Shown: piece after piece, positions 1-64,000 of the stretch
Layout of the letters: each line of letters opens with the position of its first letter
Position numbering within the stretch: the first letter of the stretch is position 1
NCBI GenBank assembly: GCA_031260565.1
Contig: JAISLH010000015.1
Span: forward strand, 452-64,451
Direction of reading: 5' to 3'
Length of the DNA: 64,000 nucleotides
Origin: Bacteroidales bacterium
GTDB lineage: Bacteria > Bacteroidota > Bacteroidia > Bacteroidales > P3
Position numbers and translations under genes: made by a program
The notes under the pieces: generated by a model
Database searches by the model: none
What the model was told of the DNA's origin: nothing
What the model saw: only the letters and a program-made list of their open reading frames with translations

Positions 1-344
1 TCTTTCCTGATGACAATGTAGTAGTAGGGGCAGGGTTAGCCCACCCTGAATATGATACCAATTTGAATAAACAGAAAAACAAACTCGCTCCCCAACAAAT
101 AAAGTCCATTGAAACCCTTACTAAAAAGAACACCAAACAGACTTCTCAAAATATCAAACAAAACTCCGAAATGAAACAGCAAAACAAAGAAAAAATAAAA
201 GCAAATACTACATCCAAAACTACTGAAATAAAAGAAACAAAACCCGCTTCAAATGTTAAGTATTATCTGCTATTGTTTTGTATTGTGATTGCTGCTTTGC
301 TCTTGCTCAAATTTAGAAAATGGTTTAATATCAAAAACAAATAA
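1..344 (+). CDS. Hypothetical protein, C-terminal part. The frame is open to the window edge. Lys/Gln/Thr-rich with a C-terminal hydrophobic anchor.
   Basis: Frame 3 has no stop between nt 3 and the TTG at 63, so the 93-aa track ORF is probably the tail of a longer gene. The tail YYLLLFCIVIAALLLLKF looks like a TM segment. The stop lies 5 nt before the methyltransferase start. Confidence 0.35.
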   Translation, partial: FPDDNVVVGAGLAHPEYDTNLNKQKNKLAPQQIKSIETLTKKNTKQTSQNIKQNSEMKQQNKEKIKANTTSKTTEIKETKPASNVKYYLLLFCIVIAALLLLKFRKWFNIKNK

Positions 345-349
345 CAACT

Positions 350-1369
350 ATGGAAACATTAGCAAATGAAAGAGCATTGGAATTAAATACTATTCTTTGC
401 GGTGATGCAAGAGAAGTTTTATCTACTTTACCTGCCGAAAGCATTGATTGCTGTGTAACTTCACCTCCTTACTATGGTCTGCGTGATTATGGGATTGAGA
501 GGCAAATCGGCAGAGAGCAAACACCCGAACAATACATTGAAAATCTTGCTGCTGTCTTTGCAGAACTTTATCGTGTCCTTAAAAATGGTGGGACTTTTTG
601 GCTCAACATCGGAGATACTTACTGGGGCGGAAAAGGAAAGAGCGGTGAAAGTTCTTTTGAATATCAAGCCAATCGTTATGAAAGCGGTAAAAGTTTTAAT
701 CAACCCTATTCAAATACAGGTAAGGCAGGAGTTATCGCACCCAAACAGGGAAAGCATTTTGAAATAAAACACAAAGACTTAATAGGTGTTCCCTGGATGC
801 TTGCTTTCACTTTGAGAAAGCAGGGTTGGTATATTCGGCAAGAAATCATTTGGCACAAACCTAATCCATTGCCCGAAAGCGTAAAAGACCGCTGCACTAA
901 ATCACACGAGATTATCTTTCTCTTATCAAAGCGGCAGAAGTATTATTTTAACCATTCTGCGATAATGGAAAAGGCAAATTATGATGGGCGTAAAAAACTC
1001 ACTTCAAGCGGCAGTTCAAAATACTCGCAATCAAAAGAAGTATTCAAAGCACAGCCCATTGTTGCAAAAGAGCATAATATATGGACAATGGTTGATGGTG
1101 TGTTTATGAGGCGAAAGCGGAGCGTTTGGACTATACCTACAAAGCCGCTCAAAGAGGCTCATTTTGCACCTTTTCCCGAAGCGTTGATTATTGATTGTGT
1201 GAAGGCGGGGTGCAGGGAAAACGGTGTTGTCATAGACCCTTTTATGGGTTCTGGCACAACGGCAATCGTTGCAAAAAAACTCAACAGAAACTACATTGGT
1301 ATTGAACTCAAACCCGAATATATTGAGATTGCTCAAAGGCGGATACAGAAAGAGGTTGGGTTATTTTAA
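350..1369 (+). CDS. Beta-class amino (N4-C/N6-A) DNA methyltransferase with no adjacent endonuclease (orphan in this window)
   Basis: Motif IV TSPPYYGLRDYG lies near the N-terminus and motif I DPFMGSGTTAIVA near the C-terminus. This is the circularly permuted beta order typical of the N6_N4_Mtase family. Confidence 0.85.
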   Translation: METLANERALELNTILCGDAREVLSTLPAESIDCCVTSPPYYGLRDYGIERQIGREQTPEQYIENLAAVFAELYRVLKNGGTFWLNIGDTYWGGKGKSGESSFEYQANRYESGKSFNQPYSNTGKAGVIAPKQGKHFEIKHKDLIGVPWMLAFTLRKQGWYIRQEIIWHKPNPLPESVKDRCTKSHEIIFLLSKRQKYYFNHSAIMEKANYDGRKKLTSSGSSKYSQSKEVFKAQPIVAKEHNIWTMVDGVFMRRKRSVWTIPTKPLKEAHFAPFPEALIIDCVKAGCRENGVVIDPFMGSGTTAIVAKKLNRNYIGIELKPEYIEIAQRRIQKEVGLF

Positions 1370-1757
1370 GCAACCAAAACTTTTTTCAGTTTTTTCTTTC
1401 TCGTATCAAAAACTTTTTGTAACTTTGCACCTTGAAATGTAAGAATTTTGAGGTGCTTTTGTTTTTTACCAAGAAAAAGCAGAATGTCCAAAAAGTGATT
1501 ACAGAGTAAAAACAAGACTATAAAGAGTTCATTGAGAAAGGTTTATATGGTGCAAATATGGGGATTTTACCATTATTCAATACCCTCAACAGATTGAAAC
1601 ACACACAATTATCTGTGGTAGAGTTGTTTTAGACTGCAAAGGTAGTATTTTTTCTGATAATAGCATAAAAAATTGAGTATTTTAGCAACATAAGCCTATA
1701 ATTTATAGCAATCTTTTTCCACAAGATTTCCTCTTACCTCTGTCTTAATTTCACGAA

Positions 1758-1848
1758 ATGCCACCTTAATTTTCTAAAGCGGCGTTTCGTGACGCTGAAG
1801 TGGCGTTTCAGGAAATTAAAACGCCGCTTTAGGAAAATGAGGTGGCAT
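1758..1848. repeat. Family-A palindromic intergenic element, copy 1
   Basis: atgccaccttaattttctaaagcggcgtt ... aacgccgctttaggaaaatgaggtggcat forms 26/29 inverted ends. It contains three 13-mer boxes AAAG[C/T]GGCGTTTC or their complement. Confidence 0.9.
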
Positions 1849-1888
1849 TTGGCTAAAATGAAATGGTGTTTTATTGAATTGAAAAATC

Positions 1889-4800
1889 CTATCGGATGAC
1901 GTCAATCGTGCCTGTGGTGTCCCAAGTTTTGTCGTGGCGGACACCAGTGAAGCGATAAAAGTATGTTCCTGTCGGAGTGCTTGCGTCAGGCTTCCAAAAA
2001 TCAGACTCTTGTGAGATGTTTTTCTTGTGATACATCAATTTGCCGTAGCGATTGAAGATTACGAGTTCGTTTTCGGGGAAGATGTTTTGCTCTAACAGGT
2101 TATGAATGACAAAAACGTCATTTACGCCGTCATCGTTCGCCGTTATAACATTTGGAAACATTACATTATCAACCGTCAAATCAAGAACTATGATGGAGTC
2201 GCAGCCGTTTGAACCTTCAAATGTGTGAGTGTATATCCCCTTTTCAGATTCGCTGAAGCCAAAGAGACTAAACGTTTTGCCCTTGAATACATCGGCTTTG
2301 ATGGTGTCGGTGTATATTGGCTTAACAAAGAGGTTTAGGACATACACACTATCACATCCGTAAATGTTTGTGAAGATTGCGTAATATGTTCCTGCAGAAT
2401 CATACTCTTGTCCGTAGAATTCGTAAGAATCATACTGGCATATAGAGTCATAAATCGTATCAAAGAAAGTAGGATTGACCGTCAGGTGCAGATAGATTAT
2501 CGAATCACACCCGGCAATGGTCTGAAGCTCCAAATAATATACGCCGCTGTTAGTCAGAGGTTCTCCTTGCGGAGCGTAATATACGTTGTCGCAAATCGTA
2601 TCATAGACATCTATGTTGCGGTAATGAGGATTTACTTCCACCAAACGCTCAGTGGTGTTCATACAACCAAGCTCGTCAAGCACTTGAAGGCTAATCAGAA
2701 TGGTAGTGTCAGGAGTTATTGTTATGCTTTGGGTGGTGTCGCCCGTGCTCCAAAGATATTGTCCGTTCATTGTGGCGGTGAGGGTTGTCGTTTCGCCGAC
2801 ACATATTGATGAATCCCCCTGTATGGTCAGCAAACCAACTGGACTTTCCAAATGAATTATCATATCCAAGGTGTCAGTGCAAGAGTTATTTGCCAGTCCT
2901 GCCACAAGGATAACGTGATAATCGCCACTTGAAGCATAGACATGGCTGGTGGTGTTGGTGGAAGCAGTGTCGCCGTTATCAAAACGCCATTGTGCTGTCT
3001 CACATCGGTCACTTGTCGGTAATGTTCCTTCTGGGTCGGAAGCCACATAGCTGGTATTGGTGAAGGTAACGGTGAATTCGCAGTTCTCAAACGTATAGCT
3101 GTAATCAAAATCTGCTATAGGGAAACGATTACCTGCCGTTGCGTTGATACGGAAACTGCAATTAGGGTTTTCCAAAGAAATAACAACACAATAATAATGC
3201 TGCGTGCCTGTGTCGGAAACAGAAAACTCTCTATCGGTAGAAAGAATGACATTAGGATTATTTTCATTATACCATTGGTAAGCAAAACCTTCAGGAGCTA
3301 AAAAAGTGTTAGCAGAAGTTCCTCCGCAGGCAACAGAAATCATTTGTTTTGTCCTGCATTCCAAAGTGTAGTAGGCGTAGCCGTAATGCCCGCCAGCACT
3401 GCAATCCTTAGTTGTTATGCGAACGTTTATTTTTTGATTATGATACGGTGCAAGGTTAAATCCTGCCGATGTCCAATCTTTCCAAATGACATTATCCGCT
3501 GCATGATTCCAAGTATTAGTGTTTCCTCCTGCTACAAAGTCGGTAGTGCCACAAACAGGGTCTATCAAATGCCCATTAGAATCTATTATCTCCAGTATGA
3601 AATGAGGCTGGATAGTTACATCGTTATGGTCTGGTGAGTCCTGCATAACGATAGCATAGTTTAGCAGTATGAGGTCAAAAATGTTCGTATCAACAAAATA
3701 TGTATAGGTTATACTCTCTGCCTCTGCTCCATTGTTCCAATTACCAAGTCTAACAGATTGCTCCGACCCATCAGGTATTGTTTTAAGCAGATTACCTGTA
3801 CGAGGGTCTGCTGCACTTACATCAGTATTTACGGTATGTCGGCTTGATATATTAAGAGGTCCGTTATCCACCAAGCGAGTAAAGGCATACGGAGAGTCAT
3901 AATAGCCAATAGTTGTTTTGACATTAGGAGAGTTAAGATTGTAATAAGTGATGCAGTTGCCAAAGGTAAAAATACTTAGCATTCTTACATTACAAGAGTC
4001 AAGGGAAGGAGAATAACAATAAATATATATGGTATATTGCGTTTCGGGAGCAAGGTTGTTGAGCGTTATTGTACCTGCTGTTGTGGTGTCTGTTGCTACT
4101 AAGTTTGTGTCTTGATAGACGACAATAACCCATGTAAGGCTATCGTTTGCGTTAGACCAAGGTATAGTTATGCTGTTTGTCCCTATCCTGATGTTGTTAT
4201 TAACCACAGCAGCCAAAGGTAAGGCACAACAAGAGATGGAATGAAGCGTATCTTTCCCCATTTTGCATATTTCTTCAAAAGGCAGATTATGGCAATTACT
4301 ATAAACATAAGCCGTATAAAATATACCACAAGTACCAGATAATAGCAAAAAGGTTGTATCTGTATAATAATAATCCACCGTCTCTTGACCAGTATTTATA
4401 TCATAAGCAAAAAGAGCTACCGTCCATTGGATTGTATCGTAAGGCTCTGTCCATTTGATTAGAAGACTATCTCCACCAACTCTTGTTATTGTAGTATTCA
4501 TTGGTTGCGGGCAAAGGCAGTGTATCCACGTTGTATTAGGAGGAATTCTATCATCACAAGACAAATGATCACAAGGAGTCTTTACTATAAACTTGTAGAT
4601 TTCACAATGAACTAAGTTGGTCAAGATAGTATCTGTATTATAAATGGTATCTGTTATTGTATCCATCGGATTACTCAACGTCCAATATTGCAAAATGTAG
4701 AACTCAACGCTATCAACGGGCGCCCAAGCAACCAAAATGCTATCTTCCAACTCATCTAATGGGACAGGATTAGAAATACTATCTTCCGTATAAGGTGATA

Positions 4801-5551
4801 CTGAAATAAATTGAGGATGGAGACGGCAAGGGTTTAGTATTATCTGAACAACAGGAGGAATAACACAGGAGCTACAAACATCAGCGTTAAGGTATTCAAC
4901 AGGAACAACACTAACACAAATGGTGTCGCAAGTGTCCAATCCTGTTAGAGAGAGAGAATCTATATCATGAACTGTTATCACTGTTGCATTATTTATATCA
5001 AAAGGGCAAGGACCAAAAGCTACAACATAATCAGAATAACCGGGAAGTAAATCCCAAGTAACATAACAATTATGCGGAGATTGATAGCTACTACCAAATA
5101 AATTGTCTCCAAATAGAGAAACCATTGGTGGAGGTTGAACGCAAGTTGTTAAGTGCATTGCAAAGCCTGAATGTGGGTTATCACTGTCGGTAGTGAAAAC
5201 TATTCTTATTTTATCTGTGCAGGGATTGATAGAAATAGTGCCGCTGGTATTGGTGTTGGAATTGCTAAAAAGCATAGCCCCATTGTTGGCATTGTATATT
5301 TTAAGACTTGAGTGTGAAGTAACTTCCAAGTCATAAGTAAGGTTAATAATGAAATATTTATTGGTGCTTGCGGTATTGACAAGCATCACTCCCGAGACAT
5401 AATTACCATAATTGCCGCTTGGACCTCCGTCATCATAAACCCAGCAGTCATCACTTGCGTGCGTAACCGTCCCTGTGGTTGGCATATTGTATTGTGCCGC
5501 CGCAAAAAGAGCAGACAACAACCCTAATATCAAGCAAAATAACTTTCTCAT
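1889..5551 (-). CDS. Large secreted protein with a T9SS type-B (gliding-motility-associated) C-terminal sorting domain
   Basis: It has an N-terminal signal peptide (MRKLFCLILGLLSALFAAAQ). The C-terminus FPNVITANDDGVNDVFVI...IFNRYGKLMY...GTYFYRF...GTIDVIR matches the type-B CTD pattern. PKD/Ig-like Cys-rich repeats are present. Confidence 0.8.
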   Translation of the reverse strand: MRKLFCLILGLLSALFAAAQYNMPTTGTVTHASDDCWVYDDGGPSGNYGNYVSGVMLVNTASTNKYFIINLTYDLEVTSHSSLKIYNANNGAMLFSNSNTNTSGTISINPCTDKIRIVFTTDSDNPHSGFAMHLTTCVQPPPMVSLFGDNLFGSSYQSPHNCYVTWDLLPGYSDYVVAFGPCPFDINNATVITVHDIDSLSLTGLDTCDTICVSVVPVEYLNADVCSSCVIPPVVQIILNPCRLHPQFISVSPYTEDSISNPVPLDELEDSILVAWAPVDSVEFYILQYWTLSNPMDTITDTIYNTDTILTNLVHCEIYKFIVKTPCDHLSCDDRIPPNTTWIHCLCPQPMNTTITRVGGDSLLIKWTEPYDTIQWTVALFAYDINTGQETVDYYYTDTTFLLLSGTCGIFYTAYVYSNCHNLPFEEICKMGKDTLHSISCCALPLAAVVNNNIRIGTNSITIPWSNANDSLTWVIVVYQDTNLVATDTTTAGTITLNNLAPETQYTIYIYCYSPSLDSCNVRMLSIFTFGNCITYYNLNSPNVKTTIGYYDSPYAFTRLVDNGPLNISSRHTVNTDVSAADPRTGNLLKTIPDGSEQSVRLGNWNNGAEAESITYTYFVDTNIFDLILLNYAIVMQDSPDHNDVTIQPHFILEIIDSNGHLIDPVCGTTDFVAGGNTNTWNHAADNVIWKDWTSAGFNLAPYHNQKINVRITTKDCSAGGHYGYAYYTLECRTKQMISVACGGTSANTFLAPEGFAYQWYNENNPNVILSTDREFSVSDTGTQHYYCVVISLENPNCSFRINATAGNRFPIADFDYSYTFENCEFTVTFTNTSYVASDPEGTLPTSDRCETAQWRFDNGDTASTNTTSHVYASSGDYHVILVAGLANNSCTDTLDMIIHLESPVGLLTIQGDSSICVGETTTLTATMNGQYLWSTGDTTQSITITPDTTILISLQVLDELGCMNTTERLVEVNPHYRNIDVYDTICDNVYYAPQGEPLTNSGVYYLELQTIAGCDSIIYLHLTVNPTFFDTIYDSICQYDSYEFYGQEYDSAGTYYAIFTNIYGCDSVYVLNLFVKPIYTDTIKADVFKGKTFSLFGFSESEKGIYTHTFEGSNGCDSIIVLDLTVDNVMFPNVITANDDGVNDVFVIHNLLEQNIFPENELVIFNRYGKLMYHKKNISQESDFWKPDASTPTGTYFYRFTGVRHDKTWDTTGTIDVIR

Positions 5552-5571
5552 ATTGATAAAAATATCAACGG

Positions 5572-5579
5572 CAAAAGTA
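5572..5579 (-). promoter_or_regulatory. Bacteroidota -7 promoter box (TACTTTTG)
   Basis: Matches TAnnTTTG 21 nt upstream of the ATG at 5551. Confidence 0.5.
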
Positions 5580-5626
5580 GTAAATTATTTTATATGCCCA
5601 AAGGAATATGTACTTATTTTCGCTTA

Positions 5627-7588
5627 TTATTTAGAATTTTCGTTTGATTTTATTGCTTTCTCAAGTTCGTTTTGTAACTTCTCCCATTGCTCTAAGGCTT
5701 GTGCTATAAGGCTTTTGAGGTTATTGTAATCAGCAAAAAAGTTTTTGTCATTAACTGCGTCTGCTGCCTGCTGCTCATCGTGGAAAATGCAATCCTTTTC
5801 AGCAATTTTTGATTCCAAATCAGCAATTTTTGACTCAATTTGCTCGATTTTTGACTTTATCTTTCTGATATGTCGGTTTTGCTCCTTGTTCTCTTGATAT
5901 GCCGCTTTGCTTTGCGTCATTGTGTCTTCGGTTTTCTTCCTTTCAGCTTTAGCTTTAAGATTTAAGTCGTCCAAATCCTCAATATCCTTCATAGCAAGAA
6001 AGTCAAAAACATCACCTTTGAAGCAATGTAACTCCTTGTTCTTAAACTCATAAAGCGTATCAGTCAATCCACTTAGGAAATCCCTGTCATGCGAAACCAA
6101 AATAAGCGTTCCGTCATATTGTAACAAGGCATTTTTGAGAATATTCTTAGAATCCATATCAAGATGGTTTGTAGGCTCATCAAGAATAAGCAGATTGACT
6201 GGAGTTAAAAGCAGTTTTGCCAACGCCAAACGGGATTTCTCCCCCCCAGAAAGCACTTTCACCTGTTTTTCAATATCATTTTGGTCAAAGAGAAAAGAAC
6301 CCAAAATAGTCCTTATCCGTGTCCGCACCTCACCAACGGCAACTTGGTCAATGGTTTCAAAGACAGATTTGTTAGGATTGAGCAATGCCGCCTGATTTTG
6401 TGCAAAATACCCTATGGAAACATTATGTCCGAGCTTCATTATGCCGCTATAATCGCTTATTTCGCCGACTATAACCTTTGAAAGTGTGGATTTGCCTTCT
6501 CCATTGCGACCTACGAAGGCTATTTTCTCACCTTTGGTTATCAAAAGGCTGACGTCTTTCAGTACCTCTTTGTTGCCATAACTTTTTGAGAGATTTTCTA
6601 TTTCCAAAACAACCTTTCCGCTATGAGGAGCAGGAGGAAACCGAAAGTGAATAGTGGATACATCTACCTCATCAATGGTTTCCAGTTCCATTTTCTCAAT
6701 CTGTTTTATCCTTGATTGCACCTGTTTCGCTTTTGTAGCCTTGTAACGAAATCGCTCTATGAATTGCTCTATTTCTGCTATCTGTCGCTGTTGGTTAGTA
6801 ATCGTTGCCTGCTGCGAAGCACGGCGTTGCTGCATTAGTTCTACATAAGCGGTGTATGAAACCTTATAATCATATATTTTTCCAGCCGTTATCTCAATCG
6901 TTCTGTTAGTTATGCGGTCAAGAAACGTGCGATCGTGCGACACAAGGACTATTGTACCAAAATAGCTGTAAAGATACTTCTCCAGCCACGCAATAGAAAC
7001 AATATCAAGGTGGTTTGTAGGCTCATCAAGCAAAATAATATCGGGTTTTTGCAGCAAAATCTTAGCCAATTCTACTCTCATCTGCCAACCACTACTAAAT
7101 TCGCTTATCTTCCTGTCAAAATCCGAATGCCGAAAGCCAAGACCCAGCAAAATCTTTTCTGCCTCTCCTCTGCCATTGGCAACGTTGAGAAGGTTAAGAT
7201 GTTCGGTTATTTCGTAATGTTGATGTAATATTCTGTCGTAATCCCTGCTCTGATAATCGGTTCTCTGAGATATTTCATCGGAAAGGCTTTGTAACTGGTC
7301 TTCAAGTTGTTTTATGTGAATGAAAGCCGTCATTGCTTCATCAATAACGCTCATCGTTGAAGAGGGAATAAGTTCCTGCGGCAGATAGCCAACGGTCTGG
7401 TCTTTGCTTTTTACAATCGTTCCACTCTCAGGCTGTTGCAGATTAGCCAAAACCTTTAACAGTGTGCTCTTACCTGCTCCATTTTTGCCCACTAAGCCAA
7501 TTCTGTCTTTGTCGTCAATGACAAAATTGACGTTATCAAAGATAGAAACTCCCGAAAATTGAACAGATAAATTGCAAATAGTAATCAT
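5627..7588 (-). CDS. ABC-F family ATPase (two ABC cassettes, no TM domain)
   Basis: It has two Walker A motifs (GKNGAGKST, GRNGEGKST), two signature motifs (FSSGWQMR, LSGGEKSRL) and a C-terminal coiled-coil tail. Confidence 0.9.
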   Translation of the reverse strand: MITICNLSVQFSGVSIFDNVNFVIDDKDRIGLVGKNGAGKSTLLKVLANLQQPESGTIVKSKDQTVGYLPQELIPSSTMSVIDEAMTAFIHIKQLEDQLQSLSDEISQRTDYQSRDYDRILHQHYEITEHLNLLNVANGRGEAEKILLGLGFRHSDFDRKISEFSSGWQMRVELAKILLQKPDIILLDEPTNHLDIVSIAWLEKYLYSYFGTIVLVSHDRTFLDRITNRTIEITAGKIYDYKVSYTAYVELMQQRRASQQATITNQQRQIAEIEQFIERFRYKATKAKQVQSRIKQIEKMELETIDEVDVSTIHFRFPPAPHSGKVVLEIENLSKSYGNKEVLKDVSLLITKGEKIAFVGRNGEGKSTLSKVIVGEISDYSGIMKLGHNVSIGYFAQNQAALLNPNKSVFETIDQVAVGEVRTRIRTILGSFLFDQNDIEKQVKVLSGGEKSRLALAKLLLTPVNLLILDEPTNHLDMDSKNILKNALLQYDGTLILVSHDRDFLSGLTDTLYEFKNKELHCFKGDVFDFLAMKDIEDLDDLNLKAKAERKKTEDTMTQSKAAYQENKEQNRHIRKIKSKIEQIESKIADLESKIAEKDCIFHDEQQAADAVNDKNFFADYNNLKSLIAQALEQWEKLQNELEKAIKSNENSK

Positions 7589-7692
7589 ATTATTGTAGAT
7601 AAATGTCGTATTTAGTTATAGTTTTGCTTCATTTTAGTGAATATTTATCTCAAAAGAGCGAAATCAAACCTCGTTTTATCAAAGTAAAGGAA

Positions 7693-7757
7693 TAATTTTC
7701 TAAAACAAAGCTTTAGAAAATTAAAACGCCGTTTCATTTTTACGAAACGGCGTTTTA
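7693..7757. repeat. Degenerate relative of the family-A element (two small hairpins)
   Basis: aattttctaaaacaaagctttagaaaatt plus aaaacgccgtttcatttttacgaaacggcgtttt share the aattttctaaa and aaacgcc/ggcgttt motifs with family A. Confidence 0.6.
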
Positions 7758-7819
7758 TTTCAACAAAACTTGACATCAATTTATTCAAGTAAAGTCTTTT
7801 TGTTCTAAAATGATATATG

Positions 7820-8515
7820 TTAGTTGCCGCTTAAACCAAAGCGAACATTCTTTCCAAATTGGTTACGAACAGCCTTGCCTCTCTGCATTGCAGGTTTCCA
7901 TTTTGGCATAGCTTTCAAAACTCTTACCAATTCTTCTCCACAACCACCACCAATATCTCTTATTATCTTAATATTGGTAATTGAGCCGTCCTTTTCAACA
8001 ACGAAGTTCACCGAAACCTGACCCTCTATACCTGCTTGGCGAGCTGCTTCAGGATAAACAATATTCTTAAAAAGATAAGCATCTAACCCTTCTGGCAAAG
8101 GAAAAGAGGCTTGCGTCTCAACAACAATGAATATCTCATCTTCCTCTGCAAGAGCATCAGCGTTGGTAATATCTTTTTTGTTAATGATAACGCCAGTATT
8201 AGTCTGGTCTGAGAACATCTTGGTAATGTCAAACGAATTATCAACATGTACAGACTCATCTACAATCACAAACTCTGTAGGTTCTGCTGGTGGAATGTCC
8301 TCTGGTGGAGGTGGAGGGGTGTTTTCGGTTTGCGGAATGTCTATGTTCTCTATCGCAACATCATCTCGCTTAATCACTTGCTCTTCGTCGCCCTTGTCAA
8401 ACGAACGATACTCAAAGGCAAAAATCATTATACTGAGAGCAATCACTAATCCTATCTCTAAAAACAGGACTTTCTTATTCTCCAAGTCTGCCTTTTCTGA
8501 TTTTTTTACTTCCAT
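7820..8515 (-). CDS. TonB-family energy transducer
   Basis: It has an N-terminal TM segment, a Pro-rich linker (TPPPPPEDIPPAEP) and a C-terminal TonB_C-like region (GIEGQVSVNFVVEKDGSITNIKI). Confidence 0.8.
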   Translation of the reverse strand: MEVKKSEKADLENKKVLFLEIGLVIALSIMIFAFEYRSFDKGDEEQVIKRDDVAIENIDIPQTENTPPPPPEDIPPAEPTEFVIVDESVHVDNSFDITKMFSDQTNTGVIINKKDITNADALAEEDEIFIVVETQASFPLPEGLDAYLFKNIVYPEAARQAGIEGQVSVNFVVEKDGSITNIKIIRDIGGGCGEELVRVLKAMPKWKPAMQRGKAVRNQFGKNVRFGLSGN

Positions 8516-8550
8516 AACTCTACTATTGTTTTAAGTGTTAATTATTATTA

Positions 8551-8558
8551 CAAAATTA
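8551..8558 (-). promoter_or_regulatory. -7 promoter box (TAATTTTG)
   Basis: TAnnTTTG lies 36 nt upstream of the ATG at 8515. Confidence 0.45.
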
Positions 8559-8678
8559 CAATTTTTCAGGGTGCTAAATTAGTAATTTTTACCTATTAGT
8601 ACCAAACTTTTTTACTAAAAAAACAACATTTATTTTCCATTTCATTGTTGTTTAATAAGATACAAGCGGGATAAAATG

Positions 8679-10328
8679 CTAATAATCGAAGCTACTACCA
8701 CCCAAAAACTCCCTCATAATTGAGTTTTGAGGTATAAAATCAACATTTCCTATCGGCTTGAAAAGAGATAAAAAGTTCCTTAATCGCCTTGCATCGGCAT
8801 AAGCCAATGATGTTTCTGGCACGTCAGCTAGCAGAGGTTCAACAACATTCTTCATAACGCTTATTTCATATAATAAGGAAGAATTAAAAACGCTGTCGGC
8901 ATTCTCTTGGTAAGGGAATATATGCTTTTCTTCTCCGTCTCTAACGCTCTGCCAACGGCTTATGGTCTGGTCGGCATTGTAACCTCGAAATTGATTATCC
9001 CTGACAATACGCCGAAGTAACCGATTATCGCTTGTGCTTATCAGGTTATGGCGGTCAATGGCTACCTGCGTCATAGCAGAGACGAAGATATGGTACTTTT
9101 GTTTGCGGGCTATCTTTTGGCTCAACATCGGATTTAAGGCGTGTATGCCCTCAATGATAAGAATAGAACTTGGTTTCATTTGTAGAAATATTCCGCTCTG
9201 TTCCCTGTTGCCGGTAAAGAAATTAAACTTTGGCAGCTCTATACTCTGTCCTGATAGAAGCTCTTGCATTTGTGCGTTGAAGAAATCAAGGTCTAAGGCT
9301 TCCAAAGCTTCAAAGTCAAAATTGCCATGCTCGTCTTTTGGCGTTAGTGCCCTATTTACAAAATAATCATCAAGAGATATTTGCAGAGGGTCAAAGCCCA
9401 GAACGGATAACTGAGTAGCTATTCGCCTGCAACTTGTTGTCTTGCCTGACGAAGAGGGTCCCGCCAAAAGTACTATGCGTACCTCGTCCTTGCGTTTGTA
9501 AATCTCATCAGCAATCTCGGCATATTTCTTCTCGTGAAGGGCTTCTGATATTTGTATTACCTGCTTCTGCTTGTTGGCTTCAATACTTCGGTTGAGGTCT
9601 CTGACGTATGGCGTTTCCAAAATATCTATCCAGTGTTTGTGTTCTCGAAAAACGGAAAACAGCTTGCTATTCGCCTTTGTCCTAACCACCTTTTGCGAAG
9701 GCATAACCAAGATCATACCTTTATTAAATGCCTTTAAGTTAAACTCTTTCAAATAAGCAGTGGAGGGGACAAGTTCAAAAAAGAAGCTATTGACTGTTTT
9801 GTCAAGATAGTCTAACTTTGTATAGAAACGTTGTCGGCTCTTTATCACCTCAGCCTTTTCATCTATGCCAACCTTTTCAAACAACTCCACAGCCGCTGTT
9901 GATTCCATTATCGTCCTCTCAAACTTTATATCGTCTTTTATAAGTTGTAACATCTTGGATTTAAGTTTGGTAATAATCTCATCAGAGGGCAAATCTACGT
10001 TCTGCACTTCCAAATAATAACCTTCGGACAATGAATGAAGGATACGTAATTCGCCGCTCTCAAAACATTCTTTGACCGCCTTGTAAAGCACAAACATCAG
10101 GCTCAGAGCATACATTCTTCTTCCGTTAGGGTTATCTATCGTTATGAATTCCACCCTTTTATCGGAGAAAACTTTGTAATATAAATTTTGAACCTTATTA
10201 TTGACGTACGCACCGAGTATTTGCGGTTTCTTTTCTTCCAAACCGACCCTTTTTATCACCTCTAAGAGCGTCTCACCCTCAGAAACAAGCACCTTTGAAT
10301 CGTTATTGACACATCTAATCTCTATCAT
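8679..10328 (-). CDS. Uridine/nucleoside kinase-family P-loop protein with an N-terminal TGS/ThrRS-like region
   Basis: It has the P-loop LLAGPSSSGKTT and a uridine-kinase-like C-terminal half. The N-terminal beta-grasp-like segment resembles a TGS domain. Confidence 0.65.
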   Translation of the reverse strand: MIEIRCVNNDSKVLVSEGETLLEVIKRVGLEEKKPQILGAYVNNKVQNLYYKVFSDKRVEFITIDNPNGRRMYALSLMFVLYKAVKECFESGELRILHSLSEGYYLEVQNVDLPSDEIITKLKSKMLQLIKDDIKFERTIMESTAAVELFEKVGIDEKAEVIKSRQRFYTKLDYLDKTVNSFFFELVPSTAYLKEFNLKAFNKGMILVMPSQKVVRTKANSKLFSVFREHKHWIDILETPYVRDLNRSIEANKQKQVIQISEALHEKKYAEIADEIYKRKDEVRIVLLAGPSSSGKTTSCRRIATQLSVLGFDPLQISLDDYFVNRALTPKDEHGNFDFEALEALDLDFFNAQMQELLSGQSIELPKFNFFTGNREQSGIFLQMKPSSILIIEGIHALNPMLSQKIARKQKYHIFVSAMTQVAIDRHNLISTSDNRLLRRIVRDNQFRGYNADQTISRWQSVRDGEEKHIFPYQENADSVFNSSLLYEISVMKNVVEPLLADVPETSLAYADARRLRNFLSLFKPIGNVDFIPQNSIMREFLGGSSFDY

Positions 10329-10359
10329 AAAAATGTTATTAAATCAAATTAAAGAGCGG

Positions 10360-10367
10360 CAAAGGTA
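10360..10367 (-). promoter_or_regulatory. -7 promoter box (TACCTTTG)
   Basis: TAnnTTTG lies 32 nt upstream of the ATG at 10328. Confidence 0.45.
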
Positions 10368-10403
10368 GAAAAAATATCCGACAAATGGTTTTGCTAAAAT
10401 AAA

Positions 10404-10497
10404 ATGCCACCTTAATTTTCTAAAGCGGCGTTTCGTGACGCTAAAGTGGCGTTTCAGCGTCACGAAACGCCGCTTTAGGAAAAGCAAGCAGAGTTTG
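10404..10497. repeat. Family-A palindromic element, copy 2 (perfect 23-bp stem)
   Basis: The left stem is ctaaagcggcgtttcgtgacgct (10420-10442), the loop is aaagtggcgtttc (10443-10455) and the right stem is the exact reverse complement (10456-10478). Confidence 0.95.
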
Positions 10498-10726
10498 GTT
10501 TTTACCAAAGGGCGAAAAAAGGGGAGGAAGCACCTATGCAAGTTTATGAAAAATTATAACATTTTATTTATGCAATATAAAATTTATATAAAACCATTTA
10601 TTATAATTTTATAATGTACAAATTTATAATTTATAATAGCCTTATAATTAGACGTTAATCAATTTTTAGGGGCTTATTTAATGTTAAAAAAAGTTTTTTA
10701 CATTTGAATATTTTATATAAAAGTAG

Positions 10727-10734
10727 TAATTTTG
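10727..10734 (+). promoter_or_regulatory. -7 promoter box (TAATTTTG)
   Basis: TAnnTTTG lies 34 nt upstream of the ATG at 10768. Confidence 0.45.
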
Positions 10735-10767
10735 CAACCTGAATAAACCATAAAATGAAATTTATAT

Positions 10768-13700
10768 ATGAATACTAAAATTAAATTAAAAACGATTATT
10801 GTCTCATTACTAATGTTGATTTTAGCAATGAGTTCCAACTTTCTTTCTGCACAAAGCACGGGGTCTATAACGAACCTCTCTGGAGGTAATGGCTCTCAAG
10901 CTAATCCTTATTTAATATCAAATGCACAAGATCTTGTGGATTTGAGTAATTTTGTGTTAGCCGCCGATGATGATATTCATAATTGTGTTGGTATGTATTT
11001 TAAGGTTACAACCGATATTGATATGAAATCTATTGCAAATTTCGTTCCTATCGGCGGTAGAAGCAAAAAAAACAATACTGATGATGATGACGTAGCTCGT
11101 GTTTTCAGAGGAAAATTTGACGGAAACAACAAGGTCATCAAAAATTTGAAAATAACGTCTTCCACCAATTCAAACGGTCTGTTTGGAGTCGTAGTTACTG
11201 CCAGCAATACTACTGAAATTAAAAACATAACCCTTGACTCTTGTAAAATTGTTATGAACGGAGTTGCAGGGGGGCATATAGCACTATTTTCAGGAGCACT
11301 TATTGGAACTATGGAGGCTATGCCTTCGTCAGGTTGTGTCGTTAGAAATTGCCATGTTACCAACTCTACTATACAAGTTGGAAGCAATGCTGAATGTATA
11401 GGCGGGTTGATAGGATCTATATTAGTTGGCAATACTATTGAAGGCTCTAACCCGAATATTATTGTTGATAGTTGTTCTGTCAAATACTTTTATACACTAT
11501 CATCAACTACTGCGGCAGACCTATTTGGAGGATTGATAGGTGAAGCCAGTTGTGGTGTAGATATAACTAATTGCAACGTGGATCATTGTGTTATTGACCA
11601 TGGGGCTGGTAGTATTGGCGGATTGATAGGTAGAGCTGAGGGAGGTAGTGCTGCGAGTTATGCACGAAAGATAAGCAACTGTCATACCTTTTATAACCTT
11701 ATAAGAGGAAGTGGTGCGTGTGTTGGTGGAATGATAGGGAATGCTACCAGCAATCTTAATATTGAAGATTGCTCCTCATCTTATGATTCGGTTATGGGCA
11801 AAGGGAGAACAGGTGGTTTGATAGGTAAAGCTGACACCAACGTTAGCATAAAGCGTTGTTATAATACCTATTCTTATGTGCAAGACGCAAGTAACTTCGG
11901 TGCCGGAGGGTTGATAGGCGGAGCAGAGGCAGCAACTGTTACTATTGAAGATAGTTATTCCTCCTTATCTATAGTCGTTGGTTTGAACTATGCCGGTGGA
12001 TTGATAGGCGATTTTAATGGCGGTGCAAATTCTATCAAAAATTGTTATGCAGCGAATAAAGTGATAGCTTCGGGTACAGGTGGTAACCTTACCGCTTATA
12101 GGGGAGGGCTATCAGGTAAGATTCCATCCTCTACTGCGGTTCAAAATTCTTACTACATAAGTACATGGACAAGTCAATCCCTTAGCGGACAAAACACTAA
12201 TGCAACTCGTGGCGTTTCCAAAACTCCTGATCAAATGCGAGACATTGCCTTTGTTGGGACTTTGAATGCAGGCAGGACGAGTAATGCTGTTTGGTTTCAG
12301 GATACTGCTCTTTATGTCAATGGTGGTTATCCTATTTTGAAGTATGGTAGAGGTCAAGTGGGCAGCACTTATCAGATATGGAACGTTGAAGACTTGCGTG
12401 CTCTATCTGCAATGGTTCAAAACGGAATACCTACAGCAGGCAGCAACTTCCTTTTAATGGCAGACATCATCTTCCCTGCAAACGATAATTCTTTTATTCC
12501 TATTGGAGGCTGGGCTGATGAAAACACTAATGATGATGCGAAAGCTTTTAGCGGGAATTTTGCAGGTAATCGTTTCTACATTTCAGGTGCAGATATAAAC
12601 AAACCAAACAATGACTATGTAGGTCTTTTCGGACTTGTAGATGGAGGTCGTATAGAAGAGGTTGCTTTTCTTAAATCAAATATAGCAGGTAAGGATTATG
12701 CTGGTGGCTTGGTCGGTAAATTAGACTCTAAGGCAGTAGTCAATAGATGTTTTGCTACCGGTGATGTGAGAGGAGAAAACTATGTTGGTGGCTTGATAGG
12801 TTATATAGATGGTGCTGCAACGGTTGCAGCCTGCTATGCAAAGTGTGTAGTTGAGGGTATTGATTATGTTGGAGGCTTTGCAGGCTCTGCGGAAAAGGTT
12901 TATAACTCTTATTGTGTGCCAAATGTGTTATGTTTGTCGGACGCAAGTACTAATGTAGGTGCATTCTGCGGACATAGCAGTAATGCAACATCTTTGTTTA
13001 GTCAATGCTATTACAACTCAAATTGGACAACACAAGGAGGACTTACTTCAAACGCTTATGGCACACCAAAAACTAAAGCGGATATGGTAAATAAGGCAGC
13101 GTTTGTAACCCTTCTTAATACAGGGATAGATTACCCTGCATGGAGACTTGACGACTCTCCTTGGACGCGTAACGGAGGCTATCCTATCTTGGGTTATGAG
13201 CCTTTTGTAACTGACCTCTGTATTATAGAAGACTGGCAAACTATTAAGGTAAATACTAAAACTGATTATGACAACAGACCTTCTACAATCATCATTGAAG
13301 ACGGAGGTTCGCTTGTCAATAACTACACAAGTGGAGACTTTGATAATGTAACCGTAGAGCATAAACTTTATAACGAGCAATATAGTTTTATCGGCAGTGC
13401 TTTTGGAAATATTACCTTTGGTCAGTATCTCGGTGAAGACGGCAGCAAAACCTATCAAAACATATACGGTAATTATCCTGCTTCATGCCTGTTGTTCAAC
13501 TACAACTCAAATATGTGGTGGGGCGACCCAGACGGATATACTTATGCCGGATATAACACCAATATGGACGTTGCTAATGGTTACTTTACTTATATCCTTG
13601 ACCCTACTTACGGCACACCTTCCTTTCATCCAAGCAGTGTTGGAAAAATGGTTAAGCAATCGGCTAATGCAGGTAAGTTGTTTAATAAGGATATTACATT

Positions 13701-14670
13701 TAGCCTCACAAACAACGGTATTGAAAAAACTCCCGAAAGTCCTAATGTAGATGGTCTCTGGTATGCCTTGTCCAACCCTTATAGCGGTAATTTGTATGCT
13801 GCCGACTGGCTTCATGCTAATACTAACGTACAGGGGAATGTTATCTACACATTTAATTCCGTTGATTCTACATGGAACGTTTTGGATGGAAGCGAAGGCA
13901 CACAACGTGTCAAAATAGGTGAAGGCTTCTTTGTCGCAGGTCAGGGAGGGACGAGTGCAAGGCAAAAGTCATTCAGCTTCAAACAAAATATGGCAACCAA
14001 TGTTCCAACTGCTAAGAGCAATGTTGATATTAGCAGGATAAAACTGACAGCAACATCAAACTATATGAGCAAAGAGGCTGTCATAAAGATAAACCAAGAC
14101 GCTTCTAACGGCTTTGATAATTACGATGCCTATATGAAGTTTGGCACAAGCAAGAGAGCAGTTGAACCTTACTTTATGATAGATAATCGTGCTGTTGTGA
14201 TGAACTCTATAAGCGACCTGCCATATTCCGCTGCCTTAAATATGTCTGCATTGCAGAACAACAACGTTGATTTGAAGTTTGAGAACATTCCAAGCAACGT
14301 AAGAGTTATTTTCATAGACCTTAGCTTTGGTTCAATAGACACGATAGCCGAAAAGGAAGTAGTAAATATTGATGTAGTTGAGGGACAAAACGACAACAGA
14401 TTTGTTATTCTGTTAGAAAAAGTATCTAATAACATAGACACTCCAGCAGCAGCAGACCTCAACATCTGGGCATACAACAACCGTTTAACAATCAACGGCG
14501 AAGCTCTCACAGGGCTTGAAGTTTATAACACACTTGGGCAGCTTGTCTTTTCAACCAAGATGTCCGGCAACAGTTATTCTCAGACCTTAGCCCTTAATGC
14601 AGGTTCTTATATTGCTAAGGCTACGGCTAAGAATGGCAACAAAACAATAAAATTTATAATCAATAAATAA
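10768..14670 (+). CDS. GLUG-motif repeat surface protein with a T9SS type-A C-terminal domain
   Basis: It has a signal peptide and many GGLIG/GGLVG (GLUG) repeats. The C-terminus LEVYNTLGQLVF...GSYIAKATAKNGNKTIKFIINK matches the Por-secretion tail pattern. Confidence 0.8.
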   Translation: MNTKIKLKTIIVSLLMLILAMSSNFLSAQSTGSITNLSGGNGSQANPYLISNAQDLVDLSNFVLAADDDIHNCVGMYFKVTTDIDMKSIANFVPIGGRSKKNNTDDDDVARVFRGKFDGNNKVIKNLKITSSTNSNGLFGVVVTASNTTEIKNITLDSCKIVMNGVAGGHIALFSGALIGTMEAMPSSGCVVRNCHVTNSTIQVGSNAECIGGLIGSILVGNTIEGSNPNIIVDSCSVKYFYTLSSTTAADLFGGLIGEASCGVDITNCNVDHCVIDHGAGSIGGLIGRAEGGSAASYARKISNCHTFYNLIRGSGACVGGMIGNATSNLNIEDCSSSYDSVMGKGRTGGLIGKADTNVSIKRCYNTYSYVQDASNFGAGGLIGGAEAATVTIEDSYSSLSIVVGLNYAGGLIGDFNGGANSIKNCYAANKVIASGTGGNLTAYRGGLSGKIPSSTAVQNSYYISTWTSQSLSGQNTNATRGVSKTPDQMRDIAFVGTLNAGRTSNAVWFQDTALYVNGGYPILKYGRGQVGSTYQIWNVEDLRALSAMVQNGIPTAGSNFLLMADIIFPANDNSFIPIGGWADENTNDDAKAFSGNFAGNRFYISGADINKPNNDYVGLFGLVDGGRIEEVAFLKSNIAGKDYAGGLVGKLDSKAVVNRCFATGDVRGENYVGGLIGYIDGAATVAACYAKCVVEGIDYVGGFAGSAEKVYNSYCVPNVLCLSDASTNVGAFCGHSSNATSLFSQCYYNSNWTTQGGLTSNAYGTPKTKADMVNKAAFVTLLNTGIDYPAWRLDDSPWTRNGGYPILGYEPFVTDLCIIEDWQTIKVNTKTDYDNRPSTIIIEDGGSLVNNYTSGDFDNVTVEHKLYNEQYSFIGSAFGNITFGQYLGEDGSKTYQNIYGNYPASCLLFNYNSNMWWGDPDGYTYAGYNTNMDVANGYFTYILDPTYGTPSFHPSSVGKMVKQSANAGKLFNKDITFSLTNNGIEKTPESPNVDGLWYALSNPYSGNLYAADWLHANTNVQGNVIYTFNSVDSTWNVLDGSEGTQRVKIGEGFFVAGQGGTSARQKSFSFKQNMATNVPTAKSNVDISRIKLTATSNYMSKEAVIKINQDASNGFDNYDAYMKFGTSKRAVEPYFMIDNRAVVMNSISDLPYSAALNMSALQNNNVDLKFENIPSNVRVIFIDLSFGSIDTIAEKEVVNIDVVEGQNDNRFVILLEKVSNNIDTPAAADLNIWAYNNRLTINGEALTGLEVYNTLGQLVFSTKMSGNSYSQTLALNAGSYIAKATAKNGNKTIKFIINK

Positions 14671-14685
14671 TAAGGAGATGATAAA

Positions 14686-14889
14686 ATGAAAAAAATATTT
14701 GTAATAATAATGTGTATGGCTGTCTCAACTATAATATCGGCTCAACCTACGCCCGGCGGCAGACCGGGAGACGGAGGAGCAGGAGAACATGAAGGAGCGG
14801 AAGCACCTATAACAACGGCTACTTTGTTACTGCTTGGTTTGGGCGGAGCATACACAACTTTCAAAATGATGAAGCATAAAAAAGAATAG
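14686..14889 (+). CDS. Small secreted protein (67 aa) with a Gly/Pro/Glu-rich core and a C-terminal TM plus basic tail
   Basis: It has the signal peptide MKKIFVIIMCMAVSTIISAQ, an AGGAG 9 nt upstream of the ATG, and the C-terminus APITTATLLLLGLGGAYTTFKMMKHKKE. It starts 16 nt after the upstream stop. Confidence 0.45.
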   Translation: MKKIFVIIMCMAVSTIISAQPTPGGRPGDGGAGEHEGAEAPITTATLLLLGLGGAYTTFKMMKHKKE

Positions 14890-14927
14890 TTTCATAGTAT
14901 TTATAATTTATTAATGTTAGACAATGG

Positions 14928-14962
14928 ACGGAGGGGTAGTAAAATACCTCTTCGTTTTTTTT
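14928..14962 (+). terminator. Probable rho-independent terminator
   Basis: An imperfect hairpin acggaggggta/tacctcttcgt is followed by T8. Confidence 0.45.
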
Positions 14963-15005
14963 ATTAAGAAAAGGAGCAAAATTTTGGCAGTATCAAAAAA
15001 AGTAG

Positions 15006-15013
15006 TATATTTG
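15006..15013 (+). promoter_or_regulatory. -7 promoter box (TATATTTG) upstream of the G9 tract and 21-bp array
   Basis: An exact TAnnTTTG lies directly after the terminator. No long ORF follows for about 500 nt. Confidence 0.45.
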
Positions 15014-15111
15014 CACTCTCTAAAATGACACAAAAAGATATTAAATAAGCAGGAAAAATGAGCATCGCAGGCTTACAGAAACGCACCAAATTTACACTTT
15101 CTCTCTATAAT

Positions 15112-15120
15112 GGGGGGGGG
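15112..15120. repeat. Homopolymeric G9 tract
   Basis: Nine consecutive G lie inside a 30-codon ORF that starts at ATG 15058. Confidence 0.95.
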
Positions 15121-15254
15121 CAACGCCTTCATTACAAGCCTCTTACGTAGCGTCTATACACTCTAAAACGGCACTATTAAATTTCACTTCTCGCTTAATT
15201 CACAACATACAAAACTCACTTCATTTTCTATCTGAAAAGGTAGATTTTGTGTTG

Positions 15255-15485
15255 AATATTATAGTTTCCAAGTTAAACACTATAACTTTCGAGTTAAACA
15301 CTATAACTTTCGAGTTAAACACTATAACTTTCAAGCCAAACACTATAACTTTCAAGTTAAACACTGTAACTTTCAAGTTAAACACTATAACTTTCAAGCC
15401 AAACACTATAACTTTCAAGTTAAACACTATAACTTTCAAGTTAAACACTATAACTTTCAAGTTAAACACTATAACTTTCAAGCCA
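15255..15485. repeat. Tandem array, 21-bp unit AACACTATAACTTTCAAGTTA, 10 full units plus 1 degenerate leading unit
   Basis: Units start at 15276 and recur every 21 nt to 15485. Variants are gagtta, aagcca and ctgtaac. The leading unit 15255-15275 matches 16/21. Confidence 0.95.
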
Positions 15486-15524
15486 AAAGTTTTAATAATG
15501 AATAAATAAATAAGTAAGAACATT

Positions 15525-16199
15525 ATGCAAAGTGACTGGATTAAGTACAGAGAAGCAGATTTATTGCTGCAGGCAGGAGCTAATGAAAAGTATTTTATTT
15601 CGCTTGGTTCGCAATTTCCTTCAGCTGAGTTACAACGTTTTAGGGCAGCAGTAACAGCATTTAGGACGGCGTTCGCAAAAACATCAGACAAGGGCACATC
15701 AACGAGTGCTGATGTAAAAGCTAAAAATGATGCAAAAAAAGCGTTAATCGCTATAATGCGAGAGTTTTACAACAGGTATGTTATCGGCAGTCCGACAATG
15801 ACAAACGAGCAGCGGGAAACGTATGAATACCCTATCCACGACACCGAGCCAACACCTGTGCCTGTGCCAAGAATTGCTCCAGATATGGATGTTGATTTTT
15901 CGCAAAGAGGCTCTCATTTGGTGTATTTTGGCGAGGAGAATAGCAAACACAAAATCGTTCGCGGGCTGCCGAAAGGTGCTCATGGTGTGGAAATTTATCG
16001 CCTCATTTCGCACGACTCATTGCCAATTATGCCTGAAATTGAGACTATGGAATTTGTTGGGTTGGCTTCCAAAAGCCCGAAAGAATTCTTATACAAGAGC
16101 AGTGAAACCGGTTCCAGAGTGTATTATGTGGTGAGATATTTCAATGATAGAGGGGAGTTTAGCTTGTGGTCTAAGGTGGTGATGGCGATTGTGAATTAA
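15525..16199 (+). CDS. Hypothetical protein (224 aa) whose C-terminal half looks FN3/Ig-like
   Basis: The ORF is clean and non-repetitive. A Pro-rich hinge EPTPVPVPRIAP is followed by a beta-rich segment ending VYYVVRYFNDRGEFSLWSKVV, typical of FN3 C-terminal strands. Confidence 0.55.
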   Translation: MQSDWIKYREADLLLQAGANEKYFISLGSQFPSAELQRFRAAVTAFRTAFAKTSDKGTSTSADVKAKNDAKKALIAIMREFYNRYVIGSPTMTNEQRETYEYPIHDTEPTPVPVPRIAPDMDVDFSQRGSHLVYFGEENSKHKIVRGLPKGAHGVEIYRLISHDSLPIMPEIETMEFVGLASKSPKEFLYKSSETGSRVYYVVRYFNDRGEFSLWSKVVMAIVN

Positions 16200-17243
16200 A
16201 TGGGAAGTAGCAAAATTAAAAAAACAGCTAAAAAAAGGTCTATAACTTTTTCTCCTAGCTGGACAATTGAGCAAAATTTACTTTGGGGAATATTAGTATG
16301 TTTAGCATCTATTACAATCTCTATTTTTGTTATACCTATATTGGCAGTAGATTCACCAACTATACAGACTATAAAGAAAAGCCAAGACAGTATTATTGTT
16401 ACCTTGGACAATATTAAAACGAATACAACTGAAATTAAAGCACACGAAGACAGAATAGCTGCAAGTACCACTGCTGTTGATACTGCTTTTTCAAAGCCAT
16501 TGATAATACTTGGTGGAGGCTCTGTGAAAAATTATATAGAGAGAAATTATCAACCAATATTGAATCCCAAGCTATACTCAATACTTCCTGCTCCTAGTGA
16601 ATTTGCTTGTGTAAGGCTTAAAGATGAGGATTTTATTAAGCTTCAGACAGGTAATATTGTTATTATGAGTTCTGGCTACGAACTGCACGATGCTTTTTTT
16701 GAGAAACCCAGAGAAAACTATAAATTTGCTAATATCGTAGAGGTTTTTCTTGGATATGATACGCTTTACATCAAAACAAATGTTAAGTCAATAATTGATA
16801 AATACAAAGAGCGTAAAATAGATAAAAAAGACCTTTTGAAATTACTAAAAGATAGCAAAGACGTAGTTATAACCTGTACCGAAAAAGGCAGTGGAACATA
16901 TAACGAATATAACAAACTTGTAGGTGGCGAAATAGAAGAAAAAATAAATTTATCTAACCCATATTTTAAGGCTATAGAGACTAGCAAACCAACCATTGTT
17001 CTTACTCGTAGTAATTACGACCCAGCCAAAGATAATAGTGATTTTGTGAATATATATATAATAGACACTAATTATTTAACCTCTGGATTATATTTATATA
17101 TACCATTGAATGCAAATGAAAAAGATACGACGTTAATAATGCCTAGTATGATAAAGGGGCTTATAAGGCATTTTAAACCAAAATTCCCTTTGAAGATACC
17201 ACGTAATAGTGCAATTATAATTAAGGATACTAGTGGTAAGTAA
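16200..17243 (+). CDS. Membrane-anchored hypothetical protein (347 aa) with a weak PstS/PBP-type-2-like periplasmic-binding fold
   Basis: The start abuts the upstream stop (TAAATG). It has one TM segment (LLWGILVCLASITISIFVIPILAV) and a coiled-coil-like stretch. ILGGGSVKNY, IVIMSSGYELHD and KGSGTYNEY resemble PBP_like_2 motifs. Confidence 0.5.
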   Translation: MGSSKIKKTAKKRSITFSPSWTIEQNLLWGILVCLASITISIFVIPILAVDSPTIQTIKKSQDSIIVTLDNIKTNTTEIKAHEDRIAASTTAVDTAFSKPLIILGGGSVKNYIERNYQPILNPKLYSILPAPSEFACVRLKDEDFIKLQTGNIVIMSSGYELHDAFFEKPRENYKFANIVEVFLGYDTLYIKTNVKSIIDKYKERKIDKKDLLKLLKDSKDVVITCTEKGSGTYNEYNKLVGGEIEEKINLSNPYFKAIETSKPTIVLTRSNYDPAKDNSDFVNIYIIDTNYLTSGLYLYIPLNANEKDTTLIMPSMIKGLIRHFKPKFPLKIPRNSAIIIKDTSGK

Positions 17244-17323
17244 ATAAGAAGAGGTTTCTAAAGCAAAAGCCCGCTAATGATTGATGTTGTCGGGTTTTTT
17301 GCTTACATATAAGAGAAAATTTG

Positions 17324-17331
17324 TACCTTTG
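17324..17331 (+). promoter_or_regulatory. -7 promoter box (TACCTTTG)
   Basis: TAnnTTTG lies 33 nt upstream of the GTG at 17364. Confidence 0.45.
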
Positions 17332-17363
17332 CTACTTCATTAAAACGCATAAAAGGACAACAA

Positions 17364-18494
17364 GTGGTACTGTTATATCTTATAGAAAAGGAGTTCAAAC
17401 AAACGTTTCGCAATAAGTTTATACCAAAACTTATTGTTATCTTTCCTTTTATTGCCTTAATTCTGCTGCCTTTTGCCGCCAATATGGAGATTAAGAACGT
17501 GAATATAGTCGTAGTGGATAACGACAAAAGCAGCTTCTCAGGGCAACTAATTCAAAAACTTGACGCTAATAAATCCATTACTCTGTTTGCTCTCTGCCCT
17601 ACCTATTTGCAAGCCTTTGACCTTGTAGAAAAAGACAGGGCGGATGTGATTGTGGTCTTAAACAGGAATATGGAAAAGGACATCAGCATTGCTATGACTA
17701 CCAAAGAAGATTTAACAGGCGGCACGGCTTCGTCAAAAATCCTTGTTGCTACCAATGCTGTCAATGCTGTCAAAGGGACTTTGGGGGCAATGTATGTTAT
17801 GAATATTATTGCTGACTTTGCTGCTGATAAAGCCGCCATTGCAGGAAACACAACGCCGTTGGAAATACGCCCTTCCTATGCTTTCAATGAACGGTTAGAG
17901 TATAAATATTTTATGGTGCCGGCTTTGATGGTTATGATACTGACTGTGCTTTGCGGCTTCCTGCCTGCACTAAACATTGTCGGAGAGAAAGAAAACGGGA
18001 ACATAGAGCAAATGAACGTTACACCCGTTAGACGGCTTACTTTTATTGCTTCAAAGCTCATACCCTACTGGATAATTGGAACGTTGGTTATTTCAATAGG
18101 GTTTTTCGTTGCTTGGATTATTTATGGCATTACTCCTGTGGGTAGCTTTTTGACTATTTACTTCTTTGCTTGGCTGTTCATTTTTGCCGTTTCTGGTATG
18201 GGGTTACTTATCTCCAATTACTTTGAGACCTATCAGCAAGCTATGTTTATTATGTTCTTTCTTCTTATGATATTGCTTTTGATGAGTGGGTTATTTACTC
18301 CTTTTGCGTCAATGCCTCCGTGGGCACAATCTATCGGAAGGCTTTCTCCGCTGAAGTATTTCATAGAAACGATGCGTGCAGTCTATCTAAAGGGGAGCAA
18401 AATACCTGACCTAATCCCACAGCTGCAATCACTGATTACCATCGCATTTGTACTTAACACTTGGGCTATATTCTCCTACCGCAAGAAGAAATAA
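17364..18494 (+). CDS. ABC-2 type transporter permease
   Basis: It has the YbhS/YbhR-like architecture: an N-terminal TM segment, a large extracytoplasmic loop, then 5 TM segments. No ATPase gene is adjacent. Confidence 0.7.
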   Translation: MVLLYLIEKEFKQTFRNKFIPKLIVIFPFIALILLPFAANMEIKNVNIVVVDNDKSSFSGQLIQKLDANKSITLFALCPTYLQAFDLVEKDRADVIVVLNRNMEKDISIAMTTKEDLTGGTASSKILVATNAVNAVKGTLGAMYVMNIIADFAADKAAIAGNTTPLEIRPSYAFNERLEYKYFMVPALMVMILTVLCGFLPALNIVGEKENGNIEQMNVTPVRRLTFIASKLIPYWIIGTLVISIGFFVAWIIYGITPVGSFLTIYFFAWLFIFAVSGMGLLISNYFETYQQAMFIMFFLLMILLLMSGLFTPFASMPPWAQSIGRLSPLKYFIETMRAVYLKGSKIPDLIPQLQSLITIAFVLNTWAIFSYRKKK

Positions 18495-19018
18495 GGGTTG
18501 GCTGAATTGTTAGCATATTCCGCAATCGTTAGAGCAAGTTGGCGGACGTCAAGGTCTGCTGACGGGTAAATTATATCTGCTTGGAGGTAATAGGGTTTGC
18601 GTTGTGCTAAAAACTTCTCAATAACTGACGGCAGGCTTTCGTTGCTTACGTTTTGTATTATGGGGCGTTTGACATCTGCGGCTTTGCTTCGTCGCAAAAT
18701 AACCTCACTTGGCACATCAAGGAAAACACTTACGCCGCTTTCTTTGCAGAGTCTCATATTGTCAAAGAAGCAAGGAGTCCCACCTCCGAGCGAAATAACA
18801 ACATCATCCTTCCTTTGCAGAAAATCAAGCAAGACTTCTCTCTCCCATAACCTGAACCTGTCTTCGCCAAAGGACGCAAAAATGTCTTCAATCGTCATTT
18901 TGTACAACTCTTCTATCCGCAGGTCAATGTCAAGGAAGGTATAATTCAGTTCTTTCGCCAGAGCAATGCCGGTAGTCGTCTTCCCGCTGTACATAAATCC
19001 CGTTAAAATTATCTTCAT
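18476..19018 (-). CDS. aroK: Shikimate kinase
   Basis: It has MKIILTGFMYSGKTTTG (P-loop), LDIDLRIEE and ISLGGGTP motifs and is about 180 aa. Confidence 0.85.
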   Translation of the reverse strand: MKIILTGFMYSGKTTTGIALAKELNYTFLDIDLRIEELYKMTIEDIFASFGEDRFRLWEREVLLDFLQRKDDVVISLGGGTPCFFDNMRLCKESGVSVFLDVPSEVILRRSKAADVKRPIIQNVSNESLPSVIEKFLAQRKPYYLQADIIYPSADLDVRQLALTIAEYANNSANPYFFLR

Positions 19019-19024
19019 ATTCGT

Positions 19025-20035
19025 TTATCGTGTATATGGAGTTAGGTCAAGGGTGGCAAATGCCTTCTTTTGATATTTGAAAAGGGCTGCCGCCGCAATC
19101 ATAGCCGCATTGTCGGTAGAATATTGGAGTTTGGGAATAAAGACTCGGCAGTTATATTGCTCACCAAGTGCTTTGACCTGCTCTTTAAGGAGTGAATTGG
19201 CAGAAACCCCCCCTGCTATTGCGATTGTCTGAACTCCTGTATCCTTAACGGCAAGGGAAAATTTCTTCATCAGAGAGGAAACGACCGCAAACTGAACACT
19301 TGCCGCAATATCTTCAAGATTATCTTCAATGAAACGGGGATTGTCTTTCAGTTTGTCCCTTAAAGTGTAGAGAATACTGGTTTTAAGCCCCGAAAAGCTG
19401 TAATCATAGCCCGGAAGATTGGAGGCAGAGAATTTCAGAGCGGAACTATTGCCATTTTTAGCAAGTCTGTCTATATGCGGACCGCCGGGATATGGCAGCG
19501 AAAGGAGTTTAGCCGCCTTATCTATGGCTTCTCCTGCTGCATCATCAATAGTTTTTCCTATGATTTGGAAGTCAAATGGGCTTTTTACGAGAACTATCTG
19601 CGTGTTGCCGCCAGAAACCAAAAGGCAAAGGAAAGGAAATTGCGGTTGTTGGGCATCTTCTGAATCTTTAATGAAATGTGCAAGGATATGCGCCTCTAAA
19701 TGATTGACGTCAATCAGAGGTAACTGCAAGGACTGAGCAAAAGATTTTGCGAAGCTAACGCCTACCAGCAAAGAGCCGAGAAGTCCCGGTCCGCGAGTGA
19801 AAGCTACTGCCGACAAATCTTCCTTCTTTATGCCGCAAGACCGCAGAGCCTTATCAACAGTCGGTATGATATTGGACTGATGTGCCCTTGACGCAAGTTC
19901 AGGTACGACCCCGCCGTATTCAGAATGGACTTGCTGGGAAGCAACTGCGTTGGAAAGGATACGAAAAGAGCTATCTATGACAGCAGCCGAAGTGTCATCA
20001 CAAGAAGACTCTATCGCCAAAATATATTCCGTCAT
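19025..20035 (-). CDS. tsaD: tRNA N6-adenosine threonylcarbamoyltransferase
   Basis: It has ILAIESSCDDTSAAV, HLEAHI and a Kae1/TsaD-like overall pattern, at 336 aa. Confidence 0.9.
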   Translation of the reverse strand: MTEYILAIESSCDDTSAAVIDSSFRILSNAVASQQVHSEYGGVVPELASRAHQSNIIPTVDKALRSCGIKKEDLSAVAFTRGPGLLGSLLVGVSFAKSFAQSLQLPLIDVNHLEAHILAHFIKDSEDAQQPQFPFLCLLVSGGNTQIVLVKSPFDFQIIGKTIDDAAGEAIDKAAKLLSLPYPGGPHIDRLAKNGNSSALKFSASNLPGYDYSFSGLKTSILYTLRDKLKDNPRFIEDNLEDIAASVQFAVVSSLMKKFSLAVKDTGVQTIAIAGGVSANSLLKEQVKALGEQYNCRVFIPKLQYSTDNAAMIAAAALFKYQKKAFATLDLTPYTR

Positions 20036-20049
20036 CTTTTTATCAGCAA

Positions 20050-21435
20050 TTAGAGAGCTTTTAAGTCGCAGAAGTCAATTTCCCGCTTCATTAAGTTTAC
20101 TTTTTTAACTTTTACGCTGACTTTTGTCCCAATTTGAAAGACTTTTTTATTTCTTTTGCCGACTACTGCATACTTTTTCTCGTCATAAAAATAGTAATCG
20201 TCCCCCAAAGTTTCCATCATAGCAAGACCTTCGCATTTATTCTCGTCAAGTAAAACGAAGACCCCGAACTTTGCCACTCCCGAAACGACACCTTCAAAGC
20301 GATCACCTTCCTTCTGTAACAAATATTCTGCCTGCTTAAACTTGATACTTGCCCTCTCCGCCATTTCAGCTTGCTTCTCCATAGTAGAACAATGCTCGCA
20401 CTTCTCTTCCAAGTCCGCCTTATTGACAGAAGGTTTCCCCTCCATATATTTTTTCAGTAGCCGATGAACCATTAAGTCAGGGTAACGGCGGATAGGTGAA
20501 GTGAAATGAGAATAAAATCGGAAGCCCAGCCCATAATGTCCCAAGTTATCGGTAGAATATACCGCCTTACTCATCGTTCGCAGGGCTATGGACGAAAATA
20601 AAAGGGCGTTGGGCGTATCTTTGGTGGTCTCAAACAAATGATTGAGGCTCTTGGCGAGCGACAGACGGGACTTATCATCTATTTTGTAGCCAATTTTCTT
20701 AACGTAGGTCTTGAATTGTGCCATTTTCTCCTCATCCGGTACGTCGTGGATACGATAAACAAAGGTCTTTCTCTTGGCTTTTTCTTTTTTGTCGCCGATA
20801 TGTTGTGCCACCGTCCGATTTGCCAGCAACATAAACTCTTCTATCAGAAAATTCGCCTCCTTTAATTCGTAGGAAATGACGGCTATCGGCTTTTTGTGTT
20901 CATCAAGTACAAATTTAACCTCATCTGATGCGAAGTTTATAGCACCTTTTGCAAATCTGTCCTGACGTAATATTTTCGCAATGCCCCAAAGTTGTAATAT
21001 CTCCTTCTTAAAATCACCTTTACCTCCCTCTATCATCTTCTGAACCTCGTTATAAGTAAATCTCCTGTTGGAATTTATCAACGTTTCAGTTATCTTATAA
21101 TCCAAGACTTCTGCCTTGTCGTTAATGATAAAGACTACTGCAAAGGTAAGCCTGTCTTCATTTGGCACTAAGGAACATAAATCATTGGAAAGTTCTTCTG
21201 GCAACATCGGGATAACTCTATCCACCAAATAGACAGAAGTAGCCCGTTCATAAGCCTCATTATCTATCGCCGAACCCTCCTTTACGAAAGAAGAGACGTC
21301 AGCAATATGCACTCCAATCTCGTAATTACCGTCAGAAAGGGGACGAAAACTTAAAGCATCGTCAAAATCTTTGGCGTTATCGGGATCTATTGTGAAGGTG
21401 ATGACGTCTCTAAAATCAATTCTTTCGTTTTTCAT
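20050..21435 (-). CDS. rnr: RNase R/RNase II family exoribonuclease, RNB plus S1 portion only (lacks the N-terminal HTH/CSD region)
   Basis: It begins at the RNB entry motif DFRDVITFTIDPDNAKDFDDALS. It contains HFGL...YSHFTSPIRRYPDL and a C-terminal S1 domain (GVVSGVAKFGVFVLLD). Confidence 0.85.
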   Translation of the reverse strand: MKNERIDFRDVITFTIDPDNAKDFDDALSFRPLSDGNYEIGVHIADVSSFVKEGSAIDNEAYERATSVYLVDRVIPMLPEELSNDLCSLVPNEDRLTFAVVFIINDKAEVLDYKITETLINSNRRFTYNEVQKMIEGGKGDFKKEILQLWGIAKILRQDRFAKGAINFASDEVKFVLDEHKKPIAVISYELKEANFLIEEFMLLANRTVAQHIGDKKEKAKRKTFVYRIHDVPDEEKMAQFKTYVKKIGYKIDDKSRLSLAKSLNHLFETTKDTPNALLFSSIALRTMSKAVYSTDNLGHYGLGFRFYSHFTSPIRRYPDLMVHRLLKKYMEGKPSVNKADLEEKCEHCSTMEKQAEMAERASIKFKQAEYLLQKEGDRFEGVVSGVAKFGVFVLLDENKCEGLAMMETLGDDYYFYDEKKYAVVGKRNKKVFQIGTKVSVKVKKVNLMKREIDFCDLKAL

Positions 21436-21438
21436 TCG

Positions 21439-21858
21439 TTAGCTTTGTAATCCGTGAATATCAACATTCGCTTCTACAAGCGTAACATCGTTTTTAAGAA
21501 ATGCACTGAACTCAGATGAAGGACGGAAGGTGCAATGAATTTCATCCTCCCCATCTACGCTAACTTGGGCGAGAGTAGTTTTGTTAGCGGACTTAAGAAA
21601 CGGCACAAGCGTTCCCAAAGCTCCAATCTCAACGGAATATCCCGATGCAATCTTTTCTTTAATCACATCAGTCAGGGCAAAAACAGCCGCAGATACGTCT
21701 GCTCTTGTCAATCCTTCCCGCTCTGTTATTTCTTTCACAAGGACATCAAATGAGATTCTCCCTGCATTAAACCGTTGCTTGCGGTATCTTGTACCCGGAT
21801 TAGCACCTACCGTCTGATTTTTCATTACCTTTACGAAAGGAAATTCTAATTTTTTCAT
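21439..21858 (-). CDS. Bacteroidota-type HU-like DNA-binding protein
   Basis: It is 139 aa. LTRADVSAAVFALTDVIKEKIASGYSVEIGALGTL resembles HU/IHF-fold proteins of the Bacteroidales HU_2 type. Its stop lies 3 nt before the RNB ORF start. Confidence 0.65.
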   Translation of the reverse strand: MKKLEFPFVKVMKNQTVGANPGTRYRKQRFNAGRISFDVLVKEITEREGLTRADVSAAVFALTDVIKEKIASGYSVEIGALGTLVPFLKSANKTTLAQVSVDGEDEIHCTFRPSSEFSAFLKNDVTLVEANVDIHGLQS

Positions 21859-21893
21859 TATAAAACTAGTATTAAGTTATTAATTATATGGTG

Positions 21894-21901
21894 CAAAATT
21901 A
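21894..21901 (-). promoter_or_regulatory. -7 promoter box (TAATTTTG) for the HU-like/RNB transcription unit
   Basis: TAnnTTTG lies 36 nt upstream of the ATG at 21858. Confidence 0.45.
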
Positions 21902-21958
21902 CTAAAAAAATCGGACATAAAAACAACAACTCGGCAGCTGTCAAAAACTAAGTGCCGA

Positions 21959-22060
21959 CTTGTTGAAAAAAAAGTGGCTACTTTTGCCCAAGAAGTAGCC
22001 ATTTTATTTAAAAAAAGTGGCTACTTTTTACCCAAAAGTAGCCACTTTTTTTTCAACAAG
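21959..22060. repeat. Nested palindrome with perfect 27-bp inverted arms and an internal oppositely oriented pair of the same core
   Basis: cttgttgaaaaaaaagtggctactttt (21959-21985) is the exact reverse complement of 22034-22060. Inner copies aagtagcca (21992-22000) and tggctactt (22018-22026) allow alternative pairings. Confidence 0.9.
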
Positions 22061-22118
22061 TTGGGACTTCTGATTATCAAGTACTTACAAAGGGGTAATT
22101 TTGGGGTATTTTCAGCAT

Positions 22119-22150
22119 AAAAAAAAGGCACTTCCCGTTAGAAAAGTGCC
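22119..22150 (-). terminator. Rho-independent terminator of the 121-aa ORF
   Basis: On the minus strand, ggcactt-(10 nt)-aagtgcc is followed by T8, about 80 nt after the stop at 22231. Confidence 0.65.
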
Positions 22151-22230
22151 CCCGTCATCTTAATAAAAGAACGTGAAAAAAATTTATTTTTAGGCGGCAA
22201 AGTTACTACTTTTTCCGAGAATGACAAGTT

Positions 22231-22596
22231 TTAGTCGGATTTTTTTGCAAATTTTGCGGTAAGTTCTTTCATTTCGGCGATAGTTTCCGGCTTGAAGTTG
22301 GGAGCAAATTCAAACTGTTTGAGGATAGATTGCATCACCGTCTCATTTAGTTCTTCAAGCAAGGCAGGGTCTGACTTAAAAGAGCCATAAGAGAGGCGAA
22401 ATTTGCCTGTTTCGGTCTGAGTTAGTAGCTTCTGCTGAGCAAGTTTTAGGAGGGTTTTAGCGATTTTTGCCCTGCTGATTTTATCGTTGAGGCTCAAACG
22501 TGCTGCCACCTGCCGAGTGCTTAAAATTCCCTGCCCACAAGTTGTAAAAATGCGGAGGATAGATTGTTCAAAGTGGGAAATATTTTCTTCTTTCAT
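22231..22596 (-). CDS. RNase R N-terminal fragment-like ORF (winged-helix HTH plus pre-RNB linker, no cold-shock domains)
   Basis: ILSTRQVAARLSLNDKISRAKIAKTLLKLAQQKLL resembles the RNase R HTH_12 region. VMQSILKQFEFAPNFKPETIAEMKEL is colinear with E. coli RNase R VDIALRTHEIPYIWPQAVEQQVAGL, which immediately precedes the RNB domain. Confidence 0.5.
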   Translation of the reverse strand: MKEENISHFEQSILRIFTTCGQGILSTRQVAARLSLNDKISRAKIAKTLLKLAQQKLLTQTETGKFRLSYGSFKSDPALLEELNETVMQSILKQFEFAPNFKPETIAEMKELTAKFAKKSD

Positions 22597-22708
22597 TGGG
22601 CAAAAGTACTATTTTTTCCCATAATATGAAAAAAAATGTGCCGCCTGCATAAAAACAGACGGCACGGCATATAAGATTGGATTAGCCTTTCCAACTAAAA
22701 AAAGGCTG

Positions 22709-22795
22709 CGGAAAGGGAGGGATTCGAACCCTCGGTACCAATAAAGGTACAACGGTTTTCGAGACCGTCCTAATCGACCACTCTAGCACCTTTCC
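22709..22795 (-). tRNA. tRNA-Ser (anticodon CGA)
   Basis: The reverse complement GGAAAGGTGCTAGAGTGG...ACGGTCTCGAAAACCGT...long variable arm...GGTTCGAATCCCTCCCTTTCCG folds as a class II cloverleaf. The 7-bp acceptor pairs, and the anticodon loop is CT-CGA-AA. No CCA is encoded. Confidence 0.9.
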
Positions 22796-22814
22796 TTTTT
22801 GCGGTTTGCGGGTG

Positions 22815-22822
22815 CAAAGGTA
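22815..22822 (-). promoter_or_regulatory. -7 promoter box (TACCTTTG) for tRNA-Ser
   Basis: TAnnTTTG lies 20 nt upstream of the tRNA 5' end. Confidence 0.5.
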
Positions 22823-22885
22823 GTAAAAATTTACTCTTATATAATTTTTACGGGAGAGAAAATTATTTATTCAAGTTATTTTACG

Positions 22886-22893
22886 TATTTTTG
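22886..22893 (+). promoter_or_regulatory. -7 promoter box (TATTTTTG) for the nqr operon
   Basis: TAnnTTTG lies 46 nt upstream of the nqrA ATG. Confidence 0.45.
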
Positions 22894-22938
22894 CACGTTG
22901 AATTTTATACAGATTAGACTTCGTAAAAACTAAACAAG

Positions 22939-24300
22939 ATGTTGAATTTAATTAAGATAAGGAAGGGTTTAGATGTTCCCATTGGCGGGCAAGCAGAACC
23001 TAAGTTGCGTCAAATAGATACTGTTTGCTGTGCTTTAAAGCCGCAGGACTTCATCGGAGTTACCCCAAAGCTTTTGGTAGATGAAGGGGATAAAGTGAAA
23101 GTCGGCACTCCTGTCTTCTTTGCTAAGGAAAAGCCAGAAATTAAGTTTGTTTCTCCGATAAGCGGTCAGATAAAAAGTATCGTAAGAGGCGAGAAACGGG
23201 TGATAGAAGCCATCATTATTGAAGCAGACGGGAAGAATGATTATGAAGACTTCGGTTGTCTGAGTGTAGGTGCTGCCAGCTACGAACAAGTACGGGACAA
23301 AATGCTTGAAGGCGGCGTCTGGACACTATTAAGGCAGCGTCCTTATTCAGTTATTCCCAAGCCTGATACGAAACCAAAGTGTATTGTTATCAAAGGTTTT
23401 GACTCTGCTCCGTTATCTCCCGACTATTCTGTGTTATTAAAGGGGGAAATGGCGGCTTTGCAGGTTGGAATTGATGCTTTATCCAAGCTAACGGACGGCA
23501 AGGTTCATCTTAATATTCATCAATCAAGTCTATCTGAAGAATTACTCCATTGTGAAAATGTGCAGCGGAATACTTTTGCAGGCAAACATCCTTGCGGAAA
23601 TGTTTCAGTTCAGATTGAGCGGTTATATCCTATCAACAAAGGTGAAAGAGTTTGGTATATTGATGCGACAGACGTTGTTACTATTGGCAAACTCTTTTTA
23701 GAAGGGCATTATGTAAGTGATAAAATTGTAGCTTTGACTGGCAGTGAGGTGAAAAGCACTGGGTATTACAAAATAAAGAGGGGTGCTTGCCTTAAACCTT
23801 TGTTTGAAAATAATGTAACAAGCGGCTGCAACCTGAGATATATTAGCGGAAATGTTCTTACCGGCACTCAAATTGCAGAAGACGGCTTCCTTTCGGCTTA
23901 TGATAGCCAAACAACTGTCATTAAGGAAGGGGATAATTATGAATTTCTTGGTTGGGTAATGCCGGGCTTTAAGAAGTTTAGTTTTAGTCGTACTTTTCCC
24001 TATTCTTTTCTTAAATGCTTCTGCAAAAAGCCTGTAAAGATAGACGCAAATCTGCACGGGGGGCATAGAGCCTTTGTCTTCAACGGCGAATTTGAAAAGG
24101 TGTTGCCACTTAATATTTATCCTTTGCAGTTAATTAAAGCCTGCATAGTAGAAGATATTGACCAGATGGAGCAGTTGGGTATTTACGAAGTGGATAGTGA
24201 AGACTTTGCTCTCTGTGAAGTTATAGATGTGAGCAAAACAGAGATTCAAAAGATAATAAGAAATGGTCTTGAACTAATGAGAAAGGAAATGGGAGAATGA
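22939..24300 (+). CDS. nqrA: Na+-translocating NADH:quinone oxidoreductase subunit A
   Basis: The N-terminus IKIRKGLDVPIGG...VKVGTPVFF...FVSPISGQIKSIVRGEKRV is colinear with Vibrio NqrA. It is 453 aa and its stop overlaps the nqrB start. Confidence 0.9.
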   Translation: MLNLIKIRKGLDVPIGGQAEPKLRQIDTVCCALKPQDFIGVTPKLLVDEGDKVKVGTPVFFAKEKPEIKFVSPISGQIKSIVRGEKRVIEAIIIEADGKNDYEDFGCLSVGAASYEQVRDKMLEGGVWTLLRQRPYSVIPKPDTKPKCIVIKGFDSAPLSPDYSVLLKGEMAALQVGIDALSKLTDGKVHLNIHQSSLSEELLHCENVQRNTFAGKHPCGNVSVQIERLYPINKGERVWYIDATDVVTIGKLFLEGHYVSDKIVALTGSEVKSTGYYKIKRGACLKPLFENNVTSGCNLRYISGNVLTGTQIAEDGFLSAYDSQTTVIKEGDNYEFLGWVMPGFKKFSFSRTFPYSFLKCFCKKPVKIDANLHGGHRAFVFNGEFEKVLPLNIYPLQLIKACIVEDIDQMEQLGIYEVDSEDFALCEVIDVSKTEIQKIIRNGLELMRKEMGE

Positions 24301-25475
24301 AAATAGTAAGAAAATTCTTTGACAATCTTAAACCCAAAGTGGCAAAGGGGAGTAAGTTTTATTGGCTGCATTCAACGGTTGAAGCCTTTGATTCTTTTGC
24401 TTTTGTTCCCAAAACAACGGCAAAGTCAGGGGCACATTTAAGAGACGCTATTGATATGAAGAGGGCTATGAGTGTGGTAATAGTTGCTGTTATACCTGCG
24501 TTGCTTTTTGGAATGTATAATGTAGGGTACGAACATTATCTTTCACATGGACAAAGTATGGCAGAAGTAGGCTTTTGGCAGACATTTTGGTATGGTTTCT
24601 TAAAAGTATTGCCTTTAATTGTTGTCTCCTATGTTGTGGGTCTTGGTATTGAGTTTGCATTTGCCCAAAAACGTGGTCATGAAGTAAATGAAGGCTATCT
24701 TGTAACAGGTATGCTTATCCCTCTTATCTGTCCTCCTGATGTTCCTTTGTGGCAGTTGGCTTTGGCTGTAGCCTTTGCCGTTATCATTGGTAAAGAGATA
24801 TTCGGTGGAACAGGGATGAATTTCCTTAATCCTGCTCTTGTGGCTCGTGCCTTTTTGTTTTTTTCTTATCCTTCCCAAATGTCGGGTGATACTGTTTGGA
24901 TTGCCGACAAAGCAGACGCCATTTCAGGTGCTACAGCTTTGGGAGAAATGATGACAGGTGGCGTTCAACCTCATTATTCTATACTGGATATGTTTCTTGG
25001 TTTCATTCCGGGTTGTGTTGGGGAGACTTCTGTTGTTGCTATTCTGATAGGAGCAGCAATTTTGCTTGTTACCGGTATTGCTTCGTGGAGAATAATGTTA
25101 TCAGTCTTTGTCGGAGGGGCTGCAATGGGCTTAACGTTCAATCTACTTGGCTCATCAACCAATGCTTATATGCAGTTGCCATTTTACTACCACTTTTTAA
25201 TGGGTGGCTTTATGTTTGGAGCAGTCTTTATGGCTACCGACCCTGTTACATCTTCCCAAACCAATAAAGGAAAATATATCTACGGCTTACTTATCGGTAT
25301 AATGGCTGTCTTGATACGGGTTGTCAATCCTGCCTATCCCGAAGGTATGATGTTGGCTATTTTATTACTCAACGTCTTTGCTCCTTTAATTGATTACTTT
25401 GTTGTAGATAGTAACATAAAAAAGAGAGCGAAAAGATGGAAATTAGTCGATGGTGGGCATAAGGATATTAACTAA
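24297..25475 (+). CDS. nqrB: Na+-NQR subunit B
   Basis: It is polytopic with an ISGATALG FMN-attachment-like motif and has the NqrB/RnfD family pattern. Confidence 0.9.
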   Translation: MKIVRKFFDNLKPKVAKGSKFYWLHSTVEAFDSFAFVPKTTAKSGAHLRDAIDMKRAMSVVIVAVIPALLFGMYNVGYEHYLSHGQSMAEVGFWQTFWYGFLKVLPLIVVSYVVGLGIEFAFAQKRGHEVNEGYLVTGMLIPLICPPDVPLWQLALAVAFAVIIGKEIFGGTGMNFLNPALVARAFLFFSYPSQMSGDTVWIADKADAISGATALGEMMTGGVQPHYSILDMFLGFIPGCVGETSVVAILIGAAILLVTGIASWRIMLSVFVGGAAMGLTFNLLGSSTNAYMQLPFYYHFLMGGFMFGAVFMATDPVTSSQTNKGKYIYGLLIGIMAVLIRVVNPAYPEGMMLAILLLNVFAPLIDYFVVDSNIKKRAKRWKLVDGGHKDIN

Positions 25476-25501
25476 TATCTGATATAAATAAAATAAAAAT
25501 T

Positions 25502-26146
25502 ATGTTTAGTAATAGATACATATTCATTTATTCAACGGTTTTGGTGGTTGTTGCTGCTGCCATTTTGGCTGTTGCTGCCGTTGGTTTGAAACCTTATCAG
25601 GAGGCGAACACAAGGATAGAAAATAAACAGCAACTTTTGTCGTGCGTAGGCATTAGCTCAACGACAAAGAACGCCGAAGCCCTTTACGAACAATACTTCA
25701 CCGAAGAAGTTGCCGTTAATGCACAAGGCGAAGAGATCAAAGCCAATGACGACACCAAACCTGTATATATATGCACTAAAGACGGCAAGAAGATTTATGT
25801 CGTGCCTGTTGTCGGCAAGGGTCTATGGGGAAGCCTATGGGGTAACGTTGCTCTGGCGGATGATTTAACAACGGTTGTTGGAGTAAATTTTGGACACAGC
25901 AGCGAGACTCCCGGTCTTGGTGCCGAAATAACAACGAAACCTTTTCAGCAGCAGTTTGAAGGCAAAGCCATATTTGACGGAACAGTCTTCACATCAGTAA
26001 AAGTGGAAAAGCGAGTAGGAAAAGATAATCCTCATGCCGTTGATGCTATTTCCGGAGGCACCATAACATCAAAAGGAGTGTCGGCAATGTTGAACGATTG
26101 TCTCATGTTCTATATACCTTATTTTAACAGACTTAAAACCAAGTAA
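25502..26146 (+). CDS. nqrC: Na+-NQR subunit C
   Basis: It has a single N-terminal TM segment and an ISGGTITSKGV FMN-binding motif, at 214 aa. Confidence 0.85.
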   Translation: MFSNRYIFIYSTVLVVVAAAILAVAAVGLKPYQEANTRIENKQQLLSCVGISSTTKNAEALYEQYFTEEVAVNAQGEEIKANDDTKPVYICTKDGKKIYVVPVVGKGLWGSLWGNVALADDLTTVVGVNFGHSSETPGLGAEITTKPFQQQFEGKAIFDGTVFTSVKVEKRVGKDNPHAVDAISGGTITSKGVSAMLNDCLMFYIPYFNRLKTK

Positions 26147-26150
26147 AGCT

Positions 26151-26795
26151 ATGAACAAACAGAATAAAGAACCATGGTTTTCAGCTAAAAACCTAAAACT
26201 TATAAAGAACCCATTGAGTAAGGAAAACCCTATAACTGTACAGGTTTTGGGTATTTGCTCAACGTTAGCCGTTACAGCCAAAATGCAGCCTGCTATAGTA
26301 ATGGCATTAGGCGTTACGGTTGTTGTGGCAATGTCAAACCTTCTTTGCTCATTGCTTCGCAACACCATTCCGTCACGTATAAGAATTATAGTCCAATTGG
26401 TGATTGTCTCTTTGCTTGTCATAATTGTTGATCAGATATTGAAGGCTTTCGTGTATGAAATCAGCAAACAGCTGTCGGTTTTTGTCTCTTTGATTGTTAC
26501 AAACTGCATTGTGATGGGTAGAATTGAGGCTTTCGCTTTGAGTAACAAACCAGTACCTTCGTTTATTGACGGAATAGGAAACGGTTTAGGCTACGGCATC
26601 ATTTTGCTTGTTGTTTCCTTCATCAGGGAGTTGTTTGGTAGCGGTACGTTATGGGGCTATAATGTTGTTCCTCAGTGGCTATACGAACATGGATACTCCA
26701 ATAACAGCCTTATGATAATGCCTCCAATGGCGTTGATAGTCGTTGGGCTTATCGTTTGGGCACATCGCAGTCGCAACAAAGAGCTTTGCGAATAA
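26151..26795 (+). CDS. nqrD: Na+-NQR subunit D
   Basis: VQVLGICSTLAVT...RIIVQLVIVSLLVIIVDQILKAF...SKQLSVFVSLIVTNCIVMGR...FIDGIGNGLGYG is nearly colinear with Vibrio NqrD. Confidence 0.9.
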   Translation: MNKQNKEPWFSAKNLKLIKNPLSKENPITVQVLGICSTLAVTAKMQPAIVMALGVTVVVAMSNLLCSLLRNTIPSRIRIIVQLVIVSLLVIIVDQILKAFVYEISKQLSVFVSLIVTNCIVMGRIEAFALSNKPVPSFIDGIGNGLGYGIILLVVSFIRELFGSGTLWGYNVVPQWLYEHGYSNNSLMIMPPMALIVVGLIVWAHRSRNKELCE

Positions 26796-26837
26796 CCAAA
26801 GCCACTTCACTTTAACAAAACAGCCTTTCAACATTAC

Positions 26838-26915
26838 CAAACGCTGTTTTAATTTTCTAAAGTGGCGTTTCGTGACGCTAAAGCGGCGTTTCAGGAAAAT
26901 GAAACGCCACTTTAA
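26838..26915. repeat. Family-A palindromic element, copy 3 (box order swapped)
   Basis: In ttctaaagtggcgtttcgtgacgctaaagcggcgtttcaggaaaatgaaacgccactttaa, the T-type box occupies the outer positions and the C-type box the centre. Confidence 0.85.
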
Positions 26916-27052
26916 AAGAGTGGAATATTATAAGGTGTAATCAGTGTGTTAAAATAACCTGTTATCTCCCTGTTTTGTGTTGGATTTATTAACGTTTTCT
27001 TTCTGCTTTTTGGGGTCTGCGTTCATTTAACTTAGCGTTTTATTGAATTAAA

Positions 27053-28603
27053 TTAGCATTTTGCTATGCTGTCTGCAACATTTATGCCGTCAATAGCAGA
27101 GGATGTTATGCCGCCTGCGTAACCTGCTCCCTCACCGCAAGGATATAAGCCACTGACACTTAGACTTGCTAACGTGATGTCGTCCCTCAGTATGCGGACT
27201 GGCGAAGATGTGCGGCTCTCTACGCCAATCAGAGTAGCGTTTTGAGTAATAAATCCGTTCATTCGGCGATTGAATTGTCTAAAACCTTCATTTAATCGTT
27301 GGCAAACGAAGGATGGCAAAATTTGATTGAGGTTTGAGCACACCAAACTGCCGAGATATGATGATGGATTAAGGCTTTGGGATGTTGTATCGGTCAGAAA
27401 ATCAGTCAATCTCTGCCCGTACGCCTGTATTTTGCCGGCGTATGCCCGTGCTTCAACGTCCTGCTGAAATGAAAGCAGGAATAAAGGGTCATCTTTCTTC
27501 ATATCAGTGCGATAAAACTTGGCAACATCACTCTCATTGACCGATACAACGATACCAGCGTTTGCATAAGGAGAATTTCTTAAAGAATTGCTCATCCCAT
27601 TGACCACAGTGTGCCGCTCTTTCGTTGAAGCAGGTATCACAATCCCTCCCGGACACATACAGAATGAGAAAACACCGCCTTCGTTTGTCGTATGGGCGAG
27701 CTGATATGAAGCAGGAGGAAGGTAGATGTTTGGTTTGGTGCTATGATACTGCATTTCATTGATTTGAGCCTGCGAATGCTCAACACGAACTCCCAATGCA
27801 AAAGGTTTAGATGCCATTTTGATGTTGTGTTTGAGCAATATGTCGTAATTTTCCTTTGAGCTGTGCCCGCAGGCGAGGATTATGTTGTTGCAGGTCAGCG
27901 TTTCACCGCTATGAGTCTTTATTCCAATGATTTGATTGTTTGAAATGATGAGGTCTTTCATTGATGTATCAAAGCGATACTCTCCTCCGTAATGCTCAAT
28001 CGTTTGTCTGATGTTTTTAATCACTCGGCTGAGGTTGTCAGTCCCTATGTGAGGGTGAGAATCGAAGAGAATATCGTTGCAGGCTCCGTGTTCAACAAAG
28101 GTTTCCAAGACTTTGGCGATACAACCCCTTTTGTTGGAGCGACTAAACAGCTTTCCGTCAGAAAAAGTCCCTGCTCCACCTTCGCCAAAGCACCAGTTGG
28201 AAGACTGATTGAGCGTTTGGGTGCGGATAATGTTTGCAATTGATATTTTTCTTTGTTCAACCGGCTGTCCCTTTTCAACAATTACCGGCTTGATTCCGTG
28301 CTCTATGAGTCTCAATGCGGCAAAGAGTCCGGCAGGTCCTGCACCTATTATTATGACTTGGCGTTTGGAATCAACGTATTGGTAATTTGTCGGATATTTT
28401 CTTTCATTGATTATTTCTTTATCGCTGACTATCAGCCTCAAACGAATCAATGGAGTTTTTCGAGCGTCAATAGAGCGGCGCAGGATTTTGAAATCTTTTA
28501 TTGAGTCTTTGCTTTGGTGTAATGCTTTGGCGATATGGGCGATACAATTCTCTGAGTCAGAAAAATCTATTGGCGGGATGGTTATTTCAATTTCTCGTTT
28601 CAT
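27053..28603 (-). CDS. FAD-dependent oxidoreductase (COG2509-like)
   Basis: It has the dinucleotide-binding motif VIIIGAGPAGLFAAL. I moved the start to Met30 of the track ORF because a -7 box (28630-28637) lies inside the longer ORF. Confidence 0.7.
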   Translation of the reverse strand: MKREIEITIPPIDFSDSENCIAHIAKALHQSKDSIKDFKILRRSIDARKTPLIRLRLIVSDKEIINERKYPTNYQYVDSKRQVIIIGAGPAGLFAALRLIEHGIKPVIVEKGQPVEQRKISIANIIRTQTLNQSSNWCFGEGGAGTFSDGKLFSRSNKRGCIAKVLETFVEHGACNDILFDSHPHIGTDNLSRVIKNIRQTIEHYGGEYRFDTSMKDLIISNNQIIGIKTHSGETLTCNNIILACGHSSKENYDILLKHNIKMASKPFALGVRVEHSQAQINEMQYHSTKPNIYLPPASYQLAHTTNEGGVFSFCMCPGGIVIPASTKERHTVVNGMSNSLRNSPYANAGIVVSVNESDVAKFYRTDMKKDDPLFLLSFQQDVEARAYAGKIQAYGQRLTDFLTDTTSQSLNPSSYLGSLVCSNLNQILPSFVCQRLNEGFRQFNRRMNGFITQNATLIGVESRTSSPVRILRDDITLASLSVSGLYPCGEGAGYAGGITSSAIDGINVADSIAKC

Positions 28604-28629
28604 TGTCCTAAAATAATTAGTTGGAGTGG

Positions 28630-28637
28630 CAAAATTA
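28630..28637 (-). promoter_or_regulatory. -7 promoter box (TAATTTTG)
   Basis: TAnnTTTG lies 27 nt upstream of the ATG at 28603. Confidence 0.45.
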
Positions 28638-28678
28638 CAAAAAAATAATGCGGATGTTCGTTTTGTTGGTTTTTTTTG

Positions 28679-28686
28679 TACTTTTG
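28679..28686 (+). promoter_or_regulatory. -7 promoter box (TACTTTTG) for fabG-dnaG
   Basis: TAnnTTTG lies 26 nt upstream of the ATG at 28712. Confidence 0.5.
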
Positions 28687-28711
28687 CCACTTCAAATAAA
28701 CATATTAAAAG

Positions 28712-29437
28712 ATGAGATTAAAGAATAAAGTGGCTATTATCACCGGTGGAGCCGCCGGAATTGGCGAAGCAACTGCGATAAAGTTTGCAAACGAGGGCGC
28801 AAATGTTGTAATCTGGGATTTGGATGAAGGACGTGGCAACGCACTTGCTCAAAAAATCGGGGCAATGTTTCAAAAGGTTAATACGGCTAAGTACAATGAG
28901 ATAGCGGATGCAGCAAAGGTTGTGGCGGATAAGTTAGGCAGGATTGACATTCTTATAAACAATGCAGGGATTACAAGAGATGCTACACTGAAGAAAATGA
29001 CTATGGAGCAGTGGCAACAAGTTATTGACGTGAATCTGACAGGTGTCTTCGCATGTATTAAAGTTGTTAGCGAGTATATGCTAATCAATGGCTGGGGACG
29101 CATAGTTAATGCGTCATCTGTGGTAGGTATTTACGGGAATTTTGGACAGACTAACTACGTTGCAACAAAGGCTGGGCTGATTGGAATGACTAAGACGCTG
29201 GCTCGCGAACTTGGACGAAAGGGTATTACGGTTAATTGCGTGGCTCCGGGATTTATTGCAACAGATATGGTAGCTGCGATGCCAGATAACGTAATTGAGG
29301 GGATGAAGTCAAAAGTCCCATTAGGCAGATTGGGAGATCCTGCCGAGATAGCAAACGCTTATTGTTTTTTATCTTCGGATGAGGCAAGTTACATTAACGG
29401 TCACACGCTTTCGGTTGATGGAGGAATGACGGTATAA
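28712..29437 (+). CDS. fabG: 3-oxoacyl-ACP reductase (SDR family)
   Basis: It has TGGAAGIG, NNAGI and YVATKAG (catalytic YxxxK) motifs, at 241 aa. Confidence 0.8.
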   Translation: MRLKNKVAIITGGAAGIGEATAIKFANEGANVVIWDLDEGRGNALAQKIGAMFQKVNTAKYNEIADAAKVVADKLGRIDILINNAGITRDATLKKMTMEQWQQVIDVNLTGVFACIKVVSEYMLINGWGRIVNASSVVGIYGNFGQTNYVATKAGLIGMTKTLARELGRKGITVNCVAPGFIATDMVAAMPDNVIEGMKSKVPLGRLGDPAEIANAYCFLSSDEASYINGHTLSVDGGMTV

Positions 29438-29449
29438 GGAAGACTTGCG

Positions 29450-31435
29450 GTGATAAAGCAGGAAGATAAAGAGAGGATTCTTCAGGCGACAGATATAGTT
29501 GATGTTGTCAGTCAATTCGTTCAGTTAAGGCGGAGAGGCGTTAATCACATTGGCTTATGCCCTTTTCATAATGAGAAGACACCTTCTTTCAATGTCAATT
29601 CAGCACGAGGAATCTTCAAGTGCTTTGGCTGTGGTGAAGGCGGGGATGCAGTAACCTTTCTGATGAAGCACGAACATTTCACTTACCCTGAAGCATTGAA
29701 GTGGCTGGCTAATCGTTATGGGATACCGATTGAAGAAGAACAACAGACACCTGAGGCCATTGCTAATCAGAGTGAAAGAGAAGCCTTGTTTGCTGCGAAC
29801 GAATGCGCACAGAAATACTTTCATCAAACACTGCTAAATGACCAAAATGGGCAAGCCATAGGCTTGAGTTACTTCCGTGAACGAGAGATAAATCAGGAGT
29901 CAATCAAGCAATGGGGACTTGGTTATTGCAAAGATAGCTGGACAGATTTCACAGACTATGCCACAAAGCAAGGTTATAGTGTTGAGATGCTTGTAAAGGC
30001 TGGGCTAACTGTTGAAAAGGAGGGAACGGATAAGCGTTATGATAGATTTAGGGGACGAGTTATGTTTCCAATCTATTCGGTTAGTGGTCGCCCTATTGGT
30101 TTCACGGGTAGGATTCTAACATCTGACAAGACAAAGGCTAAATATGTCAATAGTCCTGAAAGTCTTATTTACTCCAAAGGGAAGGTTCTTTTCGGTCTTC
30201 ATTTGGCTAAAAATCATATTGCAAAAGAAGACCGCTGTTATTTGGTGGAAGGCAATATGGATGCAGTGATGATGAGTCAGCAAGGAGTGAAAAACGTTGT
30301 GGCAACCAGCGGAACGGCTTTGACGGAAGACCAGATAAGGCTCTTGAAACGCTATAGCTCCAATGTAACTATTCTTTATGATGGGGACGCTGCAGGTATT
30401 CACGCTGCCTTTCGGGCGATAGATATGTTTCTATCGGCAGGCTTAAAGGTTAAAATAGTGCTTTTCCCTGATGGAGACGACCCTGATTCTTTTGCAAGAA
30501 AGAATACTCAGGCGGAATTTCAGCGTTACATAACAGAAGAGGCACACGATTTCATTATCTTCAAGACTAATTTACTGCTTGCCGATGCACAAGATGACCC
30601 TATCAAACGGGCGGCTCTTGTGAAGGAAATCCTTGTGTCAATTAGTAAGATACCCGACACCATAGAGCGAACGGCATATATCCAGCAATGCTCCTCTTTG
30701 TTGAAGATGAAGGAAGATATGCTGACAAAGGAGTTGGCAAAAATACTCCGCACGAACATCTTAAAACAACATTCTTCAGAAGAACAACAGGCAACGGAGC
30801 AATCAAATACATATTCACCCGAACCTTTTTTTTCAACACGGCAACAGATTGAAGACCCTTACCCTGACGACAATCAGGAGAGAGGTATCATTAAACTACT
30901 TCTTAATTATAGCGATCGCTCCACGCGACAAGCGGTGATAATAGACGAACAAGGCACAATAGAAACACAGACTTTTATGATTGTGGCTTATGTCATCTCC
31001 GACTTGAAAAACGAAAGCATAGCATTTGATAACCCTATATGGCAGGGAATTTTGGATATATTTTATCAATACATTCAAAGCAACAATGCCTTACCTGACA
31101 TAAGCCTTTTCACATCATCAGACAATGAAACACTACGCAAAGAAACGGCATCTCTTTTATTAGAAGAAGAAAAATATAGTATCAGTCCGCTCTGGCAGGA
31201 TAAATCTGAATTAAAAACACTCGACCGCTTCAATCCAGATGTCGTAGATGACCACGTAAAGCAGACATTATTATATCTAAAATGGCATAAGTTAGAACAA
31301 AGACAAACCCAAATTCTTTCCCAATTAAAGCATACCGACAGCCAAGAGTCTATGCAAGCTCTGCTCGGCGAAGTGAAAACTATCAACAGCGGAATACAGA
31401 TTATCCGCAAGGAACTTCATAATATAGCCAAGTAG
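29450..31435 (+). CDS. dnaG: DNA primase
   Basis: It has the zinc finger CPFHNEKTPSFNV...FKCFGCGEGGD and a TOPRIM region (EGNMD...LYDGDAAG). The start is GTG. Confidence 0.9.
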   Translation: MIKQEDKERILQATDIVDVVSQFVQLRRRGVNHIGLCPFHNEKTPSFNVNSARGIFKCFGCGEGGDAVTFLMKHEHFTYPEALKWLANRYGIPIEEEQQTPEAIANQSEREALFAANECAQKYFHQTLLNDQNGQAIGLSYFREREINQESIKQWGLGYCKDSWTDFTDYATKQGYSVEMLVKAGLTVEKEGTDKRYDRFRGRVMFPIYSVSGRPIGFTGRILTSDKTKAKYVNSPESLIYSKGKVLFGLHLAKNHIAKEDRCYLVEGNMDAVMMSQQGVKNVVATSGTALTEDQIRLLKRYSSNVTILYDGDAAGIHAAFRAIDMFLSAGLKVKIVLFPDGDDPDSFARKNTQAEFQRYITEEAHDFIIFKTNLLLADAQDDPIKRAALVKEILVSISKIPDTIERTAYIQQCSSLLKMKEDMLTKELAKILRTNILKQHSSEEQQATEQSNTYSPEPFFSTRQQIEDPYPDDNQERGIIKLLLNYSDRSTRQAVIIDEQGTIETQTFMIVAYVISDLKNESIAFDNPIWQGILDIFYQYIQSNNALPDISLFTSSDNETLRKETASLLLEEEKYSISPLWQDKSELKTLDRFNPDVVDDHVKQTLLYLKWHKLEQRQTQILSQLKHTDSQESMQALLGEVKTINSGIQIIRKELHNIAK

Positions 31436-31440
31436 TCTTC

Positions 31441-32676
31441 TTAGTCTTCCGGCACTACAATAGGAAAGTCGTAATCAAAGTCAGGGTGGCAAGGCTCGCC
31501 TATTATTCTTTTAAGAAAATCTACATACATCGGCGTAAAACGAAACGTATTAGCGTCAAAATACTCCTCAGGCAGAGCGCGGTTACCTATTGAACCCATA
31601 TCAATAGATGAGCAGTTAAACTCCTCCAATTCCTGATAAGTACAGACACGATTTAAGACCGGCATTTGACCATACTGCTCCCGAAGAAGCAAATCAACAA
31701 CCTTGTCGGCAAGCGTCTGAGTTAAACGCCTGTCATATTCACTGCACATACCGCCTCGTGGGTAATAGCCTGTGATTTGAGCCCTTGCGTCAATCTTTAA
31801 TTTGGTAGCAATCTCCGAAGCAATCAATCCACTGATGCCTCCCAAACGTGCATGCCCGTACTCGTCCTGTTCGTTGGAAGCATTGACAACTTCACACCTG
31901 CCACTTTCGTCATTGAACCAACGGACACCTTCGGAGACTGGAATAATTAAGGTTTTCTTTGTATTTCTTAGATACGTTTCTCTCACCATTTCAAAGAAAA
32001 AATCCTTTCGCTCTTTGTTCATTTCCACCTCAGGCACAAGACAGATGTCGCCAGAGCCAAAAACACCTGCTCCCGTCAGCCAACCGGCATCGCGACCCAT
32101 AACTTCCATAACCATAATTCTTGAATGGCTTTCGGCAGTAGTCTTCAAGCGTGAAGCAAAGTCCGCAATACCTTTGGCAGCAGTCGGAAAACCGGGACAG
32201 ATAACTGCATCAACGGTCTTATCTCCAAAAGTATGCCAAGTCTTTGTCCGCAAATCGTTATCAATCGTTTTAGGAAAGCCAATGACTGGGATACCCTCTT
32301 GTTCATATAGTTTTTTGGCTGCCCCGTTAGTATCATCACCGCCGATAGTTACAAGAACATCTATCTTATAACGCCGAAAATTTTTCAACACTTGCGGCAC
32401 GCGGTCTTCGGTGTTTTTCTTTGAAGGGAAGGGGTTAGTCCTTGACGAGCGTAAAGCCGTGCCACCATATAATCCATTGTATGTTTGATTGCTCAAATCC
32501 ACAATATCACCTTCGCCCAGTAAGCCTTTCCAGCCCTGACGCACGCCATAGACCTTGAAGCCGAGCATTGACGCCCGATTCCTTACCGCTTCAATACTTG
32601 AATTGATTGCAGGAGTATCACCTCCGCCACTAAGAATAGCAATAGTTTTGCCGTTGAATAACTTGTGTTCTCTCAT
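31441..32676 (-). CDS. pfp: 6-phosphofructokinase, PPi-dependent type by motif
   Basis: It has GGDTPAINS, TIGGDDTNGA (Asp instead of Gly) and PKTIDNDL (Lys instead of Gly). I moved the start to Met19 because the -7 box at 32700-32707 lies inside the longer ORF. Confidence 0.75.
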   Translation of the reverse strand: MREHKLFNGKTIAILSGGGDTPAINSSIEAVRNRASMLGFKVYGVRQGWKGLLGEGDIVDLSNQTYNGLYGGTALRSSRTNPFPSKKNTEDRVPQVLKNFRRYKIDVLVTIGGDDTNGAAKKLYEQEGIPVIGFPKTIDNDLRTKTWHTFGDKTVDAVICPGFPTAAKGIADFASRLKTTAESHSRIMVMEVMGRDAGWLTGAGVFGSGDICLVPEVEMNKERKDFFFEMVRETYLRNTKKTLIIPVSEGVRWFNDESGRCEVVNASNEQDEYGHARLGGISGLIASEIATKLKIDARAQITGYYPRGGMCSEYDRRLTQTLADKVVDLLLREQYGQMPVLNRVCTYQELEEFNCSSIDMGSIGNRALPEEYFDANTFRFTPMYVDFLKRIIGEPCHPDFDYDFPIVVPED

Positions 32677-32699
32677 TATTTTAGCATATTTAGAAAGTG

Positions 32700-32707
32700 C
32701 AAAAATA
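32700..32707 (-). promoter_or_regulatory. -7 promoter box (TATTTTTG)
   Basis: TAnnTTTG lies 24 nt upstream of the ATG at 32676. Confidence 0.45.
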
Positions 32708-32835
32708 CAACTTTTATTCAATACAACCAAAAAAACGCTTATTTTACTAAAAACAAGTATCCGTTTTCTCAGTGGTCTATATTTTTCAATAAATAGCTAA
32801 TACATTTTGGAGATAAGAAGGATGAATTTATCAAA

Positions 32836-32929
32836 ATGCCACTTCATTTTTCTAAAGCGGCGTTTCGTGACGCTGAAACGCCACTTTAGCGTCACGAAAC
32901 GCCGCTTTAGGAAAATGAGGCAGAGTTTC
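32836..32929. repeat. Family-A palindromic element, copy 4 (central box inverted)
   Basis: It has the same 23-bp stems as copies 2 and 6 (32852-32874 / 32888-32910). Its loop reads gaaacgccacttt, the reverse complement of the loop in copies 2 and 6. Confidence 0.95.
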
Positions 32930-33003
32930 ATTTCAATCAAGCAAAAAAAAGAAAAGGACAGATTTGCACCTGCCCTTTTCTAATTCAAGCCTTAACGGTT
33001 TAT

Positions 33004-36000
33004 TTATTTATTGACAATCAACTTTTGTGTTCTGTTGATGTCATTGTTCAGTATTCTAACGTAGTAAGTGCCTGCTGCATAATGCTCAACATCTATTGCC
33101 AATATCGTCTGGTTTGCTTTGATGTCAGTCTTTGCAATTACCTTGCCCGTAAGGTCGGTGATTGTAATCTGTGCATCGTCTCTCAAACCTGCTATTGACA
33201 AGGTTGCGGTATGCGTTGCAGGATTTGGATAGATGTTTATTGCTACTGCATCAATATCAACGTCAGACAGACCATTGCCATCACAAGTAGTAAATTGCTT
33301 CTCTACTCCATAATAAGCAACACTTCCAACCTTAGCATAAGCTACGTAGAAGTAGTTATCGCCATAATTGAAGCCAGTAGCAGTTGCCGTCATAGTCGTT
33401 CCAACAACAGGCATATTTGACGCAGCAATCGTTCCGTTATCAACCGTTAAGCCGGCAGTAGTACCATAAATGAAGCCAAATTCTGTTGCCATTGGTGTGC
33501 CTACGTTGGTTATCGTTCCTGCGAAATAAACTACAACGTCACTAACGCAAGTTACCGTAGCCGTATCAGTTACAACAACAGGATTCATGCCCTGCATTAG
33601 GAAGGTTAATTCACTACCATAAGTTGTGCCGCTGGCTGTTGTGGCATAAGCTTTGAAAGTATAGCTTGTGTTCGGTGTTAAAGCGGTAAGGTTAGCGGTT
33701 ATATCCGTTGTACCTGTGGCTGCTATAGTTTGCCATGAAGATGCGGTGCTTACTTTATATTCAAAACCTCTTGCTGTTATGGTTTCTGTCCCTGCGGCTG
33801 TTGTGCCGTTGAGTGTGGCTGTCGTATTAGTTATCTCTGTTGCGGCAAGAGTTGTTACCGTTGGAGGTGTATGCTGTAAAGTTGTAAAGGTTTGCTCACT
33901 GCCGTAAGTTGTACCGCTGGCTGTGGTAGCAGAAGCTCTGAAAGTATAGCTTGTGTTCGGTGTTAGAGCAGTAAGGTTGGCGGTTATAGTTGTTGTACCT
34001 GTAGCGGTAATAGTTTGCCATGAAGAAGCAGTGCTTACTTTATATTGAAAGCCTCTTGCTGTTATGGTTTCTGTCCCTGCGGCTGTTGTGCCGTTGAGTG
34101 TGGCTGTCGTATTAGTTATTGATGTTGCTGCAAGAGTTGTTACCGTTGGAGGGGTATGCTGCAAAGTTGTAAAGGTTTGCTCGCTGCCGTAAGTTGCACC
34201 GCTGGCTGTTGTGGCAGAAGCTCTAAAAGTATAGCTTGTGTTTGGTGTTAAAGAAGTAAGAGCGGCGGTTATATTCGTCGTGCCTGTGGCGGTAATAGTT
34301 TGCCATGAAGATGCGGTGCTTACTTTGTATTGAAAGCCTCTTGCTGTTATGGTTTGCGTGCCTGCGGTTGTTGTACCGTTGAGGGTAGCTGTCGTATTAG
34401 TTATTGCTGTTGTGGCAAGGGTTGTTACCGTTGGAGGGGTATGCGTTGTGCTAAAGGTTAATTCGCTGCCGTAAGTTGTGCCGCTGGCTGTTGTGGCAGA
34501 AGCTCTAAAAGTATAGCTTGTGTTCGGTGTTAAAGCAGTAAGGTTAGCGGTTATTGTCGTTGTGCCTGTGGCGGTAATAGTTTGCCATGAAGATGCGGTG
34601 CTTACTTTGTATTGAAAGCCTCTTGCTGTTATGGTTTGTGTGCCTGCGGCTGTTGTGCCGTTGAGTGTGGCTGTTGTATTAGTTATTGTTGAGGCGGCAA
34701 GAGTTGTTATTACTGGAGGTGTATGTTGCGTGGTAAAGGTTAATTCGCTGCCATAAGTTGTTCCGCTGGCTGTGGTAGCAGAAGCTCTGAAAGTATAGCT
34801 TGTGTTCGGGGTTAAAGCAGTAAGGTTAGCGGTTATTGTCGTTGTGCCTGTGGCTGCTATAGTTTGCCATGAAGAGGCGGTGCTTACTTTGTATTGAAAA
34901 CCTCTTGCTGTTATGGTTTGTGTGCCTGCGGTTGTTGTACCGTTGAGTGTGGCTGTTGTTTGGGTTATTGATGTCGCTGCAAGGGTTGTTACCGTTGGAG
35001 GGGTAATGAATTGTGTGATGGCTATATCATCTAAATACATATTGTAGCCATACTGAGAAAGTGCCTTAAAGACTATGTATTTTGTACCACTTAAAGCTGA
35101 AGGTATGGTATATGAAATGGAATCCCAACCTGCTGTTCCCATATTTGAAACGAAGCCTAACAATGTTCCGCCAACCGTATCAGGTGTTGAATTAACATAA
35201 ACATAAACTCCTTCGTTAGCGGATGAATAACTTCCTGTATATTTGTAAAACCAGAAAGACAGAAGCATATTTCCAGATAAGCTTATTTGAGGAGAAGCCA
35301 TTGTTGTCCATGCTCCTACTTGATTCTGGCTGTCATAGCTTGCATATTTAGCCATATTACTACCACCGTGAGGGGCACAAGTAGGAGTGACTCCCGTTGT
35401 TACTATTTGCCAATAAGTATTTGCAGCTGCTCCTGACGAAGCTAATGTCCAGCAACCAAAACCATTTTCAAAGCCCTCTGTATATGGAAAAATTGTTACC
35501 GAAGAGCAAAGAGTTGTAAAGGATTGCTCTTCTCCATAATAAGTGCTTCCAGCTACCGTTGCATAGGCTCTGAAAGTATAAGTGGTACTTGGTGTTAGAG
35601 CAGTGAGGTTAGCAGTTATGGTTGTTGTTCCTGTGGCTGCAATAGTTTGCCATGAAGATGCAGTGCTTGCTTTGTATTGAAAACCTCTTGCCGTTATTGT
35701 TTGGGTTGAAGAAATAGCTCCGTTAAGTGTTGCTGTGTTTGCGGTAACAGATGTTGCGGCATAAGTTACAACAGCAGTAGTTCCCAATGCACTTTGGATA
35801 CCAGCAAGGGCGTTAATTTTACCATAACCCCATGTGTTATTAGGAACAGAAGAGGTATAGCTATCGGTTATTGATGTTGTTTGTAATATTGTTTTGACTT
35901 GTGAAGGAGTTAATGAAGGATTTGCCTGCAACCACAAAGCTATAACCCCTGCAACAAAAGGGCTTGACATAGATGTTCCCGAAGCAGTACCATAGTACCA

Positions 36001-37695
36001 TGTTGTGCCGCTAAATGATTGCGAAGCAACAACACTACTGCTTGACGGGTTACTGCTTGATGAAAACCTATTGAAGGAAGAAACCAAAGTATGTCCCGGT
36101 CCTGCAATATCAGGTTTTGTTCTGCCGTCAGCCGAAGGTCCTTTACTTGAAAAGTATGCAATATCACTTACCGTGCCGCTATATCCATAGTTACTTCCAC
36201 CCAAAGATGTATAACTTAATTTCGTTGCATACGCTCCTACAGCAATAGAATTATTGCCTGTCGCCAAACAATTTATTGTTTGATTGGTTGAACCTGTGGT
36301 GAAAGTAGAATTAAAGGCAGTTGTGCGGAAGGTAACATCACCTGACCACATACTCGTCGTTGTTCCGCTCGCAGCAGAACTTCTTACTCTTATGACAACA
36401 TAGTAATTAGAGTTCGTATTACTATAATTAACAGAGACCATAGCGTTAGGCTTATTGTTATTAGGGTCTGCCGACTCAGCCCAAATCGTTACACCACAAC
36501 TTGAACCGCTATAAGATATAGTATTGTTATAATAACCACTTGAACTTGTTTGAGTAAAAGGAGTAGTGGCAACATAAGCTCCTGTTGAAGCATTGTATAT
36601 TGCTACAGCAACAGAAAATTGATTGTTTGGTGTGCCCCAAACATAATTATAAGCACTCCCGCTGACAAAATCATAAGCAACGTTCATAGTATCTACTCCG
36701 GTCTGTGTCTTGGTTGCAAACAAAGGGTCGCTACCTTCGTTGCCTGCTGATATACAAGGAATAACGCCTGCTGTTGCCATTTGGTCGCAGTATTGTTCAA
36801 AGGAAGAAGTACCATCATTAGGTCCTCTGTTAGAGCCAAGACTCATATTGATAACACAGGGTTTTCCCACAGAAGCAGCATAACTCTTGATGTATGATAT
36901 TCCGTCTGCTATTCCGGTGGTAGTCATATTTGTTGCCACAAAGACCAAATCGCTGTTTGGAGCAACGCCTCTGTATGTTGCACTTGTCGCTCCACCAGAA
37001 CCACCTGCAATTCCTGCAACGTGAGAGCCATGTGTGCTTGTCGTATTGTCTCTCTGAGCCGCTAAAATGGTAGTTTGCGTTGTTAGCTCTCTGCCATAGT
37101 TAAAGCCTGAGGGATTAGTGCCGCTCGTTGATTGCTCCCATACTCGTTTTACTCTATAAACAGAGTGCGTAGTGTCATAAAAAGTGGGGTGGGTGTAGTC
37201 AAAGCCGTTGTCAATGATACCTACAACAACGCCGTCTCCCTTATAAGCCTGCGATAAACCATTTGTTCCTGCCTGAACTTGATTAACGTTGGAGGCTGTG
37301 CGTGCTGCATCTAAATCCAATTTGACCTTCTCACCTATTTCTATTCTTACAACGCCGTCTATCTTAGCCACATTTTCAATTTGAGAAACAGGGATTAAAG
37401 CCGTAGCAAGATTGCCCTCGTGAGGGTTCATTTTACCGCCAAGCAATGCAAATTCCCGCTCATTGAAATTCTCATTGACACGAATAAAACAACTTGCATA
37501 AACGACATTGTCAATACTCACCAAGCCATAAGAATTTATAAAACTCGTGTCTTCAACGGAAAGCGTCTTACCCTGCTTTTCCACTTTACTTAAATTATGC
37601 AACATTGCCCTCGTTGGAGGAGACAACGTTTGCTGTCCAAAACTCATGGTAGCAAAACCTAATGCTAACCACAAAAAGATAAATATTCGCTTCAT
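33004..37695 (-). CDS. S8 (subtilisin-family) peptidase with multiple FN3-like repeats and a T9SS type-A CTD
   Basis: The catalytic triad context is VGIIDNGFD, THGSHVAGIAGG and ASGTSMSSPFVAG. The C-terminus is NIYPNPATHTATLSI...GTYYVRILNNDINRTQKLIVNK. Confidence 0.85.
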   Translation of the reverse strand: MKRIFIFLWLALGFATMSFGQQTLSPPTRAMLHNLSKVEKQGKTLSVEDTSFINSYGLVSIDNVVYASCFIRVNENFNEREFALLGGKMNPHEGNLATALIPVSQIENVAKIDGVVRIEIGEKVKLDLDAARTASNVNQVQAGTNGLSQAYKGDGVVVGIIDNGFDYTHPTFYDTTHSVYRVKRVWEQSTSGTNPSGFNYGRELTTQTTILAAQRDNTTSTHGSHVAGIAGGSGGATSATYRGVAPNSDLVFVATNMTTTGIADGISYIKSYAASVGKPCVINMSLGSNRGPNDGTSSFEQYCDQMATAGVIPCISAGNEGSDPLFATKTQTGVDTMNVAYDFVSGSAYNYVWGTPNNQFSVAVAIYNASTGAYVATTPFTQTSSSGYYNNTISYSGSSCGVTIWAESADPNNNKPNAMVSVNYSNTNSNYYVVIRVRSSAASGTTTSMWSGDVTFRTTAFNSTFTTGSTNQTINCLATGNNSIAVGAYATKLSYTSLGGSNYGYSGTVSDIAYFSSKGPSADGRTKPDIAGPGHTLVSSFNRFSSSSNPSSSSVVASQSFSGTTWYYGTASGTSMSSPFVAGVIALWLQANPSLTPSQVKTILQTTSITDSYTSSVPNNTWGYGKINALAGIQSALGTTAVVTYAATSVTANTATLNGAISSTQTITARGFQYKASTASSWQTIAATGTTTITANLTALTPSTTYTFRAYATVAGSTYYGEEQSFTTLCSSVTIFPYTEGFENGFGCWTLASSGAAANTYWQIVTTGVTPTCAPHGGSNMAKYASYDSQNQVGAWTTMASPQISLSGNMLLSFWFYKYTGSYSSANEGVYVYVNSTPDTVGGTLLGFVSNMGTAGWDSISYTIPSALSGTKYIVFKALSQYGYNMYLDDIAITQFITPPTVTTLAATSITQTTATLNGTTTAGTQTITARGFQYKVSTASSWQTIAATGTTTITANLTALTPNTSYTFRASATTASGTTYGSELTFTTQHTPPVITTLAASTITNTTATLNGTTAAGTQTITARGFQYKVSTASSWQTITATGTTTITANLTALTPNTSYTFRASATTASGTTYGSELTFSTTHTPPTVTTLATTAITNTTATLNGTTTAGTQTITARGFQYKVSTASSWQTITATGTTNITAALTSLTPNTSYTFRASATTASGATYGSEQTFTTLQHTPPTVTTLAATSITNTTATLNGTTAAGTETITARGFQYKVSTASSWQTITATGTTTITANLTALTPNTSYTFRASATTASGTTYGSEQTFTTLQHTPPTVTTLAATEITNTTATLNGTTAAGTETITARGFEYKVSTASSWQTIAATGTTDITANLTALTPNTSYTFKAYATTASGTTYGSELTFLMQGMNPVVVTDTATVTCVSDVVVYFAGTITNVGTPMATEFGFIYGTTAGLTVDNGTIAASNMPVVGTTMTATATGFNYGDNYFYVAYAKVGSVAYYGVEKQFTTCDGNGLSDVDIDAVAINIYPNPATHTATLSIAGLRDDAQITITDLTGKVIAKTDIKANQTILAIDVEHYAAGTYYVRILNNDINRTQKLIVNK
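33587..35008. repeat. Five near-identical tandem repeats of about 280 bp (about 93 aa) inside the S8 peptidase gene, plus one diverged copy near 35520-35790
   Basis: Each repeated peptide reads TPPTVTTLAATSITNTTATLNGTTAAGT(Q/E)TITARGFQYKVSTASSWQTI(T/A)ATGTTTITANLTALTPNTSYTFRASATTASGTTYGSE(L/Q)TF, with long identical DNA runs. Coordinates are approximate. Confidence 0.85.
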
Positions 37696-37743
37696 TGTTT
37701 TATATGATATTAATGTTATTTTTTCATCTTATGTTTCTATTTC

Positions 37744-39213
37744 TTAATCTCTTGACCACGTTGCCCCGTCCTTGCCGTCCTTTATGGTTATGCCGAGTTC
37801 GGAAAGAGTATCCCGCAGCTGGTCACTGGTCTTCCAGTCCTTTGCTGTGCGGGCTTGCGTCCGTAAATCCAATATTAAATTCACCAATCCTTCAACAAGC
37901 TGTTGCGAAGTGTCGTTTGCCTCCTCTGTCAGTCCAAGAATGCTATGTAAAATGGCTGTAAAGTCTTCCGTAAAGTGCAGAAGGTCATCAGCCGTTATTG
38001 TTTGCGTTGTCTCCAAAAGAAGATTTATCTGACGCACTGCCTCAAACAGATGTGCTATAACGACAGGTGTATTGAAGTCATCGTTCATTGCCTCAACCAC
38101 TTTGTCCATAAGGTCTAAGTCAATGGTCGTTTTGTCAGAAGGCTTTATATGTTTCAGGTTTTTGAAAGCCTCAAACAACTTCTTCAAACCTCGTTCTGCC
38201 GCCTGCAATGCCTCGTTTGAAAAGTCCAAAGTAGAGCGATAATGGGCTTGAAGAATGAAAAAGCGTATCGTCATCGGCGAATAAGCCTGTTGAAGCAATG
38301 CGTGAGAGCCGCTAAATATCTCTTGCAGAGTTATGAAGTTGCCAAGACTTTTGCCCATCTTCTTTCCGTCAATGGTAATCATATTATTATGTATCCAATA
38401 CTTTGCAGGCTCGCAATGAAAGGCACACACAGATTGAGCAATTTCGCTTTCGTGATGAGGGAAAAGCAAATCTAACCCTCCTCCATGAATGTCAAATTGC
38501 TCTCCAAGGTACTTTCGGCTCATTGCAGTACATTCTAAATGCCAGCCGGGAAAGCCTATACTCCAAGGAGATGCCCATCGCATAATATGTTCCGGCGAAG
38601 CCTTTTTCCACAACGCAAAATCGGTAGCGTTATGCTTTTCCTGCTGCCCGTCAAGCTCACGTGTATTGGCAACCATATCCTCAATGACCCGATTGGAAAG
38701 CACTCCGTATTTATTGGTATCAGATTGGTATTTAACAACATCAAAATACACAGAGCCGTTACTTTGATAGGCGTAACCGCTATCCAAAATCGCTTGAACA
38801 ATTTCAATTTGCTCAATGATATGACCTGATGCTGTGGGCTGTATGCTTGGTCTTAGCACATTCAAAGCATCCATTGCGTCAAGGTAACGTTTGGTATAAT
38901 ATTGGGCAACTTCCATTGGCTCTAATTGTTCCAAGCGTGCTTTCTTTGCTATTTTATCTTCGCCCTCGTCAGCGTCATTTTCCAAGTGCCCAACGTCTGT
39001 TATATTCCTCACATATCGCACTTTGTAGTCCAAAAACCTCAGATAACGAAAGATAATATCAAACGTTATCGCCGGTCTTGCGTGTCCCAAATGAGCATCA
39101 CCATAAACCGTTGGTCCGCAGACGTACATTCCGACATAGCCTGCCGTCAATGGCTCAAATATTTCTTTCTTCCGAGAGAGTGTATTGTAGATTATAAGGT
39201 TTTTTTCTGCCAT
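37744..39213 (-). CDS. cysS: Cysteine--tRNA ligase
   Basis: It has HLGHARP (HIGH) and KMGKSLGN (KMSKS) motifs, at 489 aa. Confidence 0.92.
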
Positions 39214-39234
39214 AAGAATCTATTTTTCAGGTTG

Positions 39235-39242
39235 CAAATATA
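39235..39242 (-). promoter_or_regulatory. -7 promoter box (TATATTTG)
   Basis: TAnnTTTG lies 22 nt upstream of the ATG at 39213. Confidence 0.45.
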
Positions 39243-39279
39243 CAACTTTTTTTCAAATCCACAAAGGCAACCCCTAATT

Positions 39280-39670
39280 CCGAACGCCAAATTAGCAAAA
39301 TCCTCTCCCAAAACGCTATTCTACTTTCTCCAAACGCCACTTTAACTTACTCAAACGCTGTTTTAATTTAGCGAAACAGTGTTTTATTTTAGCGAAACGC
39401 TGCTTTATTTTCGTTAGATGTACATCTAAAATAAATAAGATGTACATCAAAATAAAATAAGATGTACATCAAAATAAAATAAGACGTACATCAAAATAAA
39501 ATAAGACGTACATCAAAATAAAATAAGATGTACATCTAATGAAAATAAGATGTACATCAAATAAATTTTAAGTGGCGTTTCAACAAAATAAAACACTGTT
39601 TCGCTAAATTAAAACAGCGATTGAGTAAGTTAAAGTGGCGTTTGGTTATGTTAAAGTGGTGTTTGTGGAA
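39280..39670. repeat. Composite palindromic element B1: 61-bp inverted arms plus 7 x 22-bp phased GA[T/C]GTACATC array
   Basis: Arms 39330-39390 and 39585-39645 are reverse complements at 60/61. Palindrome copies start at 39417, 39439, 39461, 39483, 39505, 39527 and 39549. Extra degenerate boxes lie outside the arms. Confidence 0.95.
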
Positions 39671-39891
39671 AATAGAATGATATTTGGCAGCAACCAAATG
39701 AAGATTTAATTGATTAAGGCTTGAATGCGTTTTAATGAAATCAAATTATTGGTTATCAGTGTATATAGTTGCAGTATTGATACAAAGTTTTCACCCGTCT
39801 AAATAATATTTTATGGCGGCGAAGTAAAATTTTTTGATAAAAAATGCTTTATTTCAAATTTTTATATTATTTTTGCAGGTTAATTAGATAT

Positions 39892-41160
39892 ATGTTGCGT
39901 ATGAGAAAGTTAGTTATAATCTTAGTCATTTGTGCTTTTGCAAGCAGTTTTGTTACTGCTCAAAAGCCTAAAAAAGCCACTGCGGACGTTAAACCTATCG
40001 TTACCGAAGTGCAATTACCACCTCGTTGTGCGGATTGTTTGTTTGCCGTTAATTTAGAGTTAGATACGGCTTTCGGACCGACCGAACCATTGCAAGGTTT
40101 CGGCTACATCAATGAAATAAAACGTGATAAGACAGCCAAGAATGTCTTTGAACAGGAGCATAATACGGTGTGGTATAAGGTGGAAATCCCTTATAGCGGC
40201 AAGCTGTTGGTGGATATAGCCCCCAAAAGTCAGACAGATGATTACGATTTCTTGATTTACAAATACACAGACCGCTATTTCTGTAACCGCGTTGAGCGTA
40301 ATCGCGTGCTGCCTGTGCGTTCGGTGATGTCTTCCATTGACCCTGCGGTGTCGGGTAAGACAGGCTTGCGGCTAAATGCAACGGACATCAATCTGGACAA
40401 GTCTTCTACCACCGCTTATGCAAAGTATATTGAGGTGAAAGAGGGTGAGAGTTATATGATTGTTGTTGATAATCTGAACGATGGAGGTTTGGGACACACA
40501 ATACGGGCAGAGGTTTGGACGGAATCAACGCCGTTTCAAATCTATCCAATAGACAGCATAAGCAAACAGAGAACGACAGCCGATATTGTTGTCATTGAGA
40601 ACGAGACTCAGCGTATTGCTTTGGAGAAAACAGATGTTGGTGCTCAGAAATTAAAACTTATGCCGAACAAAACTTACACCATCAACCTTACAAAGAATGG
40701 TTACTTCAACTATACAAACACTATCAGCTACGATAAGGCAAAAACCGACAGTGCTTTGACTGCTTATTTGGTGGAGATAAAGATAGGCTCTAATCTTCCA
40801 ATCAGTGGAGACCTGTATTATGACACAGACGAGGAGGGAAAGACAATAATACTGCCGGAATCGTTGCCTGTCTTAGACCGAGTGGTGGAAATAATGCGTG
40901 AATATCCTAAAATACACGTTGAAATCATAGGAAGAATAGCCACCGAAGGGCTTAACGTAAGAACAGATAACGACCGCTCAAAAGCAAGAGCCGAAGCCAT
41001 AAAAGCATATCTTGTCAGCAAGGGAGTATCCGAGCCAAACATCACGACAAGAGGCTCATCTATCAAAGAATTAGAAGCTCAGATTAAATCACAGAACGAA
41101 AATCGTAGCGGGCAACTGCTAAATCCTCAAAGCGAAATAAAAATCAAATCATTTAAATAA
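39892..41160 (+). CDS. OmpA-family (peptidoglycan-associated) lipoprotein or outer-membrane protein
   Basis: It has a signal peptide after Met17 (MLRMRKLVIILVICAFASSFVTAQ). The C-terminus has an OmpA_C-like motif (EIIGRIATEG...RSKARAEAIKAYLVSKG). The start choice is uncertain (39892 or 39901). Confidence 0.7.
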   Translation: MLRMRKLVIILVICAFASSFVTAQKPKKATADVKPIVTEVQLPPRCADCLFAVNLELDTAFGPTEPLQGFGYINEIKRDKTAKNVFEQEHNTVWYKVEIPYSGKLLVDIAPKSQTDDYDFLIYKYTDRYFCNRVERNRVLPVRSVMSSIDPAVSGKTGLRLNATDINLDKSSTTAYAKYIEVKEGESYMIVVDNLNDGGLGHTIRAEVWTESTPFQIYPIDSISKQRTTADIVVIENETQRIALEKTDVGAQKLKLMPNKTYTINLTKNGYFNYTNTISYDKAKTDSALTAYLVEIKIGSNLPISGDLYYDTDEEGKTIILPESLPVLDRVVEIMREYPKIHVEIIGRIATEGLNVRTDNDRSKARAEAIKAYLVSKGVSEPNITTRGSSIKELEAQIKSQNENRSGQLLNPQSEIKIKSFK

Positions 41161-41164
41161 AGAT

Positions 41165-42670
41165 ATGAAAAAGATATTGATAGCAATCTCATTGTTGGTT
41201 GTTCCTTTTGTGGGCTTCTCACAGGGACTTAACCTTATTTATTCATTCACCACCTACTCTTCTGCCGAAGGTAATTTTGTTGAAATAAACACTTCCATTG
41301 ACGCTTCAAGCATTGAATACGTAAAAAAGGACAATGGCAAATATCAAGCTGCATTAGATATGACTCTTGTCGTCTATACCGACTCACTTTGCACCAAAGC
41401 CCTGTATGTAGAGCAAAGAAGCATATTGTCTCCTGAAATAACAAGTGAGGAAAATCGCAGTTTTGCTTCGCTGTATGACGTTCAGAAGGTCGTTTTACCT
41501 AATGGCAGCTATCCCTTTTACCTGAAAATAAGGGACAAGAATGCTGCTGATAAAGCCCGTGAGGTTAGGGATATTATTAAAATGAACTATAAGGCGAATG
41601 AATTGGCAATTTCGGACATCAAACTCGTATCTTCTTACACCAAAACCAAGACTCCAAACGCTTTTAGCAAAAATGGATATGATATTAACCCTTATCTGTT
41701 TGAGTCTTATGGCATTGATGACAAGCAAATGATAGCTTATGCCGAGCTTTACAACGTAGATAAACTTTTTGGCAACAATAAGTCTTATGTAATTGGTGTA
41801 GCCGTTGAAGATTACAACACTTCCAAAGCCGTTGCGGACATTGGCAAGAGGACAAAAGCAAAAACCAAAAGCCTTGAAACGATATTTGAAACGATTGATA
41901 TAAGTAATCTGAAAAAGGGATATTACAATTTGGTTGTTGAAGTCCGTGACAGCAACAATCTTCTTTATGCTGACAAAAAGTATGCTTTCCTTAAAGATGG
42001 TAATGCTTTTGAAGCCCCTGTTGCTTTGGATGATGACACCTATCTTGATAACATCACCGACCCTCTTGCCCTGATTGACGACATAGAAAGCCTTGCTCCC
42101 ATAGCCAACAAAACTGAAAGGAACTTCATAGACAAGGAAGTGAAGGGTAAAAGCACCGAAGAACTGCGTAATTTCCTTTATTCCTATTGGGGAGCGAACT
42201 ATCCTGACAATCCAAAAGAAGGTTACAGCGAATACCACAAAAGAGCTAAGTATGTCAGTCAGCACTTTGCCACACCTACAAAAAAGGGATACTATACCGA
42301 TATGGGCAGAATCTATATGATTTATGGACAACCGGACAACATAATTGACGAACGATTTAAGCAAACTACGGCAATGAGAAGCCAAACTCCTGCTGAGCTA
42401 AGCACAGACCCCGAAGTAAGAAGCAATAACAACATATCCTTTACCTACTTGCCTTATCAGATGTGGCGATATGACAGGACAGCTTTCGGAGAAACCAATC
42501 GTACCTTTGTCTTTTACGCTCCTATGAATGATGTAAGAGAATATCGCTTGCTGCATTCAAACGCTAAGGGAGAGCCAACAACATTGTTCTGGGAGAGAGT
42601 GCTGTCTCGCAACAACCTTCCTGAATATACCGAAGGCGAAGCAGGAATACAGTTCAAACGAGGCTACTAA
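41165..42670 (+). CDS. GWxTD domain-containing protein
   Basis: It has a signal peptide. The C-terminal KKGYYTDMGRIYMIYGQPDNI and FVFY motifs resemble the GWxTD domain. Confidence 0.6.
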   Translation: MKKILIAISLLVVPFVGFSQGLNLIYSFTTYSSAEGNFVEINTSIDASSIEYVKKDNGKYQAALDMTLVVYTDSLCTKALYVEQRSILSPEITSEENRSFASLYDVQKVVLPNGSYPFYLKIRDKNAADKAREVRDIIKMNYKANELAISDIKLVSSYTKTKTPNAFSKNGYDINPYLFESYGIDDKQMIAYAELYNVDKLFGNNKSYVIGVAVEDYNTSKAVADIGKRTKAKTKSLETIFETIDISNLKKGYYNLVVEVRDSNNLLYADKKYAFLKDGNAFEAPVALDDDTYLDNITDPLALIDDIESLAPIANKTERNFIDKEVKGKSTEELRNFLYSYWGANYPDNPKEGYSEYHKRAKYVSQHFATPTKKGYYTDMGRIYMIYGQPDNIIDERFKQTTAMRSQTPAELSTDPEVRSNNNISFTYLPYQMWRYDRTAFGETNRTFVFYAPMNDVREYRLLHSNAKGEPTTLFWERVLSRNNLPEYTEGEAGIQFKRGY

Positions 42671-43666
42671 ATGAAGGTTGCTGTCGTCATTTTGAATTAC
42701 AATGGGGAACATTTGTTACGACAATTTCTTCCTTCTGTTGTAAAGCATACCCCTTACGATATTTATGTTGTTGATAATGGTTCAACGGATTGTTCATTGG
42801 ACGTTCTCAAAACAGAGTTTCCTTGCGTTAAAACAGTAAAACTTGACAAGAACTATGGGTTCGCCGAAGGCTATAACAAGGGGCTGCAAGACATAGAGGC
42901 GGATTATTTTATGCTTCTTAACGATGACGTTGAGGTAACGGAGTCTTGGCTTGAACCTTTGATTGATTTAATGGAAACAAAGCCCGAATGTGCCGTCTGC
43001 CAACCTAAATTGCTTTCCTATTTGGATAAAAACGCCTTTGAATATGCAGGAGCAGCAGGAGGAGAGCTTGACTATCTTGGCTATCCTTTTTGTCGTGGGC
43101 GTGTCTTCTCTACCATTGAACGGGATGAAGGGCAGTATAACACTTGCGAAATCTTTTGGGCGACAGGTGCAGCCTTGATGATAAGGTCGGAAATATACAG
43201 AAAGTTTAACGGCTTTGACCCTTTGTTTTTTGCACATCAGGAAGAGATAGACCTTTGTTTTCGTATCCGAGCAGCAGGGTATTCTATCTATTGTGCTACG
43301 TCTTCAATCTGCTATCATCTTGGGGGGGCTACGTTGAAGAAAAGCACCTTTAAGAAGACCTTTCTCAACTTCCGCAACAATCATCTGCTTCTTTATAAGA
43401 ACTATCCTCGCAAATCATATCCTAAAATCTTTCTTATCCGCCTTGCCTTAGACCTTTTCGCAGCCTTGACCTTTCTTTTGAGCGGCAAGCCTAAGGATAT
43501 GTGGGCGGTGATATGTGGATTGTGTGCCTTTATGAGAATGAAAAAACTCTATAAAAGCACCATTAAGGACAAAGCTACAAAGCTTCCATCAAATATTTAC
43601 CCTCATTCAATCCTCAAAGAGTATCACCTGAAAGGTCGGAAGAAGTTTTCGCAACTGCCAAGATAG
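42671..43666 (+). CDS. Family 2 glycosyltransferase
   Basis: It has VVILNYNG, VVDNGSTD and a DDD-like LNDDVEV motif. The start abuts the upstream stop. Confidence 0.8.
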   Translation: MKVAVVILNYNGEHLLRQFLPSVVKHTPYDIYVVDNGSTDCSLDVLKTEFPCVKTVKLDKNYGFAEGYNKGLQDIEADYFMLLNDDVEVTESWLEPLIDLMETKPECAVCQPKLLSYLDKNAFEYAGAAGGELDYLGYPFCRGRVFSTIERDEGQYNTCEIFWATGAALMIRSEIYRKFNGFDPLFFAHQEEIDLCFRIRAAGYSIYCATSSICYHLGGATLKKSTFKKTFLNFRNNHLLLYKNYPRKSYPKIFLIRLALDLFAALTFLLSGKPKDMWAVICGLCAFMRMKKLYKSTIKDKATKLPSNIYPHSILKEYHLKGRKKFSQLPR

Positions 43667-43849
43667 GTATCGCTATAATTATAGGTAAGATTACTTCTTT
43701 GCCGTTACGCCTTTGCCAGTATGCAGCTTTGCAAGGTAGTTTCCTTTTGTGAAGTTACCTTTTTCTCTTAAAGTATTTAGAACCTTATTTTTTATCTAAT
43801 TATTACGCCTGCAAGAATAGAAAAATTTATTTCAATTAAGAATTAAAAG

Positions 43850-44191
43850 TTACTTAATTTCTTTTATCATCTGTTCTATTTCTCTTTTCAAAACAGGCAA
43901 ATGTCGCACTACAACACCCCAAATAATCCCATCGTCAATTTTATCATAGCCGTGAATGACCCTATTTCTCATTCCTATAATTTGCTTCTTCGCTGAAATG
44001 TTTATGTTGGGAGCATTTTTTTCCAATCTGTTCATTGCTTCTCCTATGATTTCGAACTCTCTTTCAACGGCTCGCCGCAACATTTGATTAGACATATAAA
44101 CATTGAAATCAAGATTTTCTCCCAAGTAGTTTTCTATTGAGAGTATGGATTGTTGAATGTCGTACAGATACTTTTTAATCTCTATTTCCAT
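43850..44191 (-). CDS. hepT: HepT (DUF86) toxin of a type VII HepT/MNT toxin-antitoxin pair
   Basis: It has the Rx4HxY motif RNRVIHGY, is 113 aa, and overlaps the upstream nucleotidyltransferase gene by 17 nt. Confidence 0.8.
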   Translation of the reverse strand: MEIEIKKYLYDIQQSILSIENYLGENLDFNVYMSNQMLRRAVEREFEIIGEAMNRLEKNAPNINISAKKQIIGMRNRVIHGYDKIDDGIIWGVVVRHLPVLKREIEQMIKEIK

Positions 44192-44486
44192 ACAACAAAA
44201 CTTTTGACTGGTTAATAGACTGAATGAAATAAGGGTTTTTTAAAGAGTTTTCAGTTACCAAATCAACAGGTCGCTCAAAAATCTCTTCTAATTGTTCTGC
44301 CGTTTCAAAATAATTATCAGCATAATCGGCATAATCCATAGCCTTAAATGACACCAACAAATCCACATCACTTTGAGCATTGAACTTATTAGTCAATGAT
44401 GACCCAAAGACATACATAGCATCAACAAAATGGCTATCACAAACCTGCTTTATGCGTTCTAAATTTGAAGTAATAAGACTATTCAT
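44175..44486 (-). CDS. mntA: MNT-type minimal nucleotidyltransferase antitoxin
   Basis: It has YVFGSSLTNKFNAQSDVDLLV (GSx10DxD). I chose the start at Met35 because a -7 box (44513-44520) lies inside the longer track ORF. Confidence 0.75.
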   Translation of the reverse strand: MNSLITSNLERIKQVCDSHFVDAMYVFGSSLTNKFNAQSDVDLLVSFKAMDYADYADNYFETAEQLEEIFERPVDLVTENSLKNPYFIQSINQSKVLLYGNRD

Positions 44487-44512
44487 AGCAAAATCCCTTT
44501 TAATTACACCTG

Positions 44513-44520
44513 CAAAAGTA
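44513..44520 (-). promoter_or_regulatory. -7 promoter box (TACTTTTG)
   Basis: TAnnTTTG lies 27 nt upstream of the ATG at 44486. Confidence 0.45.
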
Positions 44521-44802
44521 GGAAAATTATTTTTAATAACTGCGGTTTTTGCACTTTCATTCAAAAAATATTTTTCAAGGATTGCCACATTCTTTCAAAT
44601 ATGTTATGTGTCTTTCTGTATTCCTGCTTTTTTATCCAATAATCTTCACGCAATTTTCTACTTTCTTTTATTACTTTAGGTTGAGGACAACTTAAGGAGT
44701 CTTTTTGCCGTATTTAATGATAGCAAAGGTACATCTTTTTTTTTGAAACAACAAAATAAATCATCATTTTGCCCTCCTCTACCCACATTCTAATTTAGCA
44801 TT

Positions 44803-44898
44803 ATGCCACCTTAATTTTCTAATGCGGCGTTTCGTTACGATGAAACGCATATTTAGCGACACGAAACGCCGCTTTAGGAAAATGATGCAGAGTTTGGT
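44803..44898. repeat. Family-A palindromic element, copy 5 (degenerate)
   Basis: The sequence is atgccaccttaattttctaatgcggcgtttcgttacgatgaaacgcatatttagcgacacgaaacgccgctttaggaaaatgatgcagagtttgg. Confidence 0.85.
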
Positions 44899-44948
44899 TA
44901 AAATAAAACAAAGAAATAGCGAAATGATGCTAAGCAACAAACTTTTAT

Positions 44949-44956
44949 TACTTTTG
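44949..44956 (+). promoter_or_regulatory. -7 promoter box (TACTTTTG)
   Basis: TAnnTTTG lies 26 nt upstream of the ATG at 44982. Confidence 0.45.
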
Positions 44957-44981
44957 CCCCATATTTTAATACTTATTTGAT

Positions 44982-45962
44982 ATGAAACAGATTAGGTTTT
45001 GCATTATTTCTTTGCTCGTTATGGGTTTCTGCATTGGTGCTTCGGCACAGAAAGACTTGAAAAAGAATCTCAAAAAACACGTTTATACTCTTGCCGATGA
45101 CAGCCTTATGGGCAGACCTGTTGGCACTAAGTATATGAAAATAGCAGAGGATTATGTGATAAATGAGTTGCAGAATGCAGGATTGAAGGTTGTCCAAATT
45201 CCTATTGAATATAACCATACTAATATAAACACTGATACTGTTATTACTCCAAGAGCCATAGTTGTTATTGTGGAAGGGAATGACGAAACATTGAAGAATG
45301 AATGGCTAATTGTCAAAACAGATTTTCAAGGATACGAATGTGACACTATAGATGATATGGTGGAAAACTGTAACATGGCAAATACAGCCACAAGTGGTAC
45401 TGCTGCCATTATAGAGTTGGCAAAAATATTTAGCAAAGAGCATTCTTGCAAGCGAAGTATTGCTTTTGCCATAACTAATGAAGGAATTATCGGCACATTT
45501 GATTATGATTGGGAGTATGAATATATGCCACATTTGCTTGAAGCCTTAATAGATGAAGATGATATAAAAATAATGTTTGATATTTCTCGCATAGGAAATA
45601 GTGATAGCACAGCACAAGCGTACTTTAACAGCAAAGAGATAACTAATTTTGACGACATTATCAGACCTTTTAAGAAAAAAGATAATGGGTTTATTGAATA
45701 TAAAGGGTCGTCTGAATACATTATATCTGCTATACCTACACCTATAATAGAGTTGTGCGAGCATAACGGTGGTTATAGTGCGGTTGATTGGGACAAGCCA
45801 GAGTACCTAAAGTACGATACAATGACTGAAATCGTAAAGCACATAAAGAATTTCATACAGACATTTGCAAATACAGAGAAAATAAATATTGATTATAACA
45901 AATTAGAACCAACGGAATTTATAATAATTGATGATAGAGATAAACGAACTCTTAATGAATAA
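44982..45962 (+). CDS. M28-peptidase-like secreted protein, possibly catalytically degenerate
   Basis: It has a signal peptide. LADDSLMGRPVGTKYMKIAEDYVINELQNAGL and TSGTAAIIELAKIF resemble the M28 scaffold, but the expected His/Asp/Glu metal ligands look substituted. Confidence 0.4.
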   Translation: MKQIRFCIISLLVMGFCIGASAQKDLKKNLKKHVYTLADDSLMGRPVGTKYMKIAEDYVINELQNAGLKVVQIPIEYNHTNINTDTVITPRAIVVIVEGNDETLKNEWLIVKTDFQGYECDTIDDMVENCNMANTATSGTAAIIELAKIFSKEHSCKRSIAFAITNEGIIGTFDYDWEYEYMPHLLEALIDEDDIKIMFDISRIGNSDSTAQAYFNSKEITNFDDIIRPFKKKDNGFIEYKGSSEYIISAIPTPIIELCEHNGGYSAVDWDKPEYLKYDTMTEIVKHIKNFIQTFANTEKINIDYNKLEPTEFIIIDDRDKRTLNE

Positions 45963-45984
45963 GGAGTATGATTGGCGGAAACAA

Positions 45985-46040
45985 ATATGGCGTTAGGAAA
46001 TTAAAAACTGCCTTTCGCTTTGACGAAGTGGCATTTGGTT
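45985..46040. repeat. Partial or degenerate family-A remnant
   Basis: atggcgttaggaaattaaaa...gaagtggcatttggttaaaat resembles the right end of copy 1 (gaggtggcatttggctaaaatg). Confidence 0.4.
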
Positions 46041-46223
46041 AAAATCGTATTAAAAAAAGGGTAAAACGGAGCAGGGAAATGGTGTTTTTAATGAGTGTTT
46101 TGTGTAAATTTTATGAGATAAAAACATAATTATTATCTCACTTTCTGACCACAATTTTACGTAAGATGATGATCAAAATCAACTCCATTGACGCTATCTT
46201 GCCCAGAATACAAAAAATATATG

Positions 46224-46231
46224 TACTTTTG
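46224..46231 (+). promoter_or_regulatory. -7 promoter box (TACTTTTG)
   Basis: TAnnTTTG lies 34 nt upstream of the ATG at 46265. Confidence 0.45.
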
Positions 46232-46264
46232 CAAATTGATTTGATAAAATTTTGATTTTAAACA

Positions 46265-47248
46265 ATGATTGAGGATTTTGAACAACGGATATTTTGCTTT
46301 GATGATGATAAAACTTTTAATGATTTAGCTATTGAGGCGTTTGAATATCAGTATGCGAAGAATGAGGTTTATAATTCTTGGTGTCAGCATATTAAACGGC
46401 TGCCTAAGGACGTCAAAACAATAAAAGACATACCTTTTTTGCCCATAGAATTTTTTAAAAATAAGAAAGTAGTTACGTCAAATTGGGAAGATGAAACATT
46501 CTTTCAAAGCAGTGGCACAACAAATCAAAAAAGGAGCATTCACCATATAAAGTCTTGCGAACTTTATATAAAAAGTTGTGTGCATAGTTTCTCAAATTGT
46601 TTCGGTGATTTGAAGGATTGGTGTTTTCTTGTCTTGCTTCCGTCTTACCAAACGAACAAACACTCGTCCTTAATCTTTATGATGGATTATTTTGTCAGCC
46701 AAACAGCTCAGAATCACAGCGATTTCTTTAACCAAGACATTGATTTGTTAATCCAAACCTTGATTTCAAATGAGCAAAATGGCGTAAAAACAATTTTGTT
46801 TGGCGTTTCGTATGCTTTGTTGGACGTTATAGAGCGGCAGAACCTCAATTTGAAGCATTTAATCGTCTTTGAAACGGGCGGAATGAAGGGAATGAGGCAG
46901 GAAATCACTAAAGAAGAACTGCATTTGAAGCTTTGCGATGGGTTTAATGTGCGAAATATTTGCTCAGAATACGGAATGTGTGAGCTGATGTCGCAAGCCT
47001 ATTCAACAGGTGAAGGAATCTATCAAACACCTCCGCAGATGAGAGTTATGATTCGGGATGTTAATGATCCATTTTCTTGGTCTGGCACAACAAAGGGGGC
47101 AATCAATGTGATAGATCTTGCAAATATTCACTCTTGTTGCTTCATCGAAACGGCTGATTTAGCGGAAAGAAAAAGCGACCGAGCATTTCGTCTGCTTGGT
47201 CGCTTGGATTATTCTGATATTCGGGGGTGTAATCTACTTTATTTGTAG
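46265..47248 (+). CDS. LuxE/PaaK-like acyl-protein synthetase / acyltransferase family protein
   Basis: It has an SSGTT adenylate-forming P-loop-like motif and FETGGMKG. The overall pattern matches Bacteroidota LuxE-domain acyl transferase proteins. Confidence 0.55.
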   Translation: MIEDFEQRIFCFDDDKTFNDLAIEAFEYQYAKNEVYNSWCQHIKRLPKDVKTIKDIPFLPIEFFKNKKVVTSNWEDETFFQSSGTTNQKRSIHHIKSCELYIKSCVHSFSNCFGDLKDWCFLVLLPSYQTNKHSSLIFMMDYFVSQTAQNHSDFFNQDIDLLIQTLISNEQNGVKTILFGVSYALLDVIERQNLNLKHLIVFETGGMKGMRQEITKEELHLKLCDGFNVRNICSEYGMCELMSQAYSTGEGIYQTPPQMRVMIRDVNDPFSWSGTTKGAINVIDLANIHSCCFIETADLAERKSDRAFRLLGRLDYSDIRGCNLLYL

Positions 47249-48448
47249 CTTCAGGCTGCTGTTTCTTCCATCGGCAAATCTAAGTCGCACAATGTACATT
47301 CCCTTTGAAAGAGTTGAAACGTCAATTTGGCTTTTCAGTCTGCCGTTTGGACGGGTTGAAATGATGTCTTGTCCAAGCAGGTTGCAGATTCTTGCTTCCA
47401 TTATGCCGTCTCCTTCAAGTGTTATGGTGTTTGAAGCAGGGATTGGGTAGAGTGAAGCGGTTGGTGTGCTGAAATCTTCATTTGCCAAGCCGGTGCAGTC
47501 TTCTACTATTTCTTTTCCTTCAACGGTGTCGTTCAATAGCTTCCATGCGTCAGTGGTGTCGTAGATTGGCTTGCTGTTACAAGGGACGTGAAGGATGTGT
47601 TTTGCTTCTACTCCTGTGAAGCTGTCATCGTATGCTTTCGGAGGGAAGGATGAATAGACTGTTGTCTTGATTAAACGTGTGCAATATGCGAAAGCACTTT
47701 TGCCAATGAAGGTTAGGGCGGTGTTATTGTCTGAACCTAATGCAGCGGTATGAACAGATGCACTTGCGTAAAAAGCGAAATCTTCCAGTGTTTGAACGGA
47801 ATTTGGTAACACAATGGCGTTTAATGACAGGCAAAGTCTGAATGCAGATTTGCCGATGACCGAAACAGGCTCGTCAATGACCAAATGCTTTAAGCTTTCG
47901 CAGCTTTCGAATGCAGAGGTATCTACTCTTGTTATGTTGTTTGAAATTACCACCGAGTCTAAAGCTTTGCATTGCATAAAGCACATATTGCTTACTTTTG
48001 TCAGTTTAACGGGTAGTTTTATTGAAGGAAGGGATAAGCAACCCTTAAACGCTCCTTTGGCTATCGTTTGTATGCTGTCAGTGAGCTCAACCTTTATTAG
48101 AGCGGGACAGGTCTGGAAAGCAAAATTGCCAATGGTCGTAACACTCTCTGGAATCTTTACTTCCGTCAGGCTGTCGCTCAATGCAAAAGCGTAATTGCTT
48201 ATGGCAACAACATCATACTTCACGCTGTCGTAACGAACTGTGTCAGGTATTTCAATCTTTCCCCAATAGCAGTTGATGAAAGCGCTGGATACGCTGACGG
48301 TTGTTGCATTTAGCCTCGTATAGTAAATAGTCTTTTGCTTGAAATCAGAACTGAAATCATAGCTTTGGGCTTTCAAGCCAGCGAAAGAAGACATTAGCAT
48401 TAACGTTATAAGAAACCGCTTTGCTATAACTTTGCAATAATTTTTCAT
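47234..48448 (-). CDS. BspA-like leucine-rich-repeat surface protein with a T9SS type-A CTD
   Basis: It has repeats of the I(P/S)xSVTxIGxxAFxxCxSL type. The C-terminus is SLYPIPASNTITLEG...GMYIVRLRFADGRNSSLKLQIK. I chose the start at Met21 (signal peptide MKNYCKVIAKRFLITLMLMSSFAGLKAQ). Confidence 0.75.
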   Translation of the reverse strand: MKNYCKVIAKRFLITLMLMSSFAGLKAQSYDFSSDFKQKTIYYTRLNATTVSVSSAFINCYWGKIEIPDTVRYDSVKYDVVAISNYAFALSDSLTEVKIPESVTTIGNFAFQTCPALIKVELTDSIQTIAKGAFKGCLSLPSIKLPVKLTKVSNMCFMQCKALDSVVISNNITRVDTSAFESCESLKHLVIDEPVSVIGKSAFRLCLSLNAIVLPNSVQTLEDFAFYASASVHTAALGSDNNTALTFIGKSAFAYCTRLIKTTVYSSFPPKAYDDSFTGVEAKHILHVPCNSKPIYDTTDAWKLLNDTVEGKEIVEDCTGLANEDFSTPTASLYPIPASNTITLEGDGIMEARICNLLGQDIISTRPNGRLKSQIDVSTLSKGMYIVRLRFADGRNSSLKLQIK

Positions 48449-48510
48449 TGTCTTATTATAATTTGATTTTACACTAATTTGCTTCAACATAATGAACATA
48501 AAAAACACTG

Positions 48511-48518
48511 CAAAGGTA
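48511..48518 (-). promoter_or_regulatory. -7 promoter box (TACCTTTG)
   Basis: TAnnTTTG lies only 3 nt upstream of the longest-ORF ATG (48508), which argues for a downstream start. Confidence 0.4.
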
Positions 48519-48655
48519 ACATAATTTAATTAAAAGAATGCAATATCTTCGTATAATTCTTTTTTGTAACGGCAGAAAACCCTTATAAATTACGGATTTG
48601 GTGCTTTGAAAAATTTATCTGCCTATTTGTTCCGCCATAGCTTTATAATACCCTT

Positions 48656-51256
48656 CTAATCCATTACCATAACTTGTCCAGTCTTTTCATAGAGTCTGTT
48701 TTTCTCTGTTGTGAGGCGGTATTTTGCTATCCAGACGTAGCTTCCCTGCGGAACAGGTTTGCCGTTGAAGGTTGCGTCCCACGCTTGGTTGATGTTGTTG
48801 GTTTGAAAGACTATTGTGCCCCAGCGATTGTAGATTGTGAGGTTGTATTCGCTCAATCGGTCAATGTAAAGTCTGAAAGTACGGTTGGCAATGTTGTTGT
48901 CGTGAGTGTAGATAGCCGTTGGAGCAAAGACACTGTGCTGACGGAAGACTCTGATTGTTGTTTGTGTTGAGTCCAAACAGCCTGCTGACGTAGCAACAAG
49001 AAGACTTATATCAAATTCATCGTCATTTGTTACGTCAAATTGATGAGAGAAGTTCTGTTCTTGGGTAGTTGTGCCATCACTTATTGACCATGCTCTTGTC
49101 ATATTTCCTTGTGATGAGTCATAGAAAAGAATTATGGGGTCAAGTTCGTCAATCGTGGTAGGGTTATAGGCAATGCGTGCAATGGGGCGAGGTTCTATGA
49201 AGACATTTGTTGCTTCTACGCTCTCACAACCAATATCGTTCCAAGCGTGAATGGTATATCTTGTGCTGTTCTGAGGACTTACCGTAATATGTGTGGCAGA
49301 GCTTCCCTGCACATGAACATCTGTTGGTGCGGTTTGCCATTCAAATCTGCTGGCAGCACCATTGACATCAATTACAACGCTCTCGCTTTCGCATATTGTT
49401 TGATCTGGGGTTATTGAAATGACGGGTGCAGGCAGTATGGCAACGAATACCGAATCTATTGTTTCGCACATGGCAGGCGGACGCTTGACTGAGACAACAT
49501 ACCATGTCGTATCGGCAGTCGGAGAAACGCTGATGGAGTTACTCGTTCCTAATGTCCCCCAATCGTATAGGCAATTTACAGGATTGGAAGTTACACTTAG
49601 GGTTGTGCTTGTTTGAGGACAGATTGCCTGTGTGCCAGAAAAGGATACTGAAGGAGGATTATGAACTTCTATATGAACGGTGTCGCTTGCCAAGCAGCCC
49701 CAGCCGTCTTGCATTGTAAGACCTATGTCGGCTGAAGTTTGAAGAGGGATTGCCAAAGTGTCGCCTGTGAAGCCTGTTGTCCAAGTGCAGAGTCCTGTAT
49801 AATCACTGTTGAGGTTGAAAAGCTTAATACTATCACCGGCACATATCGTATCATTGTTACCAAGACTTATTTCGTAAGACCGAACATTGACATTTAAAGT
49901 ATCATAGAAAGGACAGACAGTATCACCAGAAATGTCAAGGTTGTAGCCCTCTAAGATATAAGTAATGTCTCCCATAGGGAAAAGGCTTATTCGTCCTGTG
50001 TCCTGTGTTGATGGAATATCTACTTCAATAGGGGAAATGATTTTGTAAAACGAACGACCTTCAAGCTGTATGTTAATGCTATCGCCTAAACATATAGTGT
50101 CAAAAGCACCTGTATTTCCATTGTGAGAAACGCTCAAAGGAGGGGTGTTAGGCGGATACACCAAAACAGAATCTACAACAACAGGAATGGGATCACCGGT
50201 TTCCATGTAAATAGTTGCCTCGCATTTATACCAAGTTGGACCATCTTCTATTGTTGGGGCAGCTTTGCACCTAATGGTATCAAGGGAAACAATAGGTACA
50301 TACGCCACGTCATTTTGAGTCTTCCTTGACCATTGGCAAACAGAATGTAAATTTCCTTGCGGACGAATACGGTATGCAGTGTTGTATTCCTCCCACGCAG
50401 TTGCATTATGACCGGGTATAACGCAAGCCTGTGTGCCATCGGCGTTGTGAATACCTAAAATAGTACGACCACCTTGCCAAGCAGTGCAACTTGGTTTATC
50501 TTTGATATAAAATTCTATGGTATTAGTCATTTCATAAAGCACACACATATGATTTACAATTAAACTCGTACAGCTAAACATTGGTGAGTTGGCAAAAATA
50601 ACTACAAATTTTCTACAAGGATAATATCCTATTGTTCTATAATAGCAATGCGCATTAGGATAAGAAGGTCCGAACCAAATATCATGATAAGGTGTCATAA
50701 TAACATTTCTATGTATGTTGCTATTAGTAGTTGGAATAGCATCATTTGCATTAATAGTGTATCCACAATTAGAGTACCAAGCATGAGAAAAGTCAAAAGA
50801 AATTTCTCCATTAGTATTCAGTTGAATTGTATTATAGGTGTTTCCAAAGAAAGAAAACTGAAAAAAAGGCGTACCCGGTGCTTGAGGGTAACCATTGACG
50901 TCAATACTCAGCGGAGTACTCCATTGGTCATCTCCAGTTAATTCGCTGGCAAAGTCTAACGCATCTCCTGGATTAATGCCAACGGTAGGTGCCCATGTAG
51001 AAGGACATTCAGCAAAGTCTATAGTTTCTGCAATATAATCTGTGGAGCCACCGGGAGCAAAGACATTTGCCTTCAATATTACAAAGGGCACAATGCAAGT
51101 AACCCGTCTGCCTGTAGGAGCAGAGGGAACAGATATGTCTATGCCAGCACTATCCTCAACTATTGTTACGCTTGTGCAGCTTTGAGCAAAGCCATAGCCG
51201 ATGCCAAAACACAAAGAAGCACACAAAATCATAAATCTCTTTAATATCATTACCAT
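48656..51256 (-). CDS. Large secreted protein with a T9SS type-B C-terminal domain
   Basis: It has a signal peptide. The C-terminus is YNLTIYNRWGTIVFQTNNINQAWDATFNGKPVPQGSYVWIAKY...KTGQVMVMD. Confidence 0.75.
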   Translation of the reverse strand: MVMILKRFMILCASLCFGIGYGFAQSCTSVTIVEDSAGIDISVPSAPTGRRVTCIVPFVILKANVFAPGGSTDYIAETIDFAECPSTWAPTVGINPGDALDFASELTGDDQWSTPLSIDVNGYPQAPGTPFFQFSFFGNTYNTIQLNTNGEISFDFSHAWYSNCGYTINANDAIPTTNSNIHRNVIMTPYHDIWFGPSYPNAHCYYRTIGYYPCRKFVVIFANSPMFSCTSLIVNHMCVLYEMTNTIEFYIKDKPSCTAWQGGRTILGIHNADGTQACVIPGHNATAWEEYNTAYRIRPQGNLHSVCQWSRKTQNDVAYVPIVSLDTIRCKAAPTIEDGPTWYKCEATIYMETGDPIPVVVDSVLVYPPNTPPLSVSHNGNTGAFDTICLGDSINIQLEGRSFYKIISPIEVDIPSTQDTGRISLFPMGDITYILEGYNLDISGDTVCPFYDTLNVNVRSYEISLGNNDTICAGDSIKLFNLNSDYTGLCTWTTGFTGDTLAIPLQTSADIGLTMQDGWGCLASDTVHIEVHNPPSVSFSGTQAICPQTSTTLSVTSNPVNCLYDWGTLGTSNSISVSPTADTTWYVVSVKRPPAMCETIDSVFVAILPAPVISITPDQTICESESVVIDVNGAASRFEWQTAPTDVHVQGSSATHITVSPQNSTRYTIHAWNDIGCESVEATNVFIEPRPIARIAYNPTTIDELDPIILFYDSSQGNMTRAWSISDGTTTQEQNFSHQFDVTNDDEFDISLLVATSAGCLDSTQTTIRVFRQHSVFAPTAIYTHDNNIANRTFRLYIDRLSEYNLTIYNRWGTIVFQTNNINQAWDATFNGKPVPQGSYVWIAKYRLTTEKNRLYEKTGQVMVMD

Positions 51257-51370
51257 TTTATTTTTTTTAATTTCTTATTAACTATAAATAAGACACATTT
51301 ATTGTGTGATTTGTTTCATTTGGGCAAAATATTTTAACAATGGGGAAAAAGACTCCTCAATTTTAGCCAA

Positions 51371-51465
51371 GTGCCACCTTAATTTTCTAAAGCGGCGTTT
51401 CGTGACGCTAAAGTGGCGTTTCAGCGTCACGAAACGCCGCTTTAGGAAAATGAAGCAGAGCTTGA
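51371..51465. repeat. Family-A palindromic element, copy 6 (perfect 23-bp stem)
   Basis: The stems are 51387-51409 and 51423-51445 and the loop is aaagtggcgtttc (51410-51422). The core is identical to copy 2. Confidence 0.95.
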
Positions 51466-51770
51466 TTTTGGCAAAAGAGCATAAGTTTCTATTCGTTGTT
51501 TAGTTTGAGAATGTAAAAGTACAAAAAATAAAATTAAAATGAGGTATCTCTGTTATCATACACAAATTGCTTAAATTTATAGTAAATTTTGTTAATTCGA
51601 GTTTTGATAGGATATATCTGAGTTTGGAGGCTAAATTATCAACATTTAATTTCTGTAAAATGAAAAAAAGTTATTGTTTATCAATAAAAAATTTGGTAGT
51701 CTCAAAAATAAGTTGTTACTTTGCAAACTCAAATTTAGAGTATTTTTTATAATTAAAACAAGAATTAGAA

Positions 51771-53939
51771 ATGAAAAAATGTTTATTTACAGCACTTTTG
51801 CTGTCGTTTTCAATGACAATGTGCTTTGCCAAACCGACACCTAAACCTGACGAAGGTATGTGGTTGCCGATGTTTTTCAAGCAGTTAAATTATGCAACAA
51901 TGCAAAAAATGGGTTTGCATTTGACTGCCGAACAGCTTTACAGCTTTAACAATTCCAGTCTCAAAGACGCCATCGTCCAAATGGGTAACTTCTGTACGGC
52001 AGAGGTTGTGTCAGACAAGGGATTGATGTTTACAAACCACCATTGCGGCTATGATGCCATTGCTTCGCAATCAACAGTGGAGCATGACTACTTAAAGAAC
52101 GGCTTTTGGGCTTATTCAACAGACCAAGAGTTGCCGATAGAAGGCTTAACGGTGTCTTTCTTAGTGCGAATGGACGATGTAACGAAGGAAATCTTGGGAG
52201 AATACGCCAATGAATTGGATAAGATTAAGTATGCTACCGAAATAAATGAGCGTATTACCGCCATGGTAAAAGAAAAGAGCGAAAACGGACGCTATACTGT
52301 TGATATTAAGCCTTTCTTTGAAGGATTAGAATACTATATGTTTATCTATGAAACGTTTAGTGATATACGTCTTGTTGGTGCTCCGCCGTCTGCAATCGGC
52401 AAATTTGGAGGTGATACCGACAACTGGATGTGGCCCCGTCATACTGGGGACTTCTCTATCTTCCGTATCTATGCTGACAAGGACAACAAGCCAGCTAAAT
52501 TTTCCAAAGACAACGTTCCTTACAAACCAAAGCACTTTTTACCTGTAAGTATCAAAGGTGTAAATAAAGGAGACTTCACTATGATTTGGGGTTATCCCGG
52601 CTCAACTGAAAGATATATGACTTCATACGAAGTGGATAACACGATAAAGGTATCAGACCCAGCGGTGATTGATGCCGGTGGCTATATGTTGCCAACGATG
52701 AAGAAGATGATGGACAGAGATGAAGCAATTAGCTTGAAGTATGCCTCTGATTACGCCTCCATGATGAACTTGTGGAAGAACAAACAGGGTGAATTGAGAG
52801 GCTTAAAGCGTCTTGACGTATATGGAAAGAAGCTTGCAATAGAGAAAAGATTAGCTTCTTGGATAGGACAAGACCCTGCTCGTAAGGAACGTTATGGCTC
52901 AGTGTTTGCTGACCTTGAAAATGCGTGTCAGGCAATAGCTCAAAGCCCGCAGGAAAAGTATTCATGGTACGGCAACCTTGGGTTGATGACAGCACAAAGA
53001 GCCCTTATGGCATTCCGCATTACCAAAAACTTCGAATTCTTTGCCGCTATGGACAAGGACAAGCAAGAGATGGTAAAGGAAAGAATGTTTGCAGCACTCT
53101 CTGCACAAGGCACACAGCATTTTGAGGCTTATGACCAAGAGACAGAGAAAGAAATGTTCCGTGCTTTGGTAACTATGTTGTATGACCTTAACAATAACGG
53201 ATTTGCAACTAAAATCAACAAAGAGGGAGGTATAGACAAGTTCGTAGAAAAGGCATTCAAAAAATCTGTATTTGCCACTAAGGAAAGCTTTGATAAATTT
53301 ATGAAAAAGCCAAATCCAAAGACCTTAAACACAGATATGATTGCCACAGTGGCAATGGAAGCTTATCACTTGATAGTTAATGAGAATGAGGCGACAACTG
53401 CTGACAACAACGCTCTCAATCTGTCTAAGGCACGTATGGCTTTCGTTGAGGCGTTGAGAGAGATGGACAAGTCTTTGGTGCAATACCCTGATGCAAATTT
53501 CACTATGCGTATGACGTATGGACAAGTTTTGGATTACTATCCAGCTGACGCTATCCACTATGACTTTATCACCACTATAGACGGAGTTATGGAGAAGGAA
53601 GACCCAACAAGCGATGAATTCACCGTACCTTCCAAGTTGAAGGAATTATATAACAAGAAAGACTTCGGACAATACGCCGACAAGGATGGAAAGCTTGTTG
53701 TATGTTTCTTATCTAACAATGACATAACAGGAGGTAACAGCGGCTCACCTATCATTAATGGTGATGGGGAGTTAATTGGACTTGCCTTTGATGGAAATTG
53801 GGAGGCAATGAGCGGAGATATAGCCTTTGAGCCGGAGCTTCAACGCACCATAAATGTAGATGCACGCTATGTGTTGTTCATTATAGACAAGTTTGCGGGA
53901 GCTAAAAACCTGATAGACGAGCTTACTATTAAGAAGTAA
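51771..53939 (+). CDS. S46 family dipeptidyl-peptidase (DPP7/DPP11-like)
   Basis: It has KPDEGMWLP near the N-terminus, FTNHHCGYD (catalytic His) and GGNSGSPIINGDGELIGLAFDGNWE (catalytic Ser). Confidence 0.9.
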   Translation: MKKCLFTALLLSFSMTMCFAKPTPKPDEGMWLPMFFKQLNYATMQKMGLHLTAEQLYSFNNSSLKDAIVQMGNFCTAEVVSDKGLMFTNHHCGYDAIASQSTVEHDYLKNGFWAYSTDQELPIEGLTVSFLVRMDDVTKEILGEYANELDKIKYATEINERITAMVKEKSENGRYTVDIKPFFEGLEYYMFIYETFSDIRLVGAPPSAIGKFGGDTDNWMWPRHTGDFSIFRIYADKDNKPAKFSKDNVPYKPKHFLPVSIKGVNKGDFTMIWGYPGSTERYMTSYEVDNTIKVSDPAVIDAGGYMLPTMKKMMDRDEAISLKYASDYASMMNLWKNKQGELRGLKRLDVYGKKLAIEKRLASWIGQDPARKERYGSVFADLENACQAIAQSPQEKYSWYGNLGLMTAQRALMAFRITKNFEFFAAMDKDKQEMVKERMFAALSAQGTQHFEAYDQETEKEMFRALVTMLYDLNNNGFATKINKEGGIDKFVEKAFKKSVFATKESFDKFMKKPNPKTLNTDMIATVAMEAYHLIVNENEATTADNNALNLSKARMAFVEALREMDKSLVQYPDANFTMRMTYGQVLDYYPADAIHYDFITTIDGVMEKEDPTSDEFTVPSKLKELYNKKDFGQYADKDGKLVVCFLSNNDITGGNSGSPIINGDGELIGLAFDGNWEAMSGDIAFEPELQRTINVDARYVLFIIDKFAGAKNLIDELTIKK

Positions 53940-53978
53940 GAACATATAAACATATTGATATTCATTATCATCATATAC

Positions 53979-54015
53979 GTAGGGGCGAATAATCATTCGC
54001 CCCTACTTTTTTTTT
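53979..54015 (+). terminator. Rho-independent terminator
   Basis: A perfect 12-bp stem gtaggggcgaat / attcgcccctac with a 4-nt loop is followed by T9. Confidence 0.8.
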
Positions 54016-54120
54016 GTACCTCCGTCCTTTATTATCTCCAAACAGCCTGCAACAAGCTCATTTCTCAGCGTGCAAAGATAAAAAAAGAAAATAAATGCTT
54101 GTTAATTAAAAGAAAATACT

Positions 54121-54128
54121 TAACTTTG
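54121..54128 (+). promoter_or_regulatory. -7 promoter box (TAACTTTG)
   Basis: TAnnTTTG lies 25 nt upstream of the ATG at 54153. Confidence 0.5.
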
Positions 54129-54152
54129 CAGCCGTAAAAATACACAAAACTT

Positions 54153-54887
54153 ATGAAAAAATTAGTCTTATTTATAGCCTCTGTAGCCTTTGGATTAGGC
54201 ATACAGGCTCAGTCGTTCCGCCTTACAACTCCAGAGGGAACAGAAATAGGGAGTGAAGTAACCTTTCTCCTTCGTCCGTCCGACCAAGGGTTTAAGCAGG
54301 AGTATATTTATATGGAAAACCTCACCCAAGAGCCTATTGCAGTCCGTATGCAGATAGAAAAATTAGATATGTCAGAGGGTTCAGACATAGTTATGTGCTT
54401 TGCGGGCAACTGCCTTCTTGACACTATAGCACCGGTAACAAACATTGCAACCATTGAGGCAGGAGAGCGATATGAAGAGTTTGACTTGCAATATACTTAT
54501 TCAGATATGCGAACTCCTTCAACGGTGAAAGTGAATTTGCTAAACCCTGCAGACTTGACAATAATACAGAGTTTCATTATTCATTATTCTGATACGGAGA
54601 GCGGCTTGGGAGAGATTACTGAAAACAGACAGGCTTCGGTTAATATCTATCCAAACCCTGTAACGACTACGACTTGCATTAAATATATCATGCCAAAAGA
54701 CTGTCAATCTCCGTCAATCATCGTGAAGAATATGTTGGGCAAAGAAGTTAAGAATGTAAAGATTAGCGGTAGCCAAAGCGGCAAAGTCTATATCAATACA
54801 GAAGACTTGTCGCAGGGGCTTTACTTCTGTTCAATCGTATGCGACAATCAAACCATTGCGACTAAGAAAATAGTCGTAAAACACTAA
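54153..54887 (+). CDS. Small T9SS type-A CTD-containing secreted protein
   Basis: It has a signal peptide. The C-terminus is VNIYPNPVTTTTCIKY...GLYFCSIVCDNQTIATKKIVVKH. Confidence 0.7.
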   Translation: MKKLVLFIASVAFGLGIQAQSFRLTTPEGTEIGSEVTFLLRPSDQGFKQEYIYMENLTQEPIAVRMQIEKLDMSEGSDIVMCFAGNCLLDTIAPVTNIATIEAGERYEEFDLQYTYSDMRTPSTVKVNLLNPADLTIIQSFIIHYSDTESGLGEITENRQASVNIYPNPVTTTTCIKYIMPKDCQSPSIIVKNMLGKEVKNVKISGSQSGKVYINTEDLSQGLYFCSIVCDNQTIATKKIVVKH

Positions 54888-54955
54888 AATTAAAATTATC
54901 TTTTTCATAACAAGACTGTTTCTTTTTGGGAAATGGTCTTTTTTATTAAGGTATT

Positions 54956-55663
54956 ATGAATACATTAGAGCAACTTACCACATCGCAAAAGCACATCTAT
55001 TACGCTGAATTAGCTAAACTCTGCACCGAAAATCGCACAAATCTTTTTGCAAAGGTCATTGAGCAGCGGACAAAGCAGATGACAATAGTAATAGAGAATA
55101 TTTACCAGTCTCATAACGCAAGTGCAGTGTTGCGAACTGCCGATTGCGTGGGATTACAGGATGTTTATGTGATAGAGAATGACAATAAATACGAAGTAAA
55201 TCCCGATGTTGCTCTCGGCTCTTCAAAGTGGATAGACCTGCATCGCTACAATAAGGAAGCCAATAACACAAAACAATGCCTTGATAAACTGAAAGCCGAT
55301 GGTTATAAGATTGTTGCAACCTTGCCAAGTGAGAAAAACGTTTGGCTTGACGACATAGACATTCACGACAAGCTGGCTGTGGTTTTTGGTAATGAATTAA
55401 AAGGCTTGTCGGATATTGCAATAGAGGAAGCCGATATTTATATGAAGATACCAATGTACGGCTTTACGGAGAGTTTTAACATTTCTGTCTCTGCTGCTAT
55501 TACAATGTATCAACTCACGGACAGGTTACGCAAGTCCGATGTCAAATGGCAGATGACCGAAGACGAAAAAATAAATACTCTAATCAAATGGGCAAAGCAG
55601 ACAATCAAATATCCCGATAAGGTAGAGCAAGAAATACTCGCAAGGATAGGTATTACACAATAA
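54956..55663 (+). CDS. SpoU/TrmH-family RNA 2'-O-methyltransferase
   Basis: It has NIYQSHNASAVLRTADCVGL, VFGNELKGLS and IPMYGFTESFNISVSAAI (SPOUT knot motifs). Confidence 0.8.
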   Translation: MNTLEQLTTSQKHIYYAELAKLCTENRTNLFAKVIEQRTKQMTIVIENIYQSHNASAVLRTADCVGLQDVYVIENDNKYEVNPDVALGSSKWIDLHRYNKEANNTKQCLDKLKADGYKIVATLPSEKNVWLDDIDIHDKLAVVFGNELKGLSDIAIEEADIYMKIPMYGFTESFNISVSAAITMYQLTDRLRKSDVKWQMTEDEKINTLIKWAKQTIKYPDKVEQEILARIGITQ

Positions 55664-55707
55664 AATTATCAAAAAAGAGTTGTTTATAAGGATAAAACAC
55701 AATCGTT

Positions 55708-56448
55708 ATGCTAAGAATAAAACATATCTTACTTATCTTCGCTCTGCTGTTTGCCTTCAATAAGCCAGCGCAAGCTCAGTTATTTCAGGCTACTGTCAAT
55801 GCAGGCTTAAATCTTTCGCAGGTTGAGGGCGATGAAGTGTCAGGATTTTATAAGGCAGGCTTCACAGGAGGCGTTGGAGTTATGATGCCGCTGCAGCCAA
55901 GCAATCTTAAAGGCTCATGGCGTGCTTCTTTGGAAATGCTTTACAGCCTAAGAGGTGCATACGAGAAAGAACCAACGGGGACAAAAGCCCCTTTCGGTTA
56001 CTCACTCGGTCTTCAATACATTGATATTCCTGTTATGATACACTACAAAGACCCTCGCCTTGACTTGATGTTTGGATTGGGTGTTCAATATGGCAGACTG
56101 TTCAAGATAAATGAAGAGTGGCGGCTACCAGAAACACCAAAGTTAGGCTTTTATCGTCCTATTGATGTAGAAAAGCTTCCTTCCTTTAACCGCAATGAGT
56201 TTTCTGTCGTAGCAGATGTGCGTTTTGGAATATGGCAAAAGCTCAAATGCAGCGTCCGATGGCAGTATGGTTTGACTTCAATACGCTCTGACGTCCCCTT
56301 TTCCAATGGTGCTAATCCCGGAACAGACGGTTACTACATCGTTAGTAGAGATTACCACAACCATTGGCTCACTCTACGATTGGTTTATGTCATAAACGAG
56401 AGACCATCGCAAGATAAGGACAGAACAATTAACCGAAACAGATATTGA
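55708..56448 (+). CDS. Outer-membrane beta-barrel protein (OMP_b-brl_2 / PorT-like size class)
   Basis: It has a signal peptide, alternating-hydrophobic beta-strand pattern, and is 246 aa. Confidence 0.5.
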   Translation: MLRIKHILLIFALLFAFNKPAQAQLFQATVNAGLNLSQVEGDEVSGFYKAGFTGGVGVMMPLQPSNLKGSWRASLEMLYSLRGAYEKEPTGTKAPFGYSLGLQYIDIPVMIHYKDPRLDLMFGLGVQYGRLFKINEEWRLPETPKLGFYRPIDVEKLPSFNRNEFSVVADVRFGIWQKLKCSVRWQYGLTSIRSDVPFSNGANPGTDGYYIVSRDYHNHWLTLRLVYVINERPSQDKDRTINRNRY

Positions 56449-56449
56449 T

Positions 56450-56926
56450 ATGAGTGAAAGAATAGCACTATTTCCCGGTTCGTTTGACCCAATTACTAAT
56501 GGACACGAATCAGTAGTTTTAAGAGCCTTGCCCTTGTTTGATAAAATTGTCGTAGCCTTTGGAGAAAATGTTGCAAAGGATGCTTCGTTCCCTTTGGAGC
56601 AACGAATGCAATGGGTGAAGAAGACATTTGCAAACCAGAATAAGATAGAAATAGCCTCATTTTCTACTCTAACAATAGATTATTGCCGTCAGATAGGGGC
56701 AAAGTATGTTTTGCGGGGCTTACGCAATCAATTAGATTTCCAGTATGAGAGTAACATAGGACGAATAAATCAAGAACTGAACGGCGATATAGAGACAGTC
56801 TTCCTTCTTACCAAACCCGAAGACGCTGTTATCAGTTCGTCATTTGTAAAAGAAATCTTATCCTTCGGAGGCGACATAAGAAAGTTCGTACCTGCTGCCG
56901 TAGCGGACGACATTCAAAGAAGGTAA
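56450..56926 (+). CDS. coaD: Phosphopantetheine adenylyltransferase
   Basis: It has FPGSFDPITNGH (HxGH-class nucleotidyltransferase) and ISSSFVKE, at 158 aa. Confidence 0.9.
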   Translation: MSERIALFPGSFDPITNGHESVVLRALPLFDKIVVAFGENVAKDASFPLEQRMQWVKKTFANQNKIEIASFSTLTIDYCRQIGAKYVLRGLRNQLDFQYESNIGRINQELNGDIETVFLLTKPEDAVISSSFVKEILSFGGDIRKFVPAAVADDIQRR

Positions 56927-56929
56927 GAT

Positions 56930-57511
56930 ATGGGTAAAGTTTCATTCAAATTAGGCACTATGTTATATCCCCTGCCTGCCGTTATGGTGAGTTGCGGGCA
57001 GACAATAGAAGAATACAATATAATAACTGTGGCATGGGTTGGGACATTGTCTTCCGAGCCTCCTATGTGCTATGTGTCAATAAGGAAAAGCCGCCACAGC
57101 CATAAGATAATATCAGCCTCAAAATGCTTTGTAATCAACCTGACCACTGAAAGCCTTGCACGAGCTACTGACTGGTGCGGAGTGAAGAGTGGAAGGCAGC
57201 ATAACAAATTCGTTTCAATGGGCTTAACTCCTGTAAAAGCACCTCATATTGCTGCTCCGATGATAGATGAAAGCCCTTTGTGTATAGAATGTGAAGTTGT
57301 GGAGATACGAGAGTTAGGTTCGCACGATTGTTTCATAGCAAAGGTGGTCGGAGTTAATGCAGACGAACGTTATATTGACGCAAAGACGGGCGAATTCAAT
57401 CTTGAAAAAGCACAGCTCCTTACTTACTCACACGGCAAATACTATGGGCTTGGAGCAAAATTAGGTTTCTTCGGCTTCTCTGTTGAAAAAAAGAAGAAGA
57501 AAACGAAATAA
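56930..57511 (+). CDS. Flavin reductase-like (FMN-binding split-barrel) protein
   Basis: YPLPAVMVSCG...NIITVAWVGTLSSEPPM...INL is typical of the Flavin_Reduct domain. Confidence 0.7.
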   Translation: MGKVSFKLGTMLYPLPAVMVSCGQTIEEYNIITVAWVGTLSSEPPMCYVSIRKSRHSHKIISASKCFVINLTTESLARATDWCGVKSGRQHNKFVSMGLTPVKAPHIAAPMIDESPLCIECEVVEIRELGSHDCFIAKVVGVNADERYIDAKTGEFNLEKAQLLTYSHGKYYGLGAKLGFFGFSVEKKKKKTK

Positions 57512-57538
57512 TAAAACTACAAAACTTTCTTTCAAAAG

Positions 57539-57846
57539 AACGAAGCAGTGTTTTAATTCACTCAAGCAGTGTTTTAAATCACTCAAACAGCGTTTTAAAT
57601 TACGGAAGCAGTGTTTAAACTTCTTGAAACAGCGTTTGAGATTCATAAGATGTACATCTTTTTTTCATAAGATGTACATCTTATTTTCGTTTGATGTACA
57701 TCTTATTTTATTTTGATGTACATCTTATTAAATTTAGATGTACATCTTATTAAGTTTTGATATATACCAAACTAAAATAAAACACTGCTTCCGTAAATTT
57801 AAACACTGTTTCAGTAACTTAAAACACTGCTTCGTTAAGTTAAAAC
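57539..57846. repeat. Composite palindromic element B2: imperfect inverted arms of AAGCAGTGTTTTAA-type boxes plus 5 x 22-bp phased GATGTACATC array
   Basis: Palindrome copies start at 57649, 57671, 57693, 57715 and 57737. The first 18 nt of the left arm (aacgaagcagtgttttaa) are the exact reverse complement of 57819-57836. The left arm carries one extra box. Confidence 0.95.
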
Positions 57847-58013
57847 AAAGTAAGAGCGAAATGTAATCAAGTTTGGGAGCGACAAAACAAAATAAGAGCA
57901 AATTAAAACCTTACTTTATTTTAGCCAAAGGAAGAATGAAGGGAATAATATGGGCTGTTATCCCCGTAAAACCGCATATTGCGTTGTTGGAATATGGTTA
58001 CGCAAAATTTTAT

Positions 58014-58021
58014 TACCTTTG
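58014..58021 (+). promoter_or_regulatory. -7 promoter box (TACCTTTG)
   Basis: TAnnTTTG lies 23 nt upstream of the ATG at 58044. Confidence 0.5.
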
Positions 58022-58043
58022 CAGCTGAAAAAACTATAAGAAA

Positions 58044-58391
58044 ATGATAATGATTCCCTCATCGGTATGGTTAATATTAGCAGCGGCAACAGGAATACTT
58101 TTAGGTAAGTGGCTGTCTGTGCGGTATCTGAAACGCAGAATGGCAGGAGATGATACGGATTTAGTCATCCTGTATAAGCAAAACAGGAAACGACTCTATG
58201 TTTGCTCTTATGCGTTTCTCTCTTTTGTGGCTTTGGGCTTGGTTTTTGAGCTTACGCTAAATTATGACATCTTTTCGTTTGGCTTAGGTAACGGGTTAAG
58301 GGTGTGTCGCATAATTCCTATACTCTTTTTTCCCTTTGCAATATTTTATGGTAATAATTACAAAACTTTAGAAAGGAAAATAATAAAATGA
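58044..58391 (+). CDS. Small polytopic membrane protein (115 aa), paralog of the next ORF
   Basis: It has 3-4 hydrophobic segments and shares the N-terminal pattern ...GKWLSVRYLKRR with the downstream ORF. The junction is an ATGA overlap. Confidence 0.55.
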   Translation: MIMIPSSVWLILAAATGILLGKWLSVRYLKRRMAGDDTDLVILYKQNRKRLYVCSYAFLSFVALGLVFELTLNYDIFSFGLGNGLRVCRIIPILFFPFAIFYGNNYKTLERKIIK

Positions 58392-58738
58392 CGTGGTATT
58401 TAGTGGCAATAATCGTAATAGGGGCAGTAGCTATGCTTGTTAGCAAGTGGCTGTCTAATCATTATATGAACAGGATATTGAAGCAGGAGAACGCTGATTT
58501 GCAGAAAGAATACGATATAAACAAGAAGAGGAGCAATGTTATGATGAGAGTAATGTTTGCAGGCTTTGCAATCTATGTCTTAATTGTGATGCTAACAGCA
58601 ACAATACCATATACAGATTACTTGATATATGGAATGCTGGTGATGGTGTGTGGTTTAACCCTGTCAAGCGGATATTATGGCTATAATATGCAAAGATTAG
58701 TGAAGACAATATTAAATAATAAAAATACAAAACAATGA
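58388..58738 (+). CDS. Small polytopic membrane protein (116 aa), paralog of the previous ORF
   Basis: It has ...SKWLSNHYMNRI and the same architecture. An ATGA overlap joins it to the CoA-transferase gene. Confidence 0.55.
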   Translation: MTWYLVAIIVIGAVAMLVSKWLSNHYMNRILKQENADLQKEYDINKKRSNVMMRVMFAGFAIYVLIVMLTATIPYTDYLIYGMLVMVCGLTLSSGYYGYNMQRLVKTILNNKNTKQ

Positions 58739-59373
58739 GTAAGCATATTAAAATCAACGAAGCAGTTGATATGATTAAAGACGGAATGACCGTTATGATT
58801 GGTGGTTTTCTTGCTGTGGGAAGTGCCAACGACATTATCGCAAAACTTGCCGACAAAGGCGTTAAAGACCTGACTCTAATCTGCAATGATGCGTCTTATG
58901 TGGATAGAGGTATCGGGCTTTTGATAGCAAGAGGGTGCGTTAAGAAATGTATTGCATCCTATATTGGCTCTAACCCTGTGGCAGGTGAAAAGATGAACAG
59001 CGGAGAATTGGATATGGAGCTTGTACCTCAGGGAACTCTTGCTGAGAGAGTGCGTTGTGGTGGCGTAGGTGTTGGAGGTTTTTTGACTAAGACGGGTATT
59101 GGTACGCTGGTTGAGGAAGGTAAGCAAAAGATTGTAGTTGATGATGTTGAGTATCTTTTGGAGAAACCTCTCAGGGCAGATGTTGCTTTGATTGGAGCGA
59201 GCCTTTGCGACAAGCACGGTAACCTTATCTATAAAGGAACGAGTCAAAACTTCAACCCACTTATGGCAATGGCTGCCGATGTTGTCATTGCACAGGTGCG
59301 AGAAGAGGTTGATACTATGGAAGCGGAAACAATCCATACGCCATATCTCTTTGTAGATTATATTGTCAAATAA
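58735..59373 (+). CDS. atoD: 3-oxoacid / acetate (butyrate-acetoacetate) CoA-transferase subunit A
   Basis: It is colinear with E. coli AtoD: DGMTVMIGGF, DLTLICND, IASYIGSNP, LVPQGTLAERVRCGG.G.GGFLT.TG.GT.VEEGKQ and NFNPLMA.AAD. Confidence 0.8.
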   Translation: MSKHIKINEAVDMIKDGMTVMIGGFLAVGSANDIIAKLADKGVKDLTLICNDASYVDRGIGLLIARGCVKKCIASYIGSNPVAGEKMNSGELDMELVPQGTLAERVRCGGVGVGGFLTKTGIGTLVEEGKQKIVVDDVEYLLEKPLRADVALIGASLCDKHGNLIYKGTSQNFNPLMAMAADVVIAQVREEVDTMEAETIHTPYLFVDYIVK

Positions 59374-59374
59374 C

Positions 59375-59407
59375 CAATGACTGCACAGGGCTTATATATT
59401 AAGTTAA
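59375..59407. repeat. 33-bp direct repeat, left copy, flanking the R-M cassette
   Basis: caatgactgcacagggcttatatattaagttaa is identical to 60989-61021. It begins 2 nt after the atoD stop codon. Confidence 0.97.
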
Positions 59408-59448
59408 TATACACGAATAATAAGTTAGAGTATCATATTTTATAATCA

Positions 59449-60231
59449 ATGGAGCTATCAACGATATACAATGAGAATTGCTTGGAAACAATGAAGCGTA
59501 TGCCTGATTGCTTTCTTGATTTTGTTATTACATCTCCCCCTTACGATGATATTCGCAATTATAACGGCTTTACTTTTGAGTTTGAAGATATTGCGAGGCA
59601 GCTGTTCAGGGTTATGAAAGAGGGGGCTGTTATGATATGGGTTGTTGCAGATGCTACAATAAATGGTTGCGAAAGCGGGACATCATTCAAGCAGGCGTTG
59701 AAGTTTATTGAGATAGGCTTTCGGTTGCACGACACTATGATTTATTATAAAAACAACCCTATGCCACAAACAGGCAATCGCTATCATCAGCACTTTGAAT
59801 ATATGTTTTGTCTTTCCAAAGGCTCGCCTAAAACATTTAATCCAATAACTGAAAAGACCAAATACAACGGTTTGGCTAATATGAAAAACAGAGGTAAGAG
59901 AGGGGAGTTGCTTTATGAAAAGATAGAGCGAACAAGTGAAAAGAAGGTAGGTAATGTCTTTTGTTATTCCGTTGGTGGGGGCATTTCAACAAAGGACAAG
60001 ATAGCTTACAATCACCCTGCAATATTTCCCGAAAATTTAGTTAAAGACCAGATTAAGAGTTGGACTAATGAGGCGGACTTGGTTTATGACCCCTTTATGG
60101 GAAGTGGCACAACGGCAAAGGTAGCTCAGCTTATGAACAGACGTTGGATAGGCTCTGAAATATCAACGCAATATGTTGAAATTGCAGAGCAAAGAATAGC
60201 TCAGTATGTATTAGATGACTTATTTGTTTAG
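59449..60231 (+). CDS. Beta-class amino DNA methyltransferase (SPPY type, probably N4-cytosine or N6-adenine)
   Basis: It has motif IV ITSPPYDDIRNY at the N-terminus and motif I DPFMGSGTTAKVA at the C-terminus, at 260 aa. Confidence 0.85.
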   Translation: MELSTIYNENCLETMKRMPDCFLDFVITSPPYDDIRNYNGFTFEFEDIARQLFRVMKEGAVMIWVVADATINGCESGTSFKQALKFIEIGFRLHDTMIYYKNNPMPQTGNRYHQHFEYMFCLSKGSPKTFNPITEKTKYNGLANMKNRGKRGELLYEKIERTSEKKVGNVFCYSVGGGISTKDKIAYNHPAIFPENLVKDQIKSWTNEADLVYDPFMGSGTTAKVAQLMNRRWIGSEISTQYVEIAEQRIAQYVLDDLFV

Positions 60232-60234
60232 ATT

Positions 60235-60987
60235 ATGGATTTAGTTCAAAGAGGCTCTCAAACGGCAAAAGATGGTTTTCGTAACGAAGATGATATTGTT
60301 ATAAAGTTTAATAATTGGCAAAAAGACAACGAAGCTAAACTTTGGTTAGAGTATATGGGCTATAAGCTGGAGGATATTGAATATGTTAAGGTGATAAAGG
60401 TTGCAAAAGCTAAAACAGATGTTCAAGTTCAAATAACGATTAAATTAAAGAAAATAATAGATGCACAAAACATTCAGGTAAAACTTGTGAGCAACAACTC
60501 TGGCTTTAATCAAATAGATAAACGTTGGGTTGATAATTATGTTGAATTATGGAATATACCAAATGATGTTTCATCGTTATTAAAGCAATACACTGGGGAA
60601 ACAAAGCCAACGTTTAACACAAAAGACAAGAGGAGAGCTTTCGCAAATGAGTTTAACGACCAAGAGCAAATGAAGCTAATCAAATGGATAAAGAACAATC
60701 AATCACTAATAGTATCTGATATATTAAAAGGCAGAGGGCAGTTAGCTGCGGAATGGATGCTGGTCGTTCAAAAAGCTAACTCTACAACCAAATGGATACT
60801 GAACTCAATGAACTATTGCCTAAACTTCTTTGGCAATGGTGATGTTGTCATAACAGGGAGAGGGAGCATTAGAATAGGACAAATTACCATGCAACGCAAA
60901 GGTGGTGATGGAGGAAGAGATACGGCAAATATGTTACAATTCAAAATCAATCCTGCGTTGTTGTTTAAAAATGAAATAACAAAATAA
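60235..60987 (+). CDS. Type II restriction endonuclease, HinP1I/MspI-like by motif
   Basis: It starts 3 nt after the methyltransferase stop and is 250 aa. A PD-(D/E)xK variant has E18, D62 and Q81-V-K83 (KTDVQVQI...NIQVKLVSN). Confidence 0.6.
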   Translation: MDLVQRGSQTAKDGFRNEDDIVIKFNNWQKDNEAKLWLEYMGYKLEDIEYVKVIKVAKAKTDVQVQITIKLKKIIDAQNIQVKLVSNNSGFNQIDKRWVDNYVELWNIPNDVSSLLKQYTGETKPTFNTKDKRRAFANEFNDQEQMKLIKWIKNNQSLIVSDILKGRGQLAAEWMLVVQKANSTTKWILNSMNYCLNFFGNGDVVITGRGSIRIGQITMQRKGGDGGRDTANMLQFKINPALLFKNEITK

Positions 60988-60988
60988 T

Positions 60989-61021
60989 CAATGACTGCAC
61001 AGGGCTTATATATTAAGTTAA
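60989..61021. repeat. 33-bp direct repeat, right copy
   Basis: It is identical to 59375-59407 and begins 2 nt after the endonuclease stop codon. Confidence 0.97.
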
Positions 61022-61074
61022 ATGTAGTTACAAATTAGATAATAGTAATAACAAATAAAATAAAAGAATAAATT

Positions 61075-61467
61075 ATGGCAGTAAAATCATTAATCAGAAT
61101 GAGAATGAGCTCACACGATGCTCATTATGGAGGAAATCTTGTTGATGGAGCAAGAATGTTAAACCTTTTCGGTGATGTTGCAACCGAGCTTTTAATTATC
61201 AATGACGGCGATGAAGGGCTGTTTTGTGCGTATGACAATGTTGAGTTCCTTGCACCAGTGTTTGCAGGAGACTACATTGAAGCAACAGGAGAGATAACAC
61301 AGGTCGGCAATTCGTCTCGTAAGATGACCTTTGAGGCACGTAAAGTTATAGCTCCAAGAACAGATATTTCGGATTCGGCAGCAGATGTTTTGGCTGAGCC
61401 GATAGTTGTTTGCAGGGCAAGCGGAACGTGTGTTGTACCAAAGAAAAGCCAACGTAAAACCAATTAA
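61075..61467 (+). CDS. kal: 3-aminobutyryl-CoA ammonia-lyase (hotdog fold)
   Basis: It is 130 aa. [33 protein letters not shown]...[18 protein letters not shown] matches the Kal pattern, and it lies immediately upstream of kce. Confidence 0.7.
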
Positions 61468-61470
61468 GCT

Positions 61471-62298
61471 ATGGAAAAGTTAATAATAACAGCAGCAATA
61501 TGCGGTGCAGAGGTTTTGAAGGAACACAATCCTGCTGTACCATACACCATTGAAGAATGTGTCCGTGAAGCAAAGTCGGCTTATGAGGCAGGAGCAAGCA
61601 TTATCCACCTTCATGTTCGTTGGGATGACGGCACTCCTACACAGGACAAAGAACGTTTTCGTGTCATTATGGAAGCAATTCGCAAGGAGTGTCCCGATGT
61701 TATCATACAGCCTTCGACAGGTGGAGCAGTGGGAATGACAGATGATGAGCGTCTGCAGCCAACGGAACTAATACCTGAGATGGCTACTTTGGATTGTGGA
61801 ACTTGTAACTTTGGCGGTGATGATGTCTTTACCAATACAGAGAACACTATCAAGTACTTTGGTGACAGAATGATTGAAAGAGGTATAAAGCCAGAGCTTG
61901 AAGTTTTTGATAAGTCTATGATAGAAATGGCTCTTCGCCTTCACAAAAAAGGACATATCGTAAAGCCTATGCACTTTGACTTTGTGATGGGTGTCAATGG
62001 CGGTATTGGTGGAGATATTCGCGACTTTGTCTTCTTACGTGGCTCTATACCTGCTGATGCTACTTACACTGTGGCAGGTGTTGGTCGTTACGAATTTCCT
62101 CTTGCGGCGTTGGCAATAATTGACGGCGGCAATGTGAGAGTGGGCTTTGAGGACAATGTTTATCTTGCTAAGGGTGTGCTTGCCAAATCCAATGGAGAGC
62201 TGGTGGCAAAGGTTGTCCGTATGGCTCGTGAGCTTGGTCGTGAGGTAGCCAACCCAACGGAAGCACGTCAGATATTAGGGTTAAAACCACTGAAATAA
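61471..62298 (+). CDS. kce: 3-keto-5-aminohexanoate cleavage enzyme (BKACE/DUF849)
   Basis: It has LIITAAICGAE...PYT.EE....A..AYEAGASIIHLHVR and TIM-barrel BKACE motifs, at 275 aa. Confidence 0.85.
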   Translation: MEKLIITAAICGAEVLKEHNPAVPYTIEECVREAKSAYEAGASIIHLHVRWDDGTPTQDKERFRVIMEAIRKECPDVIIQPSTGGAVGMTDDERLQPTELIPEMATLDCGTCNFGGDDVFTNTENTIKYFGDRMIERGIKPELEVFDKSMIEMALRLHKKGHIVKPMHFDFVMGVNGGIGGDIRDFVFLRGSIPADATYTVAGVGRYEFPLAALAIIDGGNVRVGFEDNVYLAKGVLAKSNGELVAKVVRMARELGREVANPTEARQILGLKPLK

Positions 62299-62382
62299 AC
62301 ACAAAAATATGTATGGGCGAATTATCATGTAGGAGTGAGGTTCGCCCGTCCTATAATCAAAAGAATAACCAATATTTAGACA

Positions 62383-64000
62383 ATGATGGATACCAAAAAA
62401 AGTGAAAAGATTAAAAAATGGTTAAAAGCCATGTCTTTTGAATTGCCTCAAAACAGTTTTCAATTAAATGTTGATTTTCAAAATGAAAGATTCATTTATC
62501 CTGTCGGCTTGAATACAAATGGAGATTTTGTAACGGCTATTGTTGATGACAGAAAAGAAAACTTTGTTGTCTTTGAGTGTGTGCATCGTCTTCTGAAAAA
62601 GGGCTATAAACCCGAACATATTGAACTGGAAAGACCTGTAAAAGTTGGACATGGAGCAAGCGGCGGCAGGTCAGATATTATTGTAAAAGACAATGACGGC
62701 AATATATTACTGATAATTGAATGCAAAACCTACGGAACGGAATTTAACAATGCATGGAAAGATACTTTGGAAGACGGCGGACAACTCTTTACTTATGTAA
62801 ATGGACTGGATAATTCAACGCAATTTGTTGCCCTCTATGCCTCTGAACTTGCCGATGAAAAAATAAAATATGATTGCAATCTTATTGCTCTTCGGGATAA
62901 TGAAGAATATTTGCAATCATTTGGTAAAAAGAAAGTACCATGTTTCAAAGAAGCAAAAAATACAAAACAAATCTATGCGGCTTGGGCGGCAACCTATCAA
63001 AAGGACTATTCCACACAGGGACTTTTTGAGGAAGACATTGCCGCCTATACAATAGGAAAAACCAAATATTCGGCAAAGGACTTAAAAGAAGTTGATAACG
63101 ATGATATTCAAAAGAAATACCACCAATTCGCTACCATTTTGAGAAAATACAATGTATCGGGACACGAAAACGCTTTTGATAAACTTGTTAATCTCTTTTT
63201 GGCAAAGATTGTTGATGAGAATATCAACAAAGACGAACTCGCTTTTTATTGGAAAGGTGCGGCTTATGACGATGTTTTCAGTTTGACGGACAGATTGCAA
63301 AAGCATTACAAAATCGGAATGGAAAAGTTTTTGAACGAAGAGGTTACCTATATAGAAAACGCCGATATTGACCATGCGTTTCGCCTGCACAAAAAAGATG
63401 CTACCAAAAAGGTGATTTTGGATTATTTAAGGCAACTCAAATTTTTTACTAACAACGACTTTGCCTTTATTGATGTGCATAACGAAAAACTTTTTTATCA
63501 AAATGCCGAAGTGCTGCTCGAAATCGTTAAGATGATTCAGGATATAAAACTGCAAACCAACACGCAAAACCAATTCTTGGGTGATTTGTTTGAGGGCTTT
63601 TTAGACAAGGGCGTAAAACAAAGTGAAGGGCAGTTCTTTACTCCGATGCCCATTGTAAAATTTCTAATTTCTTCTTTGCCTTTGGCTGAAATGGTGAAAA
63701 ACGGTGAGGCATTGCAAACGATTGATTATGCTTGCGGAGCGGGACACTTCTTAAACGAATACGCCAATCAAATTTTGCCGCTCATTGAAAAAGATAAAAA
63801 AGCCGATTTCTATAAGGCAATTACGGGCATTGAAAAAGAATACCGCCTTTCAAAAGTGGCAAAAGTTTCCGCTTTTATGTATGGGCAGGACGACATTAAA
63901 ATTATTTACGGCGATGCACTTGCAAAGAATGCAGACATCAAAGACGGCACTTATTCTATTCTTGTGGCAAATCCGCCCTATTCGGTGAAAGGTTTTTTGG
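62383..64000 (+). CDS. Type IIG-like restriction-modification fusion protein (N-terminal PD-ExK nuclease plus gamma-class N6-adenine methyltransferase), 5' part only
   Basis: I translated it by hand. It is open from ATG 62383 to the window end (about 539 codons) and is not in the ORF track because it has no stop. It contains GRSDIIVKDNDGNILLIIECKT (D...ExK), EGQFFTP, DYACGAGHFL (motif I) and LVANPPYS (motif IV, 63973-63984). Confidence 0.8.
   Translation, partial: MMDTKKSEKIKKWLKAMSFELPQNSFQLNVDFQNERFIYPVGLNTNGDFVTAIVDDRKENFVVFECVHRLLKKGYKPEHIELERPVKVGHGASGGRSDIIVKDNDGNILLIIECKTYGTEFNNAWKDTLEDGGQLFTYVNGLDNSTQFVALYASELADEKIKYDCNLIALRDNEEYLQSFGKKKVPCFKEAKNTKQIYAAWAATYQKDYSTQGLFEEDIAAYTIGKTKYSAKDLKEVDNDDIQKKYHQFATILRKYNVSGHENAFDKLVNLFLAKIVDENINKDELAFYWKGAAYDDVFSLTDRLQKHYKIGMEKFLNEEVTYIENADIDHAFRLHKKDATKKVILDYLRQLKFFTNNDFAFIDVHNEKLFYQNAEVLLEIVKMIQDIKLQTNTQNQFLGDLFEGFLDKGVKQSEGQFFTPMPIVKFLISSLPLAEMVKNGEALQTIDYACGAGHFLNEYANQILPLIEKDKKADFYKAITGIEKEYRLSKVAKVSAFMYGQDDIKIIYGDALAKNADIKDGTYSILVANPPYSVKGFL

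Follow-up and report, generated by a model that had tools for sequence, protein, structure and literature searches.

A mosaic palindromic repeat family built on a 13-mer box in the intergenic DNA of an uncultured Bacteroidales bacterium

The palindrome at position 10391–10508 is one copy of a real and previously undescribed family of bacterial repeats, which is of the same kind as the REP, BIME and MITE repeats and does not constitute a new kind of system. The family was analysed in a window of 64 kb of chromosomal DNA from an uncultured Bacteroidales bacterium, which encodes proteins with type IX secretion sorting domains as well as nqrABCD, dnaG, cysS, pfk and dpp7. We lean, with modest confidence, to the reading that the feature is a non-coding and non-autonomous mosaic palindromic repeat (REPIN/BIME/MITE-like) which is selfish or neutral and belongs to the DNA level. 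This is the best-supported reading, and it rests on the strictly extragenic location of the copies, on their presence in all types of spacers, on the discrete border of the element, on the existence of subfamilies with derived asymmetries, on the decay of copies, on the lineage-specific sequence, and on the turnover of sites.

The basic unit of the family is a box of 13 nucleotides with the consensus RAAGYGGCGTTT, which occurs in a C-type and a T-type variant. When up to one mismatch is allowed, the box AAAGYGGCGTTTC has 21 matches in the window, whereas 0.14 matches are expected from dinucleotide-preserving shuffles; none of 100 shuffles reached this number, and the box is over-represented 150-fold. 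In addition, every match to the 12-mer core with no or one mismatch is located in non-coding DNA, which makes up 13.5% of the window. The initial annotation had described a dense and strictly intergenic family of palindromic elements built on a 13-mer box, and these numbers bear this description out. The box itself is not a palindrome, as AAAGYGGCGTTTC agrees with its own reverse complement at no other place than the AAA/TTT ends when both are read side by side. Elements of the box family fill about one fifth of the non-coding DNA of the window. Among the 18 spacers of at least 100 nt, 12 carry a box-type array or a palindrome, and half of these 12 are canonical copies, which lie between divergent genes (three copies), between convergent genes (two copies), and between genes in tandem (one copy).

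In flank alignments of the six good copies the block of similarity comprises ∼118 bp and drops sharply beyond, so that the unit is longer than the ∼90 bp that had been assigned to it before. Also the number of boxes has to be revised from three to five phased boxes per element, which are spaced 20, 21, 22, and 20 bp apart and are oriented either − + + − + or − + − − +. The two outermost boxes are degenerate and read AAGGTGGCATTT at the left side (minus strand) and GAGGTGGCATTT or GAGGCAGAGTTT at the right side. Each module of 21–22 bp consists of a box plus one of a few fixed spacers, namely GTGACGC, GGAAAATGA/TAATTTTC, and GGTTAAAAT/TAATTTAGC. The outer boxes form terminal inverted repeats of ∼30 bp together with the spacers TAATTTTC/GGAAAATGA and TAATTTAGC/GGTTAAAAT, the two inner boxes form a stem of up to 23 bp together with GTGACGC/GCGTCAC, and the fifth box is the loop. 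At the right end four copies have diverged to GCAGAGTTT, and this common end implies that they were copied from a common template.

No two copies are identical and the pairwise identity ranges from 65 to 94%. The copies, decaying members included, fall into two subfamilies, A and B, the latter comprising the two copies 1758 and 26838 from which the GCGTCAC arm is missing. A perfect stem of 23 bp with a loop of 13 nt had been given as the general form of the element; it is found in three of the six copies (10404, 32836, and 51371), not in copy 44803, which has stem mismatches, and not in the two copies that lack the GCGTCAC arm. The loop box of copy 32836 is the exact reverse complement of the loop of copies 10404 and 51371, and the same holds for the loop box of copy 44803, which is degenerate. 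As the asymmetric flanks keep one orientation throughout, whichever way the central box faces, the loop has been inverted inside the element. The motif GTAG is absent from the element, GTGG occurs only within the T-type and the outer boxes, and the foot of the main stem is CTAAAG/CTTTAG. We did not find a target-site duplication at the borders of the five full copies when the flank alignments, in which the borders can be placed to within a few bases, were read by eye, and the same alignments did not reveal any conserved flanking tetranucleotide.

The focal copy (10391–10508, subfamily A) has its boxes at 10402(−), 10422(+), 10443(+), 10465(−), and 10485(+). Its stem is formed by the nucleotides 10420–10442 and 10456–10478, which pair perfectly over 23 bp and enclose the central box as a loop of 13 nt. 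The copy is located between divergent genes and upstream of a TAnnTTTG −7 box at 10367; it scores 131.9 bits with the covariance model described below and folds as DNA with −35.4 kcal/mol (z = −7.7). Copy 51371 (51358–51475, subfamily A, 135.6 bits) is 94% identical to the focal copy and is found ∼300 nt upstream of dpp7. Copy 32836 (32823–32940, subfamily A, 133.4 bits, z = −10.9), the central box of which is inverted relative to 10404 and 51371, is flanked by the terminator of the upstream gene (32950–32981) and by the pfk promoter (−7 box at 32707). Copy 44803 (44790–44907, 124.5 bits, z = −4.6) is a decaying member of subfamily A with uncompensated stem mismatches and a central box that is both inverted and degenerate, and is flanked by two divergent −7 boxes, 44731(−) on one side and 44949(+) on the other. 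Both copies of subfamily B are situated between convergent genes. In copy 1758 (1745–1862, 121.6 bits, z = −8.8) the terminal inverted repeats are near-perfect (AAATGCCACC...GGTGGCATTT), and the upstream gene has its own terminator at 1427–1456, separate from the copy. Copy 26838 (26828–26925, 95.2 bits) is truncated at the right side, has two outer pairing boxes of the T-type and a central box of the C-type, and is found directly 3′ of nqrD at the point where the nqr operon ends.

The covariance model was built from the six good copies and then scored on the same six copies. Thus, their scores of 95–136 bits are circular and only express the mutual similarity of the copies. Further matches of the model within the window are weak, namely 7695–7783 (31.5 bits), the composite elements B1 and B2, and 21983–22080, and the match 45993–46047 is not significant. 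Folded as single-stranded DNA, the six copies reach −19 to −40 kcal/mol, with z values between −4.1 and −10.9 when compared to shuffled sequence. In the correct register 90.7% of the pair cells are paired, compared to 41–49% when the partners are slid. The single compensatory pair is the swap of the box type in copy 26838, and it is not significant, as 215 of 500 shuffles are equal to it.

The six strong copies of the initial annotation are all retained. A seventh copy, which had been placed at 7693–7757, is a weak and degenerate relative at 7695–7783 (31.5 bits, E = 3.5e-5) that consists of two adjacent hairpins and looks like a bidirectional terminator, the hairpin 7722–7757 having a terminator-like stem of 16 bp and, on the minus strand, a T-run behind it. 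The supposed remnant at 45985–46040 is at most a possible one: the region 45984–46047 contains three box-like units and a GGTTAAAAT end, and with 16.6 bits, E = 0.52, and a fold z value of −0.4 it is without statistical support.

Two larger composite elements of the window are linked to the small elements, as had been proposed before from the box at the ends of their arms. B1 (39290–39675) consists of six 21-bp box units on the minus strand, seven 22-bp AGATGTACATC units, and five 21-bp box units on the plus strand, and is located upstream of the cysS −7 box at 39242. B2 (57524–57851) has the same architecture, is 81% identical to B1, and is located upstream of the promoter of the gene at 58044. 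Both arms of each composite element are arrays in which the same type of box recurs every 21 bp, and the core consists of five to seven 22-bp units with the palindrome GATGTACATC. On their left flank the small elements read TAATTTAGC-box-AATTTTC, which corresponds to the innermost arm unit of B1, ATTTTAGC-box-ATTTTCG. Thus, B1 and B2 have the arms in common with the small elements and differ from them in the core.

Several families of dispersed bacterial repeats invite comparison. The BIMEs of Enterobacteria are mosaics of Y and Z palindromic units, each a stem–loop of ∼35 bp with a GTAG foot, and of defined spacer motifs, and they are associated with the binding of IHF, gyrase or Pol I. Our element resembles them, as it is a mosaic of two unit types (C-type and T-type boxes) in alternating orientation with a few fixed spacers at operon boundaries. 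It differs in that its units are 13-mers without dyad symmetry and thus not palindromic units. Correia/NEMIS and ERIC elements are MITEs, that is, small non-coding elements with terminal inverted repeats which are species-specific and intergenic. The same features are found here, including terminal inverted repeats (AAATGCCACCTTAATTTTC...GAAAATGAGGTGGCATTT in copy 1758) and an exclusively intergenic location; in contrast to MITEs, there is no target-site duplication, the copies are much more diverged, and the core is palindromic instead of a minisatellite. In Porphyromonas gingivalis the BrickBuilt elements and MITE464/PgRS have internal tandem repeats of 23 or 41 nt, and PgRS also has repetitive flanks (PMC4596501). 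This architecture of a minisatellite core, with repetitive flanks in the case of MITE464, is recognizable in B1 and B2, whereas the IS5-type terminal repeat GAGACCTTTGCA (Table 2 in PMC4596501) is absent.

The REPIN/REP–RAYT systems (PMC3337134; doi 10.1101/2021.07.10.451892; PMC6006769) are similar in many respects. Like REPINs, the elements are inverted doublets of ∼100 bp that form a long hairpin, in our case from inverted arms of 23 bp and outer inverted boxes. They are also strictly extragenic and lineage-specific in sequence, form a diverged population of tens of copies centred on one most common ("master") sequence, may have persisted for a long time at the same gene boundaries, and do not duplicate their target. 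On the other hand, the box described here is not palindromic, the foot is without GT[AG]G, each element has five phased boxes with fixed spacers, and there is no RAYT gene within the 64 kb. The repeats of subclass 2.6 of TnpA_REP, which is specific for Bacteroidetes, are reported to lack the GTAG motif as well; they are "atypical" hairpins that flank the genes of this subclass and have copies elsewhere in the genome (PMC6006769). The CGTC-tagged palindromic repeats, which also occur in Bacteroidetes, have stems of 8–9 bp, loops of 4–5 nt, and a CCA tail (PMC3733652). They share with our element that they are short palindromes without a dedicated transposase, and the arm described here contains GCGTCAC, but with its stem of 23 bp and its loop of 13–15 nt the element does not include such a small hairpin. 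By its sequence, the element is not a member of REPIN, BIME, BrickBuilt/MITE464 or any Rfam family. We thus agree with the earlier view that the element is comparable in kind to the REP-, BIME- and MITE-type repeats. The suggestion that no description with this sequence is known for Bacteroidota is in line with the absence of the element from Rfam; analogues from this phylum have already been reported, namely BrickBuilt and MITE464 (PMC4596501) and the repeats of subclass 2.6 (PMC6006769).

At the Rfam gathering threshold the sole match within the window is a tRNA (22709–22795), and at a permissive threshold the focal copy matches generic long hairpins far below threshold. The exact 20-mer AAAGYGGCGTTTCGTGACGC has one match in 185,579 GTDB species genomes and three matches in JGI metagenomes; as these are single boxes in unrelated high-GC DNA, they are attributed to chance. 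The negative result for the JGI metagenomes is weak, since this collection apparently contains no samples of the sort this clade comes from. The double-box pattern is absent from viral contigs (two patterns searched), the element has no blastn match among plasmids, and literature searches not aimed at its sequence returned no earlier description of it. Several other kinds of elements are ruled out: CRISPR, since there are no spacers of this type; integron attC sites, since 6–8 kb separate the copies, which are surrounded by housekeeping genes; plasmid iterons or oriC in the case of B1 and B2, since both copies are chromosomal and DnaA boxes are lacking; and a link to the HinP1I (GCGC) restriction–modification system, since the box does not contain GCGC.

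Related Bacteroidales MAGs were compared at loci taken around the orthologues of pfk (83–91% identity), of dpp7 (77–79%), and of the nucleoside kinase beside the focal copy (72–75%). The 13-mer of the window is absent from all loci of the relatives that were fetched. Intergenic arrays or palindromes of 21–22-bp units with other box cores are abundant in all relatives examined except L007, which is the most distant relative examined (pfk locus, 83% identity) and is not rich in such arrays. The arrays of the relatives have spacers and a terminal unit as in the window and different box cores. For example, in L014 and L018 the box AAACAGCCTTT occurs with the spacers CGCTCGCACG, CATTTTAACC, and TAAAAATG, in L016 the perfectly palindromic box GAAACCTAGGTTTC occurs with the spacers ATTTCAC and GTGAAAATGA, and the palindrome unit CCCACGAAAAAAAAATTTAT of L003 matches the unit GCGTCACGAAACGCCGCTTTAG of the window at 12 of 22 positions. 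The element is the local variant of a wider superfamily of elements with 21–22-bp units in related Bacteroidales MAGs. When the relatives were scanned with the covariance model with the speed filters switched off, the top matches were L016 9797–9913 (38.5 bits, E = 2e-7) and L014 9585–9702 (25.4 bits), both upstream of dpp7, and L003 9832–9907 (27.2 bits) upstream of pfk.

Upstream of dpp7 an array is present in all three species (that of the window, L014, and L016), and the promoter is alignable in all three, while the upstream neighbour gene differs in each of them. The promoter-proximal terminal unit box-GAAAATGA-AACAGCGTTTGG is kept in all three arrays, and this common unit is a stronger argument for orthology than the co-occupancy of boundaries. 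At the nucleoside kinase the region upstream of the gene contains 21-bp units in an array in L018, and L017 has no spacer at this position. L018 is syntenic with the window across the kinase, tonB, and ABC-F genes and the spacers are alignable. The spacer between the kinase and tonB contains an element in L018 and none in the window; conversely, the spacer between tonB and ABC-F contains the degenerate 7695–7783 element in the window and none in L018. The homologous elements of the relatives together with the differing occupancy suggest that the superfamily predates the species, that some sites stay occupied, and that gains or losses occur. In total five boundaries are co-occupied, which is weakly significant, with a chance probability of ∼0.03 at a base rate near 50%, the base occupancy of the larger spacers being ∼50–67%. 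This weak significance, like the lack of significance of the single compensatory pair, is counted against our preferred reading.

A transposase of any kind, including RAYT/Y1 (PF01797), is not encoded in the 64-kb window. There is also none in ∼190 kb of the loci of the relatives, and no IS genes were found in ∼250 kb of the clade overall. That neither the window nor the loci of the relatives encode a transposase argues against an abundant parent IS. Taken together, the hairpin form, the missing target duplications, the differences among the copies, and the lack of IS genes favour a slowly duplicating, vertically persistent population of the REPIN type (PMC3337134; doi 10.1101/2021.07.10.451892) rather than a DDE-type MITE that has recently spread in a burst. 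With non-identical copies, one of which is decaying without compensation, the family resembles the old and slowly duplicating REPIN populations (doi 10.1101/2021.07.10.451892) and not a recent IS burst.

We suggest that the elements persist vertically in intergenic spacers and that a trans-acting factor, the gene of which would lie outside of the window, may occasionally place copies of them in new spacers. The likeliest candidate for this mobilizer would be a single-copy HUH/Y1 enzyme of the Bacteroidetes TnpA_REP (RAYT) type, which would use the hairpin in single-stranded DNA as substrate; such an enzyme would fit the missing target-site duplications, the hairpin architecture, and the diversity of the copies. 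Within each genome, gene conversion that uses the conserved arms as anchors could make one variant of the core uniform across the resident elements, and it may be an enzyme-free alternative explanation for the uniformity within a genome. The simplest explanation for the reversed loop box would be that it was flipped when the 23-bp arms paired or when the template was switched between them. In addition, the dispersed homologous palindromes may also act as substrates for recombination, and one copy is found at the nqr truncation point. Three observations on the mobility of the element are counted against the preferred reading, namely the lack of a mobilizing gene in the window, the lack of a target-site duplication, and the foot of the main stem without GT[AG]G.

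A role at the RNA level has to be weighed first against the position of the copies relative to promoters and terminators. Promoters were located by the Bacteroidota −7 motif TAnnTTTG, as the sigma-70 scan is uninformative for Bacteroidota, and by this motif the copies 10404, 32836, and 44803 as well as B1 and B2 are outside of transcription units. These five are probably not transcribed, and being upstream of or between promoters they probably have their role, or lack a role, at the DNA level. Nevertheless, the element could be imagined as a hairpin of the transcript that serves as a terminator, as a barrier for 3′ exonucleases that stabilizes the mRNA, or as the precursor of a small RNA. The great stability of the hairpins is in line with this, as is the location of copies 1758 and 26838 right after stop codons of convergent genes. 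Further support comes from two copies whose left end carries small hairpins that face outward and are followed by ATTTTATTTT, and from the terminator-like appearance of the degenerate 7722–7757 hairpin. However, the main stem is not followed by a T-run, half of the six copies lie between divergent genes, and the element has no match in Rfam. Moreover, the host uses terminators composed of a hairpin and a T-run, and separate canonical ones adjoin copies 1758 and 32836; only the hairpin 7722–7757 has the properties of an intrinsic terminator. We therefore regard a role as an ordinary terminator or as RNA as unlikely, and for the RNA-level explanation as a whole we see very little chance. The previous statement that the elements are not ordinary intrinsic terminators is in agreement with this, and the accompanying statement that none is followed by a T-run applies to the main hairpin and not to the small outward hairpins at the left end of the two copies.

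The main rival to our reading is a cis-element of the host. According to this explanation the phased boxes are a putative binding array for a lineage-specific protein, for example, a nucleoid-associated protein, a global regulator, an insulator or a domesticated transposase, and the box and the protein would co-evolve, giving species-specific cores at conserved gene boundaries. The asymmetric box indeed recurs in either orientation at a constant spacing of two helical turns (20–22 bp), copies are located directly upstream of promoters or between divergent ones, arrays are found in two thirds of the larger spacers of the window, and the boundaries of dpp7, pfk, and the nucleoside kinase are occupied in relatives by arrays with other cores and the same spacers. 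Selection for protein binding could be the reason why an asymmetric box is phased so strictly at 21–22 bp, and this point is counted against the selfish or neutral repeat. On the contrary, the genes adjoining the copies have no functional theme in common, copies between convergent genes exist (1758 and 26838), copies decay without compensation and remnants exist, the occupancy of alignable spacers differs in both directions, and no candidate protein was found. The phasing would also arise automatically from modules of 21–22 bp, the length of which is unchanged on inversion. On balance, a host cis-element appears unlikely, though it deserves to be kept in mind. Its far-reaching version, in which the boxes would be operators of a clade-specific binding protein at most spacers upstream of promoters, with a specificity that co-evolves with the core, so that the family would be a genome-wide architectural or insulator system and not selfish DNA, is in our view doubtful and somewhat less probable than the cis-element in general. 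Similarly doubtful is a classical MITE, that is, a deletion derivative of a DDE-type IS which is moved in trans by cut-and-paste via its terminal inverted repeats, with the subterminal boxes as transposase-binding sites as in the ends of Tn7, Mu, and IS21-type elements. The terminal inverted repeats of ∼30 bp, near-perfect in copy 1758, and the small size, lack of coding capacity, and multiple copies of the element are as expected for a MITE. B1 and B2 resemble arms with a different cargo, and the MITEs of P. gingivalis, which also belongs to the Bacteroidales, hold internal minisatellites of 23 and 41 nt (PMC4596501). Yet, a target-site duplication is found at none of the five full copies, there is no transposase in the window or in the ∼190 kb of the relatives, the copies are 65–94% identical and not near-identical, and the termini are unlike those of the MITEs from P. 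gingivalis, which are IS5-type repeats with GAGACC... (PMC4596501).

If the family is confirmed genome-wide together with its relatives, it would represent a REPIN/BIME-like system for Bacteroidota, where such repeats are sparsely described in the literature consulted. As the core of the box changes between species and the spacers and termini stay constant, it could be asked whether an enzyme or gene conversion renews the repeats. With its modular units, its species-specific cores on conserved spacers, and its very high occupancy of spacers, this clade is useful for studies of repeat renewal. In addition, the elements break short-read assemblies and one is found at the nqr truncation, so that they bear on the quality of MAGs and on genome rearrangement in this clade. 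Logan short-read contigs (SRR14710919) that encode proteins identical to those of the window end inside copies 10404 and 26838: contig L001 breaks at 10431 in the focal copy and contig L013 inside copy 26838. Such breaks are expected of a multi-copy repeat and carry no information beyond the window's own copies. An assembly artefact is ruled out, as the independent assemblies agree up to the break points.

Arrays or palindromes built from units of 21–22 bp were found in 12 of the 18 spacers in the window that measure 100 nt or more, and together they comprise ∼1.9 kb or about one-fifth of its non-coding DNA. The occupancy of individual spacers can be compared with a related Bacteroidales locus around the nucleoside kinase gene, L018, which is syntenic with the window and whose spacers can be aligned with it (positions 11681–11798 and 12713–12784 in L018, 8516–8678 and 7589–7819 in the window). 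An element separates the kinase gene from tonB in L018 but not in the window, and the degenerate element of the window (7695–7783) is missing from the tonB/ABC-F spacer of L018.

The region around nqr and pfk suggests that the repeats have also mediated a rearrangement. In the window (26151–27052) the nqr operon ends after nqrD, nqrE and nqrF being absent from the locus, and the element at 26828–26925 follows directly 3′ of nqrD. At the related locus L003 (8584–10001) the operon ends after nqrB and is followed by a related 100 bp palindrome and then by pfk. Inversion of the 6-kb segment between the element copies 26838 and 32836 would place pfk immediately 3′ of nqrD, an adjacency comparable to that of L003, and for this reason we suggest a repeat-mediated rearrangement. 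The L003 palindrome upstream of pfk (9820–9919) has arms of 48 nt which are 94% complementary. As an independent short-read contig (the start of L004) breaks at this palindrome, it appears to be multi-copy in its own genome too. The listed pfk reading frame starts with TTG at 32730 and codes for 429 amino acids; however, its homologues have 411 amino acids and a conserved promoter lies upstream of the ATG at 32676, and thus the true start is probably 32676.

Other repeats are present as well. Upstream of an unannotated open reading frame (15525–16199), a unit of 21 bp, CAAGTTAAACACTATAACTTT, which contains a 6-bp inverted repeat, occurs ten times in tandem (15269–15482). Between a terminator (22124–22153) and the gene of an HU-HIG-type DNA-binding protein (21439–21858), two repeats of a 43-bp unit (21950–22069) are composed of near-palindromic boxes, AAAAGTGGCTACTTTT, containing GTGG and CTAC; this region matches the covariance model of the element weakly (25.8 bits). 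Five tandem coding repeats of 285 nt (33602–35020, 83–89% identical) belong to a 1563-amino-acid subtilisin-like protein bearing a type IX secretion sorting domain.

A HepT/MntA toxin–antitoxin pair (43850–44588) adjoins element copy 44803. The genes of a HinP1I-type restriction endonuclease and its DNA methylase (59449–60987, within 59375–61021) are located inside a CoA-transferase/beta-keto-acid-cleavage gene cluster, have a perfect direct repeat of 33 bp, CAATGACTGCACAGGGCTTATATATTAAGTTAA, on either side, and look like an inserted cassette. A large N6-adenine methyltransferase reading frame with an NPPY motif (62380–64000) continues past the window end.

Follow-up and report, generated by a model that had tools for sequence, protein, structure and literature searches.

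Bacteroidales are known mainly for switches that rest on invertible promoters, and contingency loci with poly-G or poly-C homopolymers are a familiar feature of surface genes in Neisseria, Campylobacter, Helicobacter and Haemophilus. Two described systems come closest to the locus analysed here. In the pil1 locus of S. gallolyticus, which shows leader-peptide phase variation with attenuation, a GCAGA repeat within a leader-peptide ORF changes the length over which ribosomes read, giving stochastic expression of a surface operon; the target is reported to be a stem-loop terminator, and the leader peptide sequence is not the effector (Danne et al. 2014, PMC3894217). At hmw1A and hmw2A of H. influenzae, 7-bp repeats in the 5'-UTR, which are transcribed with the leader, grade adhesin expression by their number; the repeats are reported to be untranslated and to act through a long hairpin that RNase III cleaves (Rapun-Araiz et al. 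2025, PMC12721329).

The DNA analysed here, referred to as the window, is a 64,000-nucleotide stretch of a Bacteroidales genome (contig C94 of a 2.05-Mb genome in 133 contigs) in which T9SS-tailed proteins and Bacteroidetes-type promoters are present. An array of 21-nt units in this window lies within the following set of features, whose left border is formed by a predicted intrinsic terminator.

14926-14957, plus strand: intrinsic terminator, a hairpin followed by a T run, which ends the pair of a gene for a 1300-aa T9SS-tailed protein and a 67-aa ORF
14984-15013, plus strand: predicted Bacteroidetes-type promoter from sequence and pattern scan, with TTTG/TTGGCA at about -33 and TATATTTG (TAnnTTTG) at -7
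15058-15150, plus strand: leader ORF, first frame as assembled, by translation (MSIAGLQKRTKFTLSLYNGGGQRLHYKPLT; stop TAG at 15148-15150)
15112-15120, plus strand: G9 homopolymer in the leader ORF, 54 nt into the ORF, a candidate slippage switch
15123-15509, plus strand: leader ORF, second frame, by translation, with 128 stop-free codons through the array (stop TAA at 15507-15509)
15183-15214, plus strand: 32-nt block TTCACTTCTCGCTTAATTCACAACATACAAAA, identical in the leader of the paralogous locus C72, with flanks about 75-80% identical by pairwise alignment
15255-15485, plus strand: the flagged array, one degenerate and ten clean 21-nt units of seven codons each, by Tandem Repeats Finder and 21-mer cutting
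15486-15524, plus strand: AT-rich spacer with stops in all frames, in which the leader ORF ends
15525-16199, plus strand: P0001, a 224-aa family member with N-terminal helices, a Pro-rich linker and an FN3-like C-terminal sandwich, without a signal peptide
16200-17243, plus strand: P0002, a 347-aa partner with an N-terminal membrane anchor, whose gene abuts that of P0001 and is unique in the genome
17364-18494, plus strand: ABC-2 permease no. 2, behind the window cassette; its partner, permease no. 1, is on contig C109

Ahead of the terminator, the 67-aa ORF (14686-14889) lies directly 3' of the T9SS protein gene. Its middle part is rich in Gly and Pro, and at its C-terminus basic residues come after a hydrophobic segment (…TATLLLLGLGGAYTTFKMMKHKKE), an arrangement that resembles a sorting or anchor signal; the ORF gave no family match.

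Compared with the two described systems, this locus shares with hmw a tandem array placed between the promoter, here a predicted one (14984-15013), and the start codon of the operon (ATG 15525), and it shares with pil1 a mutable simple-sequence repeat inside an upstream leader ORF, here the G9 tract, whose slippage we infer from the sequence. It also differs from both. Where pil1 has its 5-nt frame-shifting GCAGA repeat, the frame is shifted here by a poly-G tract; the leader ORFs span 80-190 codons and contain an array of seven-codon units; the module exists in many copies; and the host belongs to Bacteroidales. A terminator scan of 14600-17500 returned the terminator of the upstream gene (14926-14957) alone and nothing in the leader or the array, so that, unlike pil1, the window leader holds no premature intrinsic terminator. 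Unlike hmw, the 21-nt units lie inside an ORF, only a minority of the units are self-complementary, and local helices of 6 bp take the place of the long hairpin. Because the pil1 terminator and the hmw hairpin are missing, the module would work like these systems but is a member of neither. With the classical homopolymer loci it shares long sense-strand G tracts concentrated in one locus class, of which roughly one third are in frame and two thirds out of frame, whereas the tract lies here in a separate upstream ORF and not in the structural gene.

We assign a probability of about 0.55 to the reading that the array forms the repetitive centre of a leader ORF which is translated and is switched by slippage of its G tract. 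In the module as predicted, the promoter is followed by an ATG, some 18 codons, the poly-G tract, some 45 codons, the array of seven-codon units, a stop, the FN3-like gene, and a variable, mostly secreted or membrane partner, and across the modules the leader ORF stops 1-16 nt before the start of the family gene. The recurrence of the module, the continuity of the ORF, the exclusive placement of the poly-G tracts, their mixed frame states and the leader stop adjoining the downstream start can all be read from the DNA as assembled.

An earlier note on this DNA had described a head-to-tail array of 10-11 units of 21 bp with only three variant types and an inverted motif in about half of the units. 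Tandem Repeats Finder placed 10.2 copies of a 21-nt period at 15269-15482, with 93% matches, without indels and with a score of 379. Cutting the DNA into 21-mers from 15255 gave a degenerate first unit with five mismatches and then ten clean units (AACACTATAACTTTCAAGTTA four times, a form ending in AAGCCA three times, a form ending in TTCGAGTTA twice, and a form beginning with AACACTGTA once), so that the array at 15255-15485 is real and the three variant types are borne out; the inverted motif AACTT-TC-AAGTT was counted in 5 of the 11 units. Further claims of the note were confirmed as well: the TAnnTTTG box at 15006-15013 reads TATATTTG, the distance of about 40 nt between the array and ATG 15525 measures 39 nt, and three of the six frames have no stop over the length of the array, two of them in sense and one in antisense orientation. 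With up to three mismatches, the window unit occurs 36 times in the genome, versus one occurrence of a reversed control pattern. The window array is far beyond chance.

The leader of the window is split into two frames as assembled. The second frame is +1 relative to that of ATG 15058, and its product reads TPSLQASY, followed later by ten copies of LNTITFK and, at the end, KVLIMNK; joining the two frames would need a G10 or a G7 tract. This second frame can be aligned with the in-frame leaders of C72 and C39. In the C72 paralogue, the tract has been lost, the N-terminus is shared (MSITGLQKRTKFTLPPYN...), and a single intact ORF of 129 aa results. The LNTITFK frame is the continuation of the leader ORF that starts at ATG 15058 and is out of frame because of the G9 tract; we infer that the window leader, being out of frame, reads as OFF. 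The leader stop TAA is 15 nt 5' of the P0001 ATG, and the spacer of the C97 module is 98% identical to the window spacer (15486-15524). The 32-nt leader block, of which a near-copy occurs in the metagenome locus L034, may be an RNA or DNA element.

The gene behind the window array belongs to a large family. In the AF2 model of P0001 (pLDDT 88.8), three helices at the N-terminus are joined by a Pro-rich linker to a sandwich of FN3-like fold, and fold searches with this model gave generic FN3 domains alone. Neither P0001 nor P0002 had a match in Pfam, NCBIfam, PHROGs, PADLOC or PDB sequences. About 16 matches to P0001 are present in the window genome, and the family is expanded throughout the four species of the genus (16, 12, 7 and 19 matches); it is rare in other genera of the order, and a 300-genome sample of the phylum contained no member at E <= 1e-10. 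A profile search of public data retrieved 6,471 representative clusters, 1,402 of them at E <= 1e-30. The gene 3' of the family gene is different at each locus, and in most cases its product has a signal peptide, is lipoprotein-like or is a very large surface protein; a counterpart of P0002 was absent from the three congeners searched.

Every paralogue with upstream sequence shows the same order, namely promoter, leader of 10-250 nt, 21-nt array, AT-rich spacer of about 40 nt and ATG. The earlier note had called the window promoter an orphan and the genes behind it an uncharacterised two-gene cassette; the promoter is no orphan, as the same promoter block recurs at paralogous modules, and the cassette belongs to a module that is present in many copies. 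Almost every locus has a unit sequence of its own (for example GAAAGAACACTTTCCAAGTCA, TAAAGTACATGTACTCCAACT, GAAATCAACTTAGTTTCCGAA and CGCAGGTTCGGAAATGTTCCC). The exact window unit was found neither in 40 relatives nor in the metagenome contig collection. An array of period 21 or 42 lies within 300 nt 5' of the family gene in 32 of the 35 evaluable upstream regions, which came from four congeneric species, one or two other genera (one of them in the same family) and three metagenome contigs. At least four units are present in 27 of these 35 regions, and no other period occurs among the arrays. Metagenome scans for the window locus found no copies, and the scan with the conserved leader block gave chance matches without a family gene. 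The association is far above the base rate, because the genome holds about 61 arrays of such size. In one of these metagenome contigs, of 65% GC, GTAGCCCGAGGGGCTGAAATA is repeated 8.4 times before a protein about 30% identical to P0001, but three other high-GC family loci (two of them copies of one gene) have no array; the link is thus frequent and not universal in distant lineages. Two array-less distant members on metagenome contigs of about 65% GC (L040 and L043) have in common a conserved upstream segment with a T-arm-like GGGGTTCGACTCC motif at its end and no Rfam match.

Whole-genome analysis by Tandem Repeats Finder gave 347 arrays, 171 of period 21 and 89 of period 22. Three dispersed families of 22-bp arrays were seen, two with the cores GATGTACATC and GGTATATACC and a third with AAAGAATTTTTTCTTTCAGTTA. 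The dispersed palindromic 22-bp arrays resemble the 21-nt class in their period, their short palindromic cores and their intergenic position; in contrast to it, they cannot keep a reading frame, one core (GATGTACATC) recurs at dozens of sites, and they are not tied to the FN3-like family, whereas the 21-nt class has locus-specific units and a fixed place before family genes. At the C52 module, a second array of about 42 bp x 4.8 (C52:12928-13127) lies upstream of the promoter, and the 21-nt array begins almost at the predicted transcription start.

The poly-G tracts are confined to the leaders. Runs of at least nine G or C occur seven times in the 2.05-Mb genome (C1 G12, C39 G11, C88 G9, C94 G9, C108 G14, C109 G15 and C120 G9), all of them inside leaders and with G on the sense strand. 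Each of the seven is entered by an ATG ORF 54-76 nt after its start, and a long open frame exits. Among ten leaders of the genus with tracts of G7-G14, four are in frame and six out of frame, with all tract lengths being consensus calls from the assembly, in the window genome one of 133 contigs; this ratio is close to the one third expected of a slippage switch. One of the seven tracts stands in a different setting: at C120:36260-37330, a leader and promoter of the same type with a G9 tract occur without a 21-nt array or a family gene, and the leader ORF (about 85 aa, in frame) stops 1 nt before the ATG of an outer-membrane beta-barrel-like gene. Contig C39 begins (positions 1-82) with runs of C16, C54 and G11, probably a sequencing or assembly artefact seeded at the leader poly-G.

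Is the leader frame coding? The arrays by themselves do not separate the strands, and in this they stand against the leader-ORF switch: stop-free frames within arrays number 38 of 78 in sense versus 37 of 78 in antisense orientation, and ATG ORFs that span the array were found in 19 of 26 versus 14 of 26 cases, a difference that is not significant. The strands part outside the array. The array-open frame extends stop-free towards the promoter over a median of 53 codons in sense versus 17 in antisense orientation (Mann-Whitney p = 3e-5), the random expectation at the GC content of the genome being about 15 codons. At C1 and C108, where the arrays are degenerate, a single ATG ORF of 161 and 137 aa, respectively, crosses both the G tract and the array and stops 3 nt short of the family gene, while the other frames are filled with stops; since these arrays are degenerate, the openness is not inherited from one unit. 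With a score of 0.017, the codon usage of the non-repeat parts of the leader ORFs lies between that of real genes (0.146) and that of spurious ORFs (-0.139; p = 9e-7 for the leaders versus the spurious ORFs), and the intact leader ORFs of C1, C9 and C108 score 0.175, 0.206 and 0.075. In some database representatives of the family, heptads are fused in frame upstream of the family domain (for example, ten copies of LEAFPQT).

The substitution patterns of units and paralogues carry no signal of selection on the leader peptide. Differences between units fall on the three codon positions 78/77/93 times, with a synonymous to non-synonymous ratio of 67:181, and differences between paralogous leaders 11/11/10 times. 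Homology and Pfam searches with the leader ORF products were empty, and an AF2 model was uninformative (pLDDT 40), with the repeats drawn as helices. In our reading, a frame that appears to be kept open and translated, while the peptide sequence is not conserved, has the pattern of a regulatory leader ORF; the sequence of the peptide seems unimportant. Several observations weigh against the switch nevertheless, beginning with the even distribution over codon positions, the 67:181 ratio and the lack of homologues, domains or a confident model for the leader products. Moreover, the C52 and L033 modules have no open sense frame and the C97 module lacks an ATG or promoter, which leaves these modules without a usable ORF; arrays of the same units stand outside any ORF on C25, C75 and C40; the stretch from the early stop to the family gene contains no terminator-like site; the AT-rich spacer could permit independent initiation; and period 21 is also common in clearly non-coding arrays of the genome.

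Part of these data would also be explained if the array acted as a non-coding element in cis, either as a phased multi-site platform or curved DNA for a nucleoid or HU-like protein or as a structured 5'-UTR in which the number of repeats tunes mRNA processing or stability, as at hmw of H. influenzae; the open frame would then merely follow from a short unit being free of stops by chance. We regard this as possible, although on the unlikely side. The self-complementarity of the window unit exceeds that of 98% of its shuffled versions (z = -2.1), but among 22 related arrays such an excess is found in 7 and absent from 15; the phased palindromes spaced by two helical turns that the earlier note described are thus not a general property, and phased palindromes are rejected as the common principle. 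The minimum-free-energy fold of the sense RNA 15230-15530 has z = -2.2, but it consists of 6-bp local helices alone, with no long hairpin, and an Rfam search of 14000-18000 and of six related loci returned sub-threshold chance hits alone. The abundance of non-coding 21- and 22-bp arrays (171 + 89 of 347), the solo arrays outside ORFs, the missing codon-position signal, the equal frequency of open frames on both strands and the perfect conservation of the 32-nt leader block all accord with a cis element. On the other hand, no motif is common to the units of different loci, and therefore one binding protein cannot read all of them; near-identical family proteins (P0003 and P0004; C72 and C9) are preceded by unrelated units; and the long sense ORF upstream, the ORFs through degenerate arrays and the poly-G within the ORF would be left unexplained. 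Three more specific candidates were rejected: an iteron or operator array for one DNA-binding protein, given the lack of a motif shared across loci; the idea that the FN3-like protein recognises its own array by sequence, which is unlikely in view of the near-identical paralogues with unrelated units; and a CRISPR array, as the units are head-to-tail without spacers. It is far less probable still that the leader ORF encodes a genuine small heptad-repeat protein which acts with the FN3-like and partner proteins and whose divergence reflects diversifying selection. Such a protein would fit the long intact ORFs with gene-like codon usage at C1, C9 and C108, the many heptads with hydrophobic residues spaced 3-4 apart, the helices drawn by AF2 and the in-frame fusions in database representatives, but the substitution patterns equal the neutral expectation, the heptads are heterogeneous and several contain Pro or Gly, no homologues or domains were found for a product modelled at pLDDT 40, and about half of the G-tract copies are out of frame. 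A functional coiled-coil heptad protein is unsupported, because the peptide shows no purifying selection. The earlier note had raised a regulatory or 5'-UTR repeat, a copy-number contingency locus and part of a heptad-repeat peptide; a mixture of the regulatory repeat and the heptad-repeat peptide is favoured.

A further explanation holds that the array is mainly a recombination substrate, in which dispersed patches of same-unit homology allow a shufflon-like capture of promoters by homologous recombination, with promoter-leader modules and the genes behind them being swapped or placed between the genes of operons, and any effect on translation is secondary. Arrays of the window unit (up to three mismatches) occur at six other places (C35, C39, C40, C46, C73 and C97), which puts this unit family at no fewer than seven loci, and other units occur as pairs (C9/C25, C72/C25 and C60/C75). 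Solo arrays with the same units lie outside ORFs and between unrelated genes on C25, C75 and C40, their neighbours being genes for a flippase-like membrane protein and an aminotransferase-like protein, genes for an acetyltransferase-like protein and an epimerase, and a position 3' of uvrA; one solo array is flanked on either side by about 40 nt that also flank its module counterpart. Two solo 21-nt arrays lie between consecutive polysaccharide-biosynthesis genes (C25:17565-17787 and 29924-30048), with units that match those in the arrays preceding the C9 and C72 family genes. Two operons are split in a corresponding way. In a congener (G001), pstC and pstA are separated by a gap of 3 nt (L070 1480-1505), whereas in the window genome an array and a family gene come after pstC (C97:1-700), and a leader and an array precede pstA (C39:1-400), the arrangement expected from a crossover between a solo array and a module array. 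The two ABC-2 permease genes, 22 nt apart in another congener (G002), are split by modules in the window genome: permease no. 1 lies on C109, where a second promoter with a G15 leader comes after it, and permease no. 2 is at 17364-18494. These split pst and permease loci fit insertion or crossover between arrays. However, several contigs end in such arrays and the assembly is fragmented, so that mis-joins are possible at the split loci; in a short-read, metagenome-style assembly of 133 contigs, collapsed variants are possible too. Parental and recombinant forms were never seen together, and the fixed position of arrays before the family gene in distant lineages with unique units would go unexplained. 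We therefore doubt that recombination is the main role of the array and consider this unlikely. At the same time, the solo arrays outside ORFs and the operons split by modules point to a role in recombination as well.

Returning to the leader ORF switched by its G tract, we propose that slippage in the tract (with the G9 of the window as the OFF state) would decide whether ribosomes pass through the array to the edge of the family gene. Translation of the leader would then set the expression of the operon, through translational coupling or through protection of the leader from premature termination or decay; a Rho-dependent or a coupling mechanism is possible. With a period of 21 nt, the array could expand, contract and homogenise without breaking the frame, and the proposed frame-keeping by the 21-nt unit would explain why the period is fixed while the unit sequence diverges freely between loci. 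As the unit preserves the frame, the G tract is a likelier switch than the copy number of the array. The recurring module is thus probably a random on/off switch. A more speculative extension, which we hold to be doubtful, is that of a widespread three-part contingency module, in which a slippage-switched leader ORF with its array is joined to genes for a cytoplasmic protein of the FN3-like family and for a surface or secreted protein that varies. Here the arrays would both keep the frame open at any copy number and recombine promoter-leaders before other operons (pstA and the ABC-2 permease).

For annotation, these results mean that 21-nt arrays taken as intergenic may be translated, and assemblies that break or join at such arrays should be treated with care; an exchange of promoter-leaders mediated by the arrays, if true, would explain the fragmentation of the genome at these sites. 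The module also provides a handle on a large unannotated family, with 6,471 representative clusters and no Pfam model. If the exchange between arrays is true, it would be a simple bacterial way to rewire expression, and a double role of the array, if true, would be the homologous-recombination counterpart of the invertase-driven shufflons of Bacteroides. A slippage switch in a long upstream frame, if true, would give Bacteroidales a second route to heterogeneity beside invertible promoters.

Follow-up and report, generated by a model that had tools for sequence, protein, structure and literature searches.

In the window analysed here, a 64,000-nt stretch from the genome of an uncultured Bacteroidales genus, the RNase R gene rnr is divided between two genes, and this arrangement likely goes back to an old rnr fission that was followed by stepwise loss of accessory domains, with a segment carrying an HU-HIG gene entering later. 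The catalytic core of RNase R is encoded by an RNB+S1 exoribonuclease gene of 461 aa (20050..21435, minus strand; assigned by Pfam, TIGRFAM and alignment), and a 121-aa remnant of the RNase R N-terminus, recognized by alignment to full-length RNase R, is encoded upstream (22231..22596, minus strand). Between them lies an HU-like gene of the HU-HIG family encoding 139 aa (21439..21858, minus strand). A tRNA-Ser(CGA) gene with its own terminator at 22665-22638 (22708..22795, minus strand), which was the sole Rfam match above threshold, forms the upstream boundary of the locus; on the other side, tsaD (19025-20035, minus strand) is found 14 nt downstream of the RNB+S1 stop, and aroK (18476-19018, minus strand) lies beyond tsaD. 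Profile searches of the whole genome (99% complete) detected neither a second RNB gene nor an RNase R cold-shock domain (CSD). An earlier sequence-only reading of this DNA had described a split rnr; its three minus-strand ORFs were all recovered at their positions, and the second, intact rnr for which it had suggested looking does not occur elsewhere in the genome.

Catalytic core and N-terminal remnant

The Pfam RNB domain covers residues 5-332 of the 461-aa ORF from profile position 1 onwards (E 1.6e-113), and the S1 domain (PF00575) covers residues 375-455 (E 3.3e-9). Alignment to the RNase R model TIGR02063 spans positions 244-707 of 711, and the corresponding range in B. subtilis RNase R is residues 247-705. 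The RNB+S1 polypeptide contains neither CSD1 nor CSD2, as the ORF begins at TIGR02063 position 244, and the winged helix (wHTH) is not fused to it but sits on the separate 121-aa ORF 0.8 kb upstream. The score stays under the TIGR02063 equivalog cut-off (586.5 vs 597.85 bits) and passes that of the superfamily model TIGR00358 (445.4 vs 368.6 bits). The motifs TIDxxxAxDxDDA and HFTSPIRRYPD are retained, and TIDPDNAKDFDDA and HFTSPIRRYPD align with the motifs of the E. coli (5XGU) and B. subtilis (8CDU) enzymes. Given that the catalytic motifs are intact and that this is the sole RNB gene, we propose that RNB+S1 would have remained a working 3'-5' exoribonuclease.

No significant Pfam or NCBIfam match was obtained for the 121-aa ORF, and its homology was therefore demonstrated through close full-length relatives. 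P0003 is a full-length RNase R of 724 aa, and its RNB+S1 part shares 70% identity with that of the window; residues 6-69 of the small ORF match residues 10-73 of P0003 (E 2e-13). A second local alignment to the same protein (E 6e-6), with a conserved core of residues 84-115 against 220-251, is colinear with the first, and P0003 was also retrieved with the 121-aa ORF among 1.84 billion representative proteins (E 4.8e-8). The small ORF hence consists of a winged helix (about residues 1-70) and the pre-RNB linker helices (about 84-115), whereas the approximately 130 residues that make up CSD1 and CSD2 in full-length RNase R are missing; on this alignment both domains are deleted in frame. A 124-aa homolog, P0002, shows 61% identity and the same deletion boundaries. 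In B. subtilis RNase R, residues 8-242 are covered by a profile built on these N-termini, so that the two pieces tile the B. subtilis enzyme over residues 8-242 (minus the CSDs) and 247-705. Most of what the sequence-only reading had claimed for the two ORFs is borne out by these comparisons, namely a 461-aa ORF that starts at RNB without HTH and cold-shock domains, an RNase R-like winged-helix N-terminus with significant similarity to that of RNase R, a C-terminal segment colinear with the stretch before RNB, an almost seamless junction of both pieces and, according to the N-terminal profile, a genome that has lost the cold-shock domains. The AF2 model of the 121-aa protein (pLDDT 76.9) displays a wHTH plus helices, with modest pLDDT of 60-68 in the helical tail. 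Pattern scans with the 121-aa protein gave one wHTH match among genome contigs, in an Acidobacteriaceae MAG and irrelevant here, and none among metagenome contigs.

The differences between the small ORF of the window and its homolog on metagenome contig L028 amount to 0.28/0.18/0.58 at codon positions 1/2/3, with a dN of 0.27 and saturated synonymous sites. Because of the saturation of dS, selection was gauged by codon-position differences and no dN/dS figure is given; by this measure the small ORF is under purifying selection. A -7 box, TACTTTTG (22601..22608, minus strand), located 4 nt 5' of the ATG by sequence and upstream-region alignment, occurs in the same place in L028, and its proximity to the start codon suggests that the mRNA is probably leaderless. 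The linker motif MQxILKQFEF is invariant in the window, L028 and a second metagenome contig, L041, and the C-terminal tail varies and derives in part from a repeat.

Relatives and the intervening segment

The comparison set comprised the window genome (G000), three congeners (G001, G002 and G003) and the contigs L028 and L041. Both contigs have RNB+S1 immediately after the small ORF, with spacers of 153 bp in L028 and 197 bp in L041 and no HU gene; the small ORF of L028 lacks the CSDs with deletion boundaries identical to those of the window, and L041 continues with tsaD (81.5% identical) and aroK. Both contigs are short and L041 does not cover the 5' part of the small ORF, so of these two contigs CSD loss is demonstrated only for L028. 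Stand-alone RNB+S1 genes of 462 and 470 aa are present in G001 and G003, respectively, with 66-71% identity to that of the window, and share its start region and tsaD-aroK neighbours; each has its own TAnnTTTG promoter and no upstream remnant. G001 additionally possesses, on another contig, a 251-aa wHTH-CSD1-CSD2-linker ORF whose end boundary is that of the 121-aa ORF, and a word-based search with this protein returned only itself. The N-terminal profile search yielded no match in G002 and G003 and only the 121-aa ORF in G000. In G002 no RNB gene was found and ftsX abuts tsaD; the absences in G002 and G003 rest on MAGs that are 95-98% complete. A 243-aa protein, P0009, was considered as a second stand-alone N-terminal gene and left out of the count, as its contig L040 continues RNB in shifted frames and thus represents a frameshifted rnr or an assembly error.

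G001, G003 and L041 all retain the gene order rnr-tsaD-aroK, which full-length rnr genes of other genera did not show; by this distribution, tsaD-aroK synteny is a marker of the split-rnr clade. The tree places full-length P0003 as the sister of the three truncated genes, with 100/100 support for the clade of four and only 79/64 for the truncated trio. Since a topology that joins the window gene to full-length P0003 was not rejected (p-AU 0.27) and the support of the trio is 79/64, two independent fissions are possible, although we infer a single origin. The comparison with relatives gives the sequence-only reading a mixed outcome: the split is shared, but members of the genus differ in the small ORF, which is not uniformly conserved, so that the ancient natural architecture which it had set against a disruption is closely approached without being fully matched.

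The segment between the two pieces is clearly, as judged from its similarities elsewhere in the genome, inserted material composed of a dispersed repeat and a paralogous gene, and the insertion is secondary to the split. The 139-aa ORF was identified as HU-HIG by its PF18291 match (E 1.9e-15, 57.5 bits vs a cut-off of 26.2). Nine further HU-HIG matches (29-52% identity) are distributed over eight other contigs of the same genome, the closest relative being located on C42 (52.5% amino acid identity). The congeners have no homolog of the window gene above 42% identity, and the gene is absent from this position in L028, L041, G001 and G003, which marks it as a lineage-specific paralog inserted between the rnr pieces. 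A Bacteroidetes-type -7 box, TAATTTTG (21894..21901, minus strand), was read directly from the sequence 5' of the gene, and its TAA stop is 3 nt 5' of the RNB ATG, both as described in the sequence-only reading. No TAnnTTTG box was recognized by eye in the stretch from the HU gene to the RNB ATG. A transcript of HU-HIG, RNB+S1, tsaD and aroK probably starts at the HU-HIG promoter, and RNB+S1 would accordingly be cotranscribed with the HU-HIG gene; nothing suggests that this linkage is functional.

The gap between the small ORF and the HU promoter is filled by a copy (21895..22245) of a palindromic, mosaic repeat that is dispersed over intergenic sites. The copy was delimited by similarity to other contigs, with 83% identity over 356 bp to C25:33993-34342 and 91% identity over 230 bp to C40:3236-3464. 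Together with shorter copies on C35 (two), C6 and C126, six other copies are present on five contigs at 80-91% identity, all in intergenic spacers. The copy in the window supplies the last codons of the small ORF (KKSD, last 15 nt), its stop and its terminator, an intrinsic terminator-like hairpin of 13 pairs with a T-run (22124..22153, minus strand) that is also present in the C25 copy. The N-fragment therefore has its own terminator, read in its direction at 22153-22124, as had been claimed for it. The nested palindrome reported earlier (21950..22069), which falls inside the repeat copy and was characterized by inverted-repeat and fold analysis, is real as well: its 60-nt arms with GTGGCTAC cores are 87% complementary and 0 nt apart, with a predicted fold of -83.3 kcal/mol (z-score -8.2). 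Sub-threshold Rfam matches of the palindrome to miRNA precursors are spurious.

Proposed history of the split and possible role of the small protein

We propose that the ancestor of the genus would have carried RNase R upstream of tsaD-aroK, and that a break at the junction of pre-RNB linker and RNB domain would have turned this rnr into two genes, after which the N-terminal gene diverged by lineage. In G001 the complete wHTH-CSD1-CSD2-linker gene would have moved to another locus, in G003 it would have been lost, and in G002 the whole rnr is apparently gone. A single in-frame deletion that removed both cold-shock domains may have produced a wHTH-plus-linker protein of 121-124 aa in the window lineage and in the metagenome relatives closest to it, and in the window lineage only, a copy of the palindromic repeat and a duplicated HU-HIG gene would then have been inserted into the short spacer. 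The sequence-only reading had instead made the 0.8-kb segment responsible for the split, which is contradicted by L028 and L041, where the split exists without the HU gene. An intact rnr recently cut by the HU-like cassette, leaving a fresh pseudogene or an emergency arrangement, would be in line with the nearly seamless tiling of full-length RNase R by the two pieces and with the inserted nature of the DNA between them; nevertheless, such a disruption is highly improbable, since the split and the CSD deletion are found across L028 and L041 without the cassette, congeners with 66-71% identity share the truncated RNB+S1, both small-ORF frames of the window and L028 have stayed open through saturated synonymous divergence and a simple insertion cannot explain some 130 missing codons.

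A different question is whether the small ORF still has a role. That it is a decaying, functionless remnant open by chance, with RNB+S1 alone being of importance, would agree with its absence from G003 and G002, the lack of a Pfam or NCBIfam match, the variable, partly repeat-derived C-terminal tail and the modest confidence of its modelled helical tail, but we regard this as quite unlikely given that 121-124 codons are kept in two lineages at saturated dS and a dN of 0.27, that the third-position excess is strong (0.58 vs 0.18-0.28), that the 3' part in L041 is still in frame with MQxILKQFEF unchanged in all three and that the -7 box next to the ATG is conserved. The protein might instead have been re-used as an independent winged-helix regulator with a BlaI/MecI/MarR-like layout (wHTH plus C-terminal helices) and no link to the nuclease. 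This is a less likely reading, to which a weak Penicillinase_R Pfam match (E 0.0029, 18.4 vs a cut-off of 22.6 bits), best Foldseek (PDB) matches of the AF2 model to MarR, MecI and BlaI repressors (E 2.4e-3 with TM 0.52 for the best, the others weaker), a promoter and terminator of its own in the window and a G003 nuclease that does without the small protein lend themselves. On the other hand, the Foldseek matches are generic, non-significant winged-helix matches with none at E <= 0.001, there is no significant family match, the small ORF adjoins RNB+S1 in three lineages and its most conserved stretch outside the wHTH is the RNase R linker motif, which in the full-length enzyme lies directly before RNB. 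In B. subtilis, the wHTH holds RNase R on 16S rRNA helix 23. We infer that the small protein may still act with the nuclease, and one speculative form of this is a two-subunit RNase R in which the 121-aa protein would attach to RNB+S1 in trans via the pre-RNB linker helices (MQxILKQFEF) and bring the winged-helix anchor to a nuclease without a cold-shock gate.

Known RNB enzymes and implications

The accessory domains of RNase R are thought to gate RNA entry and to anchor the enzyme on the ribosome, and the evidence on them comes mostly from engineered truncations. Like canonical RNase R (E. coli Rnr/VacB; B. subtilis, 8CDU), the locus described here encodes an RNB domain with all acidic residues and RRYPD, followed by S1, and an N-fragment with homology to the wHTH and to the sequence that leads into RNB. 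It differs in that two genes are present, CSD1 and CSD2 are absent from the genome, the RNB+S1 protein falls just below the TIGR02063 equivalog cut-off and, as in P0003, it ends after S1 without a K/R-rich tail. Haloferax volcanii RNase R and Deinococcus radiodurans RNase II are RNB enzymes with rudimentary or missing accessory domains (PMC12320835), and since such natural minimal enzymes work, a CSD-less enzyme can be the only RNB protein of a cell. Those are, however, single genes with no separate N-terminal remnant, whereas here a full S1 domain is kept, the wHTH forms its own gene and intermediates are found within one genus. Engineered E. coli RNase R variants (RNB alone, CSD deletions) break down duplex RNA even if it lacks a 3' overhang, albeit less efficiently (PMC5714204, PMC12320835). 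The domain content of these active constructs is the same as that found here, with the difference that here it is a product of evolution under purifying selection. By analogy, the CSD-less enzyme may be active with relaxed substrate selection, like the engineered RNB-only RNase R, and the literature suggests that processive 3'-5' degradation of structured RNA is kept by the RNB-only form (PMC5714204, PMC12320835). No paper combining 'RNase R' with 'gene fission' came up in a literature search.

With regard to the inserted segment, HU-HIG genes have undergone rampant expansion in individual lineages and lack conserved operon links (PMC5499826). The window gene resembles this clade (PF18291) in its many fast-diverging paralogs and lack of conserved operon partners, but differs in having landed 3 nt upstream of RNB+S1, for which it probably supplies the promoter. 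Likewise, the repeat is similar to REP/BIME/MITE-like elements in being a dispersed, intergenic, hairpin-forming mosaic with promoter-like and terminator-like modules, yet the copy in the window overlaps a coding 3' end and provides its stop codon. The locus is thus an example of a dispersed repeat rewriting the 3' end of a gene and of an HU-HIG paralog capturing downstream genes.

For annotation, the position of the 461-aa gene just below the equivalog cut-off means that pipelines will label it as a generic 'VacB/RNase II family' protein, and the small ORF, having no family match, will be called 'hypothetical'. If the two-subunit reading were true, the genus would show a multidomain RNase being dismantled in steps, from a fused form through a split form with CSDs and another without them to the core alone and, finally, none. 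The genus offers natural counterparts of the engineered constructs, comprising a CSD-less RNB+S1 that is the sole RNB enzyme, a separate wHTH with or without CSDs and a relative for which RNase R was not detected, and as these counterparts are under selection, the in vivo need for each domain becomes directly comparable.

RNase R in two pieces

The protein encoded by the small ORF (121 aa; 22596-22231, minus strand) gave no significant Pfam or NCBIfam family match; an exhaustive phmmer search matched it to P0003, a 724-aa full-length RNase R (E 4.8e-8). Pairwise comparison aligned residues 6-69 to P0003 10-73 (E 2e-13), and a second local alignment (E 6e-6) had its conserved core at 84-115 versus 220-251. 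In the multiple alignment both winged helix and pre-RNB linker are kept, and CSD1 and CSD2 (~130 residues) are gone; a profile built from these N-termini aligns to residues 8-242 of the B. subtilis enzyme (E 1.2e-22). The 461-aa ORF (21435-20050, minus strand) encodes RNB (E 1.6e-113, from profile position 1) and S1 according to Pfam and starts at B. subtilis residue 247. It matches the RNase R model (711 positions) from 244 to 707, scoring slightly below the equivalog cut-off (586.5 versus 597.85 bits). Its catalytic Asp cluster and RRYPD motif align with the corresponding motifs in the RNase R of E. coli and of B. subtilis, and P0003 is 70% identical to it over RNB+S1; judged by sequence, this is an intact, conserved catalytic core. 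Searches of the whole 2.05-Mb genome (99% complete) turned up neither a second RNB gene nor an RNase R cold-shock domain. The sequence-only reading, namely an RNase R N-terminus lacking cold-shock domains that joins seamlessly to an ORF starting at the RNB domain, is thus confirmed by the alignments, the profile match to 8-242 and the start at 247. We infer that the 461-aa protein would act as RNase R in this cell and gate its substrates more loosely.

On the minus strand, tRNA-Ser(CGA) (22795-22708), with its own terminator (22665-22638), precedes the small ORF, which is followed by a hairpin terminator (22153-22124), a palindrome with 60-nt arms (22069-21950) and the box TAATTTTG (21901-21894). 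This box lies 5' of a 139-aa ORF (21858-21439) ending 3 nt before the RNB+S1 ORF; tsaD and then aroK follow 14 nt 3' of the latter. The HU-like gene seen between the two pieces proved to encode an HU-HIG member (PF18291).

Origin of the split and of the inserted segment

The proposal that the HU cassette split rnr did not hold, since two short metagenome contigs carry the split without an HU gene in the spacer between small ORF and RNB. On L028, a 124-aa homolog (P0002) is 61% identical to the small ORF with identical deletion boundaries, and 153 bp, including a TAgcTTTG box, separate it from the RNB ORF start (MNNKRKDFRNVITFTIDP...). L041, from the same sample and a different organism, carries the small-ORF 3' part (...MQNILKQFEF...), then 197 bp of spacer that include a TAATTTTG box, an RNB+S1 of 464 aa (77% identical), tsaD (81.5%) and aroK; its nt 1-10 (cttccgatct) resemble an Illumina adapter end left on the ENA assembly. 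These sequences show the cassette to be secondary and not the cause of the split.

The stretch 21895-22245 belongs to a dispersed mosaic repeat, of which it is a single copy; further copies lie between genes of the same genome at C25:33993-34342 (356 bp, 83%), C40:3236-3464 (230 bp, 91%), C35:17772-17958, C35:10294-10449, C6:657-813 and C126:464-612. The C25 copy contains aaaaaatccgactaa; the last residues of the window's small ORF (KKSD) and its stop are encoded by this sequence, and the terminator hairpin is also part of the repeat; therefore, the insertion replaced the small-ORF 3' end and the whole original spacer. The family has a conserved left module, ccctttgtaagtacttgataatcagaagt, followed by nested palindromes whose core varies among copies (GTGGCTAC, GTCCCAC/GTGGGAC, GTCGGCAC/GTGCCGAC); within every copy the core of one arm matches that of the other, so changes on both sides have kept the pairing.

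Nine more matches to the HU-HIG gene are spread over eight other contigs of this genome, the closest (C42) at 52.5% amino acid and 68% nucleotide identity, 50 nt upstream included; in congeners no homolog exceeds 42% identity. This fits the lineage-specific expansion, fast divergence and lack of conserved operon partners described for HU-HIG genes (PMC5499826). Reading by eye, no TAnnTTTG box was seen between the HU gene and the start codon of RNB+S1; the HU promoter therefore probably now drives both genes as one transcript.

Distribution of the split among relatives

Full-length rnr genes prevail in the 41 related genomes, with same-genus relatives among the exceptions. The relatives compared are MAGs. 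In G001 and G003, both same-genus, the RNB+S1 genes (462 and 470 aa; 66% and 71% identical to the window's) share its start point (M..R.DFR..xTFTIDP) and the rnr-tsaD-aroK order, and both are preceded by a TAnnTTTG promoter of their own, without any remnant upstream. G001 holds an intact 251-aa wHTH-CSD1-CSD2-linker ORF on a separate contig, and its end falls at the boundary where the 121-aa ORF also stops; G003 has no RNase R N-terminal homolog. The gene divergent from RNB+S1 in G001:C9 (L018 4598-5980) encodes a 460-aa protein that, by eye, seems to have an HU-CCDC81-like N-terminus and a SPOR-like C-terminus; within the HU superfamily it would then be distinct from the window HU-HIG, and its position next to RNB+S1 is probably coincidence. 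In the close same-genus relative G002 (95% complete) no RNB gene was detected genome-wide; its tsaD (78% identical) has ftsX 36 bp upstream (G002:C48, L038 4115-6061). RNase R may be dispensable in the genus.

In the RNB+S1-region tree, P0003, whose gene does not adjoin tsaD, shares a clade with the three truncated genes (100/100), within which the latter group at 79/64; pairing the window with P0003 was not rejected (p-AU 0.27). The split is old and common to relatives, and a single origin is favoured, not proven. The 243-aa 'stand-alone' N-terminus on L040 3580-4629 (JGI 3300042597), where RNB coding continues in shifted frames, was rejected as a clean fission: either this rnr is frameshifted or the contig is misassembled.

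Role of the small protein and wider RNase R variation

Between the window and L028 small ORFs, dN is 0.27 with synonymous sites saturated, and differences at the first, second and third codon positions come to 0.28, 0.18 and 0.58. The winged helix is identical at 50/69 and the linker motif at 12/18 positions, MQxILKQFEF does not vary among the window, L028 and L041, and the -7 box adjoining the ATG is conserved. By this comparison the small protein is the product of a gene under selection, and a pure remnant is improbable. The box, TACTTTTG (22608-22601), stands just 4 nt 5' of the ATG in the window (22594-22608) and L028 (538-555), a distance suggesting a leaderless mRNA in both organisms. 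AlphaFold2 modelled the winged helix at pLDDT 82-92 and helices 70-81, 85-96 and 103-119 at 60-75; Foldseek returned generic winged-helix repressors alone, non-significantly. The small protein might conceivably still dock on RNB+S1 via its kept linker helices; an independent nucleic-acid-binding role is a comparably tentative reading, and some other, undefined selected role may apply instead.

In known enzymes, the HTH of RNase R serves as an anchor to 16S helix 23 in B. subtilis and recruits proteases in E. coli (PMC12320835). Naturally truncated RNB enzymes are already known, RNase R of H. volcanii and RNase II of D. radiodurans having minimal accessory domains (PMC12320835); a search of open-access text found no report of an RNase R fission in which the N-terminal gene survives in remodelled form and one genus shows several stages. 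In another genus of the family, G017:C19 (L020 3984-5483) encodes a 499-aa RNase R with a basic low-complexity N-terminus and linker, RNB and S1, without HTH or CSDs; its branch is very long (1.08), it does not adjoin tsaD, and its accessory domains were probably lost independently. The rnr matches of G009:C3, G024:C25, G020:C2 and G016:C5 (L022-L025), from several genera of the family, begin at model positions 49-66 and appear to lack the N-terminal HTH. The N-terminal architecture of RNase R seems labile across the family generally.

Follow-up and report, generated by a model that had tools for sequence, protein, structure and literature searches.

Flips of a loop bounded by a stem have precedents in the hairpins of plastid DNA and of rRNA, and in quasipalindromes. 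Template-switch (quasipalindrome) mutation was reportedly treated by Ripley in 1982, by the Lovett laboratory, and by Loytynoja and Goldman in 2017, and Kelchner and Wendel are said to have described, in 1996, small ('minute' or 'flip-flop') inversions associated with hairpins in plastid non-coding DNA. In the Bacteroidales, the segments known as invertons are recombinase-driven invertible promoters of roughly a hundred to several hundred bp.

The loops of perfectly paired hairpins are inverted by template switching that leaves the stem without a trace, bacteria included (PMC8794818). The typical loop in that study, by Monttinen and Loytynoja (2022), is 4 nt long, and at most 7–8 nt (PMC8794818). 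Template switching also homogenizes the arms of inverted repeats (PMC5941160), and a further source describes arm homogenization by the same route (PMC8604942). In plastids, inversions of 5–50 bp bounded by inverted repeats of 11–24 bp are widespread (Kim and Lee 2005, cited in PMC12928735).

Here we describe a loop of this type within a window of 64,000 nucleotides, by which we mean the whole stretch of DNA that was analyzed. The flip in the core that we call copy 4 is a real, recurrent small inversion of the kind already known from hairpins, and its 13-nt loop with 23-bp arms fits the dimensions of the plastid inversions.

The copy 4 core and its siblings in the window

On inspection of the sequence, copy 4 (32852–32910) consists of perfect 23-nt arms around a 13-nt loop, GAAACGCCACTTT. 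The left arm (32852–32874, plus strand), CTAAAGCGGCGTTTCGTGACGCT, is made up of 2 nt, a C-type box and the 8-nt spacer GTGACGCT. It pairs without a mismatch with the right arm (32888–32910, plus strand), AGCGTCACGAAACGCCGCTTTAG, and 2 more bases are paired beyond the 21-mer that serves as the arm motif. The loop itself (32875–32887, plus strand) is a T-type box. Outside the arms, the left or 'P' side (32822–32851, plus strand) holds the degenerate box aaatgccacttc followed by the spacer atttttct, and the right or 'Q' side (32911–32940, plus strand) the spacer ggaaaat followed by the degenerate box gaggcagagtttc. A hairpin with a T run at 32950–32981 on the minus strand is separate from the repeat; it resembles an intrinsic terminator and ends the upstream S8 peptidase / T9SS gene.

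Two sibling cores on the plus strand, copy 2 (10420–10478) and copy 6 (51387–51445), carry the loop AAAGTGGCGTTTC at 10443–10455 and 51410–51422, respectively. This is the majority orientation, 'F1'. The copy 4 loop is the exact reverse complement of both at 13 of 13 positions, and thus stands in the minority orientation, 'F2', relative to its flanks. These flanks follow in the same order in all three copies, with ..(a/g)tgccac..ttttct on the left and aggaaaa...gcagag(t/c)tt on the right. Between the two loop forms there are 7 differences in 13 positions, while all 46 arm positions are identical across copies 2, 4 and 6; this is an inversion, and independent substitutions cannot account for it. 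The original prediction had described the identical 23-bp stems, the reverse-complemented loop of copy 4 and the same asymmetric outer flanks, and the sequences are as it described them. It had also assigned the inverted orientation to the degenerate copy 5, rightly, although the loop of that copy had been placed at 44841–44853. The core of copy 5 spans 44819–44877 (plus strand), with 4 arm mismatches and the F2 loop gaaacgcatattt at 44842–44854. Copies 2, 4, 5 and 6 all have the P flank to the left and the Q flank to the right, and both absolute loop orientations are present inside the one 64-kb window.

Across the window, the 21-nt arm motif matches at 10 sites, whereas 100 shuffled sequences gave 0 matches. 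Related mosaic copies lie at 1755–1830 (plus strand), where a box, a spacer, a box-GTGACGCT-box unit, a spacer and an inverted box follow one another without long arms, and at 26838–26915 (plus strand), where a T-type box, GTGACGCT, a C-type box, aggaaaat and an inverted T-type box are found. As a separate observation, copy 5 (44680–44900 of the window) and C10:8166–8380 (contig and positions) sit in a common unit of about 213 nt, the left part of which contains AAAGGTACATC and then a T run, recalling the GATGTACATC arrays.

A mosaic family built from one box

The source genome is a short-read metagenome-assembled genome of 2.05 Mb in 133 contigs, with 38.6% G+C, and the window is part of contig C94. 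The basic unit of the repeat family is the 13-nt box AAAGYGGCGTTTC, with 301 exact copies genome-wide (0 for the reversed-pattern control) and 585 copies when at most 1 mismatch is allowed (control, 16). With at most 2 mismatches the number of boxes rises to 984, but the control then gives 203, and the counts of 585 and 301 were therefore used. Boxes are separated by 8-nt spacers, and 453 adjacent box pairs are spaced at exactly 21 nt, so that the module is a 13-nt box plus an 8-nt spacer, or 21 nt in total. The arm 21-mer occurs 177 times in the source genome.

The most frequent structure is a simple hairpin of a box, GTGACGCT and an inverted box. The 'type A' core, to which copy 4 belongs, reads box-GTGACGCT, central box, AGCGTCAC-inverted box. 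Given that its center is built as a box, the 'loop' is itself one unit of the repeat. This central box is of the T-type in either orientation (7 and 10 exact copies) and of the C-type in none, which fits the inversion of a single sequence. Across the mosaic family, boxes and spacers are found both ways round and in many combinations, and the orientation dimorphism is thus general to the 13-nt box and the 8-nt spacer. A second long-arm architecture, whose spacers are turned round compared with those of type A (box-AGCGTCAC ... GTGACGCT-inverted box), occurs at C35:13053, C49:4045, C91:6074, C102:41685 and C129:14822, as well as at C52:21132 and C53:4771. It also carries a central T-type box in either orientation.

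Type A elements are dispersed, are about 115–120 nt long and have imperfect terminal inverted arms, the outer arms being weakly complementary. Their cores are internal and intergenic, at 23 loci between chromosomal genes (PFK, S8/T9SS peptidase, S46 peptidase), and T9SS sorting domains in proteins that neighbor the repeats assign the organism to the Bacteroidota. The box hairpin is also part of a composite repeat of at least 500 nt, with about 32–46 copies outside the window (for example C41:13352–13795 and C22:10969–11428), in which it is followed by TTTTGGCAAAAAGCACGAAAAAGGGGATAAAATACCATATTATCCCC... and then by another conserved AT-rich stretch.

Recurrent inversion of the loop

The genome contains 23 type A cores, and the arms are perfect in 11 of them. 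Polarity was scored only where the outer flanks differ enough, as they do in 16 copies, and in these the sequence outside the arms keeps the P-left, Q-right orientation throughout the genome. The loop is in the F1 orientation, as in copies 2 and 6, in 11 polar copies and in the F2 orientation, as in copy 4, in 5. The original prediction had spoken of one inverted family-A copy; copy 4 is indeed flipped, but the ratio of 11:5 among polar cores shows that this wording understated the phenomenon. Tabulated without statistics for the 16 informative copies, the loop state has no evident relation to local GC skew and no evident pattern with respect to the direction of the neighboring genes.

The F2 orientation does not mark a subfamily. 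No diagnostic substitution unites the F2 copies, nor do they cluster by flank similarity (permutation, 1829/5000), and for 3 of the 4 F2 copies tested the nearest neighbor by flanks is an F1 copy. The closest pair of paralogs, copy 5 (F2) and C10:8273 (F1), have opposite loops within their common 213-nt composite, despite 85% identity and a flank distance of 0.12. Loop inversion is therefore recurrent and does not track the relatedness of the copies.

A further flip is found in a related composite subfamily. It numbers about 43 copies, and in its hairpin 13-bp arms enclose an 8-nt loop, GTGACGCT (gtgacgct). In 1 of the 43 (C78), the loop is flipped to AGCGTCAC (agcgtcac) with both long flanks unchanged. 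Flips are thus commoner with 23-bp arms (5/16) than with 13-bp arms (1/43), as hairpin-driven switching predicts. The proposal of an inversion bounded by perfect inverted repeats is borne out, and the inversion recurs across the family, as seen in the 11:5 ratio, in the opposite loops of the closest pair and in the single 8-nt flip. Template switching or recombination mediated by a hairpin would be expected to give this picture.

Divergence is about 2% in the core and about 29% in the flanks, which shows that a homogenizing process or selection acts on the core, and either could blur the history of the flips. Since the loop matches the arms in conservation and yet is tolerated both ways round, any role that it has more likely depends on duplex or cruciform DNA than on a strand-specific RNA.

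Origin of the flipped loops

We consider it probable that the flips are fixed, historical events, in which the stem-bounded loop of a species-specific mosaic repeat was inverted recurrently by template switching during replication. In a type A core, a box with GTGACGCT and the reverse complement of this unit form the 23-bp arms around the third, T-type box, and this central box would have been flipped within its locus on several independent occasions in the history of the family. The nascent strand may fold back on the hairpin, or copy the opposite strand through the loop, and then rejoin its template; such a switch would invert exactly the segment between the arms. The orientation, once fixed, would then be inherited at each locus. 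Because the arms are identical, and because a cruciform or duplex shows both loops at once, a flip should be nearly neutral at the DNA level, and both states would therefore persist, at about 2:1. We infer the timing and the mechanism of the flips from the sequences, with a template switch as the most likely mechanism, and gene conversion from an oppositely oriented copy would yield the identical product.

Computed folding of the cores as single-stranded DNA hairpins gave −32 to −40 kcal/mol, with z = −8.7 to −11.6. The predicted hairpin of copy 4 reaches −40.3 kcal/mol, whereas copies 2 and 6 lie at −32 to −34, and in the inner flanks of copy 4 10 of the 12 nearest outer positions are complementary, compared with 7–8 in most copies. 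We considered whether the left flank of copy 4 is a template-switch chimera, and rejected it as proof because the same module variant (..CTTC atttttct) is present in other copies of the family. The strongest footprint of such a switch would be a flipped loop together with a parallel change in the arms of that copy, and the flank pairing of copy 4 gives no more than a hint of it. A compensated arm change, GTTACGCT/AGCGTAAC, which may be another footprint of arm copying, is found in one copy, which is an F1 copy.

Another possibility, which we regard as rather unlikely, would be exchange between copies: a copy lying the other way round would have supplied the loop and part of the arms, through short-tract gene conversion or through template switching, as one instance of a module shuffling that is general in the mosaic family. 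Each module, box or spacer, can indeed be found either way round and variously combined, the inverted-spacer arms (B s b S b) among them, and some copies are non-polar, of the P..P' or Q'..Q kind. The contrast in divergence between core and flanks is also what concerted evolution would give. On the other hand, the homology amounts to just 23 bp per side, which is marginal for RecA-type conversion, and an intramolecular switch over a hairpin of this stability is kinetically far closer at hand. Moreover, no flipped loop is accompanied by a donor-specific variant.

It is doubtful that the loops are still flipping, such that the long-stem cores invert often in living cells, each locus is mixed and the assembly has kept just the more frequent form. 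Such a flip-flop could modulate an array of box-binding proteins or the neighboring genes. The 11:5 ratio is not significantly different from 1:1, the arms are perfect in 11 of the 23 cores, and several contigs stop at the loop/stem junction. A minority loop form could still be hidden by bubble merging in the assembler. However, no F1/F2 bubble was found among the contig-end pairs of the genome, and contig breaks at the cores are expected from repetition alone, the box being present at 37 of the 266 contig ends. A 13-bp segment is also too short for recombinase-mediated inversion. In addition, the subfamily with 13-bp arms stayed at 42:1 while its flanks diverged by 10–25%, indicating that flipping there is slower than substitution. 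A bolder version, in which the long-stem cores flip at high frequency without an enzyme, so that at least 20 loci are mixed and the middle box of each three-box array is presented to a box-binding protein now in direct, now in inverted arrangement, appears very improbable to us. If true, such enzyme-free flipping at at least 20 loci would amount to a dispersed, stochastic regulatory or chromatin-organizing switch. Whether the orientation is fixed or not is a matter beyond what short-read assemblies can tell, and the finding would gain greater importance only if both forms coexist at single loci in reads.

Other repeats are also found at the contig ends. Tandem TTGGTATATACCTACCGAATTT units followed by direct, 21-nt-phased AAANNGGCGTTTGG-like boxes are found at C4_R, C40_R, C54_L, C62_R and C71_L; the boxes of this TTGGTATATACCTACCGAATTT/AAANNGGCGTTTGG array are direct, not inverted, and many contigs break there. 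The pairs C61_R/C89_R, C49_L/C88_R, C112_L/C115_R, C124_R/C125_R and C132_R/C133_R continue past a common 119-mer with 92–95% identity in coding-like sequence, which suggests recent paralogs or two co-assembled strains in the bin.

The existence of two subfamilies, in which one ancient inversion made an F2 master and F1 and F2 were then amplified separately by transposition, is highly unlikely. The dispersed elements, with their length of about 115–120 nt and imperfect terminal inverted arms, do look like MITEs. Nevertheless, the absence of a common diagnostic substitution, the lack of clustering by flanks and the F1/F2 composition of the closest pair speak against it, and the data point to F2 copies that would be polyphyletic. 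Furthermore, no transposase is linked to the family, and a search for the Y1/RAYT transposase (Y1_Tnp, PF01797) gave 0 matches in the source genome, which is 99.1% complete, while control genomes gave matches. Nothing links the flip to a chemistry of transposition, which was one of the readings offered by the original prediction.

Finally, that the assembler picked the loop orientation at the copy 4 locus arbitrarily is hardly credible. The genome is indeed a short-read assembly in 133 contigs, and the orientation of a short-loop inverted repeat is ambiguous for any k no longer than its arms. However, contig ends overlap by exactly 119 nt, the mark of a de Bruijn graph built with k=119. One 119-mer spans the whole 59-nt core and reaches about 30 nt into the copy-specific sequence to its left and right, so that the orientation of the loop relative to its flanks was seen in single reads and is no graph artefact.

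Template switching across the hairpin remains our preferred reading of the flips. The flips contribute to the mosaic variety of this large family of intergenic repeats, which is species-specific. In practice, neither point substitutions nor subfamily membership must be read from the loop orientation in these repeats.

Distribution of the family

The arm 21-mer is absent from 30 relatives, three genomes of the same genus included. Neither the 55-nt core nor the 21-mer has a match in the genome-contig collection, and the 55-nt core has none in the JGI metagenomes. Two matches to the 21-mer in the other collections lie inside coding sequence and were rejected as chance. An Rfam search of the window returned only a tRNA. 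Searching for a second strain by exact flanking proteins yielded only Logan contigs of one public run, which end inside the left arm and so carry no loop. Orthologous empty sites were sought in the three same-genus genomes, where the neighboring genes differ or one flank alone aligns; synteny is thus lost at the loci tried, and they offer no empty site or orthologous comparison.

One of these genomes, G003, contains a small related family of near-palindromic boxes, GAAACGSCGTTTC / GAAATGGCGTTTC, in a strict 22-nt phase (23 boxes; L025:1450–1560 and L027:1495–1590), with the spacers GTGACTCAT/ATGAGTCAC in both orientations. Boxes of the GAAACGSCGTTTC type number 9, all isolated, in another same-genus genome and do not rise above the control in the third. 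The repeat family therefore predates the species of the window and expanded in it, and the box looks like a dimer-type operator that was amplified there. G003 also has, upstream of its PFK gene (L013:1330–1440), a long, nearly perfect palindrome, gtcccacgaaaaaaaaatttatctccacgaaaaa / tttttttttcgtggagataaatttttttttcgtgggac, and thus possesses hairpin repeats of its own that are unrelated in sequence to the family of the source genome.

Comparison with known systems

The Bacteroidales invertons belong to the same phylum and likewise consist of a segment bounded by inverted repeats. They need a site-specific recombinase, whereas the 13-bp segment described here cannot be looped for synapsis. The flip and flop forms of the parvovirus / AAV terminal hairpin offer a similar picture, two forms that differ by an asymmetric segment inverted inside a palindrome. 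Those hairpins are the ends of linear replicons, inverted in every round by rolling-hairpin replication and the Rep nickase, whereas our cores are internal to the chromosome, at 23 loci, and no such genes were identified.

As repeats, the boxes recall the REP, BIME and REPIN elements of the Proteobacteria, which are also abundant, species-specific, intergenic palindromic units with alternating orientations and fixed linkers. The present family differs from the REPIN-RAYT systems in that its genome has no Y1_Tnp/RAYT gene, and from REP and REPIN elements in that the box has no GTAG head and the modules recur strictly every 21 nt.

The closest likeness is to inversions that involve a hairpin alone. 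The small inversions of plastid DNA are of the same size class, and they are homoplastic and independent of relatedness, as are the flips of the F2 copies. The difference is that we deal with a bacterial chromosome, and with paralogs in one genome, not with orthologous sites among species. Template-switch mutation shares with copy 4 the exact reverse complement between perfectly paired arms, the unchanged flanks and the independent recurrence. The 13-nt loop is longer than the loops typical of that process (4 nt, and at most 7–8 nt; PMC8794818). Moreover, the hairpin belongs to a set of 23 copies, dispersed and near-identical, and its loop is a unit of the repeat. To conclude, the type A cores provide a clean bacterial example of hairpin-bounded loop inversion, replicated internally across paralogous copies.
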